DNA of 64,000 nt, taken from NCBI GenBank assembly GCA_024653775.1, contig JANLHZ010000037.1, forward strand, positions 1-64,000, in the 5' to 3' direction. The notes under the pieces were generated by a model that was not told the DNA's origin, made no database searches, and worked only from the letters and a program-made list of their open reading frames with translations. Each line of letters starts with the position of its first letter. Positions within the stretch are counted from its first letter, which is position 1. The DNA comes from Planctomycetota bacterium (lineage in GTDB: Bacteria; Planctomycetota; UBA8742; JACQVU01; JANLHZ01). Below are positions 1-64,000 of the stretch, one piece after another. Made by a program: the position numbers and the translations under genes.

Positions 1-73
1 ATGCATTCCCCGCGTCGAAAAGTGATATAATTTGGAATGATGACTACAGCAGCGGGAAATTAAATTTCAGTTC

Positions 74-799
74 CTACGGTGAATAACACGGGATAAAAGT
101 CGCCCATAAGGAATTATCGATACTTTTTTCCTTCTTTTTTGCTTCCACAAACGCTGAATTAGCGTCAGAGAAAATCCTCTCGATTTCGGCTTCCGCTTGT
201 TTTTGAAGCGAAGACAGCAAACGCAACTGCGAATTTATATACTCTTTCGCCTCTTTTTTTGATTGGAAACTTACGACGTCTTCAAAGGTTTTTTCGATGA
301 GATCGTTTGATTGCTCGACGAAAACTTGTACCACACTATAAATATCTGAGAGTAATTGATTCAGTTTTCGCTGAAGTGTGATTTTAACGTCGTTGTCAAT
401 AGAACGATATACTTTCGCTGTAAATGTGCCGTTCCAACTACCATAATCGACTAATGAATCTTGCTCGTCATAGAACTGAAGCCAGCCGGAGCCGGAGTAG
501 GTGCCGTCGATGGTGACTATTATGCCGGTGCCGTCGTCAGAGGGCTTTCTAGTTATCGTACTCGTGAACGTGGCGTTACCCTCGAAAACGTTGCTTGTCT
601 CTTCGTCAGAAAGAACCTGGTGAAAATTCACAGTCACAAAATCGCCGACAACATTCCCACTCAGCGTTATGGACGGATCGGGCGATTCGAACTCCAGCGT
701 TCCGTCATCGTGGTGGATCACCGGTATCAGCGACGTTGTTCCCTGCTGCGCGTATTCAGGCCATTTACCGTAGGTCGATGAGCCGGAGAGGAGGGTCAT
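74..799 (-). CDS. hypothetical secreted protein; the N-terminus probably continues to about 959 through a G8 homopolymer frameshift
   Basis: 241-aa ORF. The upstream frame encodes MKNVSHCPP, then a G8 run at 932-939, after which a -1 shift gives ISQCNWRKTLVIGLATVAFSLLGSSPARSQ, a signal peptide in frame with this ORF. Confidence 0.5.
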   Translation of the reverse strand: MTLLSGSSTYGKWPEYAQQGTTSLIPVIHHDDGTLEFESPDPSITLSGNVVGDFVTVNFHQVLSDEETSNVFEGNATFTSTITRKPSDDGTGIIVTIDGTYSGSGWLQFYDEQDSLVDYGSWNGTFTAKVYRSIDNDVKITLQRKLNQLLSDIYSVVQVFVEQSNDLIEKTFEDVVSFQSKKEAKEYINSQLRLLSSLQKQAEAEIERIFSDANSAFVEAKKKEKSIDNSLWATFIPCYSP

Positions 800-931
800 G
801 TTGAAAATCCAGTCCCCGGTGAGGTTGTTTTCTTCTTGCGTTTGAGATCGCGCGGGGGAACTGCCAAGTAACGAGAAAGCAACGGTTGCGAGTCCGATAA
901 CTAATGTTTTACGCCAGTTACATTGCGAAAT

Positions 932-939
932 GGGGGGGG
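932..939. repeat. G8/C8 homopolymer tract splitting the 5' end of the 74..799 gene
   Basis: tggggggggc seen in sequence. With 7 G the ATG at 957-959 would be in frame with the downstream ORF. Confidence 0.6.
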
Positions 940-1190
940 CAATGCGATACGTTTTTCATTTCGATCTCCGAGATTGTGAAACCAAACCGAGGTATCGTGA
1001 ATTATAGGTTGTCATTACGTCGTGTCAAATTATTTCTCCGGCATTGATTAGAAAAACTACCACATAGATAGTTGTGCGTTCGAGCCGGTCACGCCTGGAG
1101 ATCGCGCCCGAAAAGACTGATGATGTCGCGCTGGTCCACGTAGCCAGCGCGAGTATGACGGTTTCATCAGTAATTCGTAATTCCCGATTT

Positions 1191-2039
1191 CTAATTCTTC
1201 CGTCCTGATAGCGCGCGCGCGGCGAAGAAGATCATCAGCAGGGAGAATCCCGCGCACACCGCGAGGCAGGTCGTCATCGTCGGCGCGTCGACATCCGAGG
1301 GAGCAAGATTCGAAAGTGCGCCGCGGAGGGCGTAGCAGCCGTAGGTCATCGGGTTCACGAGCATCGTCCACTGAACGTGCTCGTGCGCGCCGCTATAAGG
1401 GAACATCGCTCCGGAAAGCATCCACATCGGAAGCAGAACGAGGTTCATCACGCCGTGGAAGCCGCCGACGGAATTGATTTTCCACGCGAAGAAAAATCCC
1501 ATCCCGGTTAGTCCCGCGGAAACGATCAGCAGCACTCCAATCGCTGCGAGCGCGCCTAGGAACGAGAACGAAAGCCCCGCAAGCGGCGCGAACGCGAGCA
1601 GAAGACAGCTCTGGATGAACACGACGATGCACGTCCCGATGACCTTTCCGACCACGATCGAAAACCTCGACACGGGCGCGACCAGCACCGCCTGCAGGAA
1701 TCCTTCGTTACGGTCCTCGATCACGGAGATCGTCGAGAAGATGCTCGAAAAAAGCACCATCATCAGAATGATTCCGGGGTAGAAATAGATCGCGTATGTC
1801 TCGCCCGGGGTCTGCTCCGCGAAGCTCTTCTGCATTCCGAAGCCGAGCATCGCCCAGAATATCACGGGCGTCGCGAGCGCGCCGATCAGCCTCGATCGCT
1901 GTCGGAAGAACCTGACGCCTTCCCGTAGTCCAAGGGTGAGCGACGGCAGAACGAACGACGTGTAAATCGACGACTCCTTTACGTCGAAGTCCGTCGCTAC
2001 TCCAATTGGCTGCGATTGTGAAATAGCTGTGTCAGTCAT
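1191..2039 (-). CDS. ABC-2 family transporter permease-like membrane protein; no ATPase gene adjacent
   Basis: 282 aa with about six hydrophobic segments and an ABC-2-like N-terminal cytoplasmic region. Confidence 0.55.
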   Translation of the reverse strand: MTDTAISQSQPIGVATDFDVKESSIYTSFVLPSLTLGLREGVRFFRQRSRLIGALATPVIFWAMLGFGMQKSFAEQTPGETYAIYFYPGIILMMVLFSSIFSTISVIEDRNEGFLQAVLVAPVSRFSIVVGKVIGTCIVVFIQSCLLLAFAPLAGLSFSFLGALAAIGVLLIVSAGLTGMGFFFAWKINSVGGFHGVMNLVLLPMWMLSGAMFPYSGAHEHVQWTMLVNPMTYGCYALRGALSNLAPSDVDAPTMTTCLAVCAGFSLLMIFFAARALSGRKN

Positions 2040-2770
2040 TCGTCGTCCTTCCAGTCCTGTAAGTCGGGTGCGCTGATCATTTCGAGTTCGAGCATATCCC
2101 CGATGCGCTTCGAAAATCCAGAGTCAGAGAATTCCGGCTGCCCTTCGCCATCGACCTCGAAAAATACCGCGAACCGGTACACCAGCGGCATGTTCCATTC
2201 GCGAGGCTGCGATCCGCCAAGGGTGACGACCTCTTTCACCAGATAATCGCTGTAGTCGTTTTCCAACGAGCACGCCGGGCAGTCCCGCGGCAAGTGCTTT
2301 TTGTACAGAGGCTCGTACTTGTGCTCGGAAGCGATCTCGAATTGGTGCCCGCAGCTTCCGCACGAAGGCAGATGGGGCGGGTTCGGAAACAGCAAACGAT
2401 GCTGCATAACGAACCTGACGCCGACTTCGTAACGCGCCAGCTCGTCTCGCCTCGCGACTACGAGAGGAACGTCGACCTCATCGGGATTCTGTCCGGAGCC
2501 TTCGAAAACGACGGTCCTGGAAAATTCGAGGTTTCGAGGCCTTTGAAGGTACACGAAGTCGATCGCCTCGCGGACGTTCCTGAAATTCAGGGACGCGACT
2601 CCCTTCGGCCTTCCGACCAGGCACCGGAGAGGCGACGCCCTGCCTTCGTCAAGCTCCGGGCCCAGCACCTCTGGCAGGATCCCCCGCACTAGAAGATGCT
2701 CGAGCAGCAGCACGACTTTCTGGAAGACCGGCTGCTTTCCTGGAACCTTTGGTATGAGCAGAAGTTTCAT
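2036..2770 (-). CDS. hypothetical protein with a C4 zinc-ribbon motif (SCGSCG...CPAC)
   Basis: 244-aa ORF whose stop overlaps the downstream permease start by 4 nt (ATGA), suggesting translational coupling. No Walker motifs. Confidence 0.45.
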   Translation of the reverse strand: MKLLLIPKVPGKQPVFQKVVLLLEHLLVRGILPEVLGPELDEGRASPLRCLVGRPKGVASLNFRNVREAIDFVYLQRPRNLEFSRTVVFEGSGQNPDEVDVPLVVARRDELARYEVGVRFVMQHRLLFPNPPHLPSCGSCGHQFEIASEHKYEPLYKKHLPRDCPACSLENDYSDYLVKEVVTLGGSQPREWNMPLVYRFAVFFEVDGEGQPEFSDSGFSKRIGDMLELEMISAPDLQDWKDDE

Positions 2771-3157
2771 TCCGGCGCGGAGTTAGGAGTCTGAAACTAA
2801 TAAGTGATACATCTCGCATCTCATATTCACGTCATCTTCACATCGCGCTCAATCGTCAAATCCTCATCGGAACTATAGCTACGACTGCGGTTTGACTCAA
2901 TCGCGCAATGCGAATCTGCCGCAACTCTGAGCGCGATTTTGTACAACTTATTAATTTCAGACTCCTTATGGCCAATCGAGTATGCCGTGAAGGTAACTAT
3001 TTGCGCTACGATTCGCAAGTATGGTTTTCATCCCTTTGGACGCGGGATACAATTAGAATAGTTGTCGGCGGTTGTTTTTTAGTCGTTGGCGGGCAAAGGC
3101 TGGCAATCGGAGTTTTGTTCGATCCGAAATTTGAAATCGCAAACTGTGGAGGTCGTT

Positions 3158-4339
3158 ATGTCGAATCCAGTAATCGTTGGTGGAAAAAGAACCGCAATCG
3201 GAAAGTTCCTCGGCGGACTTTCATCGATCGAAGCGCCTCAGCTTGGCGCGGTCGCGATCAAAGCCGCGATTGCGGACGCGGGCATCGAGGCGAGCGCGAT
3301 CGAAGAATGTATTATGGGTAACGTCTGCGGCGCCGGGATAGGGCAGAACCCCGCAAGGCAGGCCGCGAGAGTCGCGGGTCTTCCGGACGCGATCGGCAGC
3401 TTCACCATCAACAAGGTCTGCGGCAGCGGACTGAAGGCTGTGATGCTCGCGGCGCAGGCTATCAAGGCCGGCGACGCAAACGCGATCGTGGCAGGAGGGA
3501 TGGAAAGCATGTCGAACGTGCCGTTCTACGTCAACGGCATCCGTAATGGCGTAAAGATGGGAAACCAGAACCTTATTGACGGTATGATCGTCGACGGACT
3601 CTGGGACAAGTACTACGACTTCCACATGGGTATGACCGGCGAGGCGGTCGCGGAGAAATACGACGTCAGCAGGGAGGCTCAGGACAAGTTCGCCGCTTCG
3701 AGCCACGCGAAGGCCGCGAAGGCGATCGCGGACGGAATCTTCGCGCGGGAGATCGTTTCGGTTTCGATTCCGCAGAGAAAAGGCGATCCGGTGGTTTTCG
3801 ACGTAGATGAAGCCGTGCGCGCGGATACGACTCAGGAGACACTTTCGAAGCTGCGCCCCGCGTTCAAGAAGGACGGGACCGTCACCGCGGGGAACGCGCC
3901 CGGCGTCAATGACGGCGCTGCGGCGCTGGTCGTGATGAGCGAATCGCGCGCGAAGGAACTCGGCGCGCAGCCCTGCGCCCGAATACTCGGCTACGCTACG
4001 GGCGGCGTCGATCCGAAGTGGGTGATGATGGCTCCCGTGGAAGCGATCAAAAACCTGAACAGGAAGCTCGGGACCAAGGTCGGCGATTTCGATCTTTTCG
4101 AGCTGAACGAAGCCTTCAGCGTCCAGGCGCTTGCCTGTACCCGCGAAACCGGCATCGATCCGGAAAAGGTGAATATTCTCGGCGGAGCGGTCGCGCTCGG
4201 ACACCCGATCGGAGCGAGCGGCGCGCGCGTGCTCGTCACGCTGATGAACGCGCTCGAAACCCGCGGCAAAACCCGCGGCGTCGCGGCGCTCTGCCTCGGC
4301 GGAGGCAACGCGGTCGCAATGGCGATCGAACTTGTTTGA
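3158..4339 (+). CDS. acetyl-CoA C-acetyltransferase (thiolase II)
   Basis: Thiolase signatures NKVCGSGLKA, NAPGVNDGAAALVV and GGGNAVAMAIE. A GGAGG ribosome-binding site lies 6 nt upstream of ATG 3158. The 3086 start in the ORF track was rejected. Confidence 0.9.
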   Translation: MSNPVIVGGKRTAIGKFLGGLSSIEAPQLGAVAIKAAIADAGIEASAIEECIMGNVCGAGIGQNPARQAARVAGLPDAIGSFTINKVCGSGLKAVMLAAQAIKAGDANAIVAGGMESMSNVPFYVNGIRNGVKMGNQNLIDGMIVDGLWDKYYDFHMGMTGEAVAEKYDVSREAQDKFAASSHAKAAKAIADGIFAREIVSVSIPQRKGDPVVFDVDEAVRADTTQETLSKLRPAFKKDGTVTAGNAPGVNDGAAALVVMSESRAKELGAQPCARILGYATGGVDPKWVMMAPVEAIKNLNRKLGTKVGDFDLFELNEAFSVQALACTRETGIDPEKVNILGGAVALGHPIGASGARVLVTLMNALETRGKTRGVAALCLGGGNAVAMAIELV

Positions 4340-4357
4340 TGAACCGACGGTTCAACT

Positions 4358-4399
4358 ATAACACATTTTATTCGTGCCGTCTACGAATTTATTGTAATC
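4358..4399. repeat. palindromic intergenic element PE-1, copy 1 (core ATTCGTGCCGTCTACGAAT)
   Basis: Lies between the convergent thiolase and ATP-grasp genes. The same roughly 40-bp motif recurs at 14999, 16630, 16706 (inverted), 52195 and 57218. Confidence 0.7.
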
Positions 4400-4412
4400 T
4401 TATGTCCCGCGC

Positions 4413-5384
4413 TTAAATCCGTTCACTTGCGGAATCGACTATCAGACCGATCAGGTCGCGGAACGAGAGGCCGAATTTGCCGCAGAGAATCGGAAGGTCC
4501 GAATGCACCGGATTCAGCCCCGCGAGCGGGTTGACCTCGATGAAGTTGATTCGTCCGGTCGCGTCCGCGCGGACGTCGATTCTTCCCGCGTCGCGGCAGC
4601 CGATCGCGCGCCAGGCGCCAAGCGCGACCCCTCCGGCCTCGCGCTGGACCTCCTCGTCCGGAACGTCGTACGTGACTTTGCCCTCGTACTGATCCTTGTT
4701 CGCGAAGCCGTACTGACCGGCCTCCGCGTCTTTTCCGAGGTGTACCTCCATCATCCCGAGAACCCGCGCCTTCCGCCCCGTCCCGCCGATTCCGACGGTG
4801 AACTCCCGCCCCGGAAGATACGTCTCGACGAGCACGCCGAGTTTGTACTCCGCGAGCAGGCGCACGCAAGTCTCGCGCAGTTCCGCGGCGTTCGCGATTC
4901 TCGACTTCGCGCTGATTCCCTTGCCGGTGCCTTCCGCGACTGGTTTTGCGAACAGCGGGTACGGAAGCCGGACGTCCGCGACGTCGTTCGCGCAGGTGAC
5001 GACGTGGAAATCCGCCGTCGGTACGCCTGCGTCCCGCACGACGCGCTTCGTTTGCCCTTTGTGCAGCGTCAGCGCGCTGACAAGCACGTCGCTGAACGTG
5101 TACGGAATCTCGTACGCGTCGAGAAGCGCGGGCACCTGCGCCTCGCGCCCGATGCCGTGCATTCCTTCCGCGATGTTGAAAACGAGGTCCCAGCGCTCTC
5201 CGCTGACGACGCGCTTCGCGAGCGCCTTGAAATTTCCGATGCGATCGACCGTGTGCCCGAGGCTTTCGAGCGCGCCCGCTATCCCGTCGATGGTGTCGGG
5301 CTTGTCGAACTCCGCGGCCTGCTCGCGGGTGTAACCTTCCGCGAGCCAGTCGTAGATCAGGTCGTATGTGAATCCAATAAGCAT
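4413..5384 (-). CDS. ATP-grasp ligase, D-alanine--D-alanine ligase family
   Basis: 323 aa with a Ddl-like N-domain and an ATP-grasp fold (EYLPGREFTVGI, IEVNPLAGL). Confidence 0.8.
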   Translation of the reverse strand: MLIGFTYDLIYDWLAEGYTREQAAEFDKPDTIDGIAGALESLGHTVDRIGNFKALAKRVVSGERWDLVFNIAEGMHGIGREAQVPALLDAYEIPYTFSDVLVSALTLHKGQTKRVVRDAGVPTADFHVVTCANDVADVRLPYPLFAKPVAEGTGKGISAKSRIANAAELRETCVRLLAEYKLGVLVETYLPGREFTVGIGGTGRKARVLGMMEVHLGKDAEAGQYGFANKDQYEGKVTYDVPDEEVQREAGGVALGAWRAIGCRDAGRIDVRADATGRINFIEVNPLAGLNPVHSDLPILCGKFGLSFRDLIGLIVDSASERI

Positions 5385-5405
5385 AGTAGTCAGTAGTCAG
5401 TAGTC
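5385..5405. repeat. heptanucleotide tandem array (AGTAGTC)x3 directly 5' of the ATP-grasp start codon
   Basis: agtagtcagtagtcagtagtc abuts the start codon at 5382-5384. No Shine-Dalgarno sequence is visible. Confidence 0.8.
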
Positions 5406-5497
5406 ATAGAATTAGAAACTTGCTCGAAATTCCGCTGCGCAGACGCGCATAGGCTATAAGAGCATTTTTATTTCCGCGCTGAAGAAATTCGTGGATT

Positions 5498-7075
5498 TCA
5501 GACACTCGCAAGTCTCTTCGAATAGACGAGCTGCGAGTCGCCTTCATCGTAATATTCGTCGAGCGTCGCAACCAGAGTCCAGCCCATCTTGATATAAAAA
5601 CCGCGGGTGCTTTCGTACAGATCTCTCGACGACGTCTGCAGGAACGCGCGCCTGCCGCCCAGGTTCGCGATCTCTTTCTCGGTGCGCTTCATCAGCTTCC
5701 CGCCGACGCCCGCGCCGCGGATCGACTGATCGACTGCGATCCAGTAGAGATCGAAGCTGCCCGCTGCGCCTGGGATCCTGCCGAAGCAGGTGTAGCCCGC
5801 GACGCGCCCTTCGATTTCCGCGAAAACGAACTCGTAGGTGCTCTCGGCGCCTTTGTCGAGCTTTTCCTGCACGAGTTCCACCGCGATATCGATTTCCTCC
5901 GCGTAGAAGTAGCCCGAGCTTGCTACTATCCCGCGCACCGCTTCGAGGTCGTCGGCGCGAACCTCCAGTCGAAATGAAATCTCCGGCGATTTTCGATTTT
6001 CGGAAGGATCGAGGATCGAGGATCGAGGATCGAGTTTTTTCACTTCCGACTCCCGACTTTCGATTCTTGACTTCGGCTCCCTCGACTCTGCTTCCGCGAT
6101 AATCTCCCGCACCACGTCCGCGTACGACAGCCCCCGTCGCTCCGCCGCGGAGATGAACCCTGAGTCGGGCGCGATTCCCGGATTCGCGTTGATTTCGAGC
6201 ACGAATACCCGTCCGCCCTCATCGACTCGAAAATCGACCCGCGAATAGCTCCGCAGTCCGAATATTTCCGCGCAGGACATGGCTGCGCGCCGCAGCTTCG
6301 AAAGCAGGAGCGCGTCCTCCTTCGGAAAATCGAACGTCCGCACGGTCCGGTGATATTCCGGCGCGTCTTCGTTCCACTTCGCGTCGTAGTGCACGATCTT
6401 CAGCTTGTCCGCGTCGTAATCCCTGAACGTCATCTCCGCTATCGGCAGCACCTCGATGACGCCTCGGATGGAAAGCAGCGAGACGTTGAACTCCCGGCCG
6501 TCGATGAACTCTTCGGCGAAGCTGCTCGAATTCGTCTTCTCTTCCGCGCGGCGCACGAGCGCGAGGAGGTCGTCATCGCCTTCGGCCTCGCGGACGCTTT
6601 CGTCATCGATGCCGATGGAGGCGTGCTCCCAGACGCTCTTTCCGATGAACCGCGCCGGAAAGTGAACGTTGCCCGTCAGGCCTTCGCCAGGGACGAACCA
6701 CGCAGGAGTCTGGATCCCGCCCTGGCGCATAATTCGTTTAGAGAAGACTTTATTCGTCGTCGCGTTCAACGATGACGCGCTCTCCCCGGCGTAGGGGATG
6801 CCGAGGTTTTCGAGCAGCGCCGGCGCAAGCGGGAGATAGCAGCCCCTGCCCGCGACGGTGTCGACGATGTTGAAAACGACGTCCGGCTTCAACCTTCGAA
6901 GCTCCGCCTCCGCGCGAGAGACGTCGGTTGTCAGTTCGACGACGATCCCGCGACACCCGATTTCCGCGAGAGCCGCGAGGATCGCTTTCGACGTAATTAC
7001 CGAGTCCTGCTCGTCCGCTCCAGAATTCTTCGCAATAGCGGACATAAGGACCGCCACGAGTTTTTTGTCTGTCAT
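5498..7075 (-). CDS. bifunctional ATP-grasp (Ddl-like) ligase fused to a C-terminal GNAT N-acetyltransferase
   Basis: 525 aa. The N-terminal two-thirds are a Ddl-like ATP-grasp (FVLEINANPG). The C-terminal roughly 150 aa are a GNAT domain with an acetyl-CoA motif (IRGAGVGGKLM). A low-complexity linker joins them. Confidence 0.8.
   Translation of the reverse strand: MTDKKLVAVLMSAIAKNSGADEQDSVITSKAILAALAEIGCRGIVVELTTDVSRAEAELRRLKPDVVFNIVDTVAGRGCYLPLAPALLENLGIPYAGESASSLNATTNKVFSKRIMRQGGIQTPAWFVPGEGLTGNVHFPARFIGKSVWEHASIGIDDESVREAEGDDDLLALVRRAEEKTNSSSFAEEFIDGREFNVSLLSIRGVIEVLPIAEMTFRDYDADKLKIVHYDAKWNEDAPEYHRTVRTFDFPKEDALLLSKLRRAAMSCAEIFGLRSYSRVDFRVDEGGRVFVLEINANPGIAPDSGFISAAERRGLSYADVVREIIAEAESREPKSRIESRESEVKKLDPRSSILDPSENRKSPEISFRLEVRADDLEAVRGIVASSGYFYAEEIDIAVELVQEKLDKGAESTYEFVFAEIEGRVAGYTCFGRIPGAAGSFDLYWIAVDQSIRGAGVGGKLMKRTEKEIANLGGRRAFLQTSSRDLYESTRGFYIKMGWTLVATLDEYYDEGDSQLVYSKRLASV
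6006..6034. repeat. intragenic (GGATCGA)x4 microsatellite in the linker between the ATP-grasp and GNAT domains
   Basis: ggatcgaggatcgaggatcgaggatcgag. The 7-bp unit is not a multiple of 3. Confidence 0.8.
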
Positions 7076-7095
7076 ATCGTTCGTCCCTCACCCGC

Positions 7096-7117
7096 GCCCT
7101 CTCCCGAAGGAGAGGGC
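7096..7117. other. intercistronic hairpin (gccctctcc-cgaa-ggagagggc) between kamA and the ATP-grasp-GNAT gene
   Basis: 9-bp perfect stem seen in sequence, with no T-run after it. Confidence 0.4.
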
Positions 7118-7129
7118 AGGTGGGTTTCG

Positions 7130-8617
7130 CTATGCTCCGAAAGTGAACGAGCACTTAGGCGCGCCGAGGGCGTGCTGGACCGCTGCGGGAGCAGTGTCGG
7201 AGCTGCGGACGGGGACGTCCGCGGTCCCGGGTTTCGGGTCCGGATACGCGTACATCTTGTTCTCGTAGTTCGTGACGTACACGTTCTCTTCGTCCCGACC
7301 GGCCATATAGTTCGGCAGGATCGGAATCTTGCCGCCGCCGCCTGGGGCGTCGATGACGTAATGCGGGACCGCGTATCCCGTCGTGTGGCCGCGGAGACCT
7401 TTTATGATCTCGAGACCGGTTTCGACGGAAGTGCGGAAATGCTCGGAACCCGTTATCGGATCGCACTGGTAGAGATAGTACGGACGAACGCGGATCATAA
7501 GCAGTCCGTGCATCAGCTTCTTCATCGCGTCGACGTTATCGTTCACGCCTTTCAGAAGCACCGTCTGGCTTCCGAGCGGAATCCCCGCGTCCGCAAGCAT
7601 ATTACAGGCGGTGGAGACCTCGGGCGTCAACTCGTCCGGATGCGTGAAGTGGACGCTCATATAGAACGGATGATACTTGCGCAGCATCCGAACGAGCGGC
7701 TTCTTGATCCTCTGCGGCAGCACCACGGGCACTTTCGTACCGATGCGCAGGAACTCGACGTGCTTTATCGCGCGGAGACGCGAAAGCAGGTATTCGATCT
7801 GCGAATCGCCAAGAGTGAGCGGATCGCCGCCGGAAAGGAGGACGTCGCGGATCTCGGGATGTTGCGCGACGTATTCGATTCCCTGGTCGAGGACCGCGCG
7901 GTTGAACGTGCGCTTCTGCCCGCCTCCGACGAAGCGCGAGCGCGTGCAGTAGCGGCAGTACACCGAGCAGAAGTCCGTCGAGAGGAACAGAACACGGTCG
8001 GGATAGCGGTGGACGATGCTCGCGACGGGACTTGTGTGGTCCTCGCCGAGTGGGTCGTCGCTCTCGCCGACGCCTTTGGTCAGTTCGAGCGCTGTTGGAA
8101 TCATCGTCCTTCGGAGCGGATCCTGAGCATCCTTCCCGAAGATCAGGCTCGCGTAGTACGGCGTAATCCCGAGGGGGAAGCCCGTGCTTCCGCCGGCGAA
8201 GAAGTTTCTCTCATCGTCCGTGAGGTCGAAGTAGCGCTCGAGCTGGGAGGAATGTTTTATGCGGTTCCGAAGCTGCCAGGTCCAGTTGTTCCAGCTTTCG
8301 AGGCTGGCGTCCGGGAAGAACCGTTTTTTGAATGCGAGCGCAAGCGGACTGATTTTGTCGGAGCCGTCCTGGTTCGACGAGGTGGAGATGGTGAGGGCGG
8401 CTTCAGAGGCGGAGACGCTGCTTCCCTGGACGAGAAGCGCGGTGTGGGAAGTGGAAGGGAACTCCGCGATTATCGCGGTTTTGGCGCGCGATTTATTGCG
8501 TGCCAGGGTGGCCTTGGGCCTTGATTGAGGAGTTTTCGTTTTTCGGCGCAAATCTGGAGGCTCGGCGGCCTCACGGGTGCCAAACTCGTTATCTTCTCCT
8601 CCTGAGCCTTTACTCAT
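7130..8617 (-). CDS. kamA: L-lysine 2,3-aminomutase (KamA family radical SAM, PLP-dependent) with an atypical roughly 110-aa low-complexity N-terminal extension
   Basis: CSVYCRYCTRSRF radical-SAM motif, GGDPLTLGD, PYYLYQCD and DAPGGGGK. Start chosen at ATG 8617 (MSKGSGG), which has an AGGAAAGG ribosome-binding site. The ORF track start at 8713 lacks one. Confidence 0.85.
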   Translation of the reverse strand: MSKGSGGEDNEFGTREAAEPPDLRRKTKTPQSRPKATLARNKSRAKTAIIAEFPSTSHTALLVQGSSVSASEAALTISTSSNQDGSDKISPLALAFKKRFFPDASLESWNNWTWQLRNRIKHSSQLERYFDLTDDERNFFAGGSTGFPLGITPYYASLIFGKDAQDPLRRTMIPTALELTKGVGESDDPLGEDHTSPVASIVHRYPDRVLFLSTDFCSVYCRYCTRSRFVGGGQKRTFNRAVLDQGIEYVAQHPEIRDVLLSGGDPLTLGDSQIEYLLSRLRAIKHVEFLRIGTKVPVVLPQRIKKPLVRMLRKYHPFYMSVHFTHPDELTPEVSTACNMLADAGIPLGSQTVLLKGVNDNVDAMKKLMHGLLMIRVRPYYLYQCDPITGSEHFRTSVETGLEIIKGLRGHTTGYAVPHYVIDAPGGGGKIPILPNYMAGRDEENVYVTNYENKMYAYPDPKPGTADVPVRSSDTAPAAVQHALGAPKCSFTFGA

Positions 8618-8875
8618 AACAAACCCTTTCCTGATCCGGGCACCTCTTGACCCCGGCAACTTTCGCGTGAGTTTCGAAATTTTCGCCTTGGGTCTTAAGG
8701 TACAAATTGTCACTCACTCTTAAGATCATATAAACACTTACTAGCCGGGTTTCAATTGGCTCACTTTCAAAAATGAAAATTATTTTTCGCATGTCAAAAA
8801 ACAACCCCCGTTGCGGTCTTCCGGACGTTTGTGATTTAATTTCCGGATTCCCGGACGATTCCAGAGGAGCGCGAC

Positions 8876-9454
8876 TTGAACCCGAAGGACGATCTTCGCA
8901 TAGAGCAGATTCGAATGAAGACTCTCCCTCTCCTCGAAGAGGCGAAGCTGCTTGGAGCGATGATCGCGGAAGGGATGAAGCCCTCGGAACTGTGCCGTCT
9001 GCTTTATCTGAAGCGTAGCGATCTCGAGGAAAAGCTCGCGATAAACGAGTTCCCGAAGAAGACGAAAATGCTCGTCGGAATGGGCGCGCTCGAATCCGAG
9101 CACGTCCACCAACTACTTCGTTTCAACGGCATCTTCTCGCGCCTTCTCGAAAACCGCGACCAGGACGCCGAGCAGGCCGGGGAGTTCTTCAAGTACTGGA
9201 TCGCGTACTATCAGGAGCTTTTTGCCGTCCGATACGCCGGAAAACCCGCCGCGGAGATGAAAAGCGCGGTCGACGTGGTCTACGAGGCGTCCGTCGGCAT
9301 TATGATGCGCAAGTTCGGAAGTATGCAGGAGATGTTCCTCGAGTTCGACACGCTGAAGGAAGGATTCGCGGGATTCGTCGCGAGGCTGAAGAAATTCTGG
9401 TACAGACTCACGAAGTCGTTTCGAAAAAAAGGAAACGAGCAGCCGAAACAGTGA
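8876..9454 (+). CDS. hypothetical protein
   Basis: 192-aa ORF with a TTG start, divergent from the kamA operon. Confidence 0.45.
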   Translation: MNPKDDLRIEQIRMKTLPLLEEAKLLGAMIAEGMKPSELCRLLYLKRSDLEEKLAINEFPKKTKMLVGMGALESEHVHQLLRFNGIFSRLLENRDQDAEQAGEFFKYWIAYYQELFAVRYAGKPAAEMKSAVDVVYEASVGIMMRKFGSMQEMFLEFDTLKEGFAGFVARLKKFWYRLTKSFRKKGNEQPKQ

Positions 9455-9619
9455 GCAGGCTTGAATTCGAATCCGCCGCGTGGGGCGCAGTTAGAAATTA
9501 TGTGAACATTCGGTGAACCACGTGGCACGGGCATCCTGCCCGTGAGTATTGTTTCCCACGAACTTCATTAAAACACGGACGAGACGTCCGTGCCATGCGC
9601 CAGCACTCCCAGAGACTCC

Positions 9620-11140
9620 TTAGTCGCCGCCGGGGATTTCCGGAGGTCCGCCGGGAAGGCCTGCCGCGCCGCGGTCGCCGCCGTCCTCGATTTCGAACTG
9701 CATCTGCGCCCGGAACCTCGCCTCGTAGGTCCGCCACCACCTGCGCCATTCGTCCGCGGTCTTAGGCCCCCGCTCCGAAGTAATCACCTTCAGCGCTTCG
9801 AGAATGCACTTGTTCTGCGCGAGGGTGGCGCTGTCGAGCGCGTGCAGAAGCTGTTCTACCGCCTCGGGTTTGTCACCAGGATAGAGCAGATGACTCGCCG
9901 CGTAAATCTGGTTGAAGTCGTCTTTCCTGAGTCCGCCCAGCAGCGCTGAAAACGGCGATTTCAGAACGCCTTCATTGTTCGCATCGACGAAGCTCGTCAC
10001 GTAGGGTCCGAAGACGAGGGACTGGAGGGTCTTGCGCTCTTCGCCGGCGGTGAACGCGTGCGGCTTTAACGTCAACGTGAACTCGACTACGATCCACGCG
10101 TTCCCTTCCTCAGGCCATTCGAGCGGCTTCGCGAGGTCGATCGCAAGACGGAGCGCGTTCCCCGGCGCGAGCCTGTATGTTCCCTCGAACTGAAGAATCT
10201 CCCGCGCGGTGAAGCTCTGCGCGCTCCCGAAGGCGTCCTCGATCCGGTATTCGAGATCGATCCAGCCGACGCTGCCAATGTCGGTCAGTCCCTCGAGATT
10301 TGGCGCTTCGGGCTGGTCGAACACGAACTCGGCTGCGGAGTCCGTCCCGTTCGCAATCTCGATGACTATCGGAATGGTGTCCTTCAGTACTCCGGTCGCG
10401 TACTCTCCAGGAACGAAGCTCAGCAGTATCGACTCGGTGAGCACGTTCTGAGCGACGTCCCGCTCGACCCTCCGGAACTCGCTTCCCCGCGAAAACTCCG
10501 GCGCGAGCGTCCGTAGCGCGCGCATCTTCTCCTCCGCCTCTTCGGCGCGTCCTTCGAGCTTCAGAATCTGCGCGTCGAGAAAATGCCATTCGAGGAACGC
10601 GTCTACCGCTTCGTCGTCGAGCTGAATTCCGTCCCTGCGGGTCCGCGCGTCCGCGAGCGCATCCTGTCGCTGAGCCTCGGTCCGCGCGCTTAGAATCCGC
10701 TCTAGCGCCTGCTCCTGCACCTTACGCTTTTCGATCTCCGCCGCGATGATTCCAAGCTCGCTTTCCCGCACCGCGCCGAGGTTCTCATTTTCGATAATCC
10801 GTCCGAGCAGCACCTCTGCGTCGGGACCGATTTCGATCAGCTCGTCGATGAGATTGTTCCGCACTTCGTCCGTTAGCGCTGGAATCGCTCCTGGAAGCGA
10901 CAGCGCCGGCCCGCCTTCCGGAATCACCGGCTGTCCCGCGAGAAACGATACGATCTCGTAAACGCGCTTTTTTTTCGACGCATGGTCCTTTTCGAGCGAC
11001 GAAAGCGCGAGGCTCGTTTCGATAACGCTCATCCGCGGGACGATGCGCTCCGAGGAAACATTCTCCGACGCCACGCATCCGCCGGCGAGAACGGCAAGCG
11101 CCTGGAGCGCCACGAGAAGTTTCAGTTTCCGGAAATCCAC
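9620..11140 (-). CDS. hypothetical lipoprotein (coiled-coil plus HEAT-like C-terminus)
   Basis: GTG start with a GGAGGG ribosome-binding site 4 nt upstream. N-terminus DFRKLKLLVALQALAVLAGGC is a lipobox signal. Confidence 0.6.
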   Translation of the reverse strand: MDFRKLKLLVALQALAVLAGGCVASENVSSERIVPRMSVIETSLALSSLEKDHASKKKRVYEIVSFLAGQPVIPEGGPALSLPGAIPALTDEVRNNLIDELIEIGPDAEVLLGRIIENENLGAVRESELGIIAAEIEKRKVQEQALERILSARTEAQRQDALADARTRRDGIQLDDEAVDAFLEWHFLDAQILKLEGRAEEAEEKMRALRTLAPEFSRGSEFRRVERDVAQNVLTESILLSFVPGEYATGVLKDTIPIVIEIANGTDSAAEFVFDQPEAPNLEGLTDIGSVGWIDLEYRIEDAFGSAQSFTAREILQFEGTYRLAPGNALRLAIDLAKPLEWPEEGNAWIVVEFTLTLKPHAFTAGEERKTLQSLVFGPYVTSFVDANNEGVLKSPFSALLGGLRKDDFNQIYAASHLLYPGDKPEAVEQLLHALDSATLAQNKCILEALKVITSERGPKTADEWRRWWRTYEARFRAQMQFEIEDGGDRGAAGLPGGPPEIPGGD

Positions 11141-11204
11141 AAACCCTCCGGCGTCAGATTCCGCTCGCGGAACTCGTCGCACTCTCCCGCGAAGCCGAAG
11201 GTTG

Positions 11205-12224
11205 TCAGTACGACGTCATCGCGCGATCGCCGCGCTTGATAGGCGTGAGGACCGTCTCGATCTGGACTTTCGCCGCGCTGGCGCGCTCGAACCTTCTTTC
11301 GACGATTGCGAATGCCTTGAAGGTCTCGCCCTCGTAGATCGCGACCTTCATTCCAACGACCACGCCGTCAAGCTCGCCCTTGTTCAGAAGCACGATTCCG
11401 ATGGTTTCGTCGATGTCGAGCACCTGGAAATCGATCATTGGCCAAGGGTTGTGCGGGTCCACGCCCTCGGGGATCATTTGTTTCATCAGCGTGAGTTCCT
11501 GCCTCAGCGCTTCCGCCTCCCTCCAGAGCACGTAGTAGTTCTCCTGGAGATCGCGGTAGTCATCTTCCGCGATGACCTTGTTCTTCGTAAGCTGGGCGTT
11601 TTCGAGGACGAGCCTGTCCCTCTCTCTTCCGACGTCGAGCATCCATTTACGATAATCTTCGTTCGACGCCTGAACCGTCTGGAGGCTCGTCTTCGCGGTG
11701 CTCAGGCCGGATTCAAGCGACGTCAGCATGGCCTGCGTGCCCTGAATCTCCCTCGGCAGCGGCGAGTACTTAAGTATGGCGACGTCCGCGTTGTGCATCG
11801 CTATTTCTTTCGCTTCGACGTGTCTTGCGATTTCGCTGCGGATGCGGTCCATCTCCCGGACATGGTTTTCGCTAAGCTGGCGGATGTTGATGGTCGATGC
11901 TACCACCTTGTCGATCATCGCGATCTTCATGGAGCTTTCGACCTGCCACCTTGCCTCGTAGTTCGAATCGTCCGCCATCAAAACTGCCGTCACGCCAAGG
12001 AATCCGATACTCAGCACGAAGTTCGTCAGGACGAACAGCTTGCCGAATATGTTGAAGAACTTGGCTTTGCCGTCCATCGGCTTCGTGATTTCGCGGTTCA
12101 GCTTTTCGATACGGGAAAGGATTATCGAAAGCAGGACCAGCACGCCGACCCCGATGATGAGTCCCCAGCCGAGGGGAGTCAGTTGGAACGCTATGAATGG
12201 CATGGTTTGGAGAGAAAAGATCAT
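11205..12224 (-). CDS. membrane-anchored coiled-coil protein, hypothetical
   Basis: 339 aa with two N-terminal TM helices and a long coiled coil. Co-oriented with the 9620 gene. Confidence 0.55.
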   Translation of the reverse strand: MIFSLQTMPFIAFQLTPLGWGLIIGVGVLVLLSIILSRIEKLNREITKPMDGKAKFFNIFGKLFVLTNFVLSIGFLGVTAVLMADDSNYEARWQVESSMKIAMIDKVVASTINIRQLSENHVREMDRIRSEIARHVEAKEIAMHNADVAILKYSPLPREIQGTQAMLTSLESGLSTAKTSLQTVQASNEDYRKWMLDVGRERDRLVLENAQLTKNKVIAEDDYRDLQENYYVLWREAEALRQELTLMKQMIPEGVDPHNPWPMIDFQVLDIDETIGIVLLNKGELDGVVVGMKVAIYEGETFKAFAIVERRFERASAAKVQIETVLTPIKRGDRAMTSY

Positions 12225-12367
12225 ATTCCCACTCTGTTAATCGAGAGATCTGCGCGGGGGATGACTCGACGGGATGTGTTGATTCTTCGCTGGGGGAAAT
12301 TTGAACATGGCAATATTAGACCTGGGCCCGGATTTTGTCAAGCGAGAAGGGAAAAGGAATTAGGAAT

Positions 12368-12397
12368 AGTAGTCAGTAGTCGGTAGTCAGTGGTCAG
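12368..12397. repeat. heptamer array (AGTAGTC/GGTAGTC/AGTGGTC)x4 in a divergent promoter region
   Basis: Seen in sequence. Same unit as the array at 5385. Confidence 0.8.
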
Positions 12398-12442
12398 AAA
12401 AATGCAGAATGCGGAAGTCAGAGTGCAGAATTTAGGAATTAA

Positions 12443-12474
12443 CTACCCACTCCCTACTCCCTACTCCCTACTCC
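12443..12474. repeat. heptamer array (CTCCCTA)x4, roughly the reverse complement of the AGTAGTC array
   Basis: ctacccactccctactccctactccctactcc. Together with 12368-12397 it forms an imperfect large palindrome around the duplicated tgcagaat sites. Confidence 0.8.
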
Positions 12475-12571
12475 TAAGGTATTCACTTTTATTCTGTCTC
12501 CGAATCTGATAAACAAAATGAAATCAATCTGATGAATCCCGAAACAAGATTTCGAAGGAAAGGACCGTTCC

Positions 12572-14119
12572 ATGGGCATAAACCTCGCTTTCGCTTTGCA
12601 TCACAACGCCGAAGTGCGGCCCCGGAAGACCGCAATAGTTTTCGAGGATACGAATATCAGCTACGCGGAAGCCGGACTGATAGTCCGGAAGTTCGCGAAG
12701 GGACTTCTTGACCTCGGCGTGAAACCGAAGGACAAAGTCGCGCTGCTGTGCCCGAACACGCCGCACTTCCCGCTGGCGTATTACGCGATTCTGTCCATGG
12801 GCGCGACAGTGGTCCCGGTGAACGTCCTTTCGAGCGCCGACGAGATCGCGTACGCCCTCGACGACTCGGACGCCACCGCGCTTATCAGCTTCCAGATGTT
12901 CGCGCAGCAGGCCTCGCAGGGGTTCGCGAAGGTCGACCACACGAAACATCACGTCATTCTGACCAATGCACCCTGGAAGGAAATCCCCGCTGGCGCGATC
13001 GATTCAAGCGTCCTGCTCGCGAAAACCGAAGGCCATCTCGAGTCGATCTACTCCCCGGACTTCGATCAGACCGCGGTGATCCTCTACACCTCCGGAACCA
13101 CCGGAAAGCCGAAGGGCGCGGAACTCACCCACTCGAACCTTTTCGACAACGTCATCGTCTGCACGCACATTCTGCCCATGAACGACTCGTCGAACGTGCT
13201 CGTGGTGCTGCCGCTGTTCCACAGCTTTGGCCAGACCTGCGGTATGAACGCGACCTTCTACCGCGGCGGAACCATCGATCTTATGCCGAGGTTCGACGCG
13301 AAGGCCGTGCTTTCGAGGATCGAGAAGCGCAGGATCAATCTTTTCCACGCGGTGCCCACGATGTACTTCCAGATGATCGAAGCCGCGAAGGAAGGAAACT
13401 ACGACGTCTCTAGCCTCGAATACTGCTGCTCAGGCGGCGCCGCGCTTCCCGAGGCGGTGCTGAAGACCTTCGAGAAGATGTTCGGCGTGACGATGCTCGA
13501 AGGCTACGGACTATCCGAGACCGCGCCGGTCGCGTGTTTCAACCAGCTCCACCGCGAACGAAAGAGCGGAAGCATAGGCGTTCCCGTCTTCGGCGTCGAG
13601 ATGGACATATTCGACGACGAAGGCAACCGCGTCCCCACGGGCGAACGCGGCGAAATCGTAATCAAGGGCCACTGCATAATGAAGGGCTACTATGGCAAGA
13701 TCGAGGAGACGAAAGCCGTGATGACCGAAGACGGCTGGTTCCGCACCGGAGACATCGGAATCCGCGACGCGGAGGGCTACTACTTCATCGTCGATCGCAA
13801 GAAGGAGATGATCATCCGCGGCGGATTCAACGTCTACCCGCGGGAGATCGAGGAATGTCTCTACAAGTATCCGTCCATCGTCGAAGCAGCCTGTATAGGG
13901 CTTCCGGACGAGGAATACGGCGAGGAAGTCCACGCGTACATCGCGTTCGCGCAGGACGCCGGCGCGGAAACCCGCGACATCGCAAACATCGACAAGTACG
14001 CCCGCGAACACCTCGGCAAGCACAAGTATCCGCGGCACTACCACGTTCTTGACGCGCTCCCGAAGGGGCCGACGGGGAAGATTCTCAAGCGGGAACTCAA
14101 GCAGCAGGCGCTGAAGTGA
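12572..14119 (+). CDS. long-chain-fatty-acid--CoA ligase (AMP-dependent synthetase)
   Basis: AMP-binding motif YTSGTTGKPKGA, GYGLSET and a C-terminal PKGPTGKILKREL. Confidence 0.9.
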   Translation: MGINLAFALHHNAEVRPRKTAIVFEDTNISYAEAGLIVRKFAKGLLDLGVKPKDKVALLCPNTPHFPLAYYAILSMGATVVPVNVLSSADEIAYALDDSDATALISFQMFAQQASQGFAKVDHTKHHVILTNAPWKEIPAGAIDSSVLLAKTEGHLESIYSPDFDQTAVILYTSGTTGKPKGAELTHSNLFDNVIVCTHILPMNDSSNVLVVLPLFHSFGQTCGMNATFYRGGTIDLMPRFDAKAVLSRIEKRRINLFHAVPTMYFQMIEAAKEGNYDVSSLEYCCSGGAALPEAVLKTFEKMFGVTMLEGYGLSETAPVACFNQLHRERKSGSIGVPVFGVEMDIFDDEGNRVPTGERGEIVIKGHCIMKGYYGKIEETKAVMTEDGWFRTGDIGIRDAEGYYFIVDRKKEMIIRGGFNVYPREIEECLYKYPSIVEAACIGLPDEEYGEEVHAYIAFAQDAGAETRDIANIDKYAREHLGKHKYPRHYHVLDALPKGPTGKILKRELKQQALK

Positions 14120-14982
14120 ATTACGAATTACGAATTACGAATTGCGAATTGAATTTTGGGAGCGTGTCGCGTAAGCCACGCTTTGGAATACATCGCGTAA
14201 GCGATGCTGAAACACTTACGCGTTTCATTCCATGGAAACACTTACGTGTTTCATTCCACGTACTTCTCTGCTCCGTGTTATTGACGTTCGCGGTCGAAAG
14301 CGCTTCCGCCCAGCAGTCCCCGCCGCCGGACGATGACGCTCCCGAACAGGTCGTACACGAGGTCGGCGTTAACCTCCTTTCGAACGGCGATTTCGAATCC
14401 GCGGACGACGAAGACGACGAGCGACCCGCGGGCTGGGTTCCGTTCGACGGAATCACCGCGTTCTGGGACAGGGAGAACGGCGTCGACGACTCCGGCTGCG
14501 TATTGCTCGACAACACTCCCGAGAAGGACCAGGTGTACGAGGTTTGGGAGCGTCTCCGTCTAGACGGAGACCGCGAGCAGGTTACGGACCTCGTTCCACG
14601 CCAGGGGACGTATTCGACAATCGCGTCCACCTACGGCGCGCTCTGCTGGAGCGAATACGTCGGAGTGGAACCCGATGCGACCTACAAACTCAGCGCGGAC
14701 GTGAAAGCCGTCGGGGTCGACGATCCGGAGAAGCAGCCACTCGTGATGCTCTGGCTGAAAGGATACATCCAGCACCGTGGAAGGCTGAGAGTGATCTACA
14801 AGGGACGCAAGGAGTGTCACGATCTCACGGACGAATTCCAGAATTTCTCGCGGATTTATCATCCTACGAAGCAGACGCCCAGGGTTCACACGATGCGGGT
14901 GATGCTCGTAGCGTACTTCCCCGTTGGATACGCGTGGGTCGATAACGTCGTGCTCGAAAAGATTATCGAAGAGGAGGAATAA
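14116..14982 (+). CDS. hypothetical acidic secreted protein; true start uncertain, probably near 14230-14260
   Basis: A hydrophobic segment (HVLLCSVLLTFAVESASAQQ) acts as a signal peptide. The N-terminal roughly 40 codons of the ORF overlap repeat DNA. Confidence 0.45.
   Translation: MNYELRITNCELNFGSVSRKPRFGIHRVSDAETLTRFIPWKHLRVSFHVLLCSVLLTFAVESASAQQSPPPDDDAPEQVVHEVGVNLLSNGDFESADDEDDERPAGWVPFDGITAFWDRENGVDDSGCVLLDNTPEKDQVYEVWERLRLDGDREQVTDLVPRQGTYSTIASTYGALCWSEYVGVEPDATYKLSADVKAVGVDDPEKQPLVMLWLKGYIQHRGRLRVIYKGRKECHDLTDEFQNFSRIYHPTKQTPRVHTMRVMLVAYFPVGYAWVDNVVLEKIIEEEE
14119..14153. repeat. heptamer array (AATTACG)x4.7 starting at the fadD-like stop codon
   Basis: aattacgaattacgaattacgaattgcgaattgaa. 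Confidence 0.8.
14209..14258. repeat. tandem 26-bp duplication of a hairpin unit (gaaacacTTACGygtttcattcca) plus flanking cgcgtaag/cttacgcg repeats
   Basis: Seen in sequence. Each unit contains gaaacac/gtgtttc inverted arms. Confidence 0.7.
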
Positions 14983-14998
14983 CAATTACTAATTGCGC

Positions 14999-15040
14999 AT
15001 TACATTTTATTCGTGCCGTCTACGAATTTTTAGTAATATT
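14999..15040. repeat. PE-1 palindromic element, copy 2
   Basis: attacattttattcgtgccgtctacgaatttttagtaatatt. Confidence 0.7.
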
Positions 15041-15140
15041 TTTAGGGACGGCCAAAAGCGATTCCTCTCTCTCCCACCGGGAGAGTGCGCCCGGAGGGCG
15101 GGTAAGGGCCTTTTCAGCGGTCACGCTGTGTCTGCTGATA

Positions 15141-16622
15141 TTGTCCTCCTGCGCACGGGATCCAAACCCCGAGATCGACCGCGGCGAAATCGAACGTCAG
15201 TTCATGTCCGCGAGCACCGATGAAAAGCTGATGGTCCTCGAACAGGCCTCGAAAGCCGCGGAGGGTCAGCAGGGCGCCGCGGTGGACGTGCTCCTACTCG
15301 GACTCAGCGACGACGACCCGAAAGTGCGTATGGCATCACTCCGCGGACTTATGCCAGTGATGGATTCACGCGTCATCGAGCGGGTCAGACTCGCCGCGAA
15401 GAACGATCCGGACAACCTCATCCGCGGCGCAAGCCTCCATTTTCTCGGAATGCGCTCGGACCTCGAAAGCAGGGATATGTTCCTCCGCGCGATCGAATCA
15501 GACAAGGTCGAGATATTCTCCGGCGGAGTCGTGGGCCTTTGCCTCATTCAGGACAGGGACGCGCTCACGAAAGTCGCGCCGCACCTGAAAGGTGACGACA
15601 CGATGCGGACGATGGCCGCGTTCGAGTCGCTGCTGCTCCTTCGGGACGCGCACGTCATCGACGAGTATCTTTCCGCGTTCGAATATCACCTCGAACGTCC
15701 TGGCGATGAGATGGACATGTTCCTCTGCGCAAACGTTCTCCGCTGCGTGATGATCCGCTACGGCTACGGGCAGAGTCCGCCGATGCCGGTGGAAGTTTTC
15801 ACGAACGAGACGCCTTCGAGGGAAACCCGCGCATCGTGGCTCGCGTCTTCCGACCCCGCGAAGAAATGCGTCGCAATGGGAATCGCGGACACGGAGTCGA
15901 ACTATATCGCGCAGCTCGCCGACCTCATTTCCGACGAAAACGACTTCGTCCGGATGCAGGCCTACGGCTTCGCGGCGAAGGAAAACCAGACGAGCCTCGT
16001 CCCCGAAATCGCGCTCGAACTGACGAAATCCACCCCGACTTCGTTCGCGGAAGACGATTCCGGGTACATTCTGTACCGCGCCGCGCTGGAGTCCGTCAGC
16101 AGACTCTCTCCGCCCCAGGGGCAGCTAGAAACCGTCTGCGGCATCCTCGACACCGGCGACGGAATAGAAAGGATCATCGCGTTCGACGCAATCAGGTTTA
16201 CATCGGGAAGCAAATCCCGCGTGATCGACTTCCTTACGACCTGCGACTACAGAAAACCTCACGCGGTCGAAAAGTTCCTCCGGCTGACTCTGAACGCGGA
16301 AAAGTACGAATCGTGGATGAAAACGTTTTACGCTGACTACTCCGCGGAAATCGCCGCGCAGATAGAAAGCCGCGAAGTTTCGGACAAGGGCACGCGCCTG
16401 GAAGCCGCGGGGGAGAAGCTCGCGGCGGACGTCCTCGAAGCGATCTCGGCGGGACTGATCGCGATGCTTTCTCACGATGACCCTTCGTGCAGAGTCACCG
16501 CGGCTGGGATACTCGCAAAAGGTTTCCGGAGCTTCGGCGGCGTGGACGACGCGCTGAGCGACCTTCAGGATAGGGAAACCGACGACGAGGCAAAAAAAGC
16601 GCTCGACGAAATCCTTGGATAG
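15141..16622 (+). CDS. HEAT-repeat (PBS-lyase-like) protein
   Basis: TTG start. Repeated LLxxLxDxDxxVRxxA motifs. The upstream frame is open and encodes a lipobox-like LLILSSC, so the start may lie further upstream. Confidence 0.65.
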   Translation: MSSCARDPNPEIDRGEIERQFMSASTDEKLMVLEQASKAAEGQQGAAVDVLLLGLSDDDPKVRMASLRGLMPVMDSRVIERVRLAAKNDPDNLIRGASLHFLGMRSDLESRDMFLRAIESDKVEIFSGGVVGLCLIQDRDALTKVAPHLKGDDTMRTMAAFESLLLLRDAHVIDEYLSAFEYHLERPGDEMDMFLCANVLRCVMIRYGYGQSPPMPVEVFTNETPSRETRASWLASSDPAKKCVAMGIADTESNYIAQLADLISDENDFVRMQAYGFAAKENQTSLVPEIALELTKSTPTSFAEDDSGYILYRAALESVSRLSPPQGQLETVCGILDTGDGIERIIAFDAIRFTSGSKSRVIDFLTTCDYRKPHAVEKFLRLTLNAEKYESWMKTFYADYSAEIAAQIESREVSDKGTRLEAAGEKLAADVLEAISAGLIAMLSHDDPSCRVTAAGILAKGFRSFGGVDDALSDLQDRETDDEAKKALDEILG

Positions 16623-16629
16623 ATTCGTA

Positions 16630-16670
16630 CATCATATTCGTGCCGTCTACGAATTTACTGTACTATTTTA
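16630..16670. repeat. PE-1 palindromic element, copy 3
   Basis: atattcgtgccgtctacgaatttactgtac. Confidence 0.7.
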
Positions 16671-16705
16671 CTTCGGCGCAGGTGCGGTCGTCGTTGATCG
16701 GCATA

Positions 16706-16741
16706 ATCATACGAAAAATTCGTAGACGGCACGAATAAAGT
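16706..16741. repeat. PE-1 element, copy 4, inverted orientation
   Basis: aaattcgtagacggcacgaataaag. It forms a large inverted pair with copy 3 between convergent genes. Confidence 0.7.
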
Positions 16742-16744
16742 GTG

Positions 16745-18148
16745 CTATTCGATTTTGAACAGCCACCGTTCAGTCGATCTCGATGTCAAATTGCCTGCTG
16801 CGTCGTAAACCAGCATTTCCCACCAATACCATCCCGCGTCCGGGAACTTCGACTCGACGCTTTCGTCGCCTTCCTCGGTTCGTTCGAAGTGCATCGAAAC
16901 CGAAACGATATTTATAGGCGAAGCCTCCACGAGGCGCGCGTCTTCGTAGACGATTTCGCTCAGGGAGCTTATCGCCCGGCCGATTCGGAGTTTGTAGGTC
17001 TTGCCGCAGGGATGAGCGCTGCCGGCGAAAACCGCCTGCGGAGGAATGCTCAGTCCAGGGTCGTTTTCGTCCTGCGGATTCACGCCGATTCCCTGGATCA
17101 CCGAGCGGGACTTCGGGCTTTGGAGCGTAATCGCATCGTACAGATCGAGCGTAACTTCCCGCGGTTCCCCCGATATCGTCACGGTGATTATTTCCGGCGT
17201 CGGGATGCCGGTAATCCCGGCGGAAAACTCGTTTCGGACTATCTCCCGCGGAAAGTAGCAGCCCGAAAGCGCGGAGATCGACGGGTTGTCGATTTCGTAG
17301 GTCACGAGCACGTATTCGCCGGGAGGGACGCTGACCATGAATTTGCCCTGCTCGTTCGAGCTGAGATAATCTGTGCGGTAGTAGTTTTCGTCCGTTGCGA
17401 CCACGAAACGCATCAGAATGTTTGCCACGGGAGATTCGTTCTTTCGCAGCTTGACGTAGAAGTGCGTCCCGTTCGGATTCGGCGGAATCGGCTTTCCGGA
17501 CGGCTGCTCCGCGGAGAACCGCAGATCGACGAACTCGTAAGGCTCTCTGGTGAAGCTCCCGAACGGCGGCGAGTCCACGGGAAGCGTAGCTATCCTGCCT
17601 TCGTTTTCGAGGTTCAGAATCGCCTCGTCGGGCGAAGGTTCCGAGAAGAACTGGTAGCCGCCTTCGATGGCGTCGATTCCGACGTTCGTATCCTCGCCGG
17701 AGTTTGCGAAGTACATGGGCGGGCCGGGATCGTCTCCCTGAACAAGCTCGAAATTATCCGGCTTGAACGCGATCAGAACCTTGTCGGCGCTGACATCCTT
17801 TATCTGCAGAACGACGTTCCCGAAGATCAGAAGCCCGCGGCTTTCCTTAAGCTCGACGTAGTTTACGCCGGAGAGAACGCCTGGGCCGTACAGAAGTCCT
17901 CCTTCGGACGGACGGTACCACCATTCGAAGTAGATCGAGTCGCCGAAGCGTTCGCGGTCTGTATCGTTTTCGCGGATATAGATACTTCGGATCATCATTC
18001 CGGAGTACCGGTTGTTCCTTTTGATGATGAGCACCTTGTTCTTCTCCAGGAAGAAACCGGGGCTGACTTCGTCCTGCGCGCTCGCTGGCGGCGCGTAAAG
18101 AATCATCGCGAACATGAGAATCGCGGCGAGAAGAACTTTGTTTGTCAT
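16745..18148 (-). CDS. hypothetical secreted protein
   Basis: Start at MTNKVLLAAILMFAMILYAPPASAQ, a signal peptide. Roughly 467 aa mature, predicted beta-rich. Confidence 0.6.
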   Translation of the reverse strand: MTNKVLLAAILMFAMILYAPPASAQDEVSPGFFLEKNKVLIIKRNNRYSGMMIRSIYIRENDTDRERFGDSIYFEWWYRPSEGGLLYGPGVLSGVNYVELKESRGLLIFGNVVLQIKDVSADKVLIAFKPDNFELVQGDDPGPPMYFANSGEDTNVGIDAIEGGYQFFSEPSPDEAILNLENEGRIATLPVDSPPFGSFTREPYEFVDLRFSAEQPSGKPIPPNPNGTHFYVKLRKNESPVANILMRFVVATDENYYRTDYLSSNEQGKFMVSVPPGEYVLVTYEIDNPSISALSGCYFPREIVRNEFSAGITGIPTPEIITVTISGEPREVTLDLYDAITLQSPKSRSVIQGIGVNPQDENDPGLSIPPQAVFAGSAHPCGKTYKLRIGRAISSLSEIVYEDARLVEASPINIVSVSMHFERTEEGDESVESKFPDAGWYWWEMLVYDAAGNLTSRSTERWLFKIE

Positions 18149-18249
18149 TTGTAAATCCAGACGGGGGCTACAGGCATAGTTTATACCGGAATCCGCCAAA
18201 GGCAAGGCATCTGCTTGTATGAGCCCTCGTCGCAGCTATAATCGATCTG

Positions 18250-19752
18250 ATGTTTTCGACGCGTATCATCGGATTTGCATTCGCCTGCCTGACGCTTTCT
18301 GCAGGAGTTTCGTTCGCGCGGGTGACCGACGCCGACTTCGCGAACGCGACGCAGAAGTACCTCCAGGCAAGAAGCGTCGAGGAAAAGAAGGACATCATAG
18401 ATTCGATACTCGAAGATCCCGTGCTTCAGGGCTGGAAGGACATTCGCACCGTCAACTGGATGTACTCGCTTTTTATTCAGGAAACCGATCTTACCGTGCT
18501 CGAAATGTTTCGAGATCGGCTTGAAGATTGCGACCGCGTCGAAGGACCGCAGGACCTCGGTCCGGACCGCGTCGGCGCGCTACTTTCGGAATGCGATTCC
18601 TGGCTGCACAAAACCTTCCTCATCGGCGCGATCAAGGAATACCCGAAATGGAAGGACTACCTTTCCCCCGTCATCGCTAGGAATCGCGACGTGCGCGTGC
18701 TCATCAGCGCGGTGGAAACTCTCCTCCACCACAGACGGGACTATCTCGACCCGGGAATCAGGAACTGGTACGATGACTTCCTCTCGAACGACGATTACTG
18801 GCAGATCAGAGCCGCGACGATCGAGGCCGTTCGGGACACCTGCAACGCGATAGATATTCAAAATCACCAGGACGAATTCAGGAACTACGCGTCGCTTCTG
18901 ATCGGAAGGCTCGGCGGAGAGTCCGGAAGACTCAGCGCGGACATCGTCGACTCGCTGATCGACATTTTCCGGCTGGAAAGAACGTTGCACGATTCCGTCG
19001 AAAAGTACAGCGCGCTTTTCAATCCAACGTGGTTCTCGAACTCGGTCCTGAACCCCGGAAGAAACGGTCCCGCGCCGCCTCCACCCGCCGCGAACGTGTT
19101 CGCCGACTTCCTGGGGCTTCCGCTCGTCTCGAAACGCATCGTGCTGGTGCTAGACGTTTCGACCAGCATGAAATCCACGGTCGACGCGGCTTCGGTCGAA
19201 CCTTTCAGAAAATACATAGGCGCGAACGCGAACGTCAGGACGAGGCTCGATCTCGTGCGCGAACTGTTCCGGCTGTTCCTCGAAAAGGCGCCCGCGAACG
19301 CAAGGTTCAACGTCGTGTTCCTCCACGGCGCGCCAAGCGCGATGAGCACCAATCTCGAACGGGCGGACAACACGATCAAAACCCGCGCGATGGAATCGTT
19401 CGAAAATCAGATCGCGCTGTCGTCTGAAGCGGGCGACCTGACGAGCGTCTGGGACGCGATAACGCTTTCGATGACGTTCTCGAAACGCGGCGAGAATCCG
19501 GTGCCCGACATTCTAGATTTCACGCACTTTCGCGAGGGCGCAGACACCGTCATCCTCGTTACCGACGGCAGAAGCTCGAGCGGAAGATACGTGACAGCGA
19601 ATGAAAGACAGATCGACCTCGTTAAGGAGCTTGAGCTTTACAACAAGTTCCGGAAGATCAAATTCCACGCGGTCGCAATCCCCGGCGCGGACGGCACGAT
19701 GCTTCGCAACATTGCATCAAAAACCGGCGGAGTCGTCCTCCCCCGCGGCTGA
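18250..19752 (+). CDS. secreted von Willebrand factor A (vWA) domain protein with an N-terminal HEAT-like region
   Basis: Signal peptide MFSTRIIGFAFACLTLSAGVSFA. MIDAS-like RIVLVLDVSTSM and VILVTDGRSS motifs. Confidence 0.7.
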   Translation: MFSTRIIGFAFACLTLSAGVSFARVTDADFANATQKYLQARSVEEKKDIIDSILEDPVLQGWKDIRTVNWMYSLFIQETDLTVLEMFRDRLEDCDRVEGPQDLGPDRVGALLSECDSWLHKTFLIGAIKEYPKWKDYLSPVIARNRDVRVLISAVETLLHHRRDYLDPGIRNWYDDFLSNDDYWQIRAATIEAVRDTCNAIDIQNHQDEFRNYASLLIGRLGGESGRLSADIVDSLIDIFRLERTLHDSVEKYSALFNPTWFSNSVLNPGRNGPAPPPPAANVFADFLGLPLVSKRIVLVLDVSTSMKSTVDAASVEPFRKYIGANANVRTRLDLVRELFRLFLEKAPANARFNVVFLHGAPSAMSTNLERADNTIKTRAMESFENQIALSSEAGDLTSVWDAITLSMTFSKRGENPVPDILDFTHFREGADTVILVTDGRSSSGRYVTANERQIDLVKELELYNKFRKIKFHAVAIPGADGTMLRNIASKTGGVVLPRG

Positions 19753-19849
19753 CGGAATAACCGTTTCGGTCCAGTGATCCACGTAGCGCGAATGTTTCGC
19801 CCGAGGGCTTCGAAATCGTGCATTCATACAAGTAGATCGTCTAATTGGA

Positions 19850-20000
19850 GCGTGCCGCCCTTATCCAGCCAATTATAACATAGTACAGATGATAATATTT
19901 GATATTGATTGATTTATAAAAAATATTAATAGTGTCGCGAGTCGTAACACTATCATAAGTTTCAATAATTATTGCATAATGATTTACTTCGTGCTTTCGT
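19850..20000. other. AT-rich island (about 25% GC) flanked by imperfect direct repeats
   Basis: A roughly 150-bp stretch unlike the 65% GC background. The flanking repeats are tgatccacgtagcgcgaatg...gtctaattgg and tgatccacatagtacggatgtctaattcg. Confidence 0.6.
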
Positions 20001-20267
20001 TCGCTGATCCACATAGTACGGATGTCTAATTCGCGATTGGGAGTGCAGGCGTCCTCGTCTGCGCATATTTTCAAGCTGTAGGTGAGACGCCTACAGTCCT
20101 ACCGCGAATTCGGCCGCACGCGGTGCGACGCCGCTGGAGTACGGCTGAAAATTCTCTGCGGTACTCCGCGCTCTCCGCGGCTCCGAGCCGAAGAACTGCG
20201 AGGACGCGGGTTTTGCAATTGCCGCGAAGGCGCAGAATCGCGTCGGGCATTCGATTCGAAAACGGTT

Positions 20268-20594
20268 TCAGAAGGCGAGTTCGTCGATTTTCGCGGCAAG
20301 GATGAAATCCTTGATCGTTATCGCATTCGAGTCGTGCGTCCGAAACGCGATCATCGCCTTACCCCAGGTGAAAAACACGTCCGGATGATGGTTCTCGGAT
20401 TCCGCGATTCCGCCGACTTTGTTAACGAACTCGAGAGCCTCCGCGAAGTTTTTGAACCTGAAGGACTTCGAAACACGATCCTCCACGTCGACGGACCAGC
20501 CGTCAAGCTGCGCGAGGTACGCTTCGATTTCCTCAGGCAGGATCGCGCTGACCTTTCGCGGAAGATCCCGAACGCTTTGTTCGCTGAGCTTCAT
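20268..20594 (-). CDS. 4a-hydroxytetrahydrobiopterin dehydratase (pterin-4a-carbinolamine dehydratase)
   Basis: 108 aa with the conserved ESENHHPD motif and a PCD/DCoH fold. Confidence 0.85.
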   Translation of the reverse strand: MKLSEQSVRDLPRKVSAILPEEIEAYLAQLDGWSVDVEDRVSKSFRFKNFAEALEFVNKVGGIAESENHHPDVFFTWGKAMIAFRTHDSNAITIKDFILAAKIDELAF

Positions 20595-20600
20595 CGGCCT

Positions 20601-21209
20601 TCAAAACTCGCCTGACTGGGCTTCGTCGTCCCCTTCGCCTTCGTCTTCCTCGTCCCACGAATCGAGTTCCTTGATCGCGTCGATGAGGTCGTCATAGTGC
20701 CCGGCGCGCGGGTCCGCATTGAAATCGCGATTCAGCCACGCGATCGTGCCGTCGACGTAAACGAGGAACGTCGCCCTTGCCGCGTAGCTCATGGGCCCGC
20801 GGGTACGCTTGACGCCATACGCCGCGGCGATGCTGAGGTCGGTGTCCGCGATGAGCGGAAATTCGAGCTCAAGCTGATCGCAGAACCTTTCATGGCTGCG
20901 TTCGTCGTTCATGGAGACGCCGAAGATTTCGACACCAAGTTCGTCGAACTCTTCTTTCTTTTCCTGGAGCGTCTGCATCTCCAGGGTGCATCCCGGAGTA
21001 AAGTCCGACGGATAGAAGAACAGCACGACCGGCTGATCCTCCGCGAATTCGAGGAGATTTATGTCCTGTTTGACCTCCCGGCTCTTCTTGATTAGAACGA
21101 AGTCTGGAGCCTCGTCTCCAACGTCGACGGGTTCCTCTTCCGCAACGGCGGGAATCGCGATTCCGAAGGCGAGCAGAAGGCTGAAAAATCCGATTGCTTT
21201 GCGGTTCAT
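20601..21209 (-). CDS. secreted peroxiredoxin (AhpC/TSA, Bcp-like)
   Basis: Start at MNRKAIGFFSLLLAFGIAIPAVA with GAGGGGA 6 nt upstream. Catalytic FTPGCT motif. Confidence 0.75.
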   Translation of the reverse strand: MNRKAIGFFSLLLAFGIAIPAVAEEEPVDVGDEAPDFVLIKKSREVKQDINLLEFAEDQPVVLFFYPSDFTPGCTLEMQTLQEKKEEFDELGVEIFGVSMNDERSHERFCDQLELEFPLIADTDLSIAAAYGVKRTRGPMSYAARATFLVYVDGTIAWLNRDFNADPRAGHYDDLIDAIKELDSWDEEDEGEGDDEAQSGEF

Positions 21210-21440
21210 AGTCCCCTCACGAAAATTGTGGTCCGCCACCAGTGGCGTCAGTCGATGGAAAATCTGTCGCAGTATATATCGCCAAACACTTTGCGCGGCA
21301 ATTTCATTCCAAAATGATTGAGACGCGGTGAACGCTCGGTGAATCACGTTGATAGAAACGTCTGCAGTGATTCGTTATGTGCAGAGTAGGACGAGGACGT
21401 CTGGTTCACCGAACTGATGCAATTTTAAAGTTCAACTCGC

Positions 21441-23981
21441 TTAATCCGCCGTACCGAAGAGCGGAATCTGCCGTTCGTTCGTCCTGAAGCTGCTCCGACG
21501 GTGTTTGACGGTCGTCTTCGGCCCGGCGATCTTTGGCATGCCCGACGCGTCGATGCTCTGCTTTTCAAGCTCCGAGAGAATCTCCTTCGAACGCAGGATA
21601 ATCGAGTTCGGGATTCCCGCCATCCGCGCGACGTGGATGCCGTAGCTCTTGTCCGCGCCGCCGGGGACGATCTTGCGCAGGAATCGGATTTCGTCCTTCC
21701 ACTCTTTCACCAGGACGCTCTTATTCGTGAAGCCGTCGAACAGCGGCTCGAGTTCCGTGAGTTCGTGGTAGTGCGTCGCGAAAAGGGTGCGCGCCTTCGA
21801 GCGCTCGAGAATGTATTCGCAGATCGCCCATGCGATCGAAAGCCCGTCGAAGGTGCTCGTGCCGCGACCGACCTCGTCGAAAACAAGCAGGCTGCGATCC
21901 GTAGAGTTGTGGAGAATGTTCGCGGTTTCGCGCATCTCGACCATGAACGTCGACGCGCCCATCGTGAGGTCGTCGCCGCTTCCGATGCGTGCGAAGACGC
22001 GGTCGACCACGCCTATGCGGGCGGACTTCGCGGGGACGAAGCTGCCCATCTGCGCCATCAGTACGATCACTGCGATCTGTCGGATATACGTGCTCTTGCC
22101 CGCCATATTCGGCCCGGTGATCAGATGGAAGAACCCGTCATCCGCTGCATTAATATCTGACATGGCGCAATCGTTCGGGATGAACGGCTCGCCGGGCTGA
22201 TATTTTTCGACCATCGGGTGACGGCTCTCGACGAGGTCGATTTCGCGAGAGTCCGTGATCTCCGGACGCACGAAGCGGTAACGCTCCGCAACCTCGGCGA
22301 GCGCCGCGTAGACGTCGATCTCCGCGATGGCATTCGCGGTCTTTAAAAGCCTCGGGAGCTGACCCGTGACGGTTTCGCGGACCTGCGTGAAAAGCTCTTC
22401 CTCTAGATCGTTCGCGCGGCTTTCCGCGGTGAGGACTTTCTGCTCGTACTCGCGAAGCTCGTCGGTGACGAACCGTTCGGCGTTTTTCAGCGATTGCCTC
22501 CGGTGGTAATTCGCGGGCGCTTTATCCGCCTGCCCGCGGCTGATCTCGATGTAGTATCCGAAGACGCGGTTGTAGCCGATTTTCATATTCGGGATGCCGA
22601 GGCGCTCGATTTCCTTCTGCTGGTAGTTCGCGATCCAGGTTTTGCTGTCCTGCGCGAGCATTCGCAGTTCGTCGAGGTCGGCGTTGAATCCTTTGCGGAT
22701 GATTCCGCCCTCCTTCAGCGCCAGCGGCGGGGAATCGACGATCGCGGCGGTTAGCATGTCCTCGACGTCGGTCATCGGATCGAGGTGTTTCGAGATCGTC
22801 TGCATCCGTTCGCTCGAAAGCGCGGTGAGGACGGGCATCGAGATCCGCAGCGCCGAGAGCGACGTGCGCAGGCCCGCGAGATCCCTTGGCGACGCGCGTC
22901 CGCAGCCGATCCTCGCGGCGATTCGCTCGAGGTCCTGCACGCAGGCGAGTTCTTCGCGGATCAGTTCGCGGACCTTTCGTTCGCGGAAGAATTCGTCCAC
23001 CGCGCCGAGGCGAAGGTCGATCTTGTCTTTCACGCGCAGCGGAGCGAGCACCCAGTCCGTGAGCATTCGCGCGCCCATTGCGGTCTCGGTTTCGTTCAGG
23101 AGCGAAAGCAGGCTTCCTTCCTTGCGATTAAGCGCGAAGGTGCGCGTCAGCTCGAGGCAACTCCTGGTCGCGCGATCGAGCGCCATCTGATTATCGAAAT
23201 TCGCCTTCGTGACGCTGATTATGTGACGCATGGACGAGCGCGACGTGAGCATCAGATAAGAAAGCAGCGCACCGGCGCTTTCGATCGCGACGTCCATCCC
23301 TTCCACGCCAAAGCCGCTGAGGTCCTTCACCGCAAGCTGCTCGCAGATGCTTCCAAACGCCCGGCTGCGGTCGAACGTGTATTCGTCGACACGGGTGATC
23401 GTCTTGCCTGCGAGCGCTTCGGTCCAGCGTTCGTCCTCCGGGAACGCAAGCGCGCGCGAAGCAAGGATTTCCCGCGGGCTTACGAGTCCGACGACAGCCG
23501 GCGCGTCCTCGATTTTCGCCTCGATGATCTCGAACCTGCCCGTGCTGAGTTCCGCGTAAGCTATGCCGCAGATGCCCTTAACGAAATTCAGCGCGAGAAG
23601 GTAGCTATGTTCCGAGGCTTCGAGAAGCTCCGACTCCGTGATAGTCCCCGGCGTTATGATGCGCGTGACTTCGCGTTTCACGAGTCCCTTCGCCTGCTTC
23701 GGATCCTCGACCTGATCGCAGATGGTGACTTTGCAGCCGAGTTCGATGAGTTCGCCGACGTAGCGATCGATGCTGCGCGCGGGAACGCCGGCCATGGGGA
23801 TTTCGCCGCCGCGGGAGGTGAGCGTGATTCCGAGGAGCTTCGATGCCTCGACTGCGTCGTCATAGAAAAGCTCGTAGAAGTCGCCCATCCGGTAGAGCAG
23901 GATCGTATCTGGATGTTCCGCCTTCACGCTTTTGTAGTGCCGCATCGCGGGCGGATCGTTTTTCTCGTTCTCGCTTGCCAC
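21441..23981 (-). CDS. mutS: DNA mismatch repair protein MutS
   Basis: 846 aa with a Walker A motif (GPNMAGKSTYIRQ), ST.DEVGRGT, and full MutS domain order. Confidence 0.95.
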   Translation of the reverse strand: MASENEKNDPPAMRHYKSVKAEHPDTILLYRMGDFYELFYDDAVEASKLLGITLTSRGGEIPMAGVPARSIDRYVGELIELGCKVTICDQVEDPKQAKGLVKREVTRIITPGTITESELLEASEHSYLLALNFVKGICGIAYAELSTGRFEIIEAKIEDAPAVVGLVSPREILASRALAFPEDERWTEALAGKTITRVDEYTFDRSRAFGSICEQLAVKDLSGFGVEGMDVAIESAGALLSYLMLTSRSSMRHIISVTKANFDNQMALDRATRSCLELTRTFALNRKEGSLLSLLNETETAMGARMLTDWVLAPLRVKDKIDLRLGAVDEFFRERKVRELIREELACVQDLERIAARIGCGRASPRDLAGLRTSLSALRISMPVLTALSSERMQTISKHLDPMTDVEDMLTAAIVDSPPLALKEGGIIRKGFNADLDELRMLAQDSKTWIANYQQKEIERLGIPNMKIGYNRVFGYYIEISRGQADKAPANYHRRQSLKNAERFVTDELREYEQKVLTAESRANDLEEELFTQVRETVTGQLPRLLKTANAIAEIDVYAALAEVAERYRFVRPEITDSREIDLVESRHPMVEKYQPGEPFIPNDCAMSDINAADDGFFHLITGPNMAGKSTYIRQIAVIVLMAQMGSFVPAKSARIGVVDRVFARIGSGDDLTMGASTFMVEMRETANILHNSTDRSLLVFDEVGRGTSTFDGLSIAWAICEYILERSKARTLFATHYHELTELEPLFDGFTNKSVLVKEWKDEIRFLRKIVPGGADKSYGIHVARMAGIPNSIILRSKEILSELEKQSIDASGMPKIAGPKTTVKHRRSSFRTNERQIPLFGTAD

Positions 23982-24104
23982 TTTTCGCCCCGCAAATTTC
24001 GAATGCGTGAATTTATCACGCGGACGGGAACGATCACACGAGATTTTTTGTAGCGCAGCCGTCGCGCTGCCGGCGGGCGTAGCGCATTCTCGCTACGGAG
24101 CGGA

Positions 24105-24314
24105 TTACGGCTTCAAGACCGTCTGGATCAGATTCCCGCGTTTTTCGATCGCGGCTTCGATCGTATTCGAATTGCGCGTCCCTGGGACAGACCTTCCAAG
24201 GACGATCTCCGCGGCGTCCTCTTTCGCGAGGTGGCCTTTATTTATAAGCGCGCCGACGAAATTATAGAGAAGGAAGTTCGAACGCTTCGCGCTGATGGAC
24301 AGTTCAGTATCCAT
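24105..24314 (-). CDS. small hypothetical protein (69 aa)
   Basis: ATG preceded by a GAGGGTGA ribosome-binding site. The longer start in the ORF track lacks one. Confidence 0.4.
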   Translation of the reverse strand: MDTELSISAKRSNFLLYNFVGALINKGHLAKEDAAEIVLGRSVPGTRNSNTIEAAIEKRGNLIQTVLKP

Positions 24315-24448
24315 ATCACCCTCAAATTCTGACCAAAAAACAAAACTGACCACCTGATCGGCATTTCTGAAAGAAAAGTTGAGCTTTGCTTTAACTTTTT
24401 TGGAGCAGTGCTTAAAATCTTGCTCTTCATCAGGGCATCGGACGATGC

Positions 24449-24553
24449 AGGGGACATATACTGAGTTTTTGTAATATTTTTACGATGTCGTTAGTACTGT
24501 CTCCCAGGTCTTTCAGATTCCCAAAAACATTATAAAACTCAGTACATGTCCCC
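24449..24553. promoter_or_regulatory. 19-bp inverted repeat (GGGGACATrTACTGAGTTT) whose distal arm covers the start codon of the aminotransferase gene
   Basis: Arms at 24449-24467 and 24535-24553, with the ATG at 24546. Confidence 0.35.
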
Positions 24554-25769
24554 GGTTTATATGTCAGAGAAGAAGTATCTGAAGCTCGCGTCCAGGGTTG
24601 CCAAGGTGGCGCCGTCGCCGACGATGGCGATTTCCGCGAAGGCGAAGCAGATGAAGGAAGACGGGCTTGACGTGCTCGTTTTTGCCGCGGGGGAGCCGGA
24701 TTTCGACACGCCGGAGTTCATAAAGGAAGGCGCCCGGGACGCGCTCGCGAAGGGACTAACGAAGTACACCGCGAATCTCGGGACTCTCGCGCTGCGGAAG
24801 GAAATCGCGAAGAAATTCAAGGAAGACAACCATCTCGACTACGACGTTAAGAACATCATCGTCAGCAGCGGCGCTAAACAGAGCGTGGCGAACGCGATTT
24901 TCGTCACCATCGGGGAAGGCGACGAGGTCATCATCCCGGCGCCCTACTGGGTCAGCTATCCGGAAATGGTGAATCTTGCCGACGGCACGAACGCTATCGT
25001 TCAGACGGAGCCAGAGAACAATTTCTGTCCGACCGCGAAGGCGCTGCGGGAAGCGATCACGCCAAGGTCGAAGATGCTGATTCTGAACACGCCCGGAAAT
25101 CCCTCCGGCGGCGCGTACGAGCGAAGTCAGCTCGAGGAGATACTCGAGGTCGTTCTGGAGCACGATCTGCTGGTGCTTTCCGACGAGATATACGAAAAGG
25201 TGCTCTACGACGGACGCAAGCACACCGCGTTCGCGTCGCTTTCGAAGGAGGCGTTCGAGCGTACTATCACCGTAAACGGCGTTTCGAAATCGTTCTCGAT
25301 GACTGGCTGGCGCATCGGCTATGCCGCGGGTCCGGCGCCTATAGTGAACGCGATGGATTCGTTCCAGAGTCACTTCACAAGTAACGCGAGTTCGATCTCG
25401 CAGCACGCTACGCTAGAGGCACTTCGCGGCGATCAGAGCTTTCTTGCGGAATGGATCGCGGAGTTCGACAAGAGGCGAAAGCTGATCGTAGGTGGACTTA
25501 ATTCAATCGAAGGTATTAATATCGCGATGCCGGGAGGGGCGTTCTACGCGTTTTTCAGTATGAAGGGACTGATCGGAAAGAAGGTCGCGGGGAAGACGAT
25601 CGCGGGGAGTCTCGACTTCTGCGCGAACGCGCTCGAGGACGCGAAGGTCGCGCTCGTTCCGGGGGTCGCGTTCGGAAGCGAAGGGTACGTTCGAATGAGC
25701 TACGCATGTAGCGAGGATGAAATAAGAGAGGGAATTCGCCGGCTGAAGGCGTGGATCGAGGGGACTTGA
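24546..25769 (+). CDS. aspartate/aromatic aminotransferase (PLP-dependent, class I)
   Basis: SKSFSMTGWRIGY Lys-PLP motif and the GEPDF and NPSG motifs. Confidence 0.9.
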   Translation: MSPVYMSEKKYLKLASRVAKVAPSPTMAISAKAKQMKEDGLDVLVFAAGEPDFDTPEFIKEGARDALAKGLTKYTANLGTLALRKEIAKKFKEDNHLDYDVKNIIVSSGAKQSVANAIFVTIGEGDEVIIPAPYWVSYPEMVNLADGTNAIVQTEPENNFCPTAKALREAITPRSKMLILNTPGNPSGGAYERSQLEEILEVVLEHDLLVLSDEIYEKVLYDGRKHTAFASLSKEAFERTITVNGVSKSFSMTGWRIGYAAGPAPIVNAMDSFQSHFTSNASSISQHATLEALRGDQSFLAEWIAEFDKRRKLIVGGLNSIEGINIAMPGGAFYAFFSMKGLIGKKVAGKTIAGSLDFCANALEDAKVALVPGVAFGSEGYVRMSYACSEDEIREGIRRLKAWIEGT

Positions 25770-25773
25770 GGCA

Positions 25774-26559
25774 ATGCCCGATTTTCATTTCTGCATTCTC
25801 GGAAGCGGATCGAAAGGCAACGCATGCTACGTCGAAGCCGACGGCGAAGCGTTGCTTGTAGACTGCGGACTTTCCGCGCGTACGATAGGCGAACGGCTAT
25901 CGGAAAAGAATCTCGACGCTTCGAAGATCGGGACGGTGCTGCTTACGCATTATCACTCGGACCATATTCGCGGCGCCGACGTGTTTCTGCGCAGGACGGG
26001 GGCGAACGTCTTCGCGACCAAAGATACCCTGAAGCGTCTTCCGGAGGAGATTCAGTCGGGCGGGCGCGGGTTCGAGGTTCAGCCGGCGACGCAGTTCGAG
26101 GTCGGAAAGATGAGCGTACGCGCGATCCCGAATTCCCACGACGCGCCAGGGACGGTTTCGTACTCGATCGCGTATCTTGGACGGACGTTCACTATCATCA
26201 CGGACCTCGGTGTGGCGAACGAGCACACGCACCAGGCGATCGCGTGGTCGGACGTGCTCGTGTTCGAGAGCAATCACGATCTTACGATGCTGGAGCACGG
26301 TCCGTACCCCTGGCCTTTGATTCGCAGGATCAAAAGCGCGGGCGGGCATCTTTCGAACGAGGACAGCGCGGACGCGATCAAACGCTCGGGGTCGGAGCGG
26401 ATGAAATTGCTCGTTCTCGCGCATCTCTCGGAACAGAACAATAGTCCAGAGATCGCGCTCGACACGATGAAGAACGCGATGCGCGAGTCCTCGCGGCTTA
26501 CGAAGGCGAAGCTGATGCACGCGGAGCCTCACGATCCGTCGGACGTGATGGAGATTTGA
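25774..26559 (+). CDS. MBL-fold metallo-hydrolase
   Basis: HYHSDH motif and beta-lactamase fold hallmarks. 261 aa. Confidence 0.8.
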   Translation: MPDFHFCILGSGSKGNACYVEADGEALLVDCGLSARTIGERLSEKNLDASKIGTVLLTHYHSDHIRGADVFLRRTGANVFATKDTLKRLPEEIQSGGRGFEVQPATQFEVGKMSVRAIPNSHDAPGTVSYSIAYLGRTFTIITDLGVANEHTHQAIAWSDVLVFESNHDLTMLEHGPYPWPLIRRIKSAGGHLSNEDSADAIKRSGSERMKLLVLAHLSEQNNSPEIALDTMKNAMRESSRLTKAKLMHAEPHDPSDVMEI

Positions 26560-26586
26560 AAGTGGTAGTCGGTTGCCGGAAATAAG

Positions 26587-26765
26587 GAGGCTCAAAATAA
26601 TAAGTTATACAAAATCCCGCTCAGATTTATGTCAGATTCGTTTTGCGCGAGAGAGCGAAACTGGAAGCGTAGCCATAGCTCCGGTGAGGATTTCGCGACC
26701 GAGCGCAAAGCGAAGATGGCGTGAAGATGTGATGGGAGATGGATAAGTTATTATTTTGAACCTCC
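26587..26765. mobile_element. MITE-like element RPT-3, copy 1 (roughly 23-bp terminal inverted repeats, GGAGGCTCAAAATAATAAGTTAT)
   Basis: Terminal inverted repeats seen in sequence. The roughly 120-bp internal core is about 80% identical to 59778-59949 and to the partial copy at 27376. Confidence 0.6.
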
Positions 26766-27208
26766 TAAGTCTCGAAGTATCCGTACAGACCAGGTCGATC
26801 TCTGTAAACGAGATTCGAAGATTCGCTTTGCGCGCGCTTGACGCGCTCGGCTTCGCGTCGGGTCAGCTCAGCGTGTCGATCGTCACCGCGATGGCGATAC
26901 GCGAGGTTCACCGCGAATTCATGAACGACGACACCGTCACGGACGTTATCGCGTTCGACTATATAGAAACAGCCGAAGACGACGCGATCGACGGCGAGCT
27001 GATCGTCTGCTCGGAAGTTGCGCGCGCGGAGTCGAGCCGACGGGGGATTCCGTTTCGGCGGGAACTTTTAAGGTACGTCGTTCACGGTCTGCTCCACCTT
27101 CGCGGCTACGACGATCATACTCCTGCGGGTCGGAAGCGGATGCGCGACAAGGAACGCAGGGTGCTTAAGAAACTCGGGATGTGGGACGCGACTGAAAAAA
27201 AAGAGTAA
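26756..27208 (+). CDS. ybeY: rRNA maturation RNase YbeY
   Basis: HGLLHLRGYDDH metal-binding motif. 150 aa. TTG start inside the right terminal repeat of RPT-3. Confidence 0.8.
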   Translation: MNLLSLEVSVQTRSISVNEIRRFALRALDALGFASGQLSVSIVTAMAIREVHREFMNDDTVTDVIAFDYIETAEDDAIDGELIVCSEVARAESSRRGIPFRRELLRYVVHGLLHLRGYDDHTPAGRKRMRDKERRVLKKLGMWDATEKKE

Positions 27209-27375
27209 GGTCGGTATAAGGAGGTGGAAAACAATAATTTGTTCAAAATCGACACTGTTCACTGGAAGTTCGCAACAAAACGCCACCGAAGTCTAAAATC
27301 TTCCGCGCGGAAGCGACGGGAAAATCGAACGCATTTGCAGTTTCGGTTATCGTTCCACGAACTTCTATTGAACAG

Positions 27376-27440
27376 AGTCTCAAAATCGCGCTCAGATTTA
27401 TGTTAGGTTCGCTTTGCGCGAGGTAGTCAAACTTTGTCAG
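27376..27440. repeat. RPT-3 partial copy (left half only)
   Basis: tctcaaaatcgcgctcagatttatgttaggttcgctttgcgcgag, abutting the stop of the giant gene. Confidence 0.55.
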
Positions 27441-30400
27441 TTGGTGTTGACACGGTAAACCGTAACCCTTGTAACTGACATCACCTCGCCATCGAGCGTG
27501 AATGCGGTCGGACCGCCGTTCGTGCCTCCGATGATGACCCACTGGACGCTGAGTGTTTCCGCGTCAGTATTCGTTTTATTGTAGTAGAGCGTGCAGGCGA
27601 CCCCGCCGGATTCCTGCTGTCTGTAGTGTCCGGGCGAAAAGCTGTCGAGGGTGGTGCCTCCCACGGTTTCGCGAAGTCTGAACCCGATGTCATAGTCAGA
27701 ATTCTGGTTGCTTTCAGAAACGGTGATATCGACTATGTAAAGCCCAGGCTGAGACGCGGCAATGGCGTTGAGGCTGGCGTCGATGGTGATCCAGTTGGAC
27801 CCAACGTCCTCCGCGGCCGTGCTGCGGTAAGTTGCAAGTACCCTCGCTCCCATTGGCTGCCACTTTATTCCATCCGAGACGTTCAACCCAGTGTCGGTTC
27901 CCGCATTTGTGTTGAAGTTGAGCGAGCCGGCCGGGGCGCCGGCGGCCGGAAGTCCGGCGACGGCTCCAACGCGGATGATTCCACCATCGGTGGAGTTCAG
28001 CGCGTAGTTGAAGGTTCCATCGGTGGTTCCGAGTGCGGCGTCCGCGTTGGCGGTGTTCACAGTGACGGTTCCGGTGAATACGTTGGCGATCGCGCCAATT
28101 TGAGTGTAACCCCCGTCGGTGGTAATTCCGCTGATTCCGGTCATCGCGCCTGTCGCGTCGATATTCCAGTCGCTGGTGTCTATCGCCCCCGTGTCTCCAT
28201 CGTCGCCAAGGGTAAACGCGCCGGCGAACGCGGTCGTTCCTGTTAAGGTCTTGTTTCCTGCGATGCTCTGGTTTCCAGCGGTGATTACAAAGGTTCCCGT
28301 AACGTCCGGAAGCGTGAACGCCTGGTTCGCGGAGAGGAACGATGAATCGAGAGTCGCGGTGAACCCTGTGGAGTTCAGTATCCACGTTGTGGACGTTGTG
28401 CCTGTGTCGGTGTTCTGGGTATGCAGACCACTTGTGAGCGCCAGTGTCCCCGACGCGTCGGGGAGAGTGTATGCCCTCGATGCGGTCAGGACGGCGGTAT
28501 CGAAGGTTGCGGAGTTTCCTCCGGAGTTTATCGCCCACATTGGGGTGGAAGTCCCCGATATGGATCCCCCGGTGATGCTGACCGCGTTCGAATTCTGCGT
28601 GGCCAGGGAACCGAGCCCGAGGTTGGTCCTGGCGTCGCCGGCGTTCGCGGCTCCAGTGCCGCCGTTGGCCACCGCTACCTGTCCGGTGATGCTGATGTCT
28701 GGGTTTGTACCCCCGCTCGATGCGAGCGGCGCGGACGCGGTCACGCCAAGCACCGTGCCGCCTCCCGCGGGTGTGGACCAGCTAAGAGTGCCTAGGCCGT
28801 TGGTGGTCAAAACCTGCGTCGCGATTCCGTCCGCGCTCGGAAGCGTGTAGACAAGGTTGGCTGCGATCGAATTTGCCGCCTTGAACCCGATGTACTCGGA
28901 CCCGTTGGACGCGAGTTCAAGAAAGCGCAACTCCCCGGTATTGCCGGCCGCGGCTCCATAAGGTCCGACTGAAATCGCGTTTTGCGTGGCGAGTCCCGTG
29001 ATCCCCGTAATCGTGTCGTTGACGCCGGAAAGCACAAGAGTTCCCGTGGCATCGGGAAGCGAAAAGACCCTTGCTCCGGTCAGCGTGGCGGCGGAGAGAG
29101 TTCCCGTGTTTCCAGCACTGCTAATTATCCAGGAGGCGGAAGTCGTGCCGATATCCGTGTTCTGGGCATGAAGATCGGTTGTAAGCGCGAAAGTTCCCGA
29201 TGAATCGGGGAGATTGTAAACGCGTCCCGCGGTCAGCACTGCGGAATCGAGGGTCCCCGTGAACCCGCCGGAATTGATTGCCCACGTTGCGGCAGTAGTT
29301 CCGGTGTCGGTGTTTTGAGTGTGCAGATTGGTCAAAAGCGCCAGCGTTCCGGATGCGTCGGGAAGATTGTACGAACGGCTCCCGGTAAGAATAGCGGAAT
29401 CGAAGGTCCCGGAATTTCCGCCGGAGTTGATGACGAAGGTCGCCGTGGAAGTCCCGGAAATCGCTCCTCCGGTAATGCTGACAGCACCGGAATTCTGTGT
29501 TGCCATCGATCCGAGTCCAAAATTGGTTCTGGCGTCGCCGGCGTTCGCGGCTCCTGTGCCGCCGTTCGCGATGGGCACGATTCCGGTGAGGGTAATGTCT
29601 GGCGTGATTCCGCCGCTGGACGAGATGACGCCGGAGCCGGTGACTCCGGTCACTGTCCCGGCGCCGCCCGCGGTCCAGGTCAGATTGCCCGATCCGTCGG
29701 TGGAAAGTATCTCGCCAGGCGCTCCGTCGCCATCCGGAAGGGTGTACATGACGTTCGTCGCCATCGAGTCCGCGGCTTTGAAGCCTGCGTAATTTACTCC
29801 CCCCGCGGCGAGTTCCAGAAAGCGGATTTCCCCGGTGTTCCCCGCAGCCACCCCATAAGGTCCGATGGACAAAGCGCTCTGCGTGGAAAGCCCGGTGATT
29901 CCGGTGATGTTCGTGTTGACGCCGCTTACGACGACTACGCCGCTCAAGTCGGGAAGCGTGTACGACCGGGTACCCGTGAGCGACGCGGTTGAAAATGTCG
30001 CGGAGTTTCCGCCGCTGCCTACAATCCACGACGGGCTGGTTGTGCCAGTATCGGTGTTCTGAACGTGAATGTTGGTCGTAAGCGCGAGCGTTCCCGAAGC
30101 GTCGGGCAGATTGTAAGTGCGGTTTCCCGTCAGCGCGGCGGAATCGAATGTCCCGGAGTTTCCGCCGGAATTGACGGTCCAGTTCGTCTGGGAAGTCCCA
30201 ATGTCGGTGTTTTGCGTGTGGATACTGGTCGTCAGGGCAAGGGTTCCCGACGCATCCGGAAGAGTGTAAACGCGCCCCGCGGTCAGCGCCGCGGAATCGA
30301 GGGCTCCGGTGAACCCGCTGGAATTTATGACCCATGTCGAGGACGTTGTTCCGACGTCCGTATTCTGCGTGTGGATGTTGGATGTGAGCGCCACCGTTCC

Positions 30401-33400
30401 GGATGCGTCTGGAAACGTAATCGTCCGTGGCGCGGTAGGGGAAACGAATTGAAGGGTCGTGTCGCTGGCACCGTCTTCGAAAACGAGACTAGTGCCGAGA
30501 TACATTGTTCGGAACGCGCTTCCATTCAAGCCGAGATCGTATGCGTTGTCCGCGCCGACCGCGATGGCGCCATTCATGGTTCCCCCGGAAAGAGAGAGCA
30601 ATCCCGCGATGTCGCTCGTCAGAGAGACTGTCCCGGAGTTATCCGGAAACAAGATAGCTCTCGCCGAAGTGGATGACGCGGTGATCGTCGTGTCGCTGGC
30701 GCCGTTTTCAAAAACGAGGCTGGTTCCAACGTAGGCGGAGCGAAACGCGGAACCATTCGCGCCAAGATCGACGGAGTTGTTCGCGCTGACCCCGATCGAG
30801 CCGCTCATTACGCCGCCGGATAGTGGAAGGTAGGTTGTAAGGTCATTCGTAAGCGCGAACGTTCCCGAAGCGTCTGGCAGTGTGAAACTCCTGTCGTCCG
30901 TGAGAGTCGCTGTGGTGAACGTACCGGAGTTGCCCGCACTGCCAATTATCCAGGACGCCGAAGTCGTTCCAGTGTCCGTGTTCTGCGTGTGAAGATTGGA
31001 TGTAAGCGCCATGGTTCCGGATGCGTCTGGAAGATTGTAAACGCGCCCCGCGGTGAGAACCGTGGAATCGAGAGTCCCGCCGAAGCCGCCTGAACCAATT
31101 ACCCACGTGGCGGAAGTCGTGCCGGTATCGGTGTTCTGAGTGTGCAGGTTAGACGTGAGCGCCAGGGTTCCGGATGCGTCGGGAAGATTGTACGAACGAC
31201 TGCCCGTGAGTGTCACCGAGTCGAAAGTTCCAGAATTCCCGCCGGAATTTATTACCCAGGTGGAGGTGGAAGTCCCCGATATTGAACCTCCGGTGATGCT
31301 GACCGCGTTCGAATTCTGAGTCGCCATCGATCCGAGGCCGAGGTTCGTTCGCGCTCCAGCGGCGTTCGCTGAACCGGTTCCCCCGTTCGCGAGGGCAACG
31401 ACTCCGGTGAGCGTAATATCTGGGTTCAGCCCTCCGCTCGACGAAATCACGCCAGACCCGGTGACGGAAAGAATTGTTCCCGCGCCGACGGTAGTCCAGG
31501 CAAGGTTTCCAGCGCCGTCCGTCGACAGAATCTCGCCGGGGTCGCCGTCGCCGCTCGGAAGTACGTACAGGACGTCCGTCAGCATCGAATCGGGCGCCTT
31601 GAATGCGGTGAAATTGGTCCCCGCTGCGGAAAGCTCCAGAAATCGGATTTCCCCGGTATTTCCAGGCGCGCCTCCGTACGGCCCCACGGAGATGGCGTTC
31701 TGGGTTTGTAGCCCCGTTAATCCCGTGAGGTTGCTGTTCATTCCGGAAACGACTACTATTCCGCTCTGGTCGGGGAGAGTATACGCGCGCGCGCCTGTCA
31801 ATGAGGCGGTGTCGAACGTCCCGGAGTCGCCAACGCTGTTAATCACCCACGATGCGGCGGTTGTCCCCGTATCGGTATTTTGAGTATGGAGGTTCGAGGT
31901 AAGAGCTATAGTCCCGGAGCTGTCCGGAAGGTTGTATGTCCGGTTTCCTGTAAGCGCGGCGGAATCAAGGGTCCCGGAAAATCCGCTGGACCCAACGATC
32001 CAGGTCGGCTGGGTCGTCCCTGTATCCGTGTTCTGGGTGTGGATATTCGTCGTAAGCGCAATGGTCCCCGATGCGTCTGGCAGGTTGTACGTCCTGTTTC
32101 CCGTAAGCGCGGCGGAATCAAGGGTCCCGGAAAATCCGCTGGACCCAACGATCCAGGTCGGCTGGGTCGTCCCTGTATCCGTATTCTGGGTGTGGATATC
32201 CGTCGTAAGCGCAATGGTCCCCGATGCGTCGGGAAGATTGTACAGACGATCCGCGCCGAGAGACGCCGCGTCGAATGTTCCCGAATTTCCGTTCGAATTG
32301 ATGACGAAGTTCGAGGTGGACGTTCCGTAGACAGCGCCGCCTGTGATGCTGACGGAACTGGCGTTCTGCGTCGCGATGGAGCCTATGCCGAGGTTCGCGC
32401 GGGCGCTTCCGGACGTGCTCGCCCCGGTGCCGCCGCTCGACATTGGGACGATCCCGGAAAGGGTTATCTCCGGCGCGGCTCCGCCAGTGGAAGACAGGAC
32501 ACCGCTCGCTGTGACGCTGGTGACGGTCCCGGCGCCGGGATTTGTCCAGATCAGTCGTCCCGCGCCATCCGTCGAAAGAACCTGATTCGCGGTTCCGTCG
32601 GAGCCTGGGAGAGTGAAAACAAGGCTTGACGACACGCCGTCCGGGCTCTTCAGTCCGATGTAGTCGTTTCCGTTCGAGGCGATTTCCAGGAACCGCAATT
32701 CCCCGGTCTCGCCGTTTCCAACGCCGTAAGGACCGATAACCACCGCGTCTCGCGTCGAAAGCGCGGTAAGACCGGTAATGTCCGCATTGACGCCGATCGA
32801 TGCCGCGCCGAGGTTTATCCTCGCGTTCGATGCGGTCGACGCGCCCGTGCCTCCCGTGGCGATGGACAGCGGCGCGCCGGACCAGAGGGACTCGTCGATA
32901 GCGTTCATAGTTGCAAGCCCGCCGAGGCCAAGGTTTATCCTCGCGTTCGATGCGGTCGACGCGCCCGTGCCGCCCGTGGCGATGGACAGCGGCGCGCCGG
33001 ACCAGAGGGACTCGTCGATGGCGTTCATAGTTGCAAGCCCGCCGAGGCCGAGGTTTGTCCTTGCATCCTGCGCCGACGACGCGCCCGTGCCTCCATAGTC
33101 AACATCCACCACGCCGCTCAGGGTAATGTTCGGAGTCTGTCCGCCGCTGGAACTTAGAGGTCCGGACGCCGTCACGTCCAGAACCGCATCGTCCGAAATT
33201 CCGATGGGCGTTCCGTACACCACTTCAGACACTTCGGATTCTCCTGCGACGTTTATCGCTGTGACGATAAAAACGTAGGTTACACCGTTTACAAGTCCGG
33301 TGACGACTTCCGGACTTACCGCGTTCACTACAGCGGTTCCGTTCTCAGGCGTAACCGACGAACTCGCGCGGTAATAAAGGTTGTATGACGTGGCGTTGAA

Positions 33401-34174
33401 AACTTCCTCCCACACAAGCGTTATCGCTCCGCTGTCGCTTGCTACGATGGACAGCATCGGCGCGGCTGGCGGATCTACCGAAACCGTCGGCCTCAGACTG
33501 ACAAGCGGGGAAGGCAGCGACTCTCCGGAACCATTGAACGCAGTCAGAATGAAGTAATAGTCCACGTCGTTGGTCAGACCTGTCACCACTAGCGGATTGA
33601 CCGCGTCCGGGATGGTAGCCCCGTTCCCCGGAGCGACGTCCGGCTCCATGCTGTAATAGATATTGTATCCGACGGCATTCGAGACGAACTCCCACGCGAG
33701 AAGAACGCTTTCAGTTCCAGCGGACGACGATGAGAACGTCGGAAGCGATGGCGGCAGGACCGACGCCATCGGAGTTGCGATAGCCGTGTTCGATGGAAGA
33801 CTGTCGCCGCCGGCGGATTCAGCGACAACCCTGAACGAATACGAAGCACCATTTGTCAGACCTTGAACGACGAAAACGTTTCTGGTCGTCTTCTGGATTT
33901 TCAGGACTCCGCCTTCAACGGCGTCTCCGTATATCACCCGGTATTGGCTGGCGCCCGCAACTTCGTCCCAGTGGATGGTAACCGTTCCATCTACCGCGGC
34001 GCCCACCTCGACAACCGGCGCGTTAGGCGCGCTGGGCCTGGAAAAGCTTTCCTTGACCGAGCCTCGATTGCATCCGGGAAGCGCCACCACAAAAACAAGC
34101 AGAATCAGGACAAGACGCGCTAGCCCGTTAGCGACGGTCGAAAAGCCTGGATACGTTAATACGCAAAGACGCAT
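27437..34174 (-). CDS. giant (2245 aa) repetitive cell-surface protein: lipoprotein-type signal, three Fn3 domains, then many roughly 70-aa beta-rich repeats
   Basis: N-terminus MRLCVLTYPGFSTVANGLARLVLILLVFVVALPGC. Fn3-like segments (TVTIHWDEV..YRVIYG). Repeats such as TQNTDTGTT..W.I.S.G.SGT.D...LTG.R.YNLPDASGT.ALT and GGTGAS...AR.NLGLG. Confidence 0.75.
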   Translation of the reverse strand: MRLCVLTYPGFSTVANGLARLVLILLVFVVALPGCNRGSVKESFSRPSAPNAPVVEVGAAVDGTVTIHWDEVAGASQYRVIYGDAVEGGVLKIQKTTRNVFVVQGLTNGASYSFRVVAESAGGDSLPSNTAIATPMASVLPPSLPTFSSSSAGTESVLLAWEFVSNAVGYNIYYSMEPDVAPGNGATIPDAVNPLVVTGLTNDVDYYFILTAFNGSGESLPSPLVSLRPTVSVDPPAAPMLSIVASDSGAITLVWEEVFNATSYNLYYRASSSVTPENGTAVVNAVSPEVVTGLVNGVTYVFIVTAINVAGESEVSEVVYGTPIGISDDAVLDVTASGPLSSSGGQTPNITLSGVVDVDYGGTGASSAQDARTNLGLGGLATMNAIDESLWSGAPLSIATGGTGASTASNARINLGLGGLATMNAIDESLWSGAPLSIATGGTGASTASNARINLGAASIGVNADITGLTALSTRDAVVIGPYGVGNGETGELRFLEIASNGNDYIGLKSPDGVSSSLVFTLPGSDGTANQVLSTDGAGRLIWTNPGAGTVTSVTASGVLSSTGGAAPEITLSGIVPMSSGGTGASTSGSARANLGIGSIATQNASSVSITGGAVYGTSTSNFVINSNGNSGTFDAASLGADRLYNLPDASGTIALTTDIHTQNTDTGTTQPTWIVGSSGFSGTLDSAALTGNRTYNLPDASGTIALTTNIHTQNTDTGTTQPTWIVGSSGFSGTLDSAALTGNRTYNLPDSSGTIALTSNLHTQNTDTGTTAASWVINSVGDSGTFDTASLTGARAYTLPDQSGIVVVSGMNSNLTGLTGLQTQNAISVGPYGGAPGNTGEIRFLELSAAGTNFTAFKAPDSMLTDVLYVLPSGDGDPGEILSTDGAGNLAWTTVGAGTILSVTGSGVISSSGGLNPDITLTGVVALANGGTGSANAAGARTNLGLGSMATQNSNAVSITGGSISGTSTSTWVINSGGNSGTFDSVTLTGSRSYNLPDASGTLALTSNLHTQNTDTGTTSATWVIGSGGFGGTLDSTVLTAGRVYNLPDASGTMALTSNLHTQNTDTGTTSASWIIGSAGNSGTFTTATLTDDRSFTLPDASGTFALTNDLTTYLPLSGGVMSGSIGVSANNSVDLGANGSAFRSAYVGTSLVFENGASDTTITASSTSARAILFPDNSGTVSLTSDIAGLLSLSGGTMNGAIAVGADNAYDLGLNGSAFRTMYLGTSLVFEDGASDTTLQFVSPTAPRTITFPDASGTVALTSNIHTQNTDVGTTSSTWVINSSGFTGALDSAALTAGRVYTLPDASGTLALTTSIHTQNTDIGTSQTNWTVNSGGNSGTFDSAALTGNRTYNLPDASGTLALTTNIHVQNTDTGTTSPSWIVGSGGNSATFSTASLTGTRSYTLPDLSGVVVVSGVNTNITGITGLSTQSALSIGPYGVAAGNTGEIRFLELAAGGVNYAGFKAADSMATNVMYTLPDGDGAPGEILSTDGSGNLTWTAGGAGTVTGVTGSGVISSSGGITPDITLTGIVPIANGGTGAANAGDARTNFGLGSMATQNSGAVSITGGAISGTSTATFVINSGGNSGTFDSAILTGSRSYNLPDASGTLALLTNLHTQNTDTGTTAATWAINSGGFTGTLDSAVLTAGRVYNLPDSSGTFALTTDLHAQNTDIGTTSASWIISSAGNTGTLSAATLTGARVFSLPDATGTLVLSGVNDTITGITGLATQNAISVGPYGAAAGNTGELRFLELASNGSEYIGFKAANSIAANLVYTLPSADGIATQVLTTNGLGTLSWSTPAGGGTVLGVTASAPLASSGGTNPDISITGQVAVANGGTGAANAGDARTNLGLGSLATQNSNAVSITGGSISGTSTPMWAINSGGNSATFDTAVLTASRAYTLPDASGTLALTSGLHTQNTDTGTTSTTWILNSTGFTATLDSSFLSANQAFTLPDVTGTFVITAGNQSIAGNKTLTGTTAFAGAFTLGDDGDTGAIDTSDWNIDATGAMTGISGITTDGGYTQIGAIANVFTGTVTVNTANADAALGTTDGTFNYALNSTDGGIIRVGAVAGLPAAGAPAGSLNFNTNAGTDTGLNVSDGIKWQPMGARVLATYRSTAAEDVGSNWITIDASLNAIAASQPGLYIVDITVSESNQNSDYDIGFRLRETVGGTTLDSFSPGHYRQQESGGVACTLYYNKTNTDAETLSVQWVIIGGTNGGPTAFTLDGEVMSVTRVTVYRVNTN
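31930..32235. repeat. near-identical 153-bp tandem duplication inside the giant gene
   Basis: Two units, over 95% identical, in frame. Confidence 0.8.
32811..33100. repeat. 120-bp tandem repeat x2.4 inside the giant gene
   Basis: aggtttatcctcgcgttcgatgcggtcgacgcgcccgtgcc... repeated at 32811, 32931 and 33051. Confidence 0.8.
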
Positions 34175-34442
34175 GCATATACCTCACTTACCTGTAACGC
34201 ACATTGATAAAGATGCCAAGAAATGCGTACTCCACAATTAGTAAACTAGTGGGGAGAAGTTGATCTATGCTTTGTTTATAGATTTTTGTTTATAGATTAT
34301 TGTCAACCAACCATTGCATTGTTGTAAATTGTATCACAATCGTGTCGAGGGGTGTGAAATCGGATAAAAATTCTTGGCGCGCGGGCATCTGTGTTAAATC
34401 CTATGCGCATCGATTTTCCGCGCCTCTTATGGTTCCCAAATT

Positions 34443-34472
34443 AAAAAGCGCCGCATAGAGGAAACGCGGCGC
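34443..34472 (-). terminator. rho-independent terminator after the cytochrome operon
   Basis: On the minus strand gcgccgc-N11-gcggcgc followed by TTTTT. Lies 40 nt past the stop of the 8-heme gene. Confidence 0.6.
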
Positions 34473-34509
34473 CGGGATAGAAGCAAAACTCTCAGCGAAG
34501 GAGAGTATT

Positions 34510-35559
34510 CTATTCGCCTGCGGGAAGCGCGAGCGCGCGCTCCATGTGCTCTGGTCCGGAGAGGTGCGGGTTATGGCACCTCGAGCAGTTGCGCTCGATC
34601 GGCGTGCGGTCGATCTTGCGCTTCCACGCGCCCGGATCGCGGGCGTTCCCGAGGATGACGCGGTTCATCAGCGTGACGTGTTCCGAAGCCGCGCCGTGGC
34701 ACTCGCTGCACCAGATTCCGCGCTGATGGGGAGTCTGCTCGGCGTTCTGGAAGCCGCCCCGGTCTGGCGAGTCGAATCCGGTGGTGTGGCACCGCAGACA
34801 CTTTGGATCGTGGGTGTAGTCGGCCTTCCCTCCAGTAGCGGCGGACGCGGTAACGAGTCTATCGAACGACGTAGCGTGTCTCGAAGCGCCCCAGTCGTTC
34901 ACGCGGTCCTCGTGGCACTTCTTGCATTCGTCCATGGGGACGAACCTCGCCTCCGAAGAAGCCCGCTGCGCGTCCCGCGGAATCGAAGCGTCCGTCCCCG
35001 CGGCCCAGCCGCGGTAGTGGAACTGATCCTGCGGATCGATCCAGGCGAGAGTCTCTTCCGGGGTCTTCAGATGCGGATTATGACAATCGAAGCACGCGCG
35101 GGTCGGATGCTTTTCTATCTGGCGGTTGTGTTCTCCCGGATCGATCGCTCCCTGAACGCGCCTTTGCACCGGAAGCATCAGATCGATGTGAGCGGAACCC
35201 CGGCCGTGGCATTCGCAGCAGCCGACGTCGACGAGGCTTGGAGTCTCTTCGAGACTGCGGAAACCTCCTGTCTGTTTGTATCCTGTCGAGTGACATGCGA
35301 GGCACGCGGGATCGAGTTCCTTGCCCTGGTTCTCGAAATGGCTCGTGAGAGTCTCGTACGCCTGGGCGTGGTCCGACGCGCGCCATGTGCGGTACTCGTC
35401 CACATGGCAGCGTGTACAGAAGTTGCTCGGGACGAACCTCGCGCTTCGAGGAATGTCGCCGTCGCCGGTGGCGCGCCTCGCTTCGAGAGTGATAAACACG
35501 AGGCACATCGTAAGCAGAGCGACAGGAAAGCCCAGGGACACGGTTCTGATCACTTTCAT
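34510..35559 (-). CDS. octaheme c-type cytochrome (8 CxxCH), secreted
   Basis: Signal peptide MKVIRTVSLGFPVALLTMCLVFITLEA. Heme motifs CTRCH, CLACH, CCECH, CFDCH, CKKCH, CLRCH, CSECH and CSRCH. GGGAGAG ribosome-binding site. Confidence 0.85.
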   Translation of the reverse strand: MKVIRTVSLGFPVALLTMCLVFITLEARRATGDGDIPRSARFVPSNFCTRCHVDEYRTWRASDHAQAYETLTSHFENQGKELDPACLACHSTGYKQTGGFRSLEETPSLVDVGCCECHGRGSAHIDLMLPVQRRVQGAIDPGEHNRQIEKHPTRACFDCHNPHLKTPEETLAWIDPQDQFHYRGWAAGTDASIPRDAQRASSEARFVPMDECKKCHEDRVNDWGASRHATSFDRLVTASAATGGKADYTHDPKCLRCHTTGFDSPDRGGFQNAEQTPHQRGIWCSECHGAASEHVTLMNRVILGNARDPGAWKRKIDRTPIERNCSRCHNPHLSGPEHMERALALPAGE

Positions 35560-35597
35560 TTTACTCTCCCAGCATTGCGATTGGCGTTAGCTCCCTG

Positions 35598-36860
35598 TCA
35601 ATCCTCCTGATGGCACATCGACAGGCAATCCACGTCAGCTTCTTTTTCCTCGTGACACTCTATACATTCCTTCCGATCCCTCTGCTCGAAGGTAGTGGGC
35701 GGATCGGTTGATGCGACCATCCCCTCGTGGCAGTCGAGGCATTTTATACCGGACTTCACGATGTGGATTCGGTGGCTTGGATACGCGTGCATATAGACCG
35801 AACCGGGTCTGATCCACGGAATCCGGCGTCCGTCGATCAGATACGGTTTCAGGGCGTCCTCGCGATCGCTTTCCTCGTTCAGCCTCGTCTCGGGATCGTG
35901 GCATACATCGCAGAGCTTTACGCCCGGAACTCCCGCTTCCTTGTATACGAGCGTATCCGAGTGGCAGCTTACGCAGGGGCGCAGCTCCGGATTCTGGACG
36001 ATGTAAGGCGCGTCCGCGAGTTCGTGACAGTTTGCGCAGCCCTCGATCTTCGGATTGATCTTGAGCGCGACGTCCCAGGAGCCGTGGCAATCCTGGCAGC
36101 CCTTCTCCTCGAGTCCCTGCCTTACGAACGCCGGCCTCTGCTGCGCGTTCGGCATCGTCTGTCTTCCCTCGTGGCAGGAGCCGCACATGGCCCTCCGCGA
36201 TATGACGGACTCGGGAAGCGAAGCCTCGTTATGATGACAGTCGTCGCAATTGGCATTGAGAGCCGACGAGATAGCCTCCCGCGGGGTTTTCGCGAGAGCG
36301 GGTTTCGACGGATCCTCCGAATACGTGTTCATGGGACCGTGGCATTTGCCGCAGTAGTCGAGCCTCGGAGTTCCCATCAGCTCGGTGCTGAACTCGACGT
36401 GGCACTCGAGACATGTTTTCGAAGTGACGTTGCTCTCGCTCTCTCCGAAGCCCTTGTGCATCTGGATATAGCGCTCCTGGTGGGCGCTTTCGAACCCGGT
36501 CGCGTGGACGTGCAGTCCGACCGCGGTTTCCTTGTGACGGTTCTCTTCGAACACTTTCAGGTGTCTTTCGATCCCGGCTTCGCGGTGTTCGCCGCCGCCG
36601 AAGTGCTCGAGGTAGTCCTTTCCGCCGAAGTAGGTGTAGTGGGACTGGTGGTTGAACTGAATCGGCTGCAACGGAAGCTGCTCGATCTTGTGACCGTTCG
36701 GTCCGACACGGACGCCGTCTCCGCCTTCTTCCCCGTTGCCCGAGGTTTCGGTGCAGTTCTGGAGGCAAAGCGCTGTAAGAATCAGGACGCTCGCGAAAAC
36801 GATCGCTTCCCGTTTGAATGATTTTAGCTTTTCCATAGACGAAGTCCCTTTGATTTCCAC
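35598..36860 (-). CDS. multiheme c-type cytochrome (about 10-11 heme motifs), secreted
   Basis: Signal peptide, 10 CxxCH (CLECH, CGKCH, CDDCH, CGSCH, CQDCH, CANCH, CVSCH, CDVCH, CLDCH, CIECH) plus one CxxxCH. Confidence 0.85.
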   Translation of the reverse strand: MEIKGTSSMEKLKSFKREAIVFASVLILTALCLQNCTETSGNGEEGGDGVRVGPNGHKIEQLPLQPIQFNHQSHYTYFGGKDYLEHFGGGEHREAGIERHLKVFEENRHKETAVGLHVHATGFESAHQERYIQMHKGFGESESNVTSKTCLECHVEFSTELMGTPRLDYCGKCHGPMNTYSEDPSKPALAKTPREAISSALNANCDDCHHNEASLPESVISRRAMCGSCHEGRQTMPNAQQRPAFVRQGLEEKGCQDCHGSWDVALKINPKIEGCANCHELADAPYIVQNPELRPCVSCHSDTLVYKEAGVPGVKLCDVCHDPETRLNEESDREDALKPYLIDGRRIPWIRPGSVYMHAYPSHRIHIVKSGIKCLDCHEGMVASTDPPTTFEQRDRKECIECHEEKEADVDCLSMCHQED

Positions 36861-36935
36861 TCGGCGATATATGTCTTCCTGGAACCCCTCACTTTTTGTT
36901 TCGCGGGTCGCGAAGAGAATTCCCCGGACCCGTGC

Positions 36936-36961
36936 TCCTCTCCCCGTTTGGGGAGAGGAGG
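36936..36961. other. intercistronic hairpin (ctcctctcccc-gttt-ggggagaggag)
   Basis: 11-bp perfect stem between the giant multiheme gene and the next cytochrome gene, with no T-run. Confidence 0.4.
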
Positions 36962-36976
36962 GAGCTGAATCTATTA

Positions 36977-39900
36977 CTATCTGATGTCCGCACCCGGTGG
37001 GTACGAACCTGTAATCGCTCTATACGATTCCTGCATAAGCTGGATAATATAGCCGAAGTTGTGGGTTCCGTGGGAACCGTCTTCCTCGACCGCGATCCAG
37101 TTCCAGAGCGCCCCGGCGAGGTTGTCCCCGGCCATGTTGATGGTGATTCCGGAGACCGGGGATCCGCTGCTTGTCAGGTAACCTGCTCTTTCGAGCGCAA
37201 GGCCGAGCACTTCGTGCAGTCCCTCGAACTCGTCGCGGTGCCCCTCGACGTGCCCGTCGCCGTCGTAATCGCCCTTCGAGGGTCGATCGATCGTCTCCAG
37301 ATTGACGTGGCAGCCCTGGCAGGCGTTCGCCACGTTGGAAAGCTCCCGACCGTCTTCGTCAGTCGTGGTGATTTTGAACGTGTGTTCGCCCATAATGAGG
37401 CTTCCGGTTTCCACCGTGGAAGGATCGGGCGCCATGTGGCAGGTGATGCACGTGTTTTCGACTTTGGAGTGAGCGCCTACGTGCTCCCAGGCTTTGGTGT
37501 TTACGCTGTTCACCATCAGGTGGGAGAAGTTCTCGTAGCCGTTGGTGCCAAAGAGCATATCGCCCGATATGCCGTAGTGCGGTCCCCAGTGGCTCGAAGT
37601 GGCATCACCCCGAGTCTGCCAGGTTCCGCGAGCCTGGTGGCATCCAAGGCAGAGGTTGCCGTGACCTCCATCCTCTGAAACGACTCCCGTCGCGAAGGTG
37701 ATTGGTTCCTGCCTTCTGATCTGATGCTCGTTGGTGGCATCGTGCGGATCGTGGCAGGTCACGCAGCCTATCTCGAGTCCGGATGTCTGAGGCATGATCT
37801 CCAGCGTCACGTCGGAATCGTTGGTCTTATACGTCACGGTGACGCTTCCGTAGGTCCAGCCCGAGCTGTTCTGCTCGGTGAGGTCGAGGGATGTCGCCGT
37901 AGTGGTGTAGGCGTAGGAGCCGCTTGCCACCACGTCTCCCGACGCGAAGCTGGAACCCTTCGCGATAGTGACGTCCACGTTGCCAGTGCCCGTGTTGTAG
38001 GCGAGCTTGGCGTATAGACGTCCGCGTCCGAGGTAGGTGTTCGTGAAGTTCATACCGTTGAACGTCCAGGCATTGAACTGGTTCGATCCGTCGTTCTCCT
38101 CGACGAGAAGCACGGTCTGTTTCAGGATCGACACGGTTATGCTGGTTCCGGTCGTAGTCGGAATGGCTGCCGCGACGTTCAGAGTCATGAAGTTCGCGGA
38201 AGTCCCATAAGTGCTGCTCGCGGTAGTTTCGACCGCGGGAGTGACGAGCGTGAGCGTACTGCTTACCGCTGGAGTCGCGATCGTTCCCGTGGTGGCGAGA
38301 AGCTGGTACGCCCGCTTTTGCGAGTTGTTGTATGCGTCCATCTGGAAGTTACCGGCGCCGTCGTCGGTGTATGTGATATACACACTGGTGGGCGCGGACT
38401 TGCTGGAGTTCTTGAACAGATAGACCCAGGTGTCGAACGTGTTCGTGGTTTCGCCATCGGTGATTGAAACGATTCTTGTGGAATCGTCGTTGCCCTCGGT
38501 CTGTCCGTTGATGAGGATGAAACCCTGTGCGCTGTGGCACTTGGTGCATCCGTCGTTTCCACCTCTGCTTTCGATCGCGGTGCTGTGCTTGTGGCCCGCC
38601 TGCTGGAGCATGAACGCCCTTGGATGCGCGTTCGGCTCGTCGTGGCAGACTCCGCACTGATCGTCGTCGAAACTGACGGAAGTGTTGAACGTGGCGGTCT
38701 GCGCGACGCTGCCGGTCCCGTCGGTGTGCTCCGAACCTGGACCGTGACAGTTCTCGCACTGGATGTTCGCGCGCTGGGACAAAGCGTTGTGAGGTCCGGC
38801 GTCGTCGATCAGCGCGTCCCACTGGGCCTCTGATCCACCTGTGGTGAAGGTCCACCCGGACTGCTCCTTCAGGTCGGTCCAGCCGCCGTTGTCGATTGCC
38901 GGGTCCGCCTGCCAGCCGACGGTATGGCACTTGAGGCAGGATTCGCTATACTTACTCGAAAGAGTGCCGTTAATGCCTCGTTCGGCGTGCTCCGCATGCC
39001 CGGTTTCCTGCCAATCCGCGACCCTCGAGTCGTGACACCCGGAGGTGCCACAGCTCTTTCCGGAAGGAGTGTCGCCTCCGATGGTTCCAACGGTGACGTA
39101 GGTTCCCGCGGTTAAGTTGTATGTTCCCGACTCCTTGAGCGTCGTCATCGTTACGTTGCTAAAGCCGTTATAACTGATGGTGTACACTCCGGGCACGTCA
39201 GGCGTGAAGTAGCACCAGCGCTGGGCGCCTGTCGCGTCCCAGCTAAGCGTTGCGACGCTCCCGGCGGGTTGCGCGGAAAGCGAGTACGTCCAGGCGACGA
39301 GCGCGGTTCCCGTCTGCGATTCGAGAGCTCCCATGAAGTACATCGGAACTCCGATGGACACGCAGCTCTGAGCGGACTGCAGGAAGCTGTATTCCGACGT
39401 GCCTACGGTGTAGCTCTCGATCCACGAAGTTACGCTGTCGGTGGCGCGGTTGTACCACACGGTGTCGTTTCCTGCGGTATAACTGACGGTGCTGTCGTCG
39501 GTGACGTGAAGGTCGAGAGTCATTTTGCGCTCGACGGGCGTGAACCCCATTGGCGCCCACCGATCGGGCATGAACTCGTTTCCATTGCTCGCGAGGTCGT
39601 TAGTTACCGTCGGGAACGGATTCGTGAAGGTCGGATTAGCCGTGTCCCCACCTGTGAGCGACACAATGTGGCCGTGTCTGTCCTCGAAGGACCAGTCGTA
39701 AGACGCGGTTCCGGTTACGTTCGCGGGAGTAGCGACGATTGTCGTGATCTGCGAACCCCATCCCTGATTTTTCAGATCGGGGCCTGCGCTTACGCTGAGG
39801 CTGCTAGCGGTCGGCGCGGCGAACGCGCTCGTCGCGACGACTTCGACCGTCGTAGTCTTGCGAACTCCGGCTCCACCGGCGTCGCCGACCGTCAGTTCGA

Positions 39901-41662
39901 TCACGTAAGTTCCGGCCTTGGTCGGGAAGAACCAGGGCTTGCTTGCGTCCTTTCCAATAATCTGACTCGCGCTCGTGTCGGGACCGCTGACGATCCTCCA
40001 GTTGTAACCGAGGCTGTCGATGGCTTCTCCGTCCGTGCCATATCCGTTACCGTCGAAGCTCTTGGAGCCGTCGAGCTGGATCGCGCCGAGGACGTCAGGC
40101 GCGGCGGCGCGCGCCGCGGGAACCGGGCTGAGGTTGCCCCACATTGTGAGTAGCTTGGTGTTAAGTTCCGCGATGGCATCGTCCGAGTGGCACCCGCCCG
40201 ACTGACACGAGTTCGGCATTCCCTTGACTCCGCCGTGGGAGTCGTCGCTTTCGGTCGGATATATGATGCGGAACTCGTGGTTCCTGATGTCGTACGCCTC
40301 CGCGGACTTCGCCATGTATGGCATGTGACAGTCGATGCAACCCGTCGGGGTATCGTCTCTAATTGGGTGTTTAGTGTGCTTCGTTATGTCGCTTGCCGTG
40401 AGGTTGTACGTTCCCTCGTGGCAGGAGAGGCACAGTTCCGTCGGCTCCATCTTGATGTCCGCTGTGAACGTGGACCCGTGGGGAGCGTGACAGGAATAGC
40501 ACGTAAGTCCCGCTTCGACGTGTTTCGATTCATCCATGTCGATCCACTGCTGCTGGTGACCTTTGGATGAGAACGTCGCATTCTGCCAGATGTTCGCGGT
40601 ATTGCTGTTCGGAATAAACTCGCGATAATCCTCGAGCACGTCCCCCGGCTTATAGAAATCGCCTTCCGCGTTACGGGAATACTCGGCGTGAAAATCGTTC
40701 ACGACGCCGTCGGCGGAGGTCATCGGGTATTTGCCTTCGCCTCTTCCGTGGCAGGTGGAGCAGACCTCGTTGCCTCTGTCCTCTGCCATGAGCGCGGGAT
40801 TGTTTATAGTGCCTCTGCCTCCTCCAAGAGAAACGTGTTTGGAACCTGGGCCGTGGCAGGCTTCGCAGCCGATGTTGGCTTCGGTGTAGTTCGCGACGAT
40901 GTGGTTTTTCCGTCCGTCGGAGCCGACGTTTATCTCGTCGATGTACGCCTCGGTGACGCCTGTGGCGTGACAACCAACGCAGTAAGCCTCCCAGGACTTA
41001 TTGAGCGGAGGCAGATCCGTTGTGGTATATCCGCCTCCCTCCACGGCGGTGTAATATCTGTTCGCGTTGTAAGTGGTCCACCGATTCGTGTTCACGTTGT
41101 ACTGAAGCGGAAGGACGTAGTTGACCACGTTGTTTCCGACAGTGACGGGGGTCGTATAACGCTGTTTCCACCTGCCGCTGCCTCCGATGATGCTTTCTAC
41201 GGTCCATACCTTGGTTCCCATCGTGACGGTGTATCTTCCCGTCGTTTGGTTGTACCCGAGAATGGGAGCGATTTCCCCGTAGGCGCTCCAGTCGGAATCG
41301 TTGTATGCGTCGGTCGCGCTCGATCCGAGCTGGATTCCCTGCTTGAAGTCGTTCACGCCGTCGTCATCGCTGTCGCAGAGGATGTTTTCGTCCTCCATCG
41401 AAAGGAATTTCTTGGTGTGATTGGTCGACTTCCAGCTCTGGTAGAGAGCGGCGTGACAGTCGGCGCATTTTTCAGAGCCGACGTAAGCCGCGTTAAGCTG
41501 CGAATGAACCGCGGTTGCGCGGGACGAATTCGCCAGAATCCGGTCGTCGTTCGTACACTGCGTAATCGAGACTCCGAGCGCGACAGCGCATAGAAGTATG
41601 AATAGCCATCTCCCCATTAAAGCGATCGTCTCCGATCCAGTCTTTTCCGATAAACCTTTCAT
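36977..41662 (-). CDS. giant multiheme c-type cytochrome (about 1560 aa, about 15-17 heme motifs) with a large heme-poor central beta-domain region
   Basis: Start at MKGLSEK, with GGAGG 5 nt upstream. Signal peptide LMGRWLFILLCAVALGVSITQC. Heme motifs CADCH, CVGCH, CEACH, CSTCH, CYSCH, CLSCH, CIDCH, CLKCH, CENCH, CGVCH, CTKCH, CVTCH, CLGCH, CITCH and CQGCH, plus two CX4CH. Confidence 0.85.
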   Translation of the reverse strand: MKGLSEKTGSETIALMGRWLFILLCAVALGVSITQCTNDDRILANSSRATAVHSQLNAAYVGSEKCADCHAALYQSWKSTNHTKKFLSMEDENILCDSDDDGVNDFKQGIQLGSSATDAYNDSDWSAYGEIAPILGYNQTTGRYTVTMGTKVWTVESIIGGSGRWKQRYTTPVTVGNNVVNYVLPLQYNVNTNRWTTYNANRYYTAVEGGGYTTTDLPPLNKSWEAYCVGCHATGVTEAYIDEINVGSDGRKNHIVANYTEANIGCEACHGPGSKHVSLGGGRGTINNPALMAEDRGNEVCSTCHGRGEGKYPMTSADGVVNDFHAEYSRNAEGDFYKPGDVLEDYREFIPNSNTANIWQNATFSSKGHQQQWIDMDESKHVEAGLTCYSCHAPHGSTFTADIKMEPTELCLSCHEGTYNLTASDITKHTKHPIRDDTPTGCIDCHMPYMAKSAEAYDIRNHEFRIIYPTESDDSHGGVKGMPNSCQSGGCHSDDAIAELNTKLLTMWGNLSPVPAARAAAPDVLGAIQLDGSKSFDGNGYGTDGEAIDSLGYNWRIVSGPDTSASQIIGKDASKPWFFPTKAGTYVIELTVGDAGGAGVRKTTTVEVVATSAFAAPTASSLSVSAGPDLKNQGWGSQITTIVATPANVTGTASYDWSFEDRHGHIVSLTGGDTANPTFTNPFPTVTNDLASNGNEFMPDRWAPMGFTPVERKMTLDLHVTDDSTVSYTAGNDTVWYNRATDSVTSWIESYTVGTSEYSFLQSAQSCVSIGVPMYFMGALESQTGTALVAWTYSLSAQPAGSVATLSWDATGAQRWCYFTPDVPGVYTISYNGFSNVTMTTLKESGTYNLTAGTYVTVGTIGGDTPSGKSCGTSGCHDSRVADWQETGHAEHAERGINGTLSSKYSESCLKCHTVGWQADPAIDNGGWTDLKEQSGWTFTTGGSEAQWDALIDDAGPHNALSQRANIQCENCHGPGSEHTDGTGSVAQTATFNTSVSFDDDQCGVCHDEPNAHPRAFMLQQAGHKHSTAIESRGGNDGCTKCHSAQGFILINGQTEGNDDSTRIVSITDGETTNTFDTWVYLFKNSSKSAPTSVYITYTDDGAGNFQMDAYNNSQKRAYQLLATTGTIATPAVSSTLTLVTPAVETTASSTYGTSANFMTLNVAAAIPTTTGTSITVSILKQTVLLVEENDGSNQFNAWTFNGMNFTNTYLGRGRLYAKLAYNTGTGNVDVTIAKGSSFASGDVVASGSYAYTTTATSLDLTEQNSSGWTYGSVTVTYKTNDSDVTLEIMPQTSGLEIGCVTCHDPHDATNEHQIRRQEPITFATGVVSEDGGHGNLCLGCHQARGTWQTRGDATSSHWGPHYGISGDMLFGTNGYENFSHLMVNSVNTKAWEHVGAHSKVENTCITCHMAPDPSTVETGSLIMGEHTFKITTTDEDGRELSNVANACQGCHVNLETIDRPSKGDYDGDGHVEGHRDEFEGLHEVLGLALERAGYLTSSGSPVSGITINMAGDNLAGALWNWIAVEEDGSHGTHNFGYIIQLMQESYRAITGSYPPGADIR

Positions 41663-41739
41663 ATGTTCCTCCGTTTCTGGCTTATGAATCTCTATCTGGT
41701 TTCTATTTTTCATAATCGGCTTTCCGTTGGTTTCCATAT

Positions 41740-42924
41740 TTACCTCGATCTCGAATGGCAGTTTAGACAATCGGACCCGTTATCGTAGTGTTCGAATCTT
41801 ACACTCACTCCGTGGCAGCTTCGGCAGTCGTTGCCGGGGGAGTGCTGCGTGTTCAGCGGTCTCGCGGGTGCGCTAGTGTGTCCCGCCTCGGTCCTGTGGC
41901 AGGCGAAGCACTCCGTCGAATCTATCGATTCCTCGTGGCAACTCACACAGTGGCGACTCCTTCCCGAAGCCCAGCTCGATGAGTTGTGCGACCTCGGCTC
42001 CGTGAACTGATGGCACCTGAGGCATTCGTCCTGCCTGTGGCAGTTCTCGCAGCGACTCGTGTCGAACATCGCGTCGCGCCCGTGGACCTCTCTCCGCCAG
42101 ACGCTCGTGTGGTCCCGCGGGGCTTCATTCCTGTGGCAATCCCGACATTCGCGCTCCCCCCTGTGGCAGGTGTCGCAGCTCTGGAAGGACGTCGTTCCCG
42201 TCCCGCCGTGGGTGTTCGTCCAGTTTGCGCTGTGGTTCGCGGGCTTGGTCGACTGATGGCATTCCTCGCAGGTGACGACGCCCGGAGTTTCGGGTTCGTC
42301 CCCTGAGTGGCAGAATCTGCACGTTGCCTCCTCTTCCGCAGAAGACGGTCCGTGATTATTCGGGAATTCGCCTCCGTGGTAAGCGGGCTTCTTCTCGCTA
42401 TGGCAGTCGGTACACCACTTGGTATCTTCCTCTTCGTGGCAGAGGTTGCATCTGTGCTCTTCGAAGTGCTCCTCATCCCTAAACCAGCTATGAACGCCCT
42501 TCTCGGTCCAGTTCTCGTCGTGATTCTTCGGCTTCGACTCATCCGTTATCACGCTATGGCAGAGCGTGCATTCGTCCTTCAGGTTCTCGTGTTCCGGCGC
42601 GTTCTTCTCGTGGCAACCTTCGCAGGATTCCATCGTCATCATGTATCCCGGATACTTGGCGTTCTCGACCTTGAGGTCCGGGTCGTGGCACTCGTTGCAC
42701 TTGACCTCGAGACCTTTGTGCAGATCGTGATCGAACTTTATGTCGGAAGTTTCGACGACGCTCGCATTTTCGAACGCGAGCGAAAGCAGATCCTCTTCCC
42801 CGATCCCGAGGAACGAAATGCCGAGACAGGACGCGAAACTCGCGGCTATGAACGCGATCTGAATCAGCCTCGTCCTTCCGAACCATCGCGGATGCTGCCC
42901 GACTTTGTTTTCGACGTGTTCCAT
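41740..42924 (-). CDS. multiheme c-type cytochrome (about 15 CxxCH), secreted
   Basis: Signal peptide. 15 CxxCH motifs in 394 aa. AGGAAG ribosome-binding site. Confidence 0.85.
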   Translation of the reverse strand: MEHVENKVGQHPRWFGRTRLIQIAFIAASFASCLGISFLGIGEEDLLSLAFENASVVETSDIKFDHDLHKGLEVKCNECHDPDLKVENAKYPGYMMTMESCEGCHEKNAPEHENLKDECTLCHSVITDESKPKNHDENWTEKGVHSWFRDEEHFEEHRCNLCHEEEDTKWCTDCHSEKKPAYHGGEFPNNHGPSSAEEEATCRFCHSGDEPETPGVVTCEECHQSTKPANHSANWTNTHGGTGTTSFQSCDTCHRGERECRDCHRNEAPRDHTSVWRREVHGRDAMFDTSRCENCHRQDECLRCHQFTEPRSHNSSSWASGRSRHCVSCHEESIDSTECFACHRTEAGHTSAPARPLNTQHSPGNDCRSCHGVSVRFEHYDNGSDCLNCHSRSR

Positions 42925-42933
42925 GCTGGCTTC

Positions 42934-44598
42934 CTAAAATTCGTACTGAACCTGCAGCCTGACTTCGTGATACGAACCGTTGCCTCCGGTTTCATACGTA
43001 TATCTCGCTTCGAGATCGAATCCCTCGAATGAGCCGAAGAGATCGTGAATCTCGATATTCGAATATATCGACCAGTGATCCTCGCGCTCTGATTCGAGGA
43101 AAGTGACGGAGCTGATCGACGTCTGGACTTCCGTCCACATCGAATAGTCCGCGCCGATGTAGCCCTCGATGTAGTCCTCCTCGTAGCCGACTTCGCCCTC
43201 GACGATTCCGCGTTCCTGGTTGAGCGGATTCGAGGAGGTTTGCGATCCCGTGGTCTTGCCTCGCCAGTACTCGCCCCGGATGAGTACGTGCGAGCCGGGG
43301 GCCACGAGATCGTCCACGTTGAGAAGACCATAATATTTCCACCATTCGCGATTGAACGCGGATTCGGCGCCGTCGTCGTGGAGTTGCCTCGTCGAGGTTC
43401 CGACCTCGAAGAACAGCACTTCCGTAGCGTACCAGCCGACGTTCGCGCTGACCATCGTGTTCGGTTCGAGCTTCGCAAGGACCTCGCTGAAAGGCGCGAA
43501 CGCGCTGTCCGCGCCTTCCTGCGCGGTAAGGAGAGTAGTCACGCGCAGACTGTAATCGAGGTCGATCGCGTTCACCTCCCCGCTGATTCTCGCGCGGATG
43601 TACTCGGAGTTCTCGCCGCGATAGCTGTAGCCGCCGAAAACGCGCAGCTCGTCGAAAATCTTGTACAGATATTCCGCGCTGAAGCGATTGTCCGTGTCGT
43701 CTATCTTAGTCCCTCCGGCAAAAGGCTGCGGGTCGCCCTCACGGACGTGAACGAAACTCGTAAGTCCCTTCCCGAAGTTCCCCGTCTTGAAACGCACGTC
43801 TCCGCCGATCATGTAGTCGCCACTGCGATCCGAATCGAAGAACCTCACGGGGACGCCGCCGAACGCTTCGAATTCGAGCGCGCGCATCAGCCGGATGCCG
43901 AGAAGTCCTCCGTCGAAGGTGTACTGCCTGTCGAGCGAATGCGCGACTCGACCCGCTTCGAGATAGAAGCCGTCCTTGGGACCCTGCTGAAGTCCGATGC
44001 TCGCCTCGTAAAGTCGTCCCTGGAGGTCGCCATTATACGAGTCGAACACGCCTCGAAACTCGTTCGACGTCGACACCGAGCGATCCTGATTCCCGAAGAG
44101 GTCCGCGTACGCGTCCGCCGCGAAATCGAAATACAAATGTCCGTCAAGCAGGTCCCGTCCTCCGAGACCCAGTGAGAATACCATGTCCTGGTCCGTCTCC
44201 CTCGACCTCGTGCGGGATCTCCAGCGGAGTCGAAGATCGCCGAAGATTTCCGGAGTCAGGAAAACGTCGGGAGCAACCTCTTCTTCCGTATCGAGAGCTT
44301 CATCCGTCTCTTCCACCGAATCCCCGGCGGATTCCTCGGTGCCGTCCGGCTCCGCACTCTCATCCGGCTGAGCCTCTTCCTCGGCTTCGGAAATTTGATC
44401 CTCCTCCTCTGGGACCTCCCCGGCGTCCACCATATCTGCCGATTCATTCGTCGCGGAATCCTCTGCAGGTTCTTCCGCGTCGACACTCCGGGGACAAAGG
44501 AGGAGGATCAGGACTAGTCCCGTCGCAACCGCCAGAATGAACCTCGTGCGGATTCCGCCCGGTCCACTCCTTTCAAAGTTTTCATTTTTAACATCCAT
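42934..44598 (-). CDS. putative outer-membrane beta-barrel (porin-like) protein with a roughly 70-aa poly-acidic N-terminal region
   Basis: Start at MDVKNENFERSGPGGIRTRFILAVATGLVLILLLCPRSVDA, a signal peptide. C-terminus ...RLQVQYEF with an OMP-type terminal Phe. Alternating amphipathic strands. The extension to 45240 in the ORF track was rejected. Confidence 0.6.
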   Translation of the reverse strand: MDVKNENFERSGPGGIRTRFILAVATGLVLILLLCPRSVDAEEPAEDSATNESADMVDAGEVPEEEDQISEAEEEAQPDESAEPDGTEESAGDSVEETDEALDTEEEVAPDVFLTPEIFGDLRLRWRSRTRSRETDQDMVFSLGLGGRDLLDGHLYFDFAADAYADLFGNQDRSVSTSNEFRGVFDSYNGDLQGRLYEASIGLQQGPKDGFYLEAGRVAHSLDRQYTFDGGLLGIRLMRALEFEAFGGVPVRFFDSDRSGDYMIGGDVRFKTGNFGKGLTSFVHVREGDPQPFAGGTKIDDTDNRFSAEYLYKIFDELRVFGGYSYRGENSEYIRARISGEVNAIDLDYSLRVTTLLTAQEGADSAFAPFSEVLAKLEPNTMVSANVGWYATEVLFFEVGTSTRQLHDDGAESAFNREWWKYYGLLNVDDLVAPGSHVLIRGEYWRGKTTGSQTSSNPLNQERGIVEGEVGYEEDYIEGYIGADYSMWTEVQTSISSVTFLESEREDHWSIYSNIEIHDLFGSFEGFDLEARYTYETGGNGSYHEVRLQVQYEF

Positions 44599-44633
44599 AC
44601 AGCACGCTGCCCTTGCTGTTAACGAACCTGCTC

Positions 44634-45797
44634 CTAAATGCTCCCAGGTCTCACCTCCGGATCCGTCAGGAGCCATTTTCGAAGGATTGCGAGAAGCACC
44701 ACCGGAGCAAGTACCACCATAACTCCGGCGACGAGTCCTTCCCGTCCTCCAATTTCGAGATTCCATTCCTGCACTCCGAGGTAGGTCTTCGAAAGCAGTT
44801 GACCGCCGATTACGACGTTCCAGCGCATGCTGAAGACCTGAAGAATCAGAAGGAATGAGCTGAAGTAAGCGAGCATCGATCTTGTGCGCTCGCTGACGTT
44901 CACGAATAGAATGTATGAGAGAAGAAGCAGCGGTATCACGCCGCCAACGACCACCTGCGCGCCCCAGTAGCTCATCGCGAGGTTGCCCTCGAGCATCTCC
45001 CGGATAATCGACCAGTAGTCGGTCTCGTAATACGCGAGGTGAAGAAGTTCGAGTAGTTCGAGCGTGATCGCGAACAGCAGGAACCCCCAGAGATACCGCA
45101 CGAGACCCCGGACGCAGTCGCTCGAAACCGCGGTCTTGGTCAGCTTCGCGTGGACGTGATAGAGGATTATCGTGAACGCGAGCCCGCACACCATCGCGCT
45201 CAGGATGAACACGACAGGAGTCAGCGCGCTCGACCACCACATGTTCGTCTTCACCGCCGCGAAGACGAATCCCACGTAACCAGTCAGAATGCAGGCAAAC
45301 GGAATTCCGATCACCGCGAGAGCCTTGATCACCTTCTGATCGTGCTCGTAGCTTGCCTTCGAAATCTTCGTCACGCCCAGGCAGATCAGTTTGTAGAAAA
45401 CGCCCTTCAGCCCTCCGCTAGACGCTTTCGCGACGAAGTTCGGACGGAACGCGTACCAGATCATGACGATCACAAGCACGAGGAATCCCATGTATATGTA
45501 CCCGAAGCCGGACATCGCGCTCGTAAGATGAGGCGTTATGAAAATGTACGCCGCGCGGGTGGGCTGCTCGAGGTGAAGCATAAGCGGTAGCGTCGCGAAG
45601 CAAAGGAACGAAACCGACGCCACAAGCGCGGGTTTGAATATCGGCTCGAGGTACGCGATCCCGAACGCCTTCGAAAGCGCACCGGTTATGAACGTCCCCG
45701 CGACCATGCCCGATATGAAAGGATACAGCACGATCATCAACGACCAGACGACCGTCTCGTTCGGATAGAAGTAGTATGTCTGCAGGATCGTCTCCAT
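44634..45797 (-). CDS. NrfD/PsrC-family polytopic membrane subunit (quinone-interacting)
   Basis: 387 aa with about 10 TM helices and a typical NrfD-like topology. Confidence 0.8.
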   Translation of the reverse strand: METILQTYYFYPNETVVWSLMIVLYPFISGMVAGTFITGALSKAFGIAYLEPIFKPALVASVSFLCFATLPLMLHLEQPTRAAYIFITPHLTSAMSGFGYIYMGFLVLVIVMIWYAFRPNFVAKASSGGLKGVFYKLICLGVTKISKASYEHDQKVIKALAVIGIPFACILTGYVGFVFAAVKTNMWWSSALTPVVFILSAMVCGLAFTIILYHVHAKLTKTAVSSDCVRGLVRYLWGFLLFAITLELLELLHLAYYETDYWSIIREMLEGNLAMSYWGAQVVVGGVIPLLLLSYILFVNVSERTRSMLAYFSSFLLILQVFSMRWNVVIGGQLLSKTYLGVQEWNLEIGGREGLVAGVMVVLAPVVLLAILRKWLLTDPEVRPGSI

Positions 45798-45801
45798 AAT
45801 C

Positions 45802-46521
45802 CTACCTCACCTTCTCTTCAAGCCCGAGATACGCGAGTTTCGGCTCCGTGCCGATGGACTGTCGCAGACCTCTCGTATTGCCTTCGTTCTTTTCGCTCGC
45901 TATCAGCGGATCGCTTCCGTCGATCGAAAATCTTCTCGCTTCCGTCGGACACACCTCCACGCACGCGGGAACCATACCCTTCGAAATGCGGTGGTAGCAC
46001 CAGTCGCACTTGTCCGCGGCGCCCGTCTCGTGGTTGTAGAACCTCGCGCCGTACGGACAGCTCTGGATGCAGTATCCGCAGCCTATGCAGTGCTCGGAGT
46101 CGATGTGTATCAGCCCCTCCGGACCCATGTACGTCGCGCCCACGGGGCAGACCTGCAAACACGGAGTGTTGTCGCACTGGTTGCAGAGCTTCGGAATGAA
46201 GACTGCCTTCTTGATGTCCTTCGGGTCTACGTCCGGCTCCCCAAATCCGTCCAGCCCGCCGTTAGGAGACTCGACGATAAACGTCTGATCCTTCTTGAAC
46301 GTGTACCGCTCGATCCAGGTGCGGAAGTTGTGCTCGGGAACGTCGTTCTCGAGAATGCACGCCTTAACGCAGTGGATGCAGCCGATGCACTTCGATGGAT
46401 CGACCATGAACTCGTAAGTGTGTTCCTCGCCTGCTCCCGCGAGGGCGTAGCTTGCAAGTCCGCACGACATCGCGGCTGCGCTGGTAGTCACTATGAAGGA
46501 TCTTCTCGATAGTTCCGTCAT
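45802..46521 (-). CDS. 4x[4Fe-4S] ferredoxin-type iron-sulfur subunit (NrfC/PsrB-like) with a Tat signal
   Basis: RRSFI twin-arginine motif. Four Cys clusters (CIGCIHCVKAC, CNQCDNTPCLQVCP, CIGCGYCIQSCP, CDWC...CVEVCP). Confidence 0.9.
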   Translation of the reverse strand: MTELSRRSFIVTTSAAAMSCGLASYALAGAGEEHTYEFMVDPSKCIGCIHCVKACILENDVPEHNFRTWIERYTFKKDQTFIVESPNGGLDGFGEPDVDPKDIKKAVFIPKLCNQCDNTPCLQVCPVGATYMGPEGLIHIDSEHCIGCGYCIQSCPYGARFYNHETGAADKCDWCYHRISKGMVPACVEVCPTEARRFSIDGSDPLIASEKNEGNTRGLRQSIGTEPKLAYLGLEEKVR

Positions 46522-47174
46522 TGTCCACCTTCTTTTCTATCCGCGGCGTTTTCATCGATCAGCATCAGATTGTGCTTCGAGTGGCAATCTATGCAACCCT
46601 CGCCGGACTCGTACGCGTACTCCCGCTGATGCGCGGCCATATCGACCTGCGGGACCACGTTCGCGGGCCGGCCAGTGAGTTTCTGGTGACACTCGAGACA
46701 CGTTCCGTTCTGCATGGTCGTCGCGTCCTCGGCGTGGACGTCTCCGTAAGTGCGGGAGTGTCCCATCGCGCCGTGACAGCTTATGCAGGAAATCTTGAAA
46801 TGAAGTCCGAGCGCGAGATCGTCGATTTCATATTTATGGCAGCTTCCGTTTCCGCATGACTCCGAAGTCATATGCCTCGGCTCGCGATCGCTGGATTCGA
46901 CCAGCGCGTCCGCGCGGTAGAAGCCGTCCTGCCCGAAGGACTTCGGAACGAGGAAACCCTTCACCGCGAAAGCGAGGACGATAAGGACGACTATTATAAG
47001 CACGAGACGCTTCGTGTGCGAGGACGCGATACTCGCGTCCCTGTCGTAGAAGTCCTTGCCTTCCAGCGAAACGAACTTCGGAGGTCCGCCTTCACCGACT
47101 GGACGGAAGAAATAATACGTGACAATCGAACTCGCGATTGTCAGACCCATCAAGATTGCCCATGCGGCATCCAT
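46518..47174 (-). CDS. membrane-anchored multiheme cytochrome c (3 CxxCH plus 1 CX4CH, two TM helices)
   Basis: TM helices AILMGLTIASSIVTYYFF and LVLIIVVLIVLAFAV. Heme motifs CISCH, CLECH and CIDCH. 4-nt overlap with the FeS gene. Confidence 0.8.
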   Translation of the reverse strand: MDAAWAILMGLTIASSIVTYYFFRPVGEGGPPKFVSLEGKDFYDRDASIASSHTKRLVLIIVVLIVLAFAVKGFLVPKSFGQDGFYRADALVESSDREPRHMTSESCGNGSCHKYEIDDLALGLHFKISCISCHGAMGHSRTYGDVHAEDATTMQNGTCLECHQKLTGRPANVVPQVDMAAHQREYAYESGEGCIDCHSKHNLMLIDENAADRKEGGQ

Positions 47175-47640
47175 TTTTCACCGCCTATTCTGTGCGGACC
47201 ATCCGGGGAACGGATTCCGGAATTGAACAAGTCAGCGCCGGGTCCGAGCCTGATCGATGATCCGCCTTTTTCATTCGGCGAATGTCGAAGGAAGAAATTG
47301 TTTGTGTACGAAGTATTTCTTCGACACTAAAAACTCACACCACCTTAAACCAAACTGTTTTCCACCGGTCTGCCCCTGGGCTACCGCGACCGTATTGTTG
47401 TTAGAACAGGGATCGTCGGCGCTCTGGGTACAAGCTACCTGCATAAATATCTATCCTCTTAAAGCAAGGCATGGGATCAAAAAAATTATTTTTTTTTGAA
47501 ATAACTCACTTGCACCTTTGAATCAGAACACCTTGAACAGAAAAAGTGGAAACCGTGGACGTCATAAATTGAGTTCGAGCTTGTATCCCGCTCCGGCCGC
47601 GAGAATATTCAAAGAGTAATCACTAAACAGGGGGATTTCA

Positions 47641-48588
47641 ATGGTCAGAAACGTCATCATTATCGGTTCGGGACCTGCGGGCTATACCGCGGCTATTTAC
47701 GCTTCCAGAGCCAATTTACAGCCTTTGCTGTTCGCGGGCGAGCCTCCGGCCCATCTCGACGGAGGACAACTGATGTTAACCACGGACGTGGAGAACTATC
47801 CAGGCTTTCCCGAAGGAATCACCGGCCCGGAAATGATGGACAAGTTTCTCGCACAATCGAAGCGCTTCGGCACCGAAGTCCAGATGCGCAGCGTTACGAA
47901 GGTAGACCTCGAATCCCGACCTTTCAGGGTTTTCCTAGGCGAGGAGGTCCATGAAAGCAAAACCATTATTATCGCTACAGGCGCCGAGGCGAAGTGGCTG
48001 AACCTTCCGGGCGAGAAAGAACTCCACAACCGCGGAATAAGCGCCTGTGCCACCTGCGACGGCGCCCTTTTCGGCGGAAAAGTCGTAGGCGTGGTCGGCG
48101 GCGGCGATTCCGCGGTCGAAGAAGCGACCTTCCTTACGCGGTTCGCGTCGAAAGTCCATATGATCCACAGAAGGGACCAGCTTCGCGCATCGAAGATAAT
48201 GCAGGACCGCGCGCTTTCGAACCCGAAAATCGCGATGGAATGGAATACGATTCCCGAGGGATACTCGGCAAAGGAAGGTAAGCACGGACCCTCTCTCGCT
48301 GGTGTCAAGGTCAGGGACACGAATACAGGTGAAACACGCGAAATCCCCATGGACGGCTTCTTTATGGCGATCGGACACAAGCCGAATACCGACCTTTTCA
48401 CCGGAGTTCTCGATATGGACGAGGTCGGCTATCTAAAGACGAAGCCCGGCACGACATACACGAACATCGAAGGCGTCTTCGCCTGCGGTGACGTGCAGGA
48501 CCGTCACTATCGACAGGCAGTGACCGCCGCTGGGACCGGCTGTATGGCTGCGATCGACGCGGAGCGCTGGATCGAGACCCAGCACTGA
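47641..48588 (+). CDS. trxB: thioredoxin-disulfide reductase
   Basis: GSGPAGYTAA FAD motif, redox-active CATCDG and GGGDSA NADPH motif. Confidence 0.95.
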   Translation: MVRNVIIIGSGPAGYTAAIYASRANLQPLLFAGEPPAHLDGGQLMLTTDVENYPGFPEGITGPEMMDKFLAQSKRFGTEVQMRSVTKVDLESRPFRVFLGEEVHESKTIIIATGAEAKWLNLPGEKELHNRGISACATCDGALFGGKVVGVVGGGDSAVEEATFLTRFASKVHMIHRRDQLRASKIMQDRALSNPKIAMEWNTIPEGYSAKEGKHGPSLAGVKVRDTNTGETREIPMDGFFMAIGHKPNTDLFTGVLDMDEVGYLKTKPGTTYTNIEGVFACGDVQDRHYRQAVTAAGTGCMAAIDAERWIETQH

Positions 48589-48671
48589 GCAATCAGGTCG
48601 AACCAATAGAGTCCACGATCCGTTTCCTACGGCGTCGCGGTCGAGGATTTCAACGCCGACGCGATTCTATT

Positions 48672-48783
48672 AAGAAACTATTTCAAGCACCGATTTTTGG
48701 CATTTTGGAGCCTCCAGACGAGACGTCTGAAGGCTTCTGCGGACGAGGACGTCCGCGGTCCCGTCTGCTTGAGATAGTCTCTA
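48672..48783. mobile_element. MITE-like element RPT-2, copy 1 (17-bp terminal inverted repeats, AAGAAACTATCTCAAGC)
   Basis: The repeats aagaaactatttcaagc and gcttgagatagtct enclose a core with internal palindromes (cagacgagacgtctg). Confidence 0.65.
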
Positions 48784-48869
48784 TAAGGTATCGGACTTGA
48801 TTTTCCGGTACAAATAGGTTAGAAACATAGTTGCCGGCCCGTAAACCTTTTTAAGGCGACGGTGAAGCT

Positions 48870-49844
48870 ATGCTTACCTCCAGAACAACCTTCCTCGCCA
48901 TTGCGGCGATTTCGATGATAACCGGACCCGCCCTCGCGCAGGGGGAATCCTCATCGGCGACAACGAACGCGGAATCGAGGTCGTACCTGCTCGAAGGCGC
49001 CTTCGATCCGGAAACCAACCACGAGCGCGACTGCAGAACCACCAAGGACATCAAGATGACCATGGAGTTCGTACGCGGACGCGGCGTCGACGTCGACACT
49101 GGTTCGTATCAGATAGAGCGCACCATCGATCGCGTACTCGAAAGCGAAGGCGATCGCAAGACCCTCTGCGAAAGGCAGTACATCGAGAAGTGGTACCGCT
49201 CGAATAACGGTATCCAGCGCTCCCGCAGGAGAAGCTCCCTCGAGGGATGCACCGTGATGATTCACGGCACCGGGGAAGCCTGGAACGATCTTGAAATCGA
49301 GGTGACTGAGGGAGAAGCAGACGAGAAGGACATAAATTACATCGTCCTCGATGATTACGAGCGCGCGCTCCTCCCAGGCAGAGAGTGCCATATAGGCGAC
49401 ACCTGGGTCAGCGAAAAGAACGACCTTCAGCTCATCTGGGGACCGAACTACAGGGAAATGACCCACGGCGAGGGCACGGGCAAGTTCATCGGCATCATCG
49501 AATTTGGGGACCAGCCGCACGCGGTGATCGAGGCGGAATGCATCGTCGAAGGGATCGAGGAGGAATACGGGATGAACGTTACAATAAAGACGAAGGCGAC
49601 GGTCCTCTTCAACATCGAGACGCAGTACATCGCTTACGCCGACGTCGACAGCGAGATCGAGACGGACGGCAAGATCCTCGCGATCCCCGCGTCGGGCGCG
49701 GGAACCGTCACCCTTAAGCTCCGGCCCGAAGGAGAACACGAAACGCCGCTCGCGAAAATCCTCGGCGGCGTCGAACGACTCGATCCGTTTTGCGAAAGCC
49801 GCAAGTCGGTTTTCCTCGCGGACGCGTTAGTAGTCTGCCCGTAA
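48870..49844 (+). CDS. hypothetical secreted protein
   Basis: Signal peptide MLTSRTTFLAIAAISMITGPALA. 324 aa. Confidence 0.6.
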   Translation: MLTSRTTFLAIAAISMITGPALAQGESSSATTNAESRSYLLEGAFDPETNHERDCRTTKDIKMTMEFVRGRGVDVDTGSYQIERTIDRVLESEGDRKTLCERQYIEKWYRSNNGIQRSRRRSSLEGCTVMIHGTGEAWNDLEIEVTEGEADEKDINYIVLDDYERALLPGRECHIGDTWVSEKNDLQLIWGPNYREMTHGEGTGKFIGIIEFGDQPHAVIEAECIVEGIEEEYGMNVTIKTKATVLFNIETQYIAYADVDSEIETDGKILAIPASGAGTVTLKLRPEGEHETPLAKILGGVERLDPFCESRKSVFLADALVVCP

Positions 49845-49963
49845 GAAATTATCTCAAGCACCGATTTTTGGCATTTTGGAGCCTCCAGACGAGACGTCTG
49901 AAGGCTTCTGCGGACGAGGACGTCCGCGGTCCCGTCTGCTTGAGATAGTCTTTAAGGGCATAG
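49843..49963. mobile_element. RPT-2 copy 2 (left terminal repeat overlaps the stop codon of the preceding gene)
   Basis: Over 95% identical to copy 1. Confidence 0.65.
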
Positions 49964-50105
49964 ACCGCCTGACGGCGTCGCTACTCTACGCTACAAGGGA
50001 AGTGAATTTTCTTCTTGCCGACCGATCCGAATTATGGAGTCGATCATCGTTTTTGACTTCGCAGGATCGTATAACACTTCCGCATTTTCTGTTTCGCGGA
50101 CGATT

Positions 50106-51086
50106 ATGGACGTAAAACACATTTCGGCGCTCAGCATCGGGACGGTTTGCGTCAGCAGCGCGGCGGTGTTCATCGTGCTTTCCGGACTCGCGCCCGCGAC
50201 GATAACCTTCTGGCGACTAGGCGCCATGACGCTGCTCTTCGGAGCGCTCGCGGGGAAGTCCGTCGTAACGGAACTCTCCGCGCTTTCGAAAAGGCAGAAA
50301 ATTTCGCTCCTCATCGGCGGATTCACCTACGGCGCGCACTTCGTCTGCTTCAATTACGGCTTCGTGCTTTCGAGCTATGAAAGCACCGTGATGCTCCTCG
50401 CGATCCAGCCCGCGGTGGCGATGGCGCTCGGCTACCTTATTCTCGGAGAGCGCACCGGAACTCGCGGTCTCGTCTCGACGATCATAAGCGCCGCGGGGCT
50501 AGTTATCCTCGTGTACCGCGACTACACGTTCAGCGCCACGCACCTGCTTGGCGATCTGATCGTCGTGCTCGGAAGCGTGGGGGTCGTCATCTCCGGAATC
50601 GCCGGCAGAAGACTTCGGCAAAAACTCAGCGGAAGGGTCTACATCGCGGCGCTGTCGGGAATCGGAACCGTCGTCGCACTGATTTCGATGCAGATTTTCG
50701 GGCACGAATTCACTAAAACCTCAGCGGGGACGCAGGGATGGGTCGCGCTCGGATTCCTTATCGTGTTTACAACCTTCCTCGGCCACGGCTCGTTCCACTG
50801 GGTCGTGAAGTTCGTGCCGCTGTTTTTCATCAACATCGTCATCGTTCTCGAGCCGCTGATCGCGCTGCTTTTCAAATTCGCGCTGCGGGACGTTTTTCCG
50901 GAATTCCAGGATTCCGCACTGACGACCTCCCACTACATCGGAGGCGCGATGATGCTCGTCGGCGTGTTCATCGCGTTCCTGCCGAGGAGGCTGAAGGATC
51001 TCGAAGCGCCCGCTCGGGACGCCCCCGCCGAGAACGCGCAGACGATCGGAAACGCGGGTCCGGTGACGAAGGGCGAGAACTCCTGA
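50106..51086 (+). CDS. DMT superfamily (EamA-like) transporter
   Basis: 10 predicted TM helices in two EamA halves. Start at MDVKHISALS. Confidence 0.75.
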   Translation: MDVKHISALSIGTVCVSSAAVFIVLSGLAPATITFWRLGAMTLLFGALAGKSVVTELSALSKRQKISLLIGGFTYGAHFVCFNYGFVLSSYESTVMLLAIQPAVAMALGYLILGERTGTRGLVSTIISAAGLVILVYRDYTFSATHLLGDLIVVLGSVGVVISGIAGRRLRQKLSGRVYIAALSGIGTVVALISMQIFGHEFTKTSAGTQGWVALGFLIVFTTFLGHGSFHWVVKFVPLFFINIVIVLEPLIALLFKFALRDVFPEFQDSALTTSHYIGGAMMLVGVFIAFLPRRLKDLEAPARDAPAENAQTIGNAGPVTKGENS

Positions 51087-51122
51087 GAGTCTTCGCGGTA
51101 CGCTTTTAAGGGCGCGCGTCCT

Positions 51123-51236
51123 AAGAAACTATCTCAAGCTCCCGGGACCGCGGACGTCCTCGTCCGCACAAGCCGTCTAACGTCTCGTTTGACGGCTCCG
51201 AAATGTCCTGTTCGCTTGCTTGAGATAGTTTCTAAA
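51123..51236. mobile_element. RPT-2 copy 3 (core inverted relative to copies 1 and 2, about 80% identical)
   Basis: Same terminal repeats. The internal gggaccgcggacgtcctcgtccgca is the reverse complement of the copy-1 core. Confidence 0.6.
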
Positions 51237-51238
51237 GA

Positions 51239-51685
51239 TCAGGATTCCAGCGTCCTCATCCTCTGCTTGATATCCTCCGGCAGCGGGACGCTTTTCCCAG
51301 TTTTGTAATCGCACCAGACTACCACGCCCTTGCCTCTGCCGGCTTCCTTCCAGCCGAATTTTTCGCTCAGGATGCGATAGACCATCGTAAAGCTCGAGTT
51401 TCCGACGCGCTCGACCCCCGTCTCGACCCGCACGTTGTCCGGATACGTCAGCGGCAACAGAAAATCGCAGTTCGTCGACGCGAGTATCGGTCCGTGGTCC
51501 GGACGGTCCTCCGCCTCCTGATGGATCGGCCGCGGCGGCATCTGCACCTCATCGAAATACGCTATCCGTCCGCTTTCGAACAGCCGGAAGAATACTGTGT
51601 TGTTTACGTGCCCGAACGCGTCCATGTCCCCCCACGCGATCGGCGTGCTGAGTTTAACCGGGTACTTCGGTTCGACGTTTTCCAT
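51239..51685 (-). CDS. acyl-CoA thioesterase (hotdog fold, YbgC/4HBT-like)
   Basis: WGDMDAFGHVNNTVFFRLFE motif. 148 aa. Confidence 0.8.
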   Translation of the reverse strand: MENVEPKYPVKLSTPIAWGDMDAFGHVNNTVFFRLFESGRIAYFDEVQMPPRPIHQEAEDRPDHGPILASTNCDFLLPLTYPDNVRVETGVERVGNSSFTMVYRILSEKFGWKEAGRGKGVVVWCDYKTGKSVPLPEDIKQRMRTLES

Positions 51686-51696
51686 CCGGAGAATCC

Positions 51697-52146
51697 TTAC
51701 ACTGGAACCTTGAACACGAGTTTGCGCACCTCCGTGGGCGATCCGTCGATCGCGCCGCAGGGGGAGTGGCCGTCGTCGGGGAAGAACACCGCGAACGAGC
51801 CGGGCGCGAGGGTGATGAAATCCATCCTATCACTGAAAAGCTGCTGGTAGTCCTTTGAGTCGTCGTAGGGGTTAGCCTTGCACTCGGTTCGTGCGACCAC
51901 GCCGATGCGCTCGGAACCCCGGGCAAGAAGCTGGATGTCGATGTTCTTTCGATGGCACTCGATGCCGCAGTCCGCGGGAAGGCGGGTGCGGTAGTCCTCG
52001 ACTATCAGAACCACGCCGTCGTCAAGCTCGTGCCTCCCCGTCGTGAGAGTTTCGAGTTTCGTATCCGCGAAGAACTTTCGCGCGACTTCGAATCTCGGAT
52101 GCACCCCCGCATACAGCTTGAAATTTTGTATCTTGTCGAAGATCAT
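51697..52146 (-). CDS. YhcH/YjgK/YiaL family (DUF386) protein
   Basis: Starts MIFDKIQNFKLY and carries the family's beta-sandwich signatures. Confidence 0.65.
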   Translation of the reverse strand: MIFDKIQNFKLYAGVHPRFEVARKFFADTKLETLTTGRHELDDGVVLIVEDYRTRLPADCGIECHRKNIDIQLLARGSERIGVVARTECKANPYDDSKDYQQLFSDRMDFITLAPGSFAVFFPDDGHSPCGAIDGSPTEVRKLVFKVPV

Positions 52147-52194
52147 TCCGTGGATTTTAAACGCGCGCGGGAGGCGAATCAATTCCGATGATAT

Positions 52195-52240
52195 AATATT
52201 ACAATAAATTCGTAGACGGTACGAATTTATTGTAATATTC
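52195..52240. repeat. PE-1 copy 5, a perfect 20-bp-arm palindrome (AATATTACAATAAATTCGTA-gacgg-TACGAATTTATTGTAATATT)
   Basis: Seen in sequence. Confidence 0.75.
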
Positions 52241-52243
52241 TCG

Positions 52244-52312
52244 GACAGGACATCCGAAGGCTTTTGCGGACATAGACGACCGCGGTCCCAAGTGCTTGAG
52301 ATAGTTTCTTAG
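52244..52312. repeat. RPT-2 partial copy (right half) abutting PE-1
   Basis: The right terminal repeat gcttgagatagtttctt overlaps the peptidase stop codon. Confidence 0.55.
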
Positions 52313-53955
52313 TAATCGTCCGCGAGTGGGTCTCTGAGTGCGATCTCGTGAATCTCGCCGAAGTCGCTGAGCTTCGCTCCGTGGACACCGTCTCCGTTCG
52401 ATACCAGATCGATGGGGCCGACGACGAGAATCACGAACTCGTCCGGACGGATATAGCTCTGCGCGGTCACCTGTACGTCCCCGATACCCACCGCGGCGAT
52501 TCTGTCGCGATAGACGTCGTAGAGGTCCCGCGGGCGATCGTAATATTCGAGGTCCGCGAATACGCTGAGCGTCTGGAATTGCCCGGAGAACGTCGTCGGG
52601 AAGCGCTCGATATAGCTCGATTTCGCGCCGTCGATTTCCTTCGCGGTGACTTCGGTGTCACGAACTCTGTTCACTTCCTCCATCAGAATCTCGAGCGCGT
52701 ACGGAACCGACTCGCACTTGGTCTGGAAGTTGATCTCGAAGATTCCTTCTTCCCAGATTTCCGCGCCGTAGCGGCTGTAGACCGAATACGCAAGGCCCTC
52801 GTCGCTGCGGATGCGCGACATGATCCGGCTTGTAAAGCTGCCTCCGCCGAAGATGAAATTCAGAACCTGGAGGTTGTAGAAGTTCGGATCGCTACGCCTC
52901 GTTCCAATGTGGCCGACGCGGACGAAACCCTGGTTGATGGGCATCTCGACGTGGTAGACCCCGGCGCGCGACTTCGTAGCTTCGATGTCGACTCCCGGAT
53001 GCTCGGGGAAGGACGTCTCGCCTTTCTCCCAGCTTCCGTAGAGGTCCTCGAGCTTCGCGAGAACCTCGTCTTCGTCAAAATCCCCCGACAGAACGAACAT
53101 GAAATTCTGCGGCTGGTAGAACTTTCTCCACCAGGCCTGTAGTTTCGTCTGGGAGTAACCCTCGACCGCCTTCTTCGTCGTGCGCCATGCGAGGCGGTTA
53201 TCTCCGTACATCAGACGCTCGAACTCGCGCGCGGTGACTCCGCGGGGATCGTTGTTGCGATCCTTCAGTCCTTCGATCGCGCGATCCTTGTACTTCTGAA
53301 GCTCCTCGGCAGAGAACGCCGGTTTTCTAAGGACTTCGTCGAAAAGTTCGAGGCAGCGATCGAAATCCTTCATCAGGCAGCTAAGCGTAACCTCGCCCTG
53401 GTTGTATCCGGCGCTCGACGAAATCCCCGCGGCCATGAACGAAAGCTCCTCGTCGAGCTGCGCCTTTGTGTAATGCTCGGTGCCGCCGTCTCGCATCTGA
53501 CCCGCGGTGACTCCCGCGATGCCTACGCTCGACTGGTCGTCGTTCCAGCGCTCTCCGGTGCGGACGACAAGGCTCATATCGAAAGTGGGAAGCTCGTGAT
53601 CCTCCGCGATGTACACGGGAATTCCGTTCGAAAGCTGCTTGCGAAACGTCGCGCCTTGCGGGACTTCGAAATCGAGTCCGCCATAGGTGATTTCGTCCGG
53701 GTGCTCGACTCTGTCGCGAAGTCCATCCGGAATCCACTGGTTCTCTGTTCCCTGCCGCTGTCCAGGGCGCTGTCCGTCGACGAGCCTTTGCAATCTTCGT
53801 CCGAGCTGTCGCACGCCGTCGGCTATGCGTTCGAACGCGTCTTCGATCGGACCGTCCTTCGCGGTATCTTCGCCCGCGGCGTTCGCGAGCGGCGAGAAAA
53901 ACGACGTGACGAGTAGTGCAGCGAGAATGAGGACTGTGGTTCGTGTGCTTTTCAT
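52309..53955 (-). CDS. M16 (insulinase/pitrilysin) family peptidase-like secreted protein
   Basis: Signal peptide MKSTRTTVLILAALLVTSFFSPLANA, with GGAGA upstream. M16 fold. No clear HxxEH motif, so it may be a non-catalytic subunit. Confidence 0.6.
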   Translation of the reverse strand: MKSTRTTVLILAALLVTSFFSPLANAAGEDTAKDGPIEDAFERIADGVRQLGRRLQRLVDGQRPGQRQGTENQWIPDGLRDRVEHPDEITYGGLDFEVPQGATFRKQLSNGIPVYIAEDHELPTFDMSLVVRTGERWNDDQSSVGIAGVTAGQMRDGGTEHYTKAQLDEELSFMAAGISSSAGYNQGEVTLSCLMKDFDRCLELFDEVLRKPAFSAEELQKYKDRAIEGLKDRNNDPRGVTAREFERLMYGDNRLAWRTTKKAVEGYSQTKLQAWWRKFYQPQNFMFVLSGDFDEDEVLAKLEDLYGSWEKGETSFPEHPGVDIEATKSRAGVYHVEMPINQGFVRVGHIGTRRSDPNFYNLQVLNFIFGGGSFTSRIMSRIRSDEGLAYSVYSRYGAEIWEEGIFEINFQTKCESVPYALEILMEEVNRVRDTEVTAKEIDGAKSSYIERFPTTFSGQFQTLSVFADLEYYDRPRDLYDVYRDRIAAVGIGDVQVTAQSYIRPDEFVILVVGPIDLVSNGDGVHGAKLSDFGEIHEIALRDPLADDY

Positions 53956-54184
53956 TCCATTTTCTCCCGAAGTCAGGAGCACGATGCTTCCTGGAGCCAG
54001 TGTTTTAAGTTGTATGACGGAATTGATTTCTTCGCAGGATAGCGGGAATTCTGATTTCGTGCAACATGTTCCAGAATTCAGATTGATGATTGAATCCGCT
54101 CTGACGTGGGGCGAAGATTGAAATCCGATAACCTCTCGCTACTAACGCAGCGGGGGCAGCGGAAACTAAACAAAGGACGATGCG

Positions 54185-55438
54185 ATGACCACAAAAGAAA
54201 ATGACCTCATATACGATTGGAACTTGAAGGGAAAGCGTCCGAAAAAGCCGCGGAAGGTGATGTTCGACGACGAGACGCTCCGCGACGGTTTGCAGAGTCC
54301 GTCGGTGAAGCATCCGACGATCGCGCACGCAAAGCGCATACTCGAGCTTATGGACAGCCTCGGAATCGACACCGCGGATATCGGACTTCCCGGCGCGGGC
54401 GGCGAACACGCGAAGCAGGTCCGCGCGCTCGCGAGGCACGCCGCGAAGAATAATCTGAAAATCGGCCTCAACTGCGCCGCGCGGACCGTGATCGCGGATA
54501 TCGAGCCGGTGGCAAGGCTCCAGCAGGAAACCGGACGCGCGATCGAGGTTTGCACGTTCATCGGCTCCTCGCCGATCCGTCAGTACGCAGAGGACTGGAC
54601 GATCGATAAAATGCTCGCGGTGACGGAAACCGCGCTCAGCTTCGCTGCGAAGGAGAGCGTCCCGGTTATGTACGTCACCGAGGACACGACCCGCGCCGCG
54701 CCGGAGACGCTGAAGAAACTCTACGGCCTCGCGATCGACCTCGGCGCGAAACGCGTCTGCGTTTGCGACACCGTCGGACACGCGACGCCGCACGGGGTAA
54801 CGCAGCTTGTAACCTTCGTGAAGGACCAGATCGTTCAGAAGTCGGGGAAAAAGGTCGGCATCGACTGGCACGGCCACCGCGATCGCGCGCTCGACATTAT
54901 AAACACCATCGCAGCGCTCGAAGCGGGGGCGGATCGTCTTCACGGCGCCGCGGTCGGTCTTGGCGAGCGCTCGGGCAACACCCCGATGGACCTTCTGCTC
55001 GTGAATCTGAAGCTGATGGGCTACATCGACCGCGATCTTTCCAGCCTCGCGGAATACGTCGAACTCAGCGCGAAGGCTACGGGGCGCGCGATCCCGGTGA
55101 ATTATCCGGTGTTCGGCCCGGACGCGTTCACGACTGCGACGGGAGTCCACGCCGCGGCGGTGATCAAGGCGTTCAAAAAAGGCGACAACTGGCTTGCCGA
55201 CCGGATTTACTCGGGAGTCCCCGCGGGCGACTTCGGAAAAACGCAGGCGATCACCATCGGCGCGATGAGCGGCAAAAGCAACGTGGTTTTCTGGCTGACG
55301 CAGCGTGGCTACGAGGCAACGGAAAGCCTCGTCGACAGCGTTTTCGCCTTCGCCAAGTCCAAAGGCGGCGTGCTTCCAGACAGCGACGTGCAGAAGTTCG
55401 TCAACAAAAAGGTCGGCATGAAAAAGGCCGGCAGGTAA
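54185..55438 (+). CDS. 2-isopropylmalate/homocitrate/citramalate synthase family enzyme (DRE-TIM, HMGL-like) lacking the LeuA regulatory domain
   Basis: FDDETLRDGLQS active-site motif, HGHRDRALD and a TIM-barrel synthase signature. 417 aa. Confidence 0.8.
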   Translation: MTTKENDLIYDWNLKGKRPKKPRKVMFDDETLRDGLQSPSVKHPTIAHAKRILELMDSLGIDTADIGLPGAGGEHAKQVRALARHAAKNNLKIGLNCAARTVIADIEPVARLQQETGRAIEVCTFIGSSPIRQYAEDWTIDKMLAVTETALSFAAKESVPVMYVTEDTTRAAPETLKKLYGLAIDLGAKRVCVCDTVGHATPHGVTQLVTFVKDQIVQKSGKKVGIDWHGHRDRALDIINTIAALEAGADRLHGAAVGLGERSGNTPMDLLLVNLKLMGYIDRDLSSLAEYVELSAKATGRAIPVNYPVFGPDAFTTATGVHAAAVIKAFKKGDNWLADRIYSGVPAGDFGKTQAITIGAMSGKSNVVFWLTQRGYEATESLVDSVFAFAKSKGGVLPDSDVQKFVNKKVGMKKAGR

Positions 55439-55520
55439 AGCGCGGGCCTGCTTTGGTCGATAAGAGGGACGCGACATATCTCGAACGCCACGGCGCGCCG
55501 GGCGCTCATGCAGACGAGTC

Positions 55521-57143
55521 GTGTGCAGTCCCAGGAACAAAGTGCAGTCAATCGCCATAAATCGACCGCCGGAGACGAGCGACAGACTTTTCCGGAAAGC
55601 CGTGTCGTCGCTGAAAATCGTCAGCGTCGCTACGTTCCTTTCCCGCATCCTCGGGCTTGTGCGCGACATGGCGCTCGCGTTCGTTTTCGGCGCGACGTGG
55701 GTCACGGACGCTTTCGTGATCGCGTACGTCGTCCCGAATCTCTCGCGCCGGATTTTCGGCGAAGGCGCGATGACGAGCGCGTTCATTCCGGAGTTCGCCA
55801 ATGCGCAGTCGAAGGAAGGCAAAGCCGCGGCGGAAAGTCTCCTCGGGAACGTGCTGACGTACCTTACGCTCATTCTGGTCGCACTCTCTCTGCTGATCGC
55901 TCTCGTCGCCTTGCTCTGGTCCTACGGCTTCGTGAATGACGACAGCACCGGACTCGCCCTCGTCCTGCTTTTGATACTTCTGCCATCGATGGTGTTCCTC
56001 TGCTCAGCGGCGGTGATCTCGGGCGCGCTGAACACACTCGGTAGATTCCTCTACCCCGCGCTCGCGCCCGCGGTGCAGAACGTCGCCTGGATCGCGGCGA
56101 TCTTCGCGGCGTACATCATTTTCAGCGGAGAGGTCGCGCGGGTCATCGTGATGTCACTCGGTGTGGTTCTCGGAACCGCGATTTCCCTCGCGATTCTCGC
56201 CCTCGACCTCCGCGGCAAGGGCTACCGGATCGTCCCGAGTTTCGCGCTCAGCCCGCGGCTGAAAAAGATCGCGCTGCTGATGGCGCCATCGATACTCGGG
56301 ATCGCGGTGTTCCAGGTGAACACGTTCCTCGACTCGATTTTCGCGTGGGTCTTCGTCGAAGGCAGCGGCGCAGCGGCGCACCTCTACTACGGAAACCGTC
56401 TGATGCAGTTCCCGCTCGCGATGATCGGAGTCGCGATGAGCACCGCGGTATTCCCGCTGCTTTCGAAACTCGCGTCGACCGGCGAAAACGCGAGGTTCCG
56501 CGAAATAGTCGTGAAGTCGCTCCGTATGGTGCTGTTTCTGACTATCCCCGCCGCGGTGGGTCTATTCATGATCGCGGGAGACGTGGTGCGCGTCTTTTTC
56601 GCTAACGGTTCGTTTACGGACGACGCCGCGGACCGGACGATAACCGTCACGTGGTGCTACGTGCTCGGGCTTACGTTCACGTGCGTCCAGATAGTCGTGA
56701 CGAAGTGTTTCCACGCCCGTGGAGAGCCAAAGACGCCTATGCGGGTCGCGCTCTGGCTCGTCGGTCTGAACCTCGTCATGAACCTCATTCTCGTCCGGAC
56801 TCCGCTGGCGGAGGCGGGGCTTGCGCTTTCGACGAGCGTCTGCGCGGCGATCGGCGTGGCGATGCTTCTCTGGAGGCTCCGCACCCTGGTCGGCGGACTC
56901 GAACTACGGCTTGCGATCCGCCCGCTTTTACAGAGCGCTTTCGCGTCCGCGCTGATGGTCGCCATGTTCTGGATTACGAAATTCGGACTCGCGGGCGTGT
57001 TCGCGAGAATGGGCGCCGGCAGAGACGTGCTGGAGCTGTTTCTGCTCGTCAGCGGCGCCGTCGCGAGCGCGGCGTTCTATTTCGCGTTTATGTACGTCGT
57101 CGGCTCGCGGGAACTGGACGAACTTCTGAACCGACCGGCGTAG
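55521..57143 (+). CDS. murJ: lipid II flippase MurJ
   Basis: ATFLSRILGLVRDMALAFVFG N-terminal signature and 14 TM helices. Confidence 0.85.
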   Translation: MCSPRNKVQSIAINRPPETSDRLFRKAVSSLKIVSVATFLSRILGLVRDMALAFVFGATWVTDAFVIAYVVPNLSRRIFGEGAMTSAFIPEFANAQSKEGKAAAESLLGNVLTYLTLILVALSLLIALVALLWSYGFVNDDSTGLALVLLLILLPSMVFLCSAAVISGALNTLGRFLYPALAPAVQNVAWIAAIFAAYIIFSGEVARVIVMSLGVVLGTAISLAILALDLRGKGYRIVPSFALSPRLKKIALLMAPSILGIAVFQVNTFLDSIFAWVFVEGSGAAAHLYYGNRLMQFPLAMIGVAMSTAVFPLLSKLASTGENARFREIVVKSLRMVLFLTIPAAVGLFMIAGDVVRVFFANGSFTDDAADRTITVTWCYVLGLTFTCVQIVVTKCFHARGEPKTPMRVALWLVGLNLVMNLILVRTPLAEAGLALSTSVCAAIGVAMLLWRLRTLVGGLELRLAIRPLLQSAFASALMVAMFWITKFGLAGVFARMGAGRDVLELFLLVSGAVASAAFYFAFMYVVGSRELDELLNRPA

Positions 57144-57217
57144 ATGTTATCTGAATCTTCGCGGTGCGTGACACGAACGTCCCGTCTTATCGTACTACAC
57201 ATCCTCTACGCGCCTGA

Positions 57218-57258
57218 ATTACATTTTATTCGTACCGTCTACGAATTAATTGTAATAT
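57218..57258. repeat. PE-1 copy 6
   Basis: attacattttattcgtaccgtctacgaattaattgtaatat, between the convergent murJ and ABC-2 permease genes. Confidence 0.7.
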
Positions 57259-57391
57259 CCTCCTTTCAGTTCCACGAAGCTAATGTTCCTCCAACTTTCA
57301 CTGACCCACCTTCTCTATTTTAAATAGCCACAAAGATCGCATAGAACATTTTCGACCCGGTGGAAGCAGGTGGGACGCCACGCTACGCGCA

Positions 57392-59650
57392 CTAGCTATA
57401 CTTAAGCCAGCGGAGCATTTCGCTCAGCTTCGGGGGCTTACCGTACATCAGGATGCCGATACGGAATATCTTGCCCGCGAGGAAAAGCACTATGATCGCG
57501 CTGACGATCATCACGAAGATGTTGATCGCAATTTCGATCCAGCCGGGCGGGGTGTCGGTCGAGATTCGAGCGAGCATCAGAATGGGCGCGGTCAGCGGGA
57601 AGTGACTCAGCGCCACCGCGATTCCGCCCGACGGGTCCTGCGCGACCATCGGAGTGAACATCACGGGCAGCACGATGAACATATTGATCGGACCGACGAG
57701 GTTCTGCGCTTCCTTCAGGGTGTTGCAGACGCTTCCCACCGCCGCGATCATCGCGCTGAACAGTATGAAGCCGAGTACGAAGTACACGATCATGAATACG
57801 ATCGACGACGTCGAAACGAAGCCGCTGAACGTTTCGAAGCTGAACGCTGTGCTTCCCGCGAAGTAGCCGCCCGCGCCCCAGATGCAAAGCAGCGTGAATC
57901 CGACGAGTCCGAGGCCGACGATTTTTCCCGTCATCAGTTCCGTGGGCGTGACGCTCGACAGCAGCACTTCGATGATGCGGTTGCCCTTCTCCTCGATCAC
58001 GCTCGTTAAAAGCAACTGGCTGCTCATCATTATCCCTATCAGCAGCAGCAGTCCAAAGACGTAGGGTACGAACATCGTCGCGATCTGAGTTCCCTTGCCG
58101 ACGACTTCGCCTGTTGTGAGATCGCGGAACTGTGCGCTTACTCGAATGTTCGAGGCGGAGATGTCGCTCTGCATTCGAATGTTCCATAGCTGCATTTTGA
58201 AAAGCGCGAGAAGCTGGTTCTCGATCGTCCTGTCCGCGTCGGCGCTACGCGAGACGTTCCAGGTGACGCTGTCTTTCGCGGGCGCGTTTGCGTTCGATAT
58301 GAACGATCTGCGCACCACGAGAAACGCGTCGAGTTTTCCATCGAGCATCTGGTTTTCGAAAATTCCGAGCGCGTCCTCGAAAGTGGTCAGAGCCGGGCTT
58401 TCATCGGTTTCGTTCGCGCCGGGAAGCATCTTGCCGTCGATGCCCCAGAGCCGCAGTACGAGGTCCTCCATCGTCCCGGAGCCTTCAAGCGCGGGCGGCA
58501 CGAAATCCGCTAGCCGCCACTCGTCCGAGATAGCTTCGAAGTCGATCACCGGAAACTCCTGCAGGTTGATGCTGCCTTCGCCGTAAATTTCCTCGAGCCT
58601 TCGGATTTCCGCGAGCTGCCTTTCCAGCGCTTCGGAGTTCGCCTCCGGATCCGTCGCGTCGACGCTCAGCGACGCCTCCGCGAGAATCTTCTCCACGCGT
58701 TCGAACGCCGCGCGGATCATTGGCAGCACGATCCCCGTTTCGTCGAGAATGTGGAACCTGCGCTTCTGCTTCGCGGCTGCGTCCGCGAAAAGTTCGGCGA
58801 TACGATCCGCGACTGCGTCGAAATCGCCCTCGTCGCGGGATTCTCCGGACGTCCCGGGCTGGCGCGGAGTCCTGCTTCCGGAAGGCGTAGGGTTGTCCTG
58901 CGGCGCGCTTTCGCTCCGCGGTCCGCCGCCGCTCTGCCGTTCTGGATCGCCGGGATTGTTCGCGCCGGACTGGTTTTCGTTCCCGCTGAACACAGGCACG
59001 TCTTCGACGTTGATGTTCAGACGGTTCCGCGCGAGGTCGGCGCGCACCTTGCGCTCGATAACGAGTTTCTGTGAGTCCGCGGGATGAAGCAGCGCCATGC
59101 GCGAAGTGAACGCCTGCATCCGAAGCGGCTTCCTTAGAGTCGTGAGCCAGCCGGAGACGGTGCCGCGGAGATTCGCCTCGGCCTTGTTCAGCGAATAGTA
59201 CTCGACCGCGGACCCTTCTTCCGCGGCGTCGTCGTCGGTCAGAAATTCCGGCCTGACGATGAAGAATCCGAAGAGCTTCTTATCCGCGCCGAGTTCGCCG
59301 TTCTGATCGTCCTGTTTCAGTTTTTCGAGAAGCTCGTCTTTCAGGCCGGTGAGCTTTGCGTTCAGCGCGTCGCCCGTCAAGTCCGAGGCGATCTTCGGAT
59401 CGTAATCGAGCAGATGGAGTTTCGTCTCCGCGGTTTCGTTGTAGACTTCGATGTGCTTCTCGATCATCTTGTCGAGACCAAGCCCCGATGCGTCGACAAG
59501 GATGAACGCGCGGTCCTTCGCGACCATCAGCCCTTGCGCGCCGACCGCGATAAGTATCAGCAGCGGCGTAAGGATGATCCCTATGATGAAGGCTTTCGTC
59601 TTGACGTTTTCGACGTACTCGCGCGCGGCGATTTTCCAGATTTTTCTCAT
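57392..59650 (-). CDS. large ABC-2 type transporter permease (NatB/YhaP-like); no ATPase gene adjacent in the window
   Basis: 752 aa. N-terminal TM helix, a large extracytoplasmic domain with a Gly/Ser/Pro-rich insert, and a C-terminal 5-TM ABC-2 module. Confidence 0.7.
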   Translation of the reverse strand: MRKIWKIAAREYVENVKTKAFIIGIILTPLLILIAVGAQGLMVAKDRAFILVDASGLGLDKMIEKHIEVYNETAETKLHLLDYDPKIASDLTGDALNAKLTGLKDELLEKLKQDDQNGELGADKKLFGFFIVRPEFLTDDDAAEEGSAVEYYSLNKAEANLRGTVSGWLTTLRKPLRMQAFTSRMALLHPADSQKLVIERKVRADLARNRLNINVEDVPVFSGNENQSGANNPGDPERQSGGGPRSESAPQDNPTPSGSRTPRQPGTSGESRDEGDFDAVADRIAELFADAAAKQKRRFHILDETGIVLPMIRAAFERVEKILAEASLSVDATDPEANSEALERQLAEIRRLEEIYGEGSINLQEFPVIDFEAISDEWRLADFVPPALEGSGTMEDLVLRLWGIDGKMLPGANETDESPALTTFEDALGIFENQMLDGKLDAFLVVRRSFISNANAPAKDSVTWNVSRSADADRTIENQLLALFKMQLWNIRMQSDISASNIRVSAQFRDLTTGEVVGKGTQIATMFVPYVFGLLLLIGIMMSSQLLLTSVIEEKGNRIIEVLLSSVTPTELMTGKIVGLGLVGFTLLCIWGAGGYFAGSTAFSFETFSGFVSTSSIVFMIVYFVLGFILFSAMIAAVGSVCNTLKEAQNLVGPINMFIVLPVMFTPMVAQDPSGGIAVALSHFPLTAPILMLARISTDTPPGWIEIAINIFVMIVSAIIVLFLAGKIFRIGILMYGKPPKLSEMLRWLKYS

Positions 59651-59777
59651 AATGTCTTCGAAGTCAGCGGGAATTAGCGAATGTCCACAGGTGCGAACAG
59701 GTTAACACAGGAGAGAGCGGCCGGAACCAAAATACTATCAGATTCCGCGGAATTGGCTCCGCTCGGCTCTAAGGTGT

Positions 59778-59949
59778 CGTGTCAAAATAAGTTTACGGAT
59801 TTCACGCTCAGATTTGCGTCAGGTTCGCTTTGCACGAGGAAGCCAAACCGAAGGCGTAGCTATAGTTCCGTTGAGGATTTGGCGACCGAGTGCGAAGCGA
59901 AGATGGCGTGAAGATGTGATGTGAAAACGTCAACTTATTTTGACACACG
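59778..59949. mobile_element. MITE-like element RPT-3, copy 2 (terminal inverted repeats, CGTGTCAAAATAAGTT)
   Basis: About 80% identical to 26587-26765 over the 120-bp core. Overlaps the 3' end of the sigma factor ORF. Confidence 0.6.
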
Positions 59950-60214
59950 TCCTTAGTTGCGCCCCGGCTTTCTTGTTCGCGCGGTAGTGGTCGAATATCT
60001 TGTTGCGAAGGATTCCGATCAGCCAGGTAAGAGCCGACGATCTATTCTCGAAGCGCTCCAGGGACTTCATGGCAGCGAGGAACGTCTCCTGAACGAGATC
60101 CTCCGCGACGTCCTGTTTCTGAACCCGCGAACAGGCGTAGGCAAAGAGTTCATTCGCATGATTCGTCACGAGATCGTCGATTTCTGAAACTCTATCGGCC
60201 ACGTTATCCTCCAT
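59930..60214 (-). CDS. ECF-type sigma-70 factor fragment (region 2 only; region 4 absent), probably 3'-truncated by RPT-3 insertion
   Basis: Start MEDNVADRV. Sigma-2 motifs (DLVQETFLAAMKSLERF, TWLIGILRNKIFDHYR). The last 7 codons (RTCVKIS*) are encoded by the RPT-3 terminal inverted repeat. Confidence 0.55.
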   Translation of the reverse strand: MEDNVADRVSEIDDLVTNHANELFAYACSRVQKQDVAEDLVQETFLAAMKSLERFENRSSALTWLIGILRNKIFDHYRANKKAGAQLRTCVKIS

Positions 60215-60285
60215 AGCGCCAGAAATAATTATCTCAAACTCGAAAATGTTTGCAATGAATAGAGGAGATATTCGAACTAACAAAC

Positions 60286-60927
60286 ATGGAAACTTCCGGC
60301 AATGAGTCTGTCAGGCTGAAAAAGAAATACAGATGGACTTCCCTCGTTTACGACATTCTCGATTACCCGTGGGAACGCCTTTACAGGAAATGGCGACCGA
60401 AAATCCTTGAAAACGTGCGGGGTGACGTTATCGAAGCAGGCGTCGGTACTGGCAGGAACCTCTCTCATTACAGTTCTGATGTCAATCTGACCGCGATCGA
60501 TTTGTCGCCTTCAATGCTCGACCGCGCTTCGCGCAGGAAGAAGAAGGCGAAGTGCGACGTGACGTTGATCTGCGCGGACGCGACCGTACTACATCATATC
60601 CCGGAAAACTCCTTCGACTGGTACGTATCGACTTTCCTTTACTGTGTTTTGCCTGCCCCGCTACAGACTCCCGCGATTTCGGAGATGCGACGCATCCTGA
60701 AGCCCGGTGGCAAGTTCAAGTTGCTTGAAATGATCTATTCGGCAGACAAGAAGATTCGCGAGCGTCAGATGAGATTCGCAAAGTTCGTAGAGAAAGTCTA
60801 CGGCGCGAGGTTCGACCGGGGCACTCTCGAAGTAATCGAAGGAATCGAGGGTCTTGAAATTACATCGACAAGATTCCTGAAAGACGATGTCTATCTTTTG
60901 ATCGAAGGACGGAAAACCGATGCATGA
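60286..60927 (+). CDS. class I SAM-dependent methyltransferase
   Basis: Motif I VIEAGVGTGRNL. 213 aa. Confidence 0.8.
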   Translation: METSGNESVRLKKKYRWTSLVYDILDYPWERLYRKWRPKILENVRGDVIEAGVGTGRNLSHYSSDVNLTAIDLSPSMLDRASRRKKKAKCDVTLICADATVLHHIPENSFDWYVSTFLYCVLPAPLQTPAISEMRRILKPGGKFKLLEMIYSADKKIRERQMRFAKFVEKVYGARFDRGTLEVIEGIEGLEITSTRFLKDDVYLLIEGRKTDA

Positions 60928-61630
60928 AGCTTCGATGACAAATAAACGCGACGCTCTCCCGAGGATACTTCTCAGCCTATTTATAATCGGCGGCATCGTC
61001 CTCGCGGTCGTATTCAGGGATGCGTTCGACATCGGCGCAATTCGTGAATGGATCGACTCCCAGGGGGCAATGGGACCGATAGTTTTTATCCTTGCTTACG
61101 CCGTCGCGACGATCGTGTTCGCTCCGGGATCGGTCTTCACGCTCGCAGGCGGAGCGATGTTCGGACCGATCCTGGGGACGCTTTACAGCATAACCGGCGC
61201 GACACTCGGCGCGTCCCTGGCATTTCTCATATCGAGATTCGTCGCGGGAGACTTTGTTTCGAGAAAAGCGGGATACAGGCTCCAAAAACTCGTAGCGGGA
61301 GTGGAAGAAGAGGGCTGGAGGTTCGTGGCGTTTCTTAGGCTAGTGCCGATTTTTCCGTTCAATTTCGTGAATTACGTTCTAGGGCTTACGCGAGTCGGAT
61401 TCTGGTCGTACATGATAGCTTCGTTCATCTTTATGCTGCCTGGGTGTTTCGCTTATACATATCTCGGATACGCCGGCGCGTCGGCGGCAACAGGCGACGA
61501 AAACTGGATCGAGGCGTTTCTGATCGCCTTGGGGATTCTTGCCGCGATTACCTTTATCACCAGGTCGATCAAAAGGAAGCGTCTGGCGACACAAGAAAAA
61601 AAATCTGAAAATCGGCGCTTGACTCCGTAG
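60920..61630 (+). CDS. TVP38/TMEM64 (DedA-related) family membrane protein
   Basis: FAPGSVFTLAGGAMFG..LGASLAFLISRF signature. 8-nt overlap with the upstream gene. Confidence 0.8.
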   Translation: MHEASMTNKRDALPRILLSLFIIGGIVLAVVFRDAFDIGAIREWIDSQGAMGPIVFILAYAVATIVFAPGSVFTLAGGAMFGPILGTLYSITGATLGASLAFLISRFVAGDFVSRKAGYRLQKLVAGVEEEGWRFVAFLRLVPIFPFNFVNYVLGLTRVGFWSYMIASFIFMLPGCFAYTYLGYAGASAATGDENWIEAFLIALGILAAITFITRSIKRKRLATQEKKSENRRLTP

Positions 61631-61656
61631 TCAGATACGGAGGTTAGACTACCTGT

Positions 61657-62103
61657 ATGAAACGAGAAGAAATAAAAAATCTAACCATCGGAAGACTCGC
61701 TGAAGCGGCGGGTGTGAATGTCGAGACAATACGCTACTATCAGCGGGAGGGACTGATTCGCGAGCCTGTTAAACCGCTGTCGGGATACAGGGTATATTCG
61801 CCGGATTCAGCGGCAAGGCTCGGATTTATAAAGCGGGCGAAGGAGCTTGGCTTCACGCTCAGGGAAATTCGCGAGCTTCTCTCGCTTAGCCTCGAGGAAG
61901 CGCCTTGCGAGAGCGTCCGCACTCGAGCGGAATATAAAATCGACGAGATCGATAAAAAGATATCGGATTTGAAAGCGATCAGAAAATCCCTCGCGAAACT
62001 CGTTGGGGGAGTGCAAGGCAAGCGGATCAGGGTCCGACTGCGCGATTCTGGATGCGATCAAAGACGAAAATCCCTGCGGGAACGGTTCCCGCGGGTAGCT
62101 TGA
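61657..62103 (+). CDS. MerR-family transcriptional regulator
   Basis: N-terminal HTH LTIGRLAEAAGVNVETIRYYQREGLI. 148 aa. Confidence 0.85.
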   Translation: MKREEIKNLTIGRLAEAAGVNVETIRYYQREGLIREPVKPLSGYRVYSPDSAARLGFIKRAKELGFTLREIRELLSLSLEEAPCESVRTRAEYKIDEIDKKISDLKAIRKSLAKLVGGVQGKRIRVRLRDSGCDQRRKSLRERFPRVA

Positions 62104-62130
62104 CCATTTTTTTGAGAAGGAGAACGTGAC

Positions 62131-62298
62131 ATGAAAAAACTGATTGGAATAGCGGCGATTTTTACGCTTATCGGCGTGGGAGCCGTTTACGGTGCTTCGG
62201 TATTCGGAAGCAATGTTGAAAGCGAATCTGGCTACATCTGCCCGCTGACCGGAGAAGAGCTTCCATGCCCGAAGTGCTGTCCGTCGAATGGAGAATGA
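62131..62298 (+). CDS. small secreted Cys-rich peptide (55 aa, CPLTGEELPCPKCCP)
   Basis: Not in the ORF track because it is under 60 aa. GGAGAA ribosome-binding site 7 nt upstream. Signal peptide MKKLIGIAAIFTLIGVGAVYGAS. Confidence 0.5.
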   Translation: MKKLIGIAAIFTLIGVGAVYGASVFGSNVESESGYICPLTGEELPCPKCCPSNGE

Positions 62299-62392
62299 AG
62301 GACCCGCGACGGCTGCTTGGAATCGAGAGCACGCGCCAGGCACCTAAAAAGTGCCTGGCACGTTTAAAAGTAAAACTACAGGAGAAAGTAAA

Positions 62393-63544
62393 GTGAACAA
62401 ATGTCCATGCTGCGAAACCACCGGAAAAGTCGTGAGCGCGCTAACGGTCGAATCGCTGGTAGCTGCTTCAAGGTATGAAGAATATGAATCCAGGGAAGGC
62501 TTCAGGTTCTGTCCGGAGCCGTCATGCGAAGTGGTCTACTTTAAGCAAGGTAGCAGAGACGAAGCCTTGGTACTGACGAAGTGGGATCTGAAAGTCCGCG
62601 TCGGCGTGAAGGAAAGGACTTCGCCTCGTCCGGTGTGCTACTGCTTCGATCATACGATCGAGGAGATTCAGGATGAAGTTGCGCGAACCGGCGACAGCGT
62701 GATTCTTGGCGATATCCGTGAAAAATGCAGACAGGGTCTCGATCGGTGCGAGATGGCGAATCCGAAGGGATCGTGCTGTCTTGGCGACGTTGCGAAGGCG
62801 ATAAAGGACGCGAAAAAGGAAGCGGGGATTTTGAGTGACGATTCAAAGGAACCCGGACACGATTGCTGCGGAAGTGGCACGGACGTCTCGTCCTTGAAGG
62901 ATGGGAGTGCAGACGTCTCGTCTGCGCACAATCGTAAAGCTGCCGGCGAGACGCCTGCAGTCCCATCGTGGACGATGGCAGGTTCGCTGCTCACCGCGAT
63001 ACTTGCGAGCGCGTGCTGCTGGCTGCCATTGCTATCAGTTGCGCTTGGATTCAGCGCGGGCGGCGCGGGAGCGGTTTTCGAGAGATACAGATTTCCGCTG
63101 CTCGCGATCTCCTGTATTTTCCTCGCGGCGGGTTTCTATTTTCTCTATCTCAGAAAGGGAAAATGCGCGGAAGGAAGCGCGTGTGCGGTGCCAAACCGGA
63201 AGACGAAAACCATGAGCCACGTATCCTTCTGGGCTGCAGCAATCCTAATCGGAGCGTTCGCGCTTTTCCCGAATTACGTAGGCGCGTTTATCGGAGGAGA
63301 TTCAGCAGATCTGCCCGCGGATGTCACGGAATACGCATCGTTCGTGACACTTTCGATCGAAGGCATGACCTGCGAAGCCTGCGCCTCCAACATAAGCAGG
63401 TTACTCGCTAACGAGAACGGTGTTGTGCGCGTCGAAATAGACTATGACAAATCCATCGCCAGAATCTGGTACGTCGGGACGGATACGCCAGAGTTGATTC
63501 GTGCAATTGAATCTCTCGGGTATGGAGCCAATCATGTCGATTAA
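62393..63544 (+). CDS. MerT-like transporter fused to a C-terminal MerP-like HMA domain and an N-terminal Cys-rich (zinc-ribbon plus BFD-like CxC..CxxxxC) cytoplasmic domain
   Basis: GTG start with AGGAG 8 nt upstream. TM1 carries the ASACCWLPLL Cys pair, the loop carries CAEGSAC, and the C-terminus carries EGMTCEACASNI (GMTCxxC). Confidence 0.65.
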   Translation: MNKCPCCETTGKVVSALTVESLVAASRYEEYESREGFRFCPEPSCEVVYFKQGSRDEALVLTKWDLKVRVGVKERTSPRPVCYCFDHTIEEIQDEVARTGDSVILGDIREKCRQGLDRCEMANPKGSCCLGDVAKAIKDAKKEAGILSDDSKEPGHDCCGSGTDVSSLKDGSADVSSAHNRKAAGETPAVPSWTMAGSLLTAILASACCWLPLLSVALGFSAGGAGAVFERYRFPLLAISCIFLAAGFYFLYLRKGKCAEGSACAVPNRKTKTMSHVSFWAAAILIGAFALFPNYVGAFIGGDSADLPADVTEYASFVTLSIEGMTCEACASNISRLLANENGVVRVEIDYDKSIARIWYVGTDTPELIRAIESLGYGANHVD

Positions 63545-63588
63545 GAAATTTGATGGAAGCGTGCGTTCTTTCCCGAACGTTTAATAAT

Positions 63589-64000
63589 ATGATCGTAGCA
63601 AGTTCGGACGATGAGCTTGTTTCACTGGGCGTCGGCAGAGATTGTCTTCCAGACGTTACCGGTGAAGAACTTCCTTTCGCGCTTTTCAAAATGGCAATTG
63701 GCAACACGGATCAATTCTATATTTCGCTCGATAGTTTCAGCGACTTCCGGGGAATAATCGACCCAGCGCATTTCCGCGCGGCTCCGGAAAACTGGGTTGT
63801 CGTCGTTACGGACGTGATAAACTCGACAAAAGCGATCGAGGAAGGACGATTTCGAGATGTGAACACAATAGGCGCAGCCGCGATCGCATCCGTTCGAAAC
63901 GCGCTCGAAGGGTTCGAGTTCCCGTTTGTATTCGGCGGAGACGGCGCGACGCTCCTCGTTCCGGACTCTTTCGCCGAAAGGGCGAGACGCGCGCTTGGAG
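63589..64000 (+). CDS. hypothetical protein, 3' partial (runs off the window)
   Basis: An open frame starting MIVASSDDELVSLG continues to the end of the window. Confidence 0.4.
   Translation, partial: MIVASSDDELVSLGVGRDCLPDVTGEELPFALFKMAIGNTDQFYISLDSFSDFRGIIDPAHFRAAPENWVVVVTDVINSTKAIEEGRFRDVNTIGAAAIASVRNALEGFEFPFVFGGDGATLLVPDSFAERARRALG

Follow-up and report, generated by a model that had tools for sequence, protein, structure and literature searches.

Ngg is a single polypeptide in which an ATP-grasp peptide ligase is joined to a GNAT; the latter caps a small peptide at its N-terminus, and the building block is a common amino acid. In PylB/PylC, lysine is first rearranged by a radical-SAM enzyme, and a Ddl-like ATP-grasp enzyme then couples the resulting amino acid to an amine. 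The enzyme set of the microviridin-type peptides consists of two ATP-grasp ligases and a GNAT. Bacterial pairs of kamA and a GNAT gene are annotated in the literature as AblA/AblB-type (e.g., in Pelobacter carbinolicus), and beta-lysylation of EF-P is known, Planctomycetota included.

We analyzed a locus in a stretch of 64,000 nucleotides from a Planctomycetota bacterium (GCA_024653775.1 JANLHZ010000037.1:1-64000; this whole stretch is referred to as the window). A first-pass annotation had described kamA, an ATP-grasp-GNAT fusion gene and a second Ddl-like ligase gene (ddl2) as an operon. We found that the three minus-strand ORFs are present where it had placed them (Table 1). It had also proposed a search for this neighborhood in other genomes, and the search was positive: of 84 related loci sampled from many phyla, 59 have the trio side by side, so that it is not a product of chance. 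The order kamA, ddl2, fusion gene was found in 49 of the 84, and 10 more had the same three genes with a variation. Genes overlap by 1-4 nt in Desulfoglaeba, Shumkonia and metagenome contigs, and one single ORF of 776 aa joins KamA and Ddl2. The operon claim is supported by the conservation of the module across phyla, by these overlaps of stop and start codons and by the one KamA-ligase fusion.

Table 1. Features of the kamA cassette, with positions counted from the first nucleotide of the window.
Feature	Position	Strand	Basis or comment
kamA, lysine 2,3-aminomutase, 495 aa from ATG 8617	7130..8617	-	Pfam Radical_SAM + LAM_C
N-terminal extension of KamA, about 90-92 aa, absent from the Clostridium enzyme	8348..8617	-	2a5h alignment, AlphaFold2
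Motif E19-P20-P21-D22 after acidic residues, KamA tail	8552..8563	-	Orthologue comparison
GC-rich hairpin GCCCTCTCC-TTCG-GGAGAGGGC in the 54-nt kamA-fusion spacer	7096..7117	-	Read from sequence
Fusion gene, Ddl-like ATP-grasp + GNAT	5498..7075	-	Dala_Dala_lig_C residues 145-326, GNAT 412-493 (Pfam)
ATP-grasp ligase domain (A1), residues 1-335, Ddl fold	6071..7075	-	Pfam PF07478, Foldseek
Disordered interdomain linker, residues 336-361	5993..6070	-	pLDDT about 33
(AGGATCG)x4.3 heptamer array in the linker, encodes LDPRSSILDPS	6005..6034	.	Tandem Repeats Finder
GNAT domain, residues 362-525 + stop codon	5498..5992	-	Pfam Acetyltransf_1/7/10
113-nt spacer, fusion gene to ddl2	5385..5497	-	Ends in (AGTAGTC)x3.1
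(AGTAGTC)x3.1 array abutting the ddl2 ATG	5385..5406		Tandem Repeats Finder
ddl2 (A2), second Ddl-like ATP-grasp ligase, 323 aa	4413..5384	-	Pfam PF07478 (Dala_Dala_lig_C), E 4e-24

We found no signal that would break the operon. A scan for internal promoters and terminators gave none above the shuffled background and none in either spacer. The hairpin between kamA and the fusion gene has no T-run and is absent from the output of the terminator scan. Searched with Rfam (E<=1) for riboswitches and leader RNAs, the region 5' of kamA and the gaps between the genes gave two chance-level matches only. Anti-phage defense was rejected as a function of the cassette, with 0 matches to PADLOC models for all three proteins.

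KamA has the residues of a lysine 2,3-aminomutase. Over 364 aa, it shares 52% identity with the enzyme from C. subterminale (LAM; 2a5h). The cysteines of its CxxxCxxC motif (C217, C221 and C224) align to C125, C129 and C132 of LAM, and R226, D386, D423 and K430 align to R134, D293, D330 and K337. In LAM, R134 contacts the alpha-carboxylate, D293 and D330 the epsilon-ammonium group of lysine, and K337 binds PLP. The cluster cysteines and all four of the other residues are invariant in 40 homologues. KamA passed the NCBIfam KamA subfamily model (TIGR00238; 336 bits, cut-off 199), and its scores against more NCBIfam models were 466 bits for AblA, 429 for glutamate 2,3-aminomutase, 396 for arginine 2,3-aminomutase and 251 for EpmB. 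A glutamate or arginine 2,3-aminomutase was rejected on the lower scores and the retained pair of lysine-binding Asp residues. Judged by this inventory of residues, KamA is a genuine lysine 2,3-aminomutase, which agrees with its earlier designation as the source of beta-lysine.

The top score of AblA bears on one alternative, that the locus is a bacterial AblA/AblB pathway making plain N-epsilon-acetyl-beta-lysine, with ATP-grasp enzymes that are regulatory, vestigial or serve another pathway. A GNAT is present, as this alternative predicts, and the annotation in P. carbinolicus is a bacterial precedent. However, KamA falls below the cut-off of the AblA equivalog model (TIGR03820; 466.1 bits, cut-off 525.4). 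Because the match spans model positions 2-363 of 417 alone, the C-terminal part of KamA must differ from AblA. The GNAT had been described as distinct from the stand-alone AblB, and we found the same: the AblB model was not among the 10 NCBIfam families matched by the isolated GNAT domain at E<=1, of which RimI was best (36 bits). The ligases also argue against this alternative. Every catalytic residue is kept in both, and their conservation equals or exceeds that of the GNAT, with 52-64% identity among ddl2 orthologues across phyla compared to about 40% for the fusion protein. In addition, five of the sampled loci have kamA and both ligases but no GNAT matching that of the fusion protein beside them. 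We consider a plain AblA/AblB pathway quite unlikely.

AlphaFold2 predicted two confident domains in the fusion protein (residues 1-335 and 362-525). The GNAT domain carries an intact acetyl-CoA loop (R-G-A-G-V-G). It has a stand-alone orthologue of known structure, 2r7h (Dde_3044) from Desulfovibrio alaskensis G20, to which it is about 39% identical (E 4e-31) and on which the predicted structure superimposes with a TM score of 0.98 and an rmsd of 0.9 A. 2r7h is a structural-genomics entry, and its deposited name, "putative D-alanine N-acetyltransferase", is a guess. The one paper that we found citing it deals with an unrelated tRNA-acetylating toxin.

Both ligases had been assigned to the Ddl-type ATP-grasp enzymes. 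This assignment was borne out by the presence of Pfam Dala_Dala_lig_C in each and by the Ddl-like fold of A1, for which the best Foldseek matches were Ddl structures (target-normalized TM about 0.8). We compared 12 ddl2 and 12 A1 sequences with E. coli DdlB, a reference sequence that agrees with the numbering used in the literature. The DdlB residues that bind ATP, Mg and the transition state, K97, K144, E148, E187, K215, R255, D257, E270 and N272, are invariant in both sets, and an acyl-phosphate mechanism can be assumed for both ligases. The D-alanine site, which we take to be made up of the E15/S150/Y216 triad together with S281 and L282, is changed. In ddl2, S150 is replaced by T, Y216 is deleted and L282 is replaced by an invariant Asp (D296); S281 is kept. 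In A1, S150 is replaced by A, Y216 by W and L282 by G, and S281 is retained in 8 of the 12 sequences. An acidic residue is retained one position from E15 in the ligase alignment. The scores against the NCBIfam Ddl subfamily model were 145.4 bits for ddl2 and 112.7 bits for the fusion protein, compared to a cut-off of 243. Judged by these scores and by the changed pocket, neither ligase is a real Ddl.

The ligases might nonetheless be paralogues of Ddl that supply peptidoglycan precursors with an alternative dipeptide, next to kamA only incidentally. Databases name both of them "D-alanine--D-alanine ligase", and Ddl structures are the best matches in sequence and in fold. We regard this as very improbable given the low Ddl scores and the replacement of S150, Y216 and L282. 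It also sits poorly with the tight link to kamA, which includes overlapping genes and one fusion and extends over many phyla, and with the flanks of the cassette, where the 25 most frequent families include none from mur or other cell-wall pathways.

We found that the flanks have little in common. The 121 flanking ORFs contain 133 Pfam families, the commonest of which are an extra GNAT (5 times), CorA (3 times) and YitT (3 times). No recurrent fourth partner or transporter was found among these ORFs beyond close relatives. Since the flanks are otherwise unrelated, the three genes appear to suffice as a unit. Neighbors of the cassette include TrkH, a Na+/H+ exchanger, MscS and CorA, which are anecdotal hints of an osmotic connection.

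The flanks also bear on lysine catabolism, that is, fermentation via beta-lysine. That pathway begins with KamA, and a thiolase gene (3086-4339) adjoins the cassette in the window. However, the thiolase gene is on the opposite strand, and its adjacency to the cassette is not conserved. Beta-lysine 5,6-aminomutase, diaminohexanoate dehydrogenase and the cleavage enzyme are absent from the 25 commonest families of the 121 flanking ORFs; kamDE, kdd, kce and kal were found neither among these families (87 loci) nor among the immediate neighbors in the window. ATP-consuming ligases would also be out of place in a catabolic route, and we regard a catabolic role as extremely improbable.

Some loci vary in gene content. 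In about 9, the product of an inserted gene has an N-terminus with weak GNAT similarity, together with a Hist_deacetyl domain, and in five of these the gene sits exactly at the point where the fusion is split. This insertion points to acetylation of an aliphatic amine. Three sampled loci have no ddl2. Because of these three and the five loci without a matching GNAT, the chemistry may vary. The first-pass annotation mentioned neither the optional deacetylase nor the motif in the KamA tail that is described below.

The hosts are mostly anaerobic bacteria, with Smithella/Syntrophus syntrophs, sulfate reducers, Kiritimatiellia, Spirochaetota and Bacteroidales among them; Planctomycetota, Brocadiaceae included, are also hosts. 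Peat of fresh-water sites, groundwater and digesters are the source of many of them. There are two cultured carriers, Shumkonia mesophila and Desulfoglaeba alkanexedens (in the latter, the cassette lies at about 2,017,600-2,021,560 of CP040098), which makes the cassette directly testable.

KamA has an N-terminal extension, as had been noted, although its length relative to the Clostridium enzyme is about 92 aa and not about 110. The alignment to 2a5h begins at residue 99 of KamA and residue 7 of LAM. Residues 1-83 are predicted to be disordered (AlphaFold2 pLDDT <50). The extension is present in all cassette KamA orthologues examined, and an acidic stretch followed by EPP[G/S/D] was found in nearly all of 55 such orthologues. 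In the alignment of KamA homologues, both prolines (P20 and P21) show conservation of 90% or more. In Shumkonia, the motif is also present, upstream of the annotated kamA start. In the window, it lies upstream of an alternative TTG start at 8551, which indicates that kamA starts at ATG 8617 or earlier. Most simply, the motif is a docking motif for a pathway partner.

A conserved motif on a disordered tail is odd for a plain metabolic enzyme and leaves room for a protein-directed role. The cassette could modify a protein or peptide: beta-lysine, or another unit, would be ligated to a protein acceptor, possibly the acidic tail of KamA acting as a LysW-like carrier, or to a translation factor, and the GNAT would acetylate the adduct. 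The conserved motif and the predicted disorder of the tail in the window's KamA fit such a role. So do the resemblance of two ATP-grasp ligases and a GNAT to the microviridin enzyme set and the precedent of EF-P beta-lysylation, Planctomycetota included. However, both ligases belong by sequence and fold to the Ddl family, whose substrates are small molecules, and KamA keeps both Asp residues that need a free epsilon-ammonium group. The tail has no conserved Lys, Ser or Thr partner residues in the cassette orthologues compared. We also looked for signs of a graspetide: within the set of flanking ORFs of 120 aa or more, neither a small ORF or precursor peptide nor a protease or exporter recurred, and the ligases are full-length and Ddl-type. 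A link to EF-P through EpmB and EpmA was rejected, since KamA is far from EpmB (251 bits, with 369 needed) and a gene like that of EpmA, a lysyl-tRNA-synthetase paralogue, is near only 3 of 87 loci. We consider protein or peptide modification unlikely.

Two 7-nt microsatellites had been reported, one in the interdomain linker and one directly 5' of the ddl2 ATG, and Tandem Repeats Finder placed both there (the linker array with a score of 60 and 100% matches). The weight given to them, including possible slippage, did not hold up: heptamer arrays recur elsewhere in the window, and the linker is disordered and, in 18 family members, hypervariable in length and sequence. All perfect tandem arrays of at least 3 copies in the window are heptamers (four, plus one imperfect array), spanning 5.3-14.2 kb, and the AGTAGTC unit recurs at 12368-12397. 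Because arrays recur outside the operon, we rejected operon-specific switches as the default reading. Neither the repeats of the window nor the comparison of linkers in the family gave a sign that microsatellites regulate the operon. They look like a local habit of the host genome.

We found no description of the cassette in the full-text literature searched, a body that does not extend to the survey of Iyer et al. 2009 (PMC3268129) or to the Ngg paper. The former is the review likeliest to have catalogued such systems. The first-pass annotation had proposed a candidate pathway to an undescribed acetylated beta-lysine peptide or solute. This candidate stands as the best reading because KamA is a true aminomutase by its residues, the GNAT is not AblB, neither ligase is a real Ddl, the module is conserved and the literature searched is silent.

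We suggest, with somewhat more confidence than doubt, that the cassette encodes a self-contained pathway, widespread by both vertical and horizontal descent, to a small N-acetylated, amide-linked beta-lysine compound. By homology, KamA converts L-lysine to beta-lysine (3,6-diaminohexanoate). The highly conserved Ddl2, which is usually translationally coupled to KamA and once fused to it, would then activate a carboxylate as an acyl phosphate and form the first amide bond involving beta-lysine. A1 would make a second amide bond, and the fused GNAT would use acetyl-CoA to cap a free amine, with the terminal epsilon-amine as the likeliest target. These steps would yield a beta-lysine compound that is N-acetylated and resembles a di- or tripeptide, or else a short oligomer. 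Where the cassette of a lineage also encodes a deacetylase (histone-deacetylase/acetylpolyamine-amidohydrolase type), this enzyme would reverse the acetylation. The two most plausible roles are a compatible solute and a polyamine-like cation with a charge tuned by acetylation.

A more far-reaching proposal is tentative, and we give it less than even credence. The cassette might make a new, widespread class of beta-lysine metabolite of anaerobes, such as an acetyl-capped oligo-beta-lysine or beta-lysyl peptide, that acts as a polyamine or solute of peptide type, with an acetylase/deacetylase charge switch and a complex in which both ligases bind the aminomutase through the acidic-EPP motif of its disordered tail. 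In its strongest version, if true, the product would be grown on the KamA tail as a carrier arm.

The ddl2 family (at least 7985 protein clusters at E<=1e-60) and the relatives of the fusion protein (at least 585 species-level genomes) are labeled "D-alanine--D-alanine ligase" or "GNAT family N-acetyltransferase" in databases, despite the partner that is predicted to make beta-lysine and the loss of the D-alanine pocket. Ecologically central anaerobes are among the hosts. Should the product indeed prove to be a new compound of the solute or polyamine-like kind, it would join the very few beta-amino-acid metabolites that take part in primary physiology, set right a large body of wrong annotation and provide a marker metabolite for the host organisms.

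How does the cassette compare with the described systems? It shares with Ngg/AsnO, which make N-acetylglutaminylglutamine amide (NAGGN), the logic of a ligase and a GNAT, and to this extent the parallel drawn in the first-pass annotation stands. The likeness is an analogy and not homology. No Ngg-named family was among the 25 best NCBIfam matches of the fusion protein (all of them Ddl, RimI or GNAT models), and no AsnO- or asparagine-synthase-type partner was among the 25 most frequent families of the 121 flanking ORFs. In contrast to Ngg, the ligase of the cassette is Ddl-type and N-terminal to the GNAT, and the building block would be beta-lysine.

With PylB/PylC, the cassette has in common the rearrangement of lysine by a radical-SAM enzyme followed by a Ddl-like ligase. 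However, PylB is a carbon-skeleton mutase and not a 2,3-aminomutase, and the cassette has a GNAT and no PylD; sequence searches of the PDB at E<=0.01 gave no match to a PylC structure. Both ligases share with Ddl/VanA the three-domain fold and the ATP, Mg and transition-state residues. They differ from Ddl/VanA in scoring below the cut-offs, in the replacement of S150, Y216 and L282 (ddl2 has gained an invariant Asp), and in having kamA rather than mur or fts genes as the genomic partner.

AblA/AblB, which is found in methanogens and annotated in some bacteria, and the cassette both start with a LAM/AblA-type aminomutase and an acetyl-CoA-dependent GNAT encoded in one small operon. In the cassette, however, the GNAT is of another family, KamA has a conserved disordered tail, and there are two further enzymes, ATP-grasp ligases with intact catalytic residues, of which one is fused to the GNAT. 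The expected product is larger and amide-linked.

Three genes lie on the minus strand at 4413-8617, and domain searches bore out the content that the first-pass annotation had read there: an aminomutase, an ATP-grasp-GNAT fusion and a second ATP-grasp ligase (Table). The genes are separated by spacers of 54 nt (kamA/fusion) and 113 nt (fusion/ddl2). Neither spacer contained promoter-like or terminator-like sites above background, or known RNA families. A GC-rich perfect 9-bp hairpin with a TTCG loop and without a T-tract lies in the kamA/fusion spacer.

Table. Features of the window and of related loci (L numbers) in other genomes.
Feature	Position	Strand	Details
kamA	8617-7130	-	Radical_SAM + LAM_C
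Fusion gene (middle)	7075-5498	-	D-Ala-D-Ala-ligase-type ATP-grasp domain, then GNAT domain
ddl2 (third gene)	5384-4413	-	second Ddl-type ATP-grasp
Acidic-EPP motif	8552-8563	-	KamA residues 19-22; also among KamA orthologues of L001-L087
Hairpin	7096-7117
Heptamer array	5385-5406		(AGTAGTC)x3.1, abutting ddl2 ATG
Heptamer array	6005-6034		(AGGATCG)x4.3
Heptamer array	12368-12397		AGTAGTC, imperfect
Heptamer array	12449-12474		ACTCCCT
Heptamer array	14118-14150		GAATTAC
2245-aa ORF	27437-34174	-	tandem repeats at 31859-32243 and 32807-33091
Multihaem c-type cytochrome cluster	34510-42924		around 1597-aa ORF
Fourth (deacetylase-type) gene	L026:3967-5745
Fourth gene	L082:7587-9401
Fourth gene	L070:4397-6187
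Fourth gene	L067, L068, L075, L033, L063, L084
Peptide-ligase cluster	L004:10781-17518
KamA-ddl2 ORF (P0284)	L086:4077-6407		776 aa
Shumkonia mesophila KamA upstream region	L085:6821-7001		JAOTID010000002.1

We take it that KamA would convert free lysine to beta-lysine. Its sequence matches the crystallised lysine 2,3-aminomutase of Clostridium subterminale at 52% identity over 364 residues. It retains the cluster cysteines (three), the PLP lysine, the alpha-carboxylate arginine and the two aspartates that bind the epsilon-ammonium of lysine, and all were invariant among 40 homologues; we take the roles of these residues to be those established in work on that structure (2a5h). Among NCBIfam models, AblA scored best (466 bits), followed by glutamate 2,3-aminomutase (429), arginine 2,3-aminomutase (396) and EpmB (251). 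The only cut-off passed was that of the general KamA subfamily, because the C-terminal part differs. Lysine fermentation is a weaker explanation for the cassette than biosynthesis of a beta-lysine compound.

We compared 12 ddl2 and 12 fusion ligase (A1) sequences with E. coli DdlB, a reference sequence checked by its literature numbering. All ATP-, Mg- and transition-state residues were invariant in both ligases. Residues shaping the D-alanine sites were replaced in both: S150 is T in ddl2 and A in A1, Y216 is deleted in ddl2 and W in A1, and L282 is an invariant D in ddl2 and G in A1. Both proteins scored far under the NCBIfam Ddl cut-off of 243 bits (ddl2, 145; fusion, 113). The two enzymes are predicted to be active ligases, not D-Ala-D-Ala ligases, and cell-wall dipeptide synthesis is the weaker reading of them.

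In the fusion, AlphaFold2 predicted two confidently folded domains with a disordered linker (residues 336-361) between them. Foldseek matched the first domain to Ddl structures and the second, near-perfectly, to 2r7h; this Desulfovibrio alaskensis G20 protein, a stand-alone GNAT that is itself uncharacterised, also matches the second domain in sequence. The acetyl-CoA loop is present. The NCBIfam AblB model did not match this GNAT, and plain acetyl-beta-lysine synthesis is a weaker alternative to a ligated, acetylated product.

We found that the cassette is widespread. More than 120 full-length relatives of the fusion were found at ~40% identity, and a pattern scan across GTDB species, with a single genome for each, confirmed at least 585. 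Hosts among the matches listed include Desulfobacterota (Smithella, Syntrophales, Desulfobacterales), Planctomycetota (Pirellulaceae, Phycisphaerales, Brocadiaceae), Kiritimatiellia, Lentisphaerae, Bacteroidales, Spirochaetota, Acidobacteriota, Aminicenantes, Krumholzibacteria, Clostridia, and Alpha- and Gammaproteobacteria. The best-conserved part is ddl2 (52-64% identity), whose family comprises at least 7985 clusters (90% identity) at E<=1e-60. The order kamA>ddl2>fusion occurred in 49 of 84 sampled loci; another 10 had all three genes plus an extra gene or a split fusion, five had kamA and both ligases without a GNAT matching that of the fusion, and three had kamA and the fusion without ddl2. 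Only the window, among sampled loci, has the order kamA>fusion>ddl2. Overlaps of 1-4 nt between called cassette genes were seen in Desulfoglaeba alkanexedens, Shumkonia mesophila and metagenome contigs. The flanks are unrelated, their 121 ORFs carrying 133 Pfam families between them, which argues that the three genes are a self-sufficient module. A single ORF joining KamA to a ddl2-type ligase was seen once, on a 6.7-kb metagenome contig, and may therefore reflect an assembly frameshift. On another metagenome contig the cassette adjoins a separate peptide-ligase cluster (C39-like peptidase, RLAN+RimK ATP-grasp, GCS2 carboxylate-amine ligase, N-formylglutamate amidohydrolase, MFS transporter and M14 peptidase).

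An optional fourth gene (~600 aa), unreported in the first-pass annotation, was found at ~9 loci; the window has no homologue. It encodes a weak GNAT-like N-terminus and a Hist_deacetyl domain (PF00850) of the histone-deacetylase/acetylpolyamine-amidohydrolase type. At five of these loci the ATP-grasp and GNAT parts are encoded separately, and the fourth gene sits precisely at the split. Such an insertion would fit reversible acetylation of an aliphatic amine.

That nearly all of 55 cassette KamA orthologues carry an N-terminal extension was also absent from that annotation. The extension opens with an acidic run and then EPP[G/S/D] (MESETLFKEEEEPPG in Syntrophales, ...TREAAEPPD in the window), followed by a variable segment of 50-80 residues; residues 1-83 of the window KamA are predicted to be disordered (AlphaFold2). 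Because the next possible start codon comes only after the motif, KamA starts at the ATG at 8617 or earlier. In Shumkonia mesophila the motif is upstream of the annotated start (409 aa), which is probably placed too far downstream; starting from an upstream Met in the same frame, MDDLMAARGEPPS..., restores the motif. It resembles a short docking motif. PPG and PPD are classic EF-P-dependent stalling motifs, so a translational role is also possible. The cassette is explained less well by modification of a protein or the KamA tail itself than by synthesis of a small beta-lysine product.

Tandem Repeats Finder placed two heptamer microsatellites where they had been read, in the fusion linker and before the ddl2 ATG. 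The linker is hypervariable across the family. The sequence also upheld the proposal that a unit change would part ligase from GNAT: gain or loss of one heptamer is predicted to truncate the protein ahead of the GNAT. Ligases without a fused GNAT occur naturally in some genomes. The only perfect tandem arrays of at least three copies with periods of 4-12 nt in the 64-kb window were four heptamers; with a fifth, imperfect array, all lie within 9 kb (5.3-14.2 kb), four of the five at gene boundaries. Related loci in other organisms, 961 kb in all, contained just one such heptamer array, which makes the arrays a peculiarity of this genome or region and not of the cassette.

The window, from a 65-kb contig of a Planctomycetes MAG, otherwise holds ordinary chromosomal genes, including mutS, an aminotransferase and an acyl-CoA synthetase. 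Its multihaem cytochrome cluster (Cytochrome_C554, C7 and c3 families) suggests an anaerobic respiratory lifestyle. A 2245-aa ORF with 153-nt and 120-nt tandem repeats (88-92% identity) probably encodes a large repetitive surface protein.

The best-supported reading is a three-step pathway. KamA, by homology, would convert lysine to beta-lysine, ddl2 and A1 would carry out two ATP-dependent amide ligations, and the fused GNAT would N-acetylate the result, yielding an acetylated beta-lysine di- or tripeptide or short oligomer. Scattered ion-transport genes near cassettes (TrkH, Na+/H+ exchanger, MscS, CorA) are an anecdotal hint of osmoadaptation; a polyamine-like cation would suit the acetylase/deacetylase pairing equally well.

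We found no description of kamA with ddl2 and an ATP-grasp-GNAT fusion in the full-text literature covered, one possibly relevant survey lying outside that coverage. Published work comes closest where it interprets bacterial kamA+GNAT pairs as AblAB. The parallel previously drawn with Ngg holds in part: the cassette is analogous in logic to the NAGGN dipeptide osmolyte pathway, but not homologous to it, and the same is true of PylB/PylC. We rate the cassette as a beta-lysine/GNAT pathway to which two Ddl-derived ligases have been added.

Follow-up and report, generated by a model that had tools for sequence, protein, structure and literature searches.

Our analysis indicates that the products of eight genes in the MAG sequence studied here, from an uncultured planctomycete, probably make up a complete route that takes electrons from the quinone pool of the inner membrane to an insoluble or high-molecular-weight extracellular acceptor. 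The domain content of the products, the fold of the barrel, export signals, the adjacency of barrel and cytochrome genes across phyla and the lack of a catalytic reductase subunit support this reading. The locus is a new arrangement of known mineral-respiration machinery, not a new kind of machinery. Its features in the window, the whole 64,000-nucleotide stretch analysed, are listed below.

47175..47640, minus strand: 466-nt intergenic region ahead of g1, presumed to hold the operon promoter
34510-47174, minus strand: putative operon, eight co-oriented, tightly spaced genes
46518..47174, minus strand: g1, membrane-anchored tetrahaem cytochrome c, 218 aa, 3 CxxCH and 1 Cx4CH
45802..46521, minus strand: g2, Tat-exported four-cluster [4Fe-4S] protein, 239 aa, NrfC/TtrB/DsrO-like
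44634..45797, minus strand: g3, NrfD-family integral membrane subunit, 387 aa
42934..44598, minus strand: g4, outer-membrane beta-barrel, 554 aa, with signal peptide, 70-aa acidic linker, barrel and ...YEF end
41740..42924, minus strand: g5, 15-haem cytochrome, 394 aa, 15 CxxCH, ~1 haem per 24 residues
36977..41662, minus strand: g6, giant cytochrome, 1561 aa, 15 CxxCH and 2 Cx4CH (17 in all), PKD/Ig-like non-haem domains
35598..36836, minus strand: g7, 11-haem cytochrome, 412 aa, 10 CxxCH and 1 Cx3CH, signal peptide, possible atypical lipobox
34510..35559, minus strand: g8, octahaem cytochrome, 349 aa, 8 CxxCH, two cytochrome c554-like tetrahaem modules
34447..34473, minus strand: intrinsic terminator-like hairpin, 37 nt past the g8 stop

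An ORF check of the window recovered all eight minus-strand genes where an earlier note on this DNA had placed them, and motif counts matched the haem numbers given there (4, ~15, 17, 11 and 8). The cytochrome products contain ~55 haem motifs over ~2,900 residues, far above the chance expectation of roughly 0.01-0.02 estimated from residue frequencies. With the chosen starts, the gaps from g1 to g8 are -4, 4, 35, 9, 77, 140 and 38 nt, the first being a 4-nt overlap of g1 and g2; these values depend on start choice, since g6 and g7 have alternative upstream TTG/GTG starts. Those upstream starts account for the 0-116 nt range and two overlaps reported earlier, which do not hold for the starts chosen here (-4 to 140 nt). 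A GGAGG Shine-Dalgarno sequence precedes the g6 ATG at 41662, while the g7 start is uncertain (ATG 36836 or GTG 36860). For g4 the start is ATG 44598; a longer ORF from 45240 overlaps g3. The rho-independent terminator claimed after g8 was found as a strong hairpin at 34473..34447, with a 10-bp stem (7 G-C pairs) and a loop of 7, followed by a T-run (TTTTTAATTT). It is the sole strong terminator, and scanning the internal gaps of the operon revealed no terminator-like site. The 466-nt upstream region is shared with a divergent thioredoxin-reductase-like gene (47641-48588, plus strand; Pyr_redox_2 match). This region contains an AT-rich tract at ~47480-47500, and a promoter consensus scan of it gave nothing above chance. 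We infer that the eight genes are co-transcribed; an internal promoter could lie in either of the gaps ahead of g6 (77 nt) and g7 (140 nt).

The first three genes encode an inner-membrane module. The NrfD and ferredoxin assignments made earlier for g3 and g2 were upheld by Pfam searches (PF03916 at 5.3e-29 and Fer4_11 at 1.5e-24, respectively). The g2 protein has an SRRSFI twin-arginine motif, 17 cysteines and four Cys clusters. Its best NCBIfam matches, TtrB, NrfC and DsrO, are all below the equivalog cut-offs, and g3 scores far below those of NrfD, QrcD and DsrP. With 8-10 hydrophobic segments, g3 presumably provides the quinol/quinone site; it has 1,779 relatives at E<=1e-10 in many phyla, with a best identity of 49%. 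The haem motifs earlier counted in g1 are present, but the two transmembrane segments proposed for it are reduced to a single strong one at aa 58-76, the N-terminal stretch being less hydrophobic, and its homologues are single-anchored. Pfam matches of g1 to c3/c7/NapC-NirT families are weak. It is 27-36% identical in BLASTP, and 28-34% in a MAFFT alignment, to cytochromes of ~150-190 aa whose genes stand ahead of an FeS-NrfD pair in loci L001, L035, L036, L075, L080 and L090. The Cx4CH motif of g1 aligns with the first CxxCH of these homologues. The three-subunit design and gene order are those of Cbc4 of Geobacter sulfurreducens (CbcS-CbcT-CbcU, GSU0068-0070), a likeness of architecture as described in the literature. 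By this analogy g1 would be the counterpart of CbcS, although it is longer (218 vs 160 aa) and its first haem motif is Cx4CH. Cbc4, which comprises an anchored tetrahaem subunit, a 4x[4Fe-4S] subunit and a membrane subunit, is thought to be a quinol:cytochrome c oxidoreductase and, as we propose for g1-g3, to feed periplasmic cytochromes for extracellular electron transfer (bioRxiv 10.1101/2025.04.14.648717). Its physiological role is unassigned and, unlike g1-g3, it has no linkage to a porin-cytochrome cluster.

The g4 product, claimed earlier to be a barrel, models as a large outer-membrane beta-barrel of ~22-24 strands (pLDDT 82.6) and not as a globular protein. It has a signal-like N-terminal segment and the C-terminus ...VQYEF, and gave no Pfam match to the MtrB/PioB family PF11854. 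Its family, which has no name, comprises ~169 distant relatives. In >25 loci of at least six phyla, the gene immediately before that of a haem-dense cytochrome encodes a member of this family; 25 such loci are from Nitrospirae, Desulfovibrio, Mucispirillum, Myxococcota and a Coxiellaceae MAG. The pairing also occurs in Planctomycetota (L003-L005, L033, L034). The family is distinct from general porins and is tightly and consistently linked to multihaem cytochrome genes. The Asp/Glu-rich N-terminal region described earlier is indeed present in g4 (70 aa, 44% D+E, no K or R), and the family comparison identifies it as a lineage-specific version of a variable linker. By ordinary OMP topology this linker would face the periplasm, so the mineral binding suggested for it is unlikely. 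The g5 gene begins 9 nt past g4. Its product shares 30-32% identity (E 1e-34 to 1e-48) with the 13-15-haem cytochromes encoded immediately behind the barrel homologues of L003, L004, L033 and L034, with full-length matches in all but L034, and its PDB sequence matches are ACIII ActA and c7/PpcA. In NCBIfam, no operon product matched the DmsE/MtrA family above cut-off. We presume that g5 is a barrel-inserted or periplasmic wire, by analogy a counterpart of OmaB or MtrA.

Each product from g4 to g8 carries near its N-terminus a single hydrophobic segment with basic residues ahead of it, in agreement with the earlier statement that g5-g8 are secreted. The g6 protein contains an MtrC/MtrF domain II/IV (2.6e-17) and a K319L-like PKD domain in Pfam. 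Its residues ~222-441 match the structures of OcwA from Thermincola potens (6i5b, 4.7e-12) and OmhA from Carboxydothermus ferrireducens (6qvm, 1.9e-11), suggesting a haem-core module that cell-surface metal reductases have in common. OcwA and OmhA are Gram-positive surface terminal reductases with 9-11 haems and no partner barrel, from hosts without an outer membrane. Residues 33-597 of g6 are 33% identical (E 1e-90) to the giant cytochrome of L003/L004, and residues 702-1049 and 1300-1490 match an 851-aa cytochrome of L003. Relative to these Planctomycetota loci, g6 appears to be a fusion of two cytochrome modules, and it is presumably the surface-exposed terminal oxidoreductase. The C-terminal part of g7 resembles ACIII ActA and QrcA-type cytochromes. 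Surface lipid anchoring of g6 and g7 is uncertain because the residues before the candidate lipobox cysteines are atypical (ITQC and LQNC); a neighbouring giant lipoprotein has a canonical LPGC lipobox. For g8, PF13435 matches two stretches (1e-33) and the PDB match is c554 (1bvb, 6.7e-9). When its halves are compared with the c554-like cytochromes of other loci, which have a single module, each shows ~31-34% identity for L003 and L004, 26-31% for L034, and 22-27% for L049 and L052. The c554 module is duplicated in tandem relative to related Planctomycetota loci, and g8 is presumably a periplasmic shuttle.

The matches to TtrB, NrfC, NrfD and, through the N-terminal module of g6, OcwA (6i5b) are also what a periplasmic nrf/psr/octahaem-type reductase of a soluble substrate would give. 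OcwA, a member of an NrfA/octahaem-related lineage, can use nitrite and hydroxylamine as substrates in vitro. In such a system the NrfCD module would feed one of the multihaem cytochromes, for instance the OcwA-like module of g6, as catalyst, the substrate could be nitrite, hydroxylamine, sulfite or polysulfide, and the barrel would be an ordinary porin. We consider this very improbable. Motif counts and Pfam showed neither a CxxCK catalytic haem motif nor a molybdopterin domain in any operon product, no NrfA/PsrA family match was found, and every equivalog score is far under its cut-off. In addition, g4 is not of a general porin family, its relatives in various phyla being encoded in consistent, tight linkage with a multihaem cytochrome, and ~55 haems would be excessive for a soluble substrate.

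The barrel model, the cytochrome adjacency and the OcwA/OmhA likeness of g6 instead agree with the originally proposed porin-cytochrome conduit joined to an NrfD/FeS/cytochrome quinol module. In this conduit, menaquinol would be oxidised at g3, and electrons would pass through the four [4Fe-4S] clusters of g2 to the tetrahaem g1. Octahaem g8, and probably also 11-haem g7, would carry them onward in the periplasm. The 15-haem g5 would sit in or under the g4 barrel, as MtrA does in MtrB, and reduce g6 (17 haems, PKD domains) at the surface; the conduit proteins would form a physical complex. Flow would be outward, and the final acceptor may be Fe/Mn oxide, humic matter, an electrode or a partner cell. 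There is precedent in Shewanella, where extracellular respiration can be fed by the NrfCD-type SirCD in place of CymA (summary in PMC11434368).

The same machinery may run inward, or reversibly depending on conditions, with extracellular Fe(II), a cathode or a syntrophic partner as the electron source; we regard this as rather unlikely. Electrons would then pass from g6, g5 and g8 to g1, and FeS/NrfD would act as a cytochrome c:quinone reductase, as in Qrc. Inward flow is favoured by g8 being a tandem cytochrome c554 by its Pfam and PDB matches. The best-known role of c554-like cytochromes is inward flow to quinone in Nitrosomonas, and in ammonia oxidisers c554 passes electrons toward a membrane tetrahaem cytochrome and quinone. 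NrfD-type complexes such as Qrc work in the quinone-reducing direction (PMC8076601), and Mtr/Pcc-type conduits serve Fe(II) oxidation in MtoAB/PioAB systems (PMC4245776). Inward flow would also be compatible with a locus whose sequence does not fix the direction. However, passing Fe(II)-derived electrons to menaquinone is energetically uphill at neutral pH. Large surface cytochromes are usually absent from oxidation-linked Pcc/Mtr clusters (PMC4245776); here, by contrast, g6 is a 17-haem protein of the surface type and is similar to the reductases OcwA and OmhA. Within the window, no oxidase, Cyc2 or carbon-fixation genes were found near the operon.

The outward conduit shares its logic with Shewanella MtrCAB (with CymA or SirCD): an inner-membrane quinol oxidase, a periplasmic or inserted decahaem wire, a barrel sheath and a surface cytochrome, with the MtrC/MtrF domain II/IV also present in g6. 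Haem numbers and protein sizes differ, and MtrB has 26 strands, more than g4, which lacks a PF11854 match. In the Geobacter-type Pcc systems (OmbB-OmaB-OmcB, Ext), too, a barrel gene stands beside the gene of a multihaem cytochrome of the periplasm, and further multihaem cytochromes belong to the outer surface (PMC4245776); the likeness to OmbB/OmaB is one of gene arrangement and published descriptions. Published Pcc barrels have 18-22 strands and, like g4, are smaller than MtrB (PMC4245776). The Pcc family includes ~400-aa 'periplasmic' cytochromes, with 14 haems in Ca. Kuenenia and Ignavibacterium (PMC4245776); g5, with 15, exceeds the published maximum by one. The family already includes a planctomycete, and the core of our locus fits its published description (PMC4245776). 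Pcc phyla overlap those of the g4 family (Deferribacterota, Myxococcota, Planctomycetota) or of a g5-like cytochrome (Ignavibacteria, L032). Further differences are the very large surface cytochrome and the quinol dehydrogenase, which is encoded within the same cluster here and elsewhere in Geobacter.

The earlier emphasis on an unfamiliar gene order and unfamiliar protein sizes overstated the novelty. Other Planctomycetota clusters (L003-L005, L033, L034) keep a core of a barrel (23-26% identity to g4), a 13-15-haem cytochrome of ~350-390 aa and large lipoprotein cytochromes with clear lipoboxes, homologous to the surface modules here, together with a small c554-like cytochrome. Their inner-membrane partner differs from the NrfD/FeS/tetrahaem module, being a CbcL-like multihaem-cytochrome b fusion in L003-L005, a NapC/NirT-type cytochrome in L033 and a cytochrome b with multihaem partners in L034. 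A related juxtaposition has been noted in a Planctomycetota MAG (PMC10732223). Most loci of the g3 family are stand-alone three-gene modules without a barrel nearby, and among 38 metagenomic loci that extend 3 kb or more downstream, only 2 have one. The module is not by its nature reserved for extracellular transfer. This distribution, and the room for promoters in the 77- and 140-nt gaps, would fit merely adjacent, separately expressed genes of different pathways: a Cbc4-like g1-g3, a Pcc core g4-g6, and the two further cytochromes g7 and g8. Such a patchwork seems very improbable, given the shared orientation, the short gaps, the single strong terminator after g8 and the presence of g8-type c554 and g6/g7-type cytochromes in related Planctomycetota clusters. 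The NrfD-plus-barrel design also recurs in at least three metagenomic contigs (L039, L049, L052), and the locus is therefore not unique. In L049 and L039 the same NrfD family is joined on one strand with a barrel and a 13-14-haem cytochrome, and in L052 with a barrel that is truncated where the contig stops. The order NrfD, c554, barrel and cytochrome is independently repeated in L049 and L052.

The operon consists of eight consecutive open reading frames on the minus strand (34510-47174), all of which the earlier note had called. From 5' to 3' they encode a tetrahaem cytochrome (g1), a protein with four [4Fe-4S] clusters (g2), an NrfD subunit (g3), a putative outer-membrane barrel (g4) and four exported multihaem cytochromes (g5 to g8). 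With the best-supported starts, the gaps from g1 to g8 are -4, 4, 35, 9, 77, 140 and 38 nt. A 466-nt intergenic region upstream is common to the operon and a divergent thioredoxin-reductase-like gene. The expected terminator was located 37 nt past the last stop as a hairpin with a 10-bp stem and a T-run (34473..34447), the only strong one in the region. The genes are presumably co-transcribed. A consensus promoter scan gave nothing above chance, and an Rfam search of the window returned no RNA family. The source assembly is an NCBI metagenome-assembled genome (MAG) labelled 'Planctomycetes bacterium', and exact-sequence searches with the NrfD and barrel sequences of the window matched no contig on record.

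The first three genes provide a likely entry point for electrons from the quinol pool. The g3 product belongs to the NrfD family (PF03916, 5.3e-29), as had been predicted, and is encoded together with a predicted Tat-exported FeS protein (g2), whose Cys residues fall into four clusters behind a twin-arginine motif, and with an anchored tetrahaem cytochrome (g1), the combination found in Cbc4-like and NrfCD-type modules. One haem motif in g1 is unusual:

46836-46856, minus strand: first haem motif of g1 (residues 107-113), CGNGSCH, a CX4CH motif

In six homologues a CXXCH motif aligns at this position, indicating a two-residue insertion in the motif. The three-gene module is kept in six comparison loci (L001, L035, L036, L075, L080 and L090). 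Relatives of g3 are numerous (1,779 at E<=1e-10) and come from several phyla; the best has 49% identity, and those at ~45% include Anaeromyxobacter and 'Deltaproteobacteria' proteins. PDB sequence searches with g3 and g1 returned nothing useful. In composition and gene order g1-g3 correspond to Geobacter Cbc4 (CbcS/T/U, GSU0068-0070), a likeness at the level of design. Cbc4 is a proposed quinol:cytochrome c oxidoreductase (bioRxiv 10.1101/2025.04.14.648717), and the NrfCD-type SirCD of Shewanella can stand in for CymA in extracellular respiration (as summarised in PMC11434368).

The g4 product (42934-44598, 554 aa) matched no family in Pfam or NCBIfam. When HMMER was run exhaustively against 1.84 billion cluster representatives, the only match above E 1e-30 was g4 itself; the search also yielded 169 distant relatives of 440-620 aa with ~25% identity, none above ~30%. 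A word-indexed protein search returned only the query for g4 and nine proteins for the family alignment; low-complexity words had probably taken up the places for candidates. With 37 relatives aligned to it (38 sequences), g4 was modelled confidently by AlphaFold2 (pLDDT 82.6, pTM 0.81), whereas the single sequence gave no usable model (pLDDT 29.8). The confident model is built almost wholly of antiparallel strand elements, 23-24 by DSSP, and forms a predicted outer-membrane β-barrel whose lumen could accommodate a cytochrome, as in the Pcc family. The earlier note had taken this product for a barrel rather than a globular protein, and the model bears this out. A PDB sequence search with the barrel-family profile found no match. 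Assignment of g4 to the MtrB/PioB family was rejected since it does not match PF11854; one of the 38 barrel-family members touches this model, at 3.8e-4. The barrel family has no model in Pfam or NCBIfam, so surveys and annotation based on those libraries would miss it.

Between its signal peptide and first strand, g4 carries an acidic linker:

44269-44478, minus strand: acidic linker of g4 (residues 41-110), 70 residues, 44% Asp+Glu, no Lys or Arg

It had been suggested that this region binds cations or minerals. About one quarter of the family has a low-complexity linker at this position, mostly rich in Pro, Ser, Ala, Gly and Thr. Linkers of at least 20 residues are present in 37 of 157 members, and g4 is the only one with at least 30% Asp+Glu. 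The N-termini of outer-membrane proteins normally face the periplasm, and mineral binding by the g4 linker is therefore unlikely. A conserved mineral-binding domain was rejected, as the acidic linker is unique to g4 in a family whose linkers vary and is probably periplasmic.

The haem motif counts given earlier proved exact for all five cytochromes: three CxxCH and one Cx4CH in g1, 15 in g5, 15 plus two Cx4CH in g6, 10 plus one Cx3CH in g7 and eight in g8. The cytochromes match the c7, c3, c554, paired-CXXCH and MtrC-domain families. Each of g4-g8 has one N-terminal hydrophobic segment preceded by basic residues, a signal-like arrangement. The 15-haem g5 starts 9 nt past g4 and is 30-32% identical (E 1e-34 to 1e-48) to its counterparts in related Planctomycetota barrel loci (L003, L004/L005, L033 and L034). 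These loci share a gene order of barrel, a 344-386-aa cytochrome with 13-15 haems and one or two large cytochromes (700-1165 aa), with the barrel and the cytochrome separated by 0-9 nt or overlapping. Residues 33-597 of the 1561-aa g6 align with the L003/L004 giant cytochrome (33%, E 1e-90) and its C-terminal half matches a separate 851-aa cytochrome in L003; g6 thus looks like a fusion of two modules. Further matches of g6 are to OcwA and OmhA, which are reductases of the cell surface, and it contains a PKD domain as well as an MtrC domain II/IV. In g6 and g7, both exported multihaem proteins, the Cys after the hydrophobic segment lies in atypical boxes (ITQC and LQNC). With the called starts, four of the five large cytochromes in the related loci have a canonical lipobox (LGGC, LVGC, VSAC or LVSC), and the fifth, in L033, has the atypical ASAC; clear lipoboxes occur in g6/g7 counterparts of L003, L033 and L034. 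Lipid anchoring of g6 and g7 at the cell surface is uncertain. The octahaem g8 is a tandem duplicate of a small c554-like cytochrome seen in the related Planctomycetota loci.

The pairing of barrel and exported multihaem cytochrome, a hallmark of the Pcc family, extends beyond Planctomycetota. Besides L003-L005, L033 and L034, a barrel gene lies directly upstream of a cytochrome gene in 25 further loci, from Nitrospirae, a Desulfovibrio MAG, many Mucispirillum, Myxococcota and a Coxiellaceae MAG. These came from scanning species-representative genomes for patterns of the g5 alignment and then applying the barrel-family HMM; the scan used two peptide patterns only and recovered neither the source genome nor any Planctomycetota, and is too narrow to be read as a census. 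MtrA/MtrB and OmaB/OmbB show such tight co-conservation across phyla. By this analogy, the conserved linkage argues for a physical complex of the barrel and the cytochrome.

The operon may work like a Pcc/Mtr conduit fed by a Cbc4/SirCD-type quinol dehydrogenase. Quinol would be oxidized at g3, and the four FeS clusters of g2 would relay the electrons to the tetrahaem g1, from which they would move to periplasmic g8 and perhaps g7, to the 15-haem g5 inside the g4 barrel, and finally to the surface cytochrome g6. Outward transfer for extracellular reduction is probable. Inward or bidirectional use of electrons is unlikely, yet the tandem c554 cytochrome and Qrc-like precedents speak for it.

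Several known systems were considered. The Pcc family, as described in the literature, accommodates the operon. Published Pcc systems have barrels of 18-22 strands and periplasmic cytochromes of 5-14 haems and occur in six phyla (PMC4245776); those of Ca. Kuenenia and Ignavibacterium have 14-haem cytochromes of ~400 aa (PMC4245776). Membership was defined there by similarity to OmbB/OmaB/OmcB (BLAST E<0.01; Shi et al. 2014, PMC4245776), and sub-threshold NCBIfam matches to the GSU2203/GSU2204 families are our sole, indirect tie to the Geobacter references. Membership in MtrCAB, MtoAB or PioAB was rejected, as the operon has neither a PF11854 barrel nor a DmsE/MtrA-family cytochrome: against a cut-off of 192 bits for TIGR03508, g5, with its 15 haems, scores 15.8 and g6 scores 81. 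ACIII and Qrc were rejected because their defining subunits are missing. No ActB/QrcB molybdopterin-like subunit or ActD/E/F membrane subunit is encoded in 34510-47174, the QrcD score is 31 bits (cut-off 570), and the likeness to ACIII is confined to g5 and g7, whose c7-like cytochrome domains resemble ActA. An nrf/psr/ttr-type reductase, which the earlier note had named as a competing identity, is excluded: no operon product has a CxxCK motif or matches a molybdopterin or NrfA family, no catalytic subunit is present, and neither g2 nor g3 comes near the cut-off of any named equivalog (TtrB, NrfC, NrfD, DsrO, DsrP, QrcC and QrcD). A soluble-substrate reductase shares the small remaining probability with the alternative that the modules are unlinked. 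The NrfD/FeS/tetrahaem module stands alone in the first four contexts examined, and an NrfD module of its family is followed by a barrel in three metagenomic loci.

These loci came from a metagenome scan with the NrfD alignment, whose narrow peptide pattern makes it no census. It recovered 80 loci, 38 of them with at least 3 kb downstream, and a barrel of the same family lies on the same strand in two of these 38; a third locus ends within the barrel:

L049, 7928-14835, one strand: cytochrome, FeS protein, NrfD, c554-like tetrahaem cytochrome, barrel, 14-haem cytochrome
L039, 9983-19260, one strand: NrfD, 9-haem cytochrome, 24-haem cytochrome, barrel, 13-haem cytochrome
L052, 250-3539, one strand: FeS protein, NrfD, c554-like cytochrome, barrel, with the contig end inside the barrel

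Their NrfD and FeS proteins belong to the same families as g2-g3. The NrfD-plus-porin-cytochrome design thus recurs outside the lineage of the window, and the idea that it is unique to the window was rejected. In a study of subsea-tunnel MAGs, one Planctomycetota MAG has an NrfD-type cluster beside its porin-cytochrome complex (PMC10732223), and research on divergent porin-multihaem clusters of uncultured phyla is active and already extensive (e.g. bioRxiv 10.64898/2026.05.27.727921).

Particular to this operon is a complete quinol-to-surface path in eight genes with an NrfD-type module. It also combines a 15-haem wire, a fused 17-haem putative surface cytochrome, a tandem c554 cytochrome and a uniquely acidic barrel linker, with very low identity to anything sampled (at most ~30% for the barrel, 49% for NrfD). 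In the related cores the quinol module differs: L003-L005 have a CbcL-like multihaem-cytochrome b fusion, L033 a NapC/NirT cytochrome and L034 a cytochrome b with multihaem partners. The picture from these gene neighborhoods is that of a conserved outer-membrane core with interchangeable inner-membrane modules. We tentatively propose, at somewhat less than even confidence, that Planctomycetota and some other uncultured lineages have a distinct, unnamed porin-cytochrome clade, whose core of barrel, 13-15-haem wire and giant PKD-bearing surface cytochromes would be a plug-and-play cassette coupled in cis to different quinol modules. The window would then be its most complete single-operon 'quinol-to-surface' version.

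Geobacter ImcH, CbcL and CbcBA tune the redox window of the acceptor, and by analogy the choice of inner-membrane module might do the same here. One core with four different quinol-oxidizing modules leads to a testable proposal, that module swapping follows the potential of the acceptor. Provided that it is expressed and functional, the locus would equip an uncultured planctomycete with all the genes needed to respire solid or polymeric extracellular acceptors, or to take up electrons, as one transferable unit, and extend extracellular electron transfer in Planctomycetota past the two-gene Pcc of anammox bacteria. Its compactness also makes the operon a convenient choice for rebuilding a complete conduit in a heterologous host.

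Other gene clusters were observed beside these loci. In L003 (1675-6806, minus strand) and L034 (8483-12920, plus strand), a cytochrome b, a ~405-aa multihaem cytochrome and a 660-680-aa NapC/NirT-type multihaem cytochrome are encoded beside the porin-cytochrome core, with an additional Rieske protein in L003. These clusters are similar to the unusual bc-type complexes with multihaem components reported from anammox bacteria. In Mucispirillum (L009, 3213-10462; also L008 and L011-L026, with two copies in L015), a barrel of the same family and a ~175-aa pentahaem cytochrome directly follow genes for a molybdopterin oxidoreductase with a Tat signal (1191-1279 aa), a DmsB-like FeS protein and a NarJ/DmsD-type chaperone, and each genome has several paralogous copies. 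The same logic underlies Shewanella DmsEFAB, a molybdoenzyme linked to the outer membrane; Mucispirillum is a gut member of Deferribacterota. Within the window, a gene on the minus strand (27437-34174) encodes a 2245-aa Thr/Gly/Ser/Ala-rich lipoprotein, a putative adhesin, with a canonical LPGC lipobox, three N-terminal FN3 domains and no haem motifs; the gene contains tandem repeats of 153 nt and 120 nt. It lies beyond the operon terminator and a 335-nt spacer and is therefore probably a separate unit. Farther away (4413-8713, minus strand), a lysine-2,3-aminomutase-like radical SAM gene neighbors two D-Ala-D-Ala-ligase-type ATP-grasp genes, one of which carries a fused GNAT acetyltransferase domain; the three may form a small peptide or compatible-solute (β-lysine-type) pathway.

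Follow-up and report, generated by a model that had tools for sequence, protein, structure and literature searches.

The window analyzed here, the whole stretch of 64,000 nucleotides at positions 1 to 64,000 of contig JANLHZ010000037.1 (Planctomycetota bacterium, assembly GCA_024653775.1), carries on its minus strand a gene for a 1561-aa cytochrome with 17 heme motifs and a predicted lipoprotein signal. The protein contains two modules of the NrfA/MccA/OcwA superfamily, and its most likely role, as judged from its sequence and gene neighborhood, would be that of the surface terminal oxidoreductase of a porin-cytochrome conduit. That the reading frame is one genuine gene for such a lipoprotein cytochrome and that the conduit mechanism outlined below operates are, taken jointly, considered to be fairly probable. 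If so, the operon would be a candidate in which extracellular electron transfer by an uncultured Planctomycete could be tested. Modular surface cytochromes of large size have already been described for porin-cytochrome clusters of several phyla and current ideas are not overturned, but the protein is a clear natural example of multiheme cytochrome evolution by module fusion and grafting, with the two modules being separate, adjacent genes in the related locus L001.

Reading frame, start codon, and signal peptide

The complete coding sequence occupies positions 36977..41662 of the minus strand, with the stop codon at 36977-36979. The frame is open without interruption from 41770 to 36977 and encodes 1561 aa from the ATG at 41662, in agreement with the about 1,560 aa given in the first-pass annotation. 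A start at the TTG at 41770 was rejected; it would produce a 31-nt overlap with the upstream gene and an additional N terminus not resembling a signal peptide. The ATG at 41662 was chosen because a GGAGG is located 5 nt upstream of it and because the NCBI entry of this protein, MCR4315183.1, which is identical in sequence, uses the same start codon. The first-pass annotation had preferred this start for its perfect GGAGG and had assigned an overlap of about 30 nt with a 15-heme cytochrome gene to the longer version, both of which were borne out. The GC content at the third codon position, GC3, is uniformly high (0.66-0.81) across the whole coding sequence, including the linker and the insertion described below.

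The predicted signal peptide (41555..41662, minus strand) ends in a lipobox-like ...SITQ-C36 with a noncanonical Q at position -1. In the relatives, this position is occupied by a canonical LG(T/G)GC lipobox, and the subsequent NND is shared by the 1561-aa protein, which may be lipidated at Cys36.

Heme motifs and their distribution

A total of 17 heme motifs were counted, as had been estimated before, 15 of the CxxCH type and the two Cx4CH variants C486QSGGCH and C871GTSGCH, which had also been recognized correctly. They use 34 of the 39 Cys residues, and 5000 residue shuffles of the protein contained 0.06 motifs on average and never more than 3. Pfam multiheme families matched above their cut-offs; an NCBIfam search yielded no family at its cut-off. 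The 17 motifs, the N-terminal hydrophobic signal, and the Pfam matches classify the protein as a c-type multiheme cytochrome, in which all 17 sites are predicted to be occupied. The sites at C486 and C871 align with canonical CxxCH motifs in 31 of 35 and 66 of 70 relatives, respectively, and both are therefore plausible heme sites.

The motifs are located at residues 66, 228, 266, 301, 388, 411, 442, and 486, at 871, 909, 969, 1003, and 1039, and at 1300, 1338, 1405, and 1448, and so form three blocks of eight, five, and four hemes. Hemes 1 and 2 are separated by a gap of 162 aa, and two longer stretches, residues 492-870 (379 aa) and 1043-1299 (257 aa), are heme-free. This layout replaces the one assumed in the first-pass annotation, which had placed about nine motifs in the N-terminal and about eight in the C-terminal third, flanking a single heme-poor beta core of 600 aa with only one or two motifs in residues 560-1150. 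Five motifs are located within this supposed core, and the heme-poor portion of the protein is divided into two separate stretches.

N-terminal octaheme module and joining domains

Module A (residues 57-500; 40163..41494, minus strand) is an octaheme module related to MccA and OcwA, with seven CxxCH motifs and the Cx4CH motif at 486. It was modeled by AF2 with a pLDDT of mostly 80-97 and contains a beta-sheet subdomain between hemes 1 and 2 (strands at residues 134-214) but no C-terminal helix bundle. A phmmer comparison with OcwA (PDB 6i5b) gave an E value of 2.6e-13, and the two proteins are collinear, including the position of the beta-sheet subdomain, with the exception of OcwA heme 5, which is absent. 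Module A has, in other words, the OcwA topology minus heme 5, as in MccA.

MccA, the octaheme sulfite reductase of Wolinella succinogenes (PDB 4rkm/4rkn), was indeed the best fold match of the N-terminal half, over about 500 aligned columns (Foldseek E value of 2e-5 for 4rkn). Both share the number of eight hemes, the missing OcwA heme-5 position, the beta-sheet subdomain after heme 1, and a last heme bound to a nonstandard, longer motif. The match is nevertheless weak, with a TM score of 0.25-0.28 and an rmsd of >11 A; the last motif is CX15CH in MccA but Cx4CH in Module A, which lacks in addition the C-terminal helix bundle and a second pair of free Cys for the Cu site, and no MccA-type operon partners were seen. 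An MccA-type Cu site requires a pair of Cys ligands. With C96 as the only non-heme Cys of Module A, such a pair appears to be unavailable, and an assignment as MccA-type octaheme sulfite reductase was rejected on the grounds of the missing CX15CH, the sole free Cys, and the weak fold match.

Three domains of the beta-sandwich type connect the octaheme to the nonaheme module, a PKD domain, a possibly PKD-like stretch, and an Ig-like domain. The PKD domain (residues 528-610; 39833..40081, minus strand) belongs to Pfam PF22352, was modeled with a pLDDT of about 90, and gave Foldseek matches to PKD domains with TM scores, normalized to the target, of 0.6-0.73. The following linker (residues 620-765; 39368..39805, minus strand) is poorly resolved, with a pLDDT of <40, and matched no Pfam family; its weak similarity, in a W-x-PMG-x-x-P loop, to the N terminus of the OcwA-like gene of L001 (E value of 0.038) suggests that it is possibly a degenerate PKD-like domain. 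The Ig-like domain (residues 766-868; 39059..39367, minus strand), well modeled by AF2 and with Foldseek matches to PKD and Ig domains, lies ahead of the nonaheme module, as in the relatives, and is homologous to the N-terminal domain of the nonaheme-family proteins (matches P0132, P0119, P0060, and P0017). These three domains, about 380 aa together, could separate the two heme modules too far for direct electron transfer.

The presence of beta-sandwich domains, which had been proposed as Ig or Fn3 type from the composition of the protein, is thus supported by Pfam, AF2, and Foldseek in case of the PKD domain and by AF2 and Foldseek in case of the Ig-like domain. The accompanying statement that fusions of heme modules with adhesin-like domains are rare did not hold. 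PKD, Big, FlgD-Ig, or T9SS sorting domains are found in the majority of the >700 relatives of the C-terminal module as well as in the Planctomycetota relatives of the N-terminal module. The literature was also searched for PKD-containing multiheme cytochromes, with no relevant result.

C-terminal OcwA-like nonaheme module

The remaining nine hemes are distributed to Module B (residues 871-1045; 38528..39052, minus strand), which contains hemes 9-13 or hemes 1-5 of the nonaheme module, beginning with the Cx4CH motif at 871 and ending with CTKCH at 1039 as module heme 5, and Module C (residues 1298-1561; 36980..37771, minus strand), which contains hemes 14-17 or module hemes 6-9. Module B was matched by 129 of 165 relatives and is collinear with OcwA hemes 1-5; Module C was matched by 131 of them and aligns with OcwA residues 247-498. 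Among 8000 candidates scored, 704 relatives of Module B/C were found at the limit of E <= 1e-5, and the heme Cys and His residues of all nine motifs are invariant in the family alignment (A1). The family profile recognized in the PDB OcwA 6i5b (E value of 4e-32), OmhA 6qvm (4e-17), and MtrA (9e-11), with four collinear stretches that cover hemes 1 and 3-9 of OcwA and a weak match at heme 2. Module C possesses a DYDGDG motif and three C-terminal helices (residues 1475-1492, 1514-1528, and 1536-1551; pLDDT 84-96 in the AF2 model), the last of which aligns with an OcwA helix. On the basis of the nine collinear motifs, the significant similarity, and the C-terminal helices, residues 871-1561 are assigned as an OcwA-like nonaheme module.

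OcwA of Thermincola potens is an experimentally characterized nonaheme terminal reductase of the cell surface (PMC6703420). It shares with residues 871-1561 the CxKCHSA-aromatic motif of heme 5, a DGS-x-G-x-HN helix motif, and the helical C-terminal end. Unlike the 1561-aa protein, it consists of a single module of 526 aa in a Gram-positive bacterium, whereas the protein studied here comes from a diderm-type organism and contains a second, octaheme module in front. The nonaheme module itself deviates from OcwA by the Ig-like domain ahead of it, an insertion of about 250 aa after heme 5, and the absence of the beta-sheet subdomain between hemes 1 and 2 (OcwA 75-156), which are only 38 residues apart. 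The His-His pairs above the open distal faces of OcwA hemes 2 and 5 are replaced in the sequence alignment by A1012-H1013 and H1362-Y1363, an Ala-His and a His-Tyr pair; His-His is found at these positions in 41 of 70 and 36 of 70 relatives, respectively. A Foldseek search of the PDB with the model of the C-terminal half retrieved the Ig/PKD domain as its sole match; heme cores with little secondary structure match poorly.

Other cytochrome classes did not fit. An NrfA pentaheme nitrite reductase was rejected; there is no CxxCK, PF02335 was not among the Pfam matches, and the NCBIfam matches contained no NrfA model, only NrfB-type and other models far below their cut-offs. A decaheme cytochrome of the MtrC/OmcA/UndA type, with its four-domain fold and two pentaheme domains in a staggered cross, was rejected as well, on an only 84-residue partial match to PF22113 and no match to TIGR03507; chains of MtrC, OmcA, and UndA were absent from the PDB search matches.

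Related loci in Planctomycetota

The closest sequence relatives of residues ~20-620 are 17 Planctomycetota-type cytochromes of about 1150-1190 aa with the architecture A-PKD-A-PKD, such as MHC4547637.1 (32-39% identity, E values down to 1e-184). They share the position of the lipoprotein signal and are preceded, like the 1561-aa protein, by genes for a barrel-like protein and a cytochrome of about 390 aa. They differ in possessing the octaheme-plus-PKD unit twice, i.e., 16 hemes, and in the OcwA-like nonaheme cytochrome, which is a separate downstream gene in L001 or not encoded nearby. The order barrel, ~390-aa cytochrome, and giant cytochrome is kept in three Planctomycetota relatives (L001, L002, and L003); in L001, a barrel-like gene, a gene for a 382-aa cytochrome, and the A-PKD-A-PKD gene are followed by the separate OcwA-like gene of 851 aa, which does not contain the insertion. 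The A-PKD-A-PKD proteins are named "ammonia-forming cytochrome c nitrite reductase subunit c552" by NCBI, a label that is probably wrong.

Operon structure

The gene is part of an operon of eight genes, which encode an NrfD/FeS/tetraheme module, a putative barrel, a 15-heme cytochrome, and three further cytochromes. The assignment as an operon is based on short intergenic gaps and a single strong terminator-like hairpin after the last cytochrome gene (34447..34473, minus strand; 10-bp stem with 7 GC and a T-rich tail), which probably marks the 3' end. All genes are on the minus strand. The quinol module is composed of a membrane-anchored tetraheme cytochrome with weak NapC/NirT matches (46518-47174), a 4Fe-4S protein with a TAT signal (45802-46521), and an NrfD-like membrane subunit (44634-45797). 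This region (44634..47174) matched Pfam PF03916 and PF13247; similarities to the NCBIfam models NrfC, TtrB, DsrO, and NrfD were all below the cut-offs.

The next gene (42934..44598) encodes a protein of 554 aa with a signal peptide, an acidic linker, and a C-terminal ...YEF. The full-length frame of 768 aa (42934..45240) was discarded; it overlaps the NrfD-like gene, and the ATG at 44598 provides a signal peptide. No match was found in Pfam, NCBIfam, or the PDB; a word-indexed search for homologues returned only the protein itself, a profile of four sequences yielded nothing in the PDB, and neither MtrB nor any solved porin was detectably homologous. Over the aligned length, the protein shares 20-25% identity with the syntenic genes of 494-504 aa in L001, L002, and L003 (BLASTP E value of 5e-20, measured for L001 only), and all four proteins end in Phe. 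It contains 22 amphipathic 9-mers, compared to 13.2 +/- 2.4 in shuffled sequences (z of about 3.7 in this crude count), which is consistent with a putative outer-membrane beta-barrel.

The upstream cytochrome of 394 aa (41740..42924) contains 15 CxxCH motifs, is 30% identical to the syntenic 382-aa protein of L001 (E value of 5e-51), and is a candidate for a periplasmic or trans-barrel wire. Two cytochromes are encoded downstream (34510..36860), one of 420 aa with 10 CxxCH motifs, one longer motif, and a lipobox-like LQNC, the other of 349 aa with eight CxxCH motifs and a cytochrome c554-like N terminus.

Proposed role and competing explanations

The gene order putative barrel, candidate periplasmic multiheme cytochrome, and predicted surface lipoprotein cytochrome corresponds to that of the Shewanella MtrCAB and Geobacter OmbB-OmaB-OmcB conduits and of the OcwA-like porin-MHC clusters. 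A putative quinol-oxidizing inner-membrane module adjoins these genes, and MtrA is a detectable distant relative. In contrast to the known conduits, the 554-aa barrel candidate is without detectable sequence relation to MtrB or a solved protein, the putative periplasmic partner has 15 instead of 8-10 hemes, and the putative surface partner falls outside the MtrC/OmcA staggered-cross family. The literature describes OcwA-like cytochromes in porin-cytochrome clusters of Verrucomicrobiota and Acidobacteriota, and porin-cytochrome complexes in metagenome-assembled genomes of Planctomycetota. In the proposed mechanism, the NrfD/FeS/tetraheme module would oxidize menaquinol at the inner membrane, the 15-heme cytochrome in or near the 554-aa outer-membrane barrel would take over the electrons, and these would pass to the cell surface, where the 17-heme lipoprotein and its two smaller companion cytochromes would deliver them to acceptors that are insoluble or macromolecular, for example Fe(III)/Mn(IV) oxides, humics, or a partner. 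Electron flow in the opposite direction is conceivable as well. The insertion and the domains of the beta-sandwich type would serve as spacers or as elements for binding or docking beside an exit heme. The placement of the protein on the surface, the path and direction of the electrons, and the function given to the insertion are predictions of this model.

Alternatively, the protein may be a catalytic periplasmic multiheme reductase or an electron store, with the neighboring barrel unrelated to electron export. In a reductase of this kind, one or both modules would use a soluble substrate such as nitrite, hydroxylamine, sulfite, or tetrathionate, as do NrfA, ONR, MccA, and OTR. In favor of it are the membership of the modules in the NrfA/MccA/OcwA superfamily, the NrfCD-like module upstream, the nitrite reductase c552 name of the relatives, and the slow reduction of nitrite and hydroxylamine by OcwA itself (PMC6703420). 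This explanation is nevertheless unlikely, considering that CxxCK and the MccA-type CX15CH are missing from the whole protein, that Module A offers only C96 as non-heme Cys, that Pfam Cytochrom_C552 and all NrfA/Nrf models of NCBIfam were absent or far below cut-off, and that the His-His pairs near the open hemes of OcwA are not kept. The conserved cassette of barrel, cytochrome, and giant cytochrome, together with the many Module B/C relatives whose T9SS sorting domains indicate export to the surface, points to export. A conduit running inward, as part of a pathway for electron uptake at the surface that oxidizes Fe(II), a cathode, or a syntrophic partner, appears to be slightly less likely still. 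Nothing in the sequence fixes the direction, porin-cytochrome systems such as MtoAB/PioAB, homologues of MtrAB, are bidirectional in principle, and NrfD-type modules can reduce or oxidize quinones, but no genes for Cyc2, MtoA/PioA-type proteins, or oxygen or nitrate reductases were present in the operon or the other ORFs scanned, and the closest characterized relatives, OcwA and OmhA, are terminal reductases.

Considerably less probable than these is an artefactual fusion, in which an assembly chimera or a sequencing error joined an A-PKD gene to an OcwA-like gene or created the insertion. The two modules are indeed separate neighbors in L001, only one contig is known to contain the fused protein, close homologues are lacking for residues 620-765 and for the insertion, and JGI metagenome contigs did not yield the insertion-bearing region a second time. 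Signs of an assembly error, which the first-pass annotation had named as the event that would undo its reading, were not found in this one contig: the frame is open over 4.7 kb with a GC3 of 0.66-0.81 that includes both suspect regions, the junction lies between recognizable domains with clean borders and shows no leftover stop codon, spacer between genes, or further signal peptide, DNA repeats of >18 nt consist of heme-motif codons only, and the second half of the insertion corresponds to a bona fide domain, of which 33 other copies were detected. Least probable is a polymerizing nanowire subunit or S-layer cytochrome. Size, the many hemes, and the beta-sandwich domains superficially recall ANME S-layer cytochromes, but Pfam, NCBIfam, PDB sequence, and fold searches revealed no similarity to OmcS, OmcE, OmcZ, or S-layer domains, the solved relatives found were OcwA, OmhA, MtrA, MccA, and NrfA-type proteins, and the lipoprotein signal argues for membrane tethering. 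Of the earlier proposal of a mineral-contact, nanowire, or S-layer cytochrome, contact with an extracellular substrate is plausible from the operon context, and the nanowire and S-layer part received no support.

An insertion of orphan domains after module heme 5

The insertion (residues 1046-1297; 37772..38527, minus strand) is located between module hemes 5 and 6 and comprises 252 aa, compared to 10-45 aa at the same point in 123 homologous modules. It consists of two tandem copies of a domain of about 100 aa, at residues ~1070-1139 and 1188-1287. An independent profile scored copy 2 with 91 bits and copy 1 with 10-16 bits, a value reached by none of 2000 shuffles; BLASTP between both halves was not significant (E value of 0.10), so that the duplication was detected only by this profile with its shuffle control. 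Searches of Pfam (E values up to 10) and PHROGs gave nothing usable, and AF2 modeled the region with a pLDDT of 25-35. None of the 165 relatives matched the insertion. Its second half, and only this half, was matched by 17 non-cytochrome proteins among 1.84 billion representative proteins, the source records of which bear no informative names. The domain is accordingly unannotated and, within these 165 relatives and 1.84 billion proteins, was detected in no other cytochrome.

In OcwA, heme 5 is solvent exposed, five-coordinate, and at the end of the heme chain, and the insertion follows the equivalent heme of the 1561-aa protein. It is conceivable, as a tentative suggestion, that the tandem domains form a dedicated device for binding or docking where electrons exit. 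If this were true, recognition of a substrate, mineral, or partner would be tied to one specific heme of a 17-heme wire, a concrete case of "module grafting" by which extracellular respiration acquired a new specificity in Planctomycetota, from which no characterized mineral-respiring member is known. The insertion beside the putative exit heme provides a defined target for asking how such wires recognize their acceptors.

Gene start and heme motifs

The reading frame of the giant cytochrome is open on the minus strand from 41770 to 36977, with no internal stop codon. With a start at the TTG at 41770, which was rejected, the gene would share 31 nt with the upstream gene (end at 41740), in line with the approximately 30 nt of the first-pass annotation. 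The ATG at 41662, which that annotation had preferred, is the right start because of this overlap, the GGAGG 5 nt upstream of the ATG, and the identity of its 1561-aa product with NCBI MCR4315183.1 (“hypothetical protein NUW37_02410 [Planctomycetes bacterium]”). Residues 1 to 36 form the signal peptide (...SITQ-C36-TNDD), with LGTGC-NND or LGGC at the same position in the closest relatives. The product is likely a lipoprotein, although Gln at −1 is unusual.

The protein contains 15 CxxCH and, as already noticed at first sight, two Cx4CH motifs (C486QSGGCH and C871GTSGCH), compared with a mean of 0.06 and a maximum of 3 motifs in residue shuffles, and 34 of its 39 cysteines are located in heme motifs. 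Since an ordinary CxxCH was aligned at C486 in 31/35 and at C871 in 66/70 relatives, both Cx4CH motifs are credible as heme sites whose loop is widened. The motifs form three blocks, eight at residues 66 to 486, five at 871 to 1039, and four at 1300 to 1448, and the stretches 492 to 870 and 1043 to 1299 are heme free. This does not agree with the initial description of two heme clusters around a single heme-poor core of 600 aa, because five motifs are located within the claimed core. Hemes 1 and 2 are 162 residues apart.

Domain architecture

The architecture was derived from a segment-wise phmmer comparison with 165 relatives, two AlphaFold models, and PDB comparisons. Module A, the N-terminal octaheme unit (residues 57 to 500), was modeled with confidence and carries a beta-sheet subdomain (134 to 214) between hemes 1 and 2. 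It is followed by a PKD domain (528 to 610; Pfam PF22352, pLDDT about 90, Foldseek PKD matches), by a linker stretch without a family match (620 to 765; pLDDT below 40), whose sole similarity is a weak one, over a W-x-PMG-x-x-P loop, to the N-terminal part of an OcwA-like gene in a relative, and by an Ig-like domain (766 to 868), which precedes the nonaheme module in relatives as well. The nonaheme module, recognized by its relatives and an OcwA profile match, is divided into two parts (871 to 1045 and 1298 to 1561). About 380 residues of intervening domains separate the two heme modules.

Module A was collinear with OcwA, the nonaheme surface terminal reductase of Thermincola potens (PDB 6i5b), over heme 1, hemes 2 to 4, and hemes 6 to 9, leaving heme 5 unmatched. 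Its best fold match was MccA, the octaheme sulfite reductase of Wolinella succinogenes (E = 2e-5), yet with a TM score of only 0.25 to 0.28. Both results fit the published relation, in which MccA-type octahemes correspond to OcwA minus heme 5 (PMC6703420).

All nine heme motifs of the nonaheme module are invariant in 70 relatives. The family profile matched OcwA in the PDB at an E value of 4e-32, again collinearly, followed by OmhA (6qvm), MtrA (6r2q chain A), octaheme nitrite reductases, MccA, and NrfA. Three C-terminal helices were modeled with a pLDDT of 84 to 96. In contrast to OcwA, a beta-sheet subdomain is missing after heme 1 of the module, and the positions of the OcwA His-His pairs, which cover the open hemes 2 and 5, are Ala-His (residues 1012-1013, window about 38624 to 38629) and His-Tyr (1362-1363, about 37574 to 37579). 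His-His is present in most relatives at the first site and in half of all relatives at the second, and the family-conserved Glu-Trp near these sites is Met-Leu here. These combined changes suggest that the pockets at both chain-end hemes are altered.

The insertion after heme 5 of the nonaheme module

The spacing between the heme-5 and heme-6 blocks is 252 residues, versus 10 to 45 in 123 homologous nonaheme modules. Residues 1046 to 1297 (window 37772 to 38527, minus strand) lie directly after the fifth motif, CTKCHSAQGF; heme 5 of OcwA is five-coordinate and solvent exposed, as is one further heme at the other end of the chain (PMC6703420). Segment-wise phmmer gave no match to the insertion among the 165 relatives, and neither Pfam nor PHROG matched it. 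An exhaustive phmmer search of 1.84 billion representative proteins yielded only 17 other proteins at E ≤ 1e-3; each of them matches the second half only, and none is a cytochrome (0 CxxCH). Among them are MopE-related/FGE-sulfatase proteins, a Big_5 protein, the variable region of a flagellin, and small unnamed proteins without signal peptides.

From the 33 copies of the approximately 100-aa domain in these 17 proteins (P0167 to P0183), with the query left out, a profile was made; it scored residues 1188 to 1287 with 91 bits and residues 1070 to 1139 with 10 to 16 bits, a score reached by 0/2000 shuffles; the other Thr/Ser-rich domains obtained about 0 bits. Because an independent profile scored both halves under this shuffle control, the insertion most likely consists of two tandem copies of an unannotated domain. 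Its pLDDT is 25 to 35. The domain, with the motif L-S/T-E-Q-N-S-S-G...G-S-V-T-V-T-Y, belongs to a small unannotated family and often occurs in tandem.

Origin of the fusion

An assembly error joining two genes, the possibility raised in the first-pass annotation, is very unlikely, although the protein was found on one contig only and the insertion region did not turn up a second time when JGI metagenome contigs were scanned. The GC3 is 0.66 to 0.81 in each 100-codon block, junction and insertion included, the domain borders are clean, and the only DNA repeats in 34000 to 47500 are heme-motif codons.

No retrieved relative contained an octaheme-plus-nonaheme fusion. One evolutionary route can be seen in a 306-kb Planctomycetota contig (L001), which encodes both units as separate consecutive genes: a barrel-like gene is followed by genes for two cytochromes, one of 382 aa and an A-PKD-A-PKD protein of 1165 aa, and for an 851-aa OcwA-like protein with an Ig-like domain but without the insertion. 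The giant cytochrome looks like the first half of such an A-PKD-A-PKD cytochrome joined to the OcwA-like gene. Other relatives combine the modules, with B and C as the two parts of the nonaheme module, as A-A, B-C-B-C, or A plus C-like 13-heme proteins, and 17- to 18-heme proteins beginning with module A also exist. These combinations agree with the view that multiheme cytochromes evolve by “grafting and pruning” (10.1101/2022.02.24.481543). Fusions of heme modules with beta-domains, initially regarded as rare, are common among the relatives as PKD, Ig, or Big fusions.

At least 472 loci in GTDB species genomes from many phyla, archaea included, carry module A by itself or with TPR repeats (e.g., L005, L007, L019, and L055), and the function of the module appears uncharacterized so far. 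Its carriers include Brocadiaceae as well as MAGs of Methanosarcinales and Hydrothermarchaeota, and aerobic Proteobacteria contain it fused to TPR repeats, e.g., in an 840-aa Halomonas protein.

The operon

The gene (41662 to 36977) is number six in a row of eight closely spaced genes on the minus strand, which is flanked by housekeeping genes. It is preceded by genes for a membrane-anchored tetraheme cytochrome (47174 to 46518), a TAT-signal 4Fe-4S protein (46521 to 45802), an NrfD-like membrane protein (45797 to 44634), a 554-aa protein without a family match (44598 to 42934), and a 394-aa cytochrome with 15 hemes (42924 to 41740), and followed by those for a 420-aa cytochrome with 10 to 11 hemes (36860 to 35598) and a 349-aa, 8-heme cytochrome c554-like protein (35559 to 34510). 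The sole strong terminator-like hairpin on the minus strand (34473 to 34447) is located after the last gene. This hairpin and 335 nt with two promoter-like sites lie between the operon and a 2245-aa lipoprotein-like reading frame just downstream (27437 to 34174, minus strand), which contains an LPGC lipobox and fibronectin type III domains.

The features of the 554-aa protein agree with a putative outer-membrane barrel having about 20 strands. Its barrel-like part is preceded by a signal peptide and an approximately 70-residue, very acidic Glu/Asp/Pro-rich linker, and the protein contains about 22 amphipathic nine-residue segments versus 13.2 ± 2.4 in shuffles. It ends with ...YEF, and Phe is terminal in its three syntenic homologues too. 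Homology searches brought up neither MtrB nor any protein of solved structure. A mechanically listed 768-aa frame (42934 to 45240, minus strand) was rejected; it overlaps the NrfD-like gene, and the ATG at 44598 yields the signal peptide.

The order barrel, approximately 390-aa cytochrome, and giant cytochrome is kept in L001 and two further loci (L002 and L003), and L002 has an NrfD/FeS/cytochrome set nearby as well. Known periplasmic partners of porin-cytochrome systems carry 8 to 10 hemes, in contrast to the 15 CxxCH of the 394-aa cytochrome; its relatives in L001 to L003 are similar in size.

Function

Judged by anatomy and context, the giant cytochrome is best read as the putative terminal oxidoreductase, tethered to the cell surface, of a conduit of the porin-cytochrome type, which the quinol-oxidizing NrfD module would feed. 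This reading follows from OcwA, a surface reductase, as the closest characterized relative, from T9SS sorting domains in many nonaheme-module relatives, and from the conserved barrel/cytochrome/giant-cytochrome cassette. A catalytic reductase in the periplasm is unlikely, given that the protein lacks CxxCK, CX15CH, and the cysteines of a Cu site and matched no Nrf family. A role in inward electron uptake is likewise unlikely. The nanowire or S-layer role proposed initially can hardly be maintained because the Pfam, NCBIfam, PDB sequence, and fold searches showed no similarity to such cytochromes. The general kind of protein is not new: Verrucomicrobiota and Acidobacteriota have large modular cytochromes, OcwA-like ones included, in described porin-cytochrome clusters, and porin-cytochrome complexes are annotated in Planctomycetota MAGs. 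Particular to this locus, as far as the sequence comparisons indicate, are the octaheme-plus-nonaheme fusion, the putative tandem-domain insertion by heme 5, and the 15-heme partner with its predicted periplasmic location.

The A-PKD-A-PKD relatives (P0004, P0005, and P0012; L001 and L002) are labeled “ammonia-forming cytochrome c nitrite reductase subunit c552” by NCBI. The label seems to be an over-annotation that goes back to a weak PF02335 match, because these proteins possess 16 CxxCH-type motifs, PKD domains, and a porin-cytochrome-like neighborhood.
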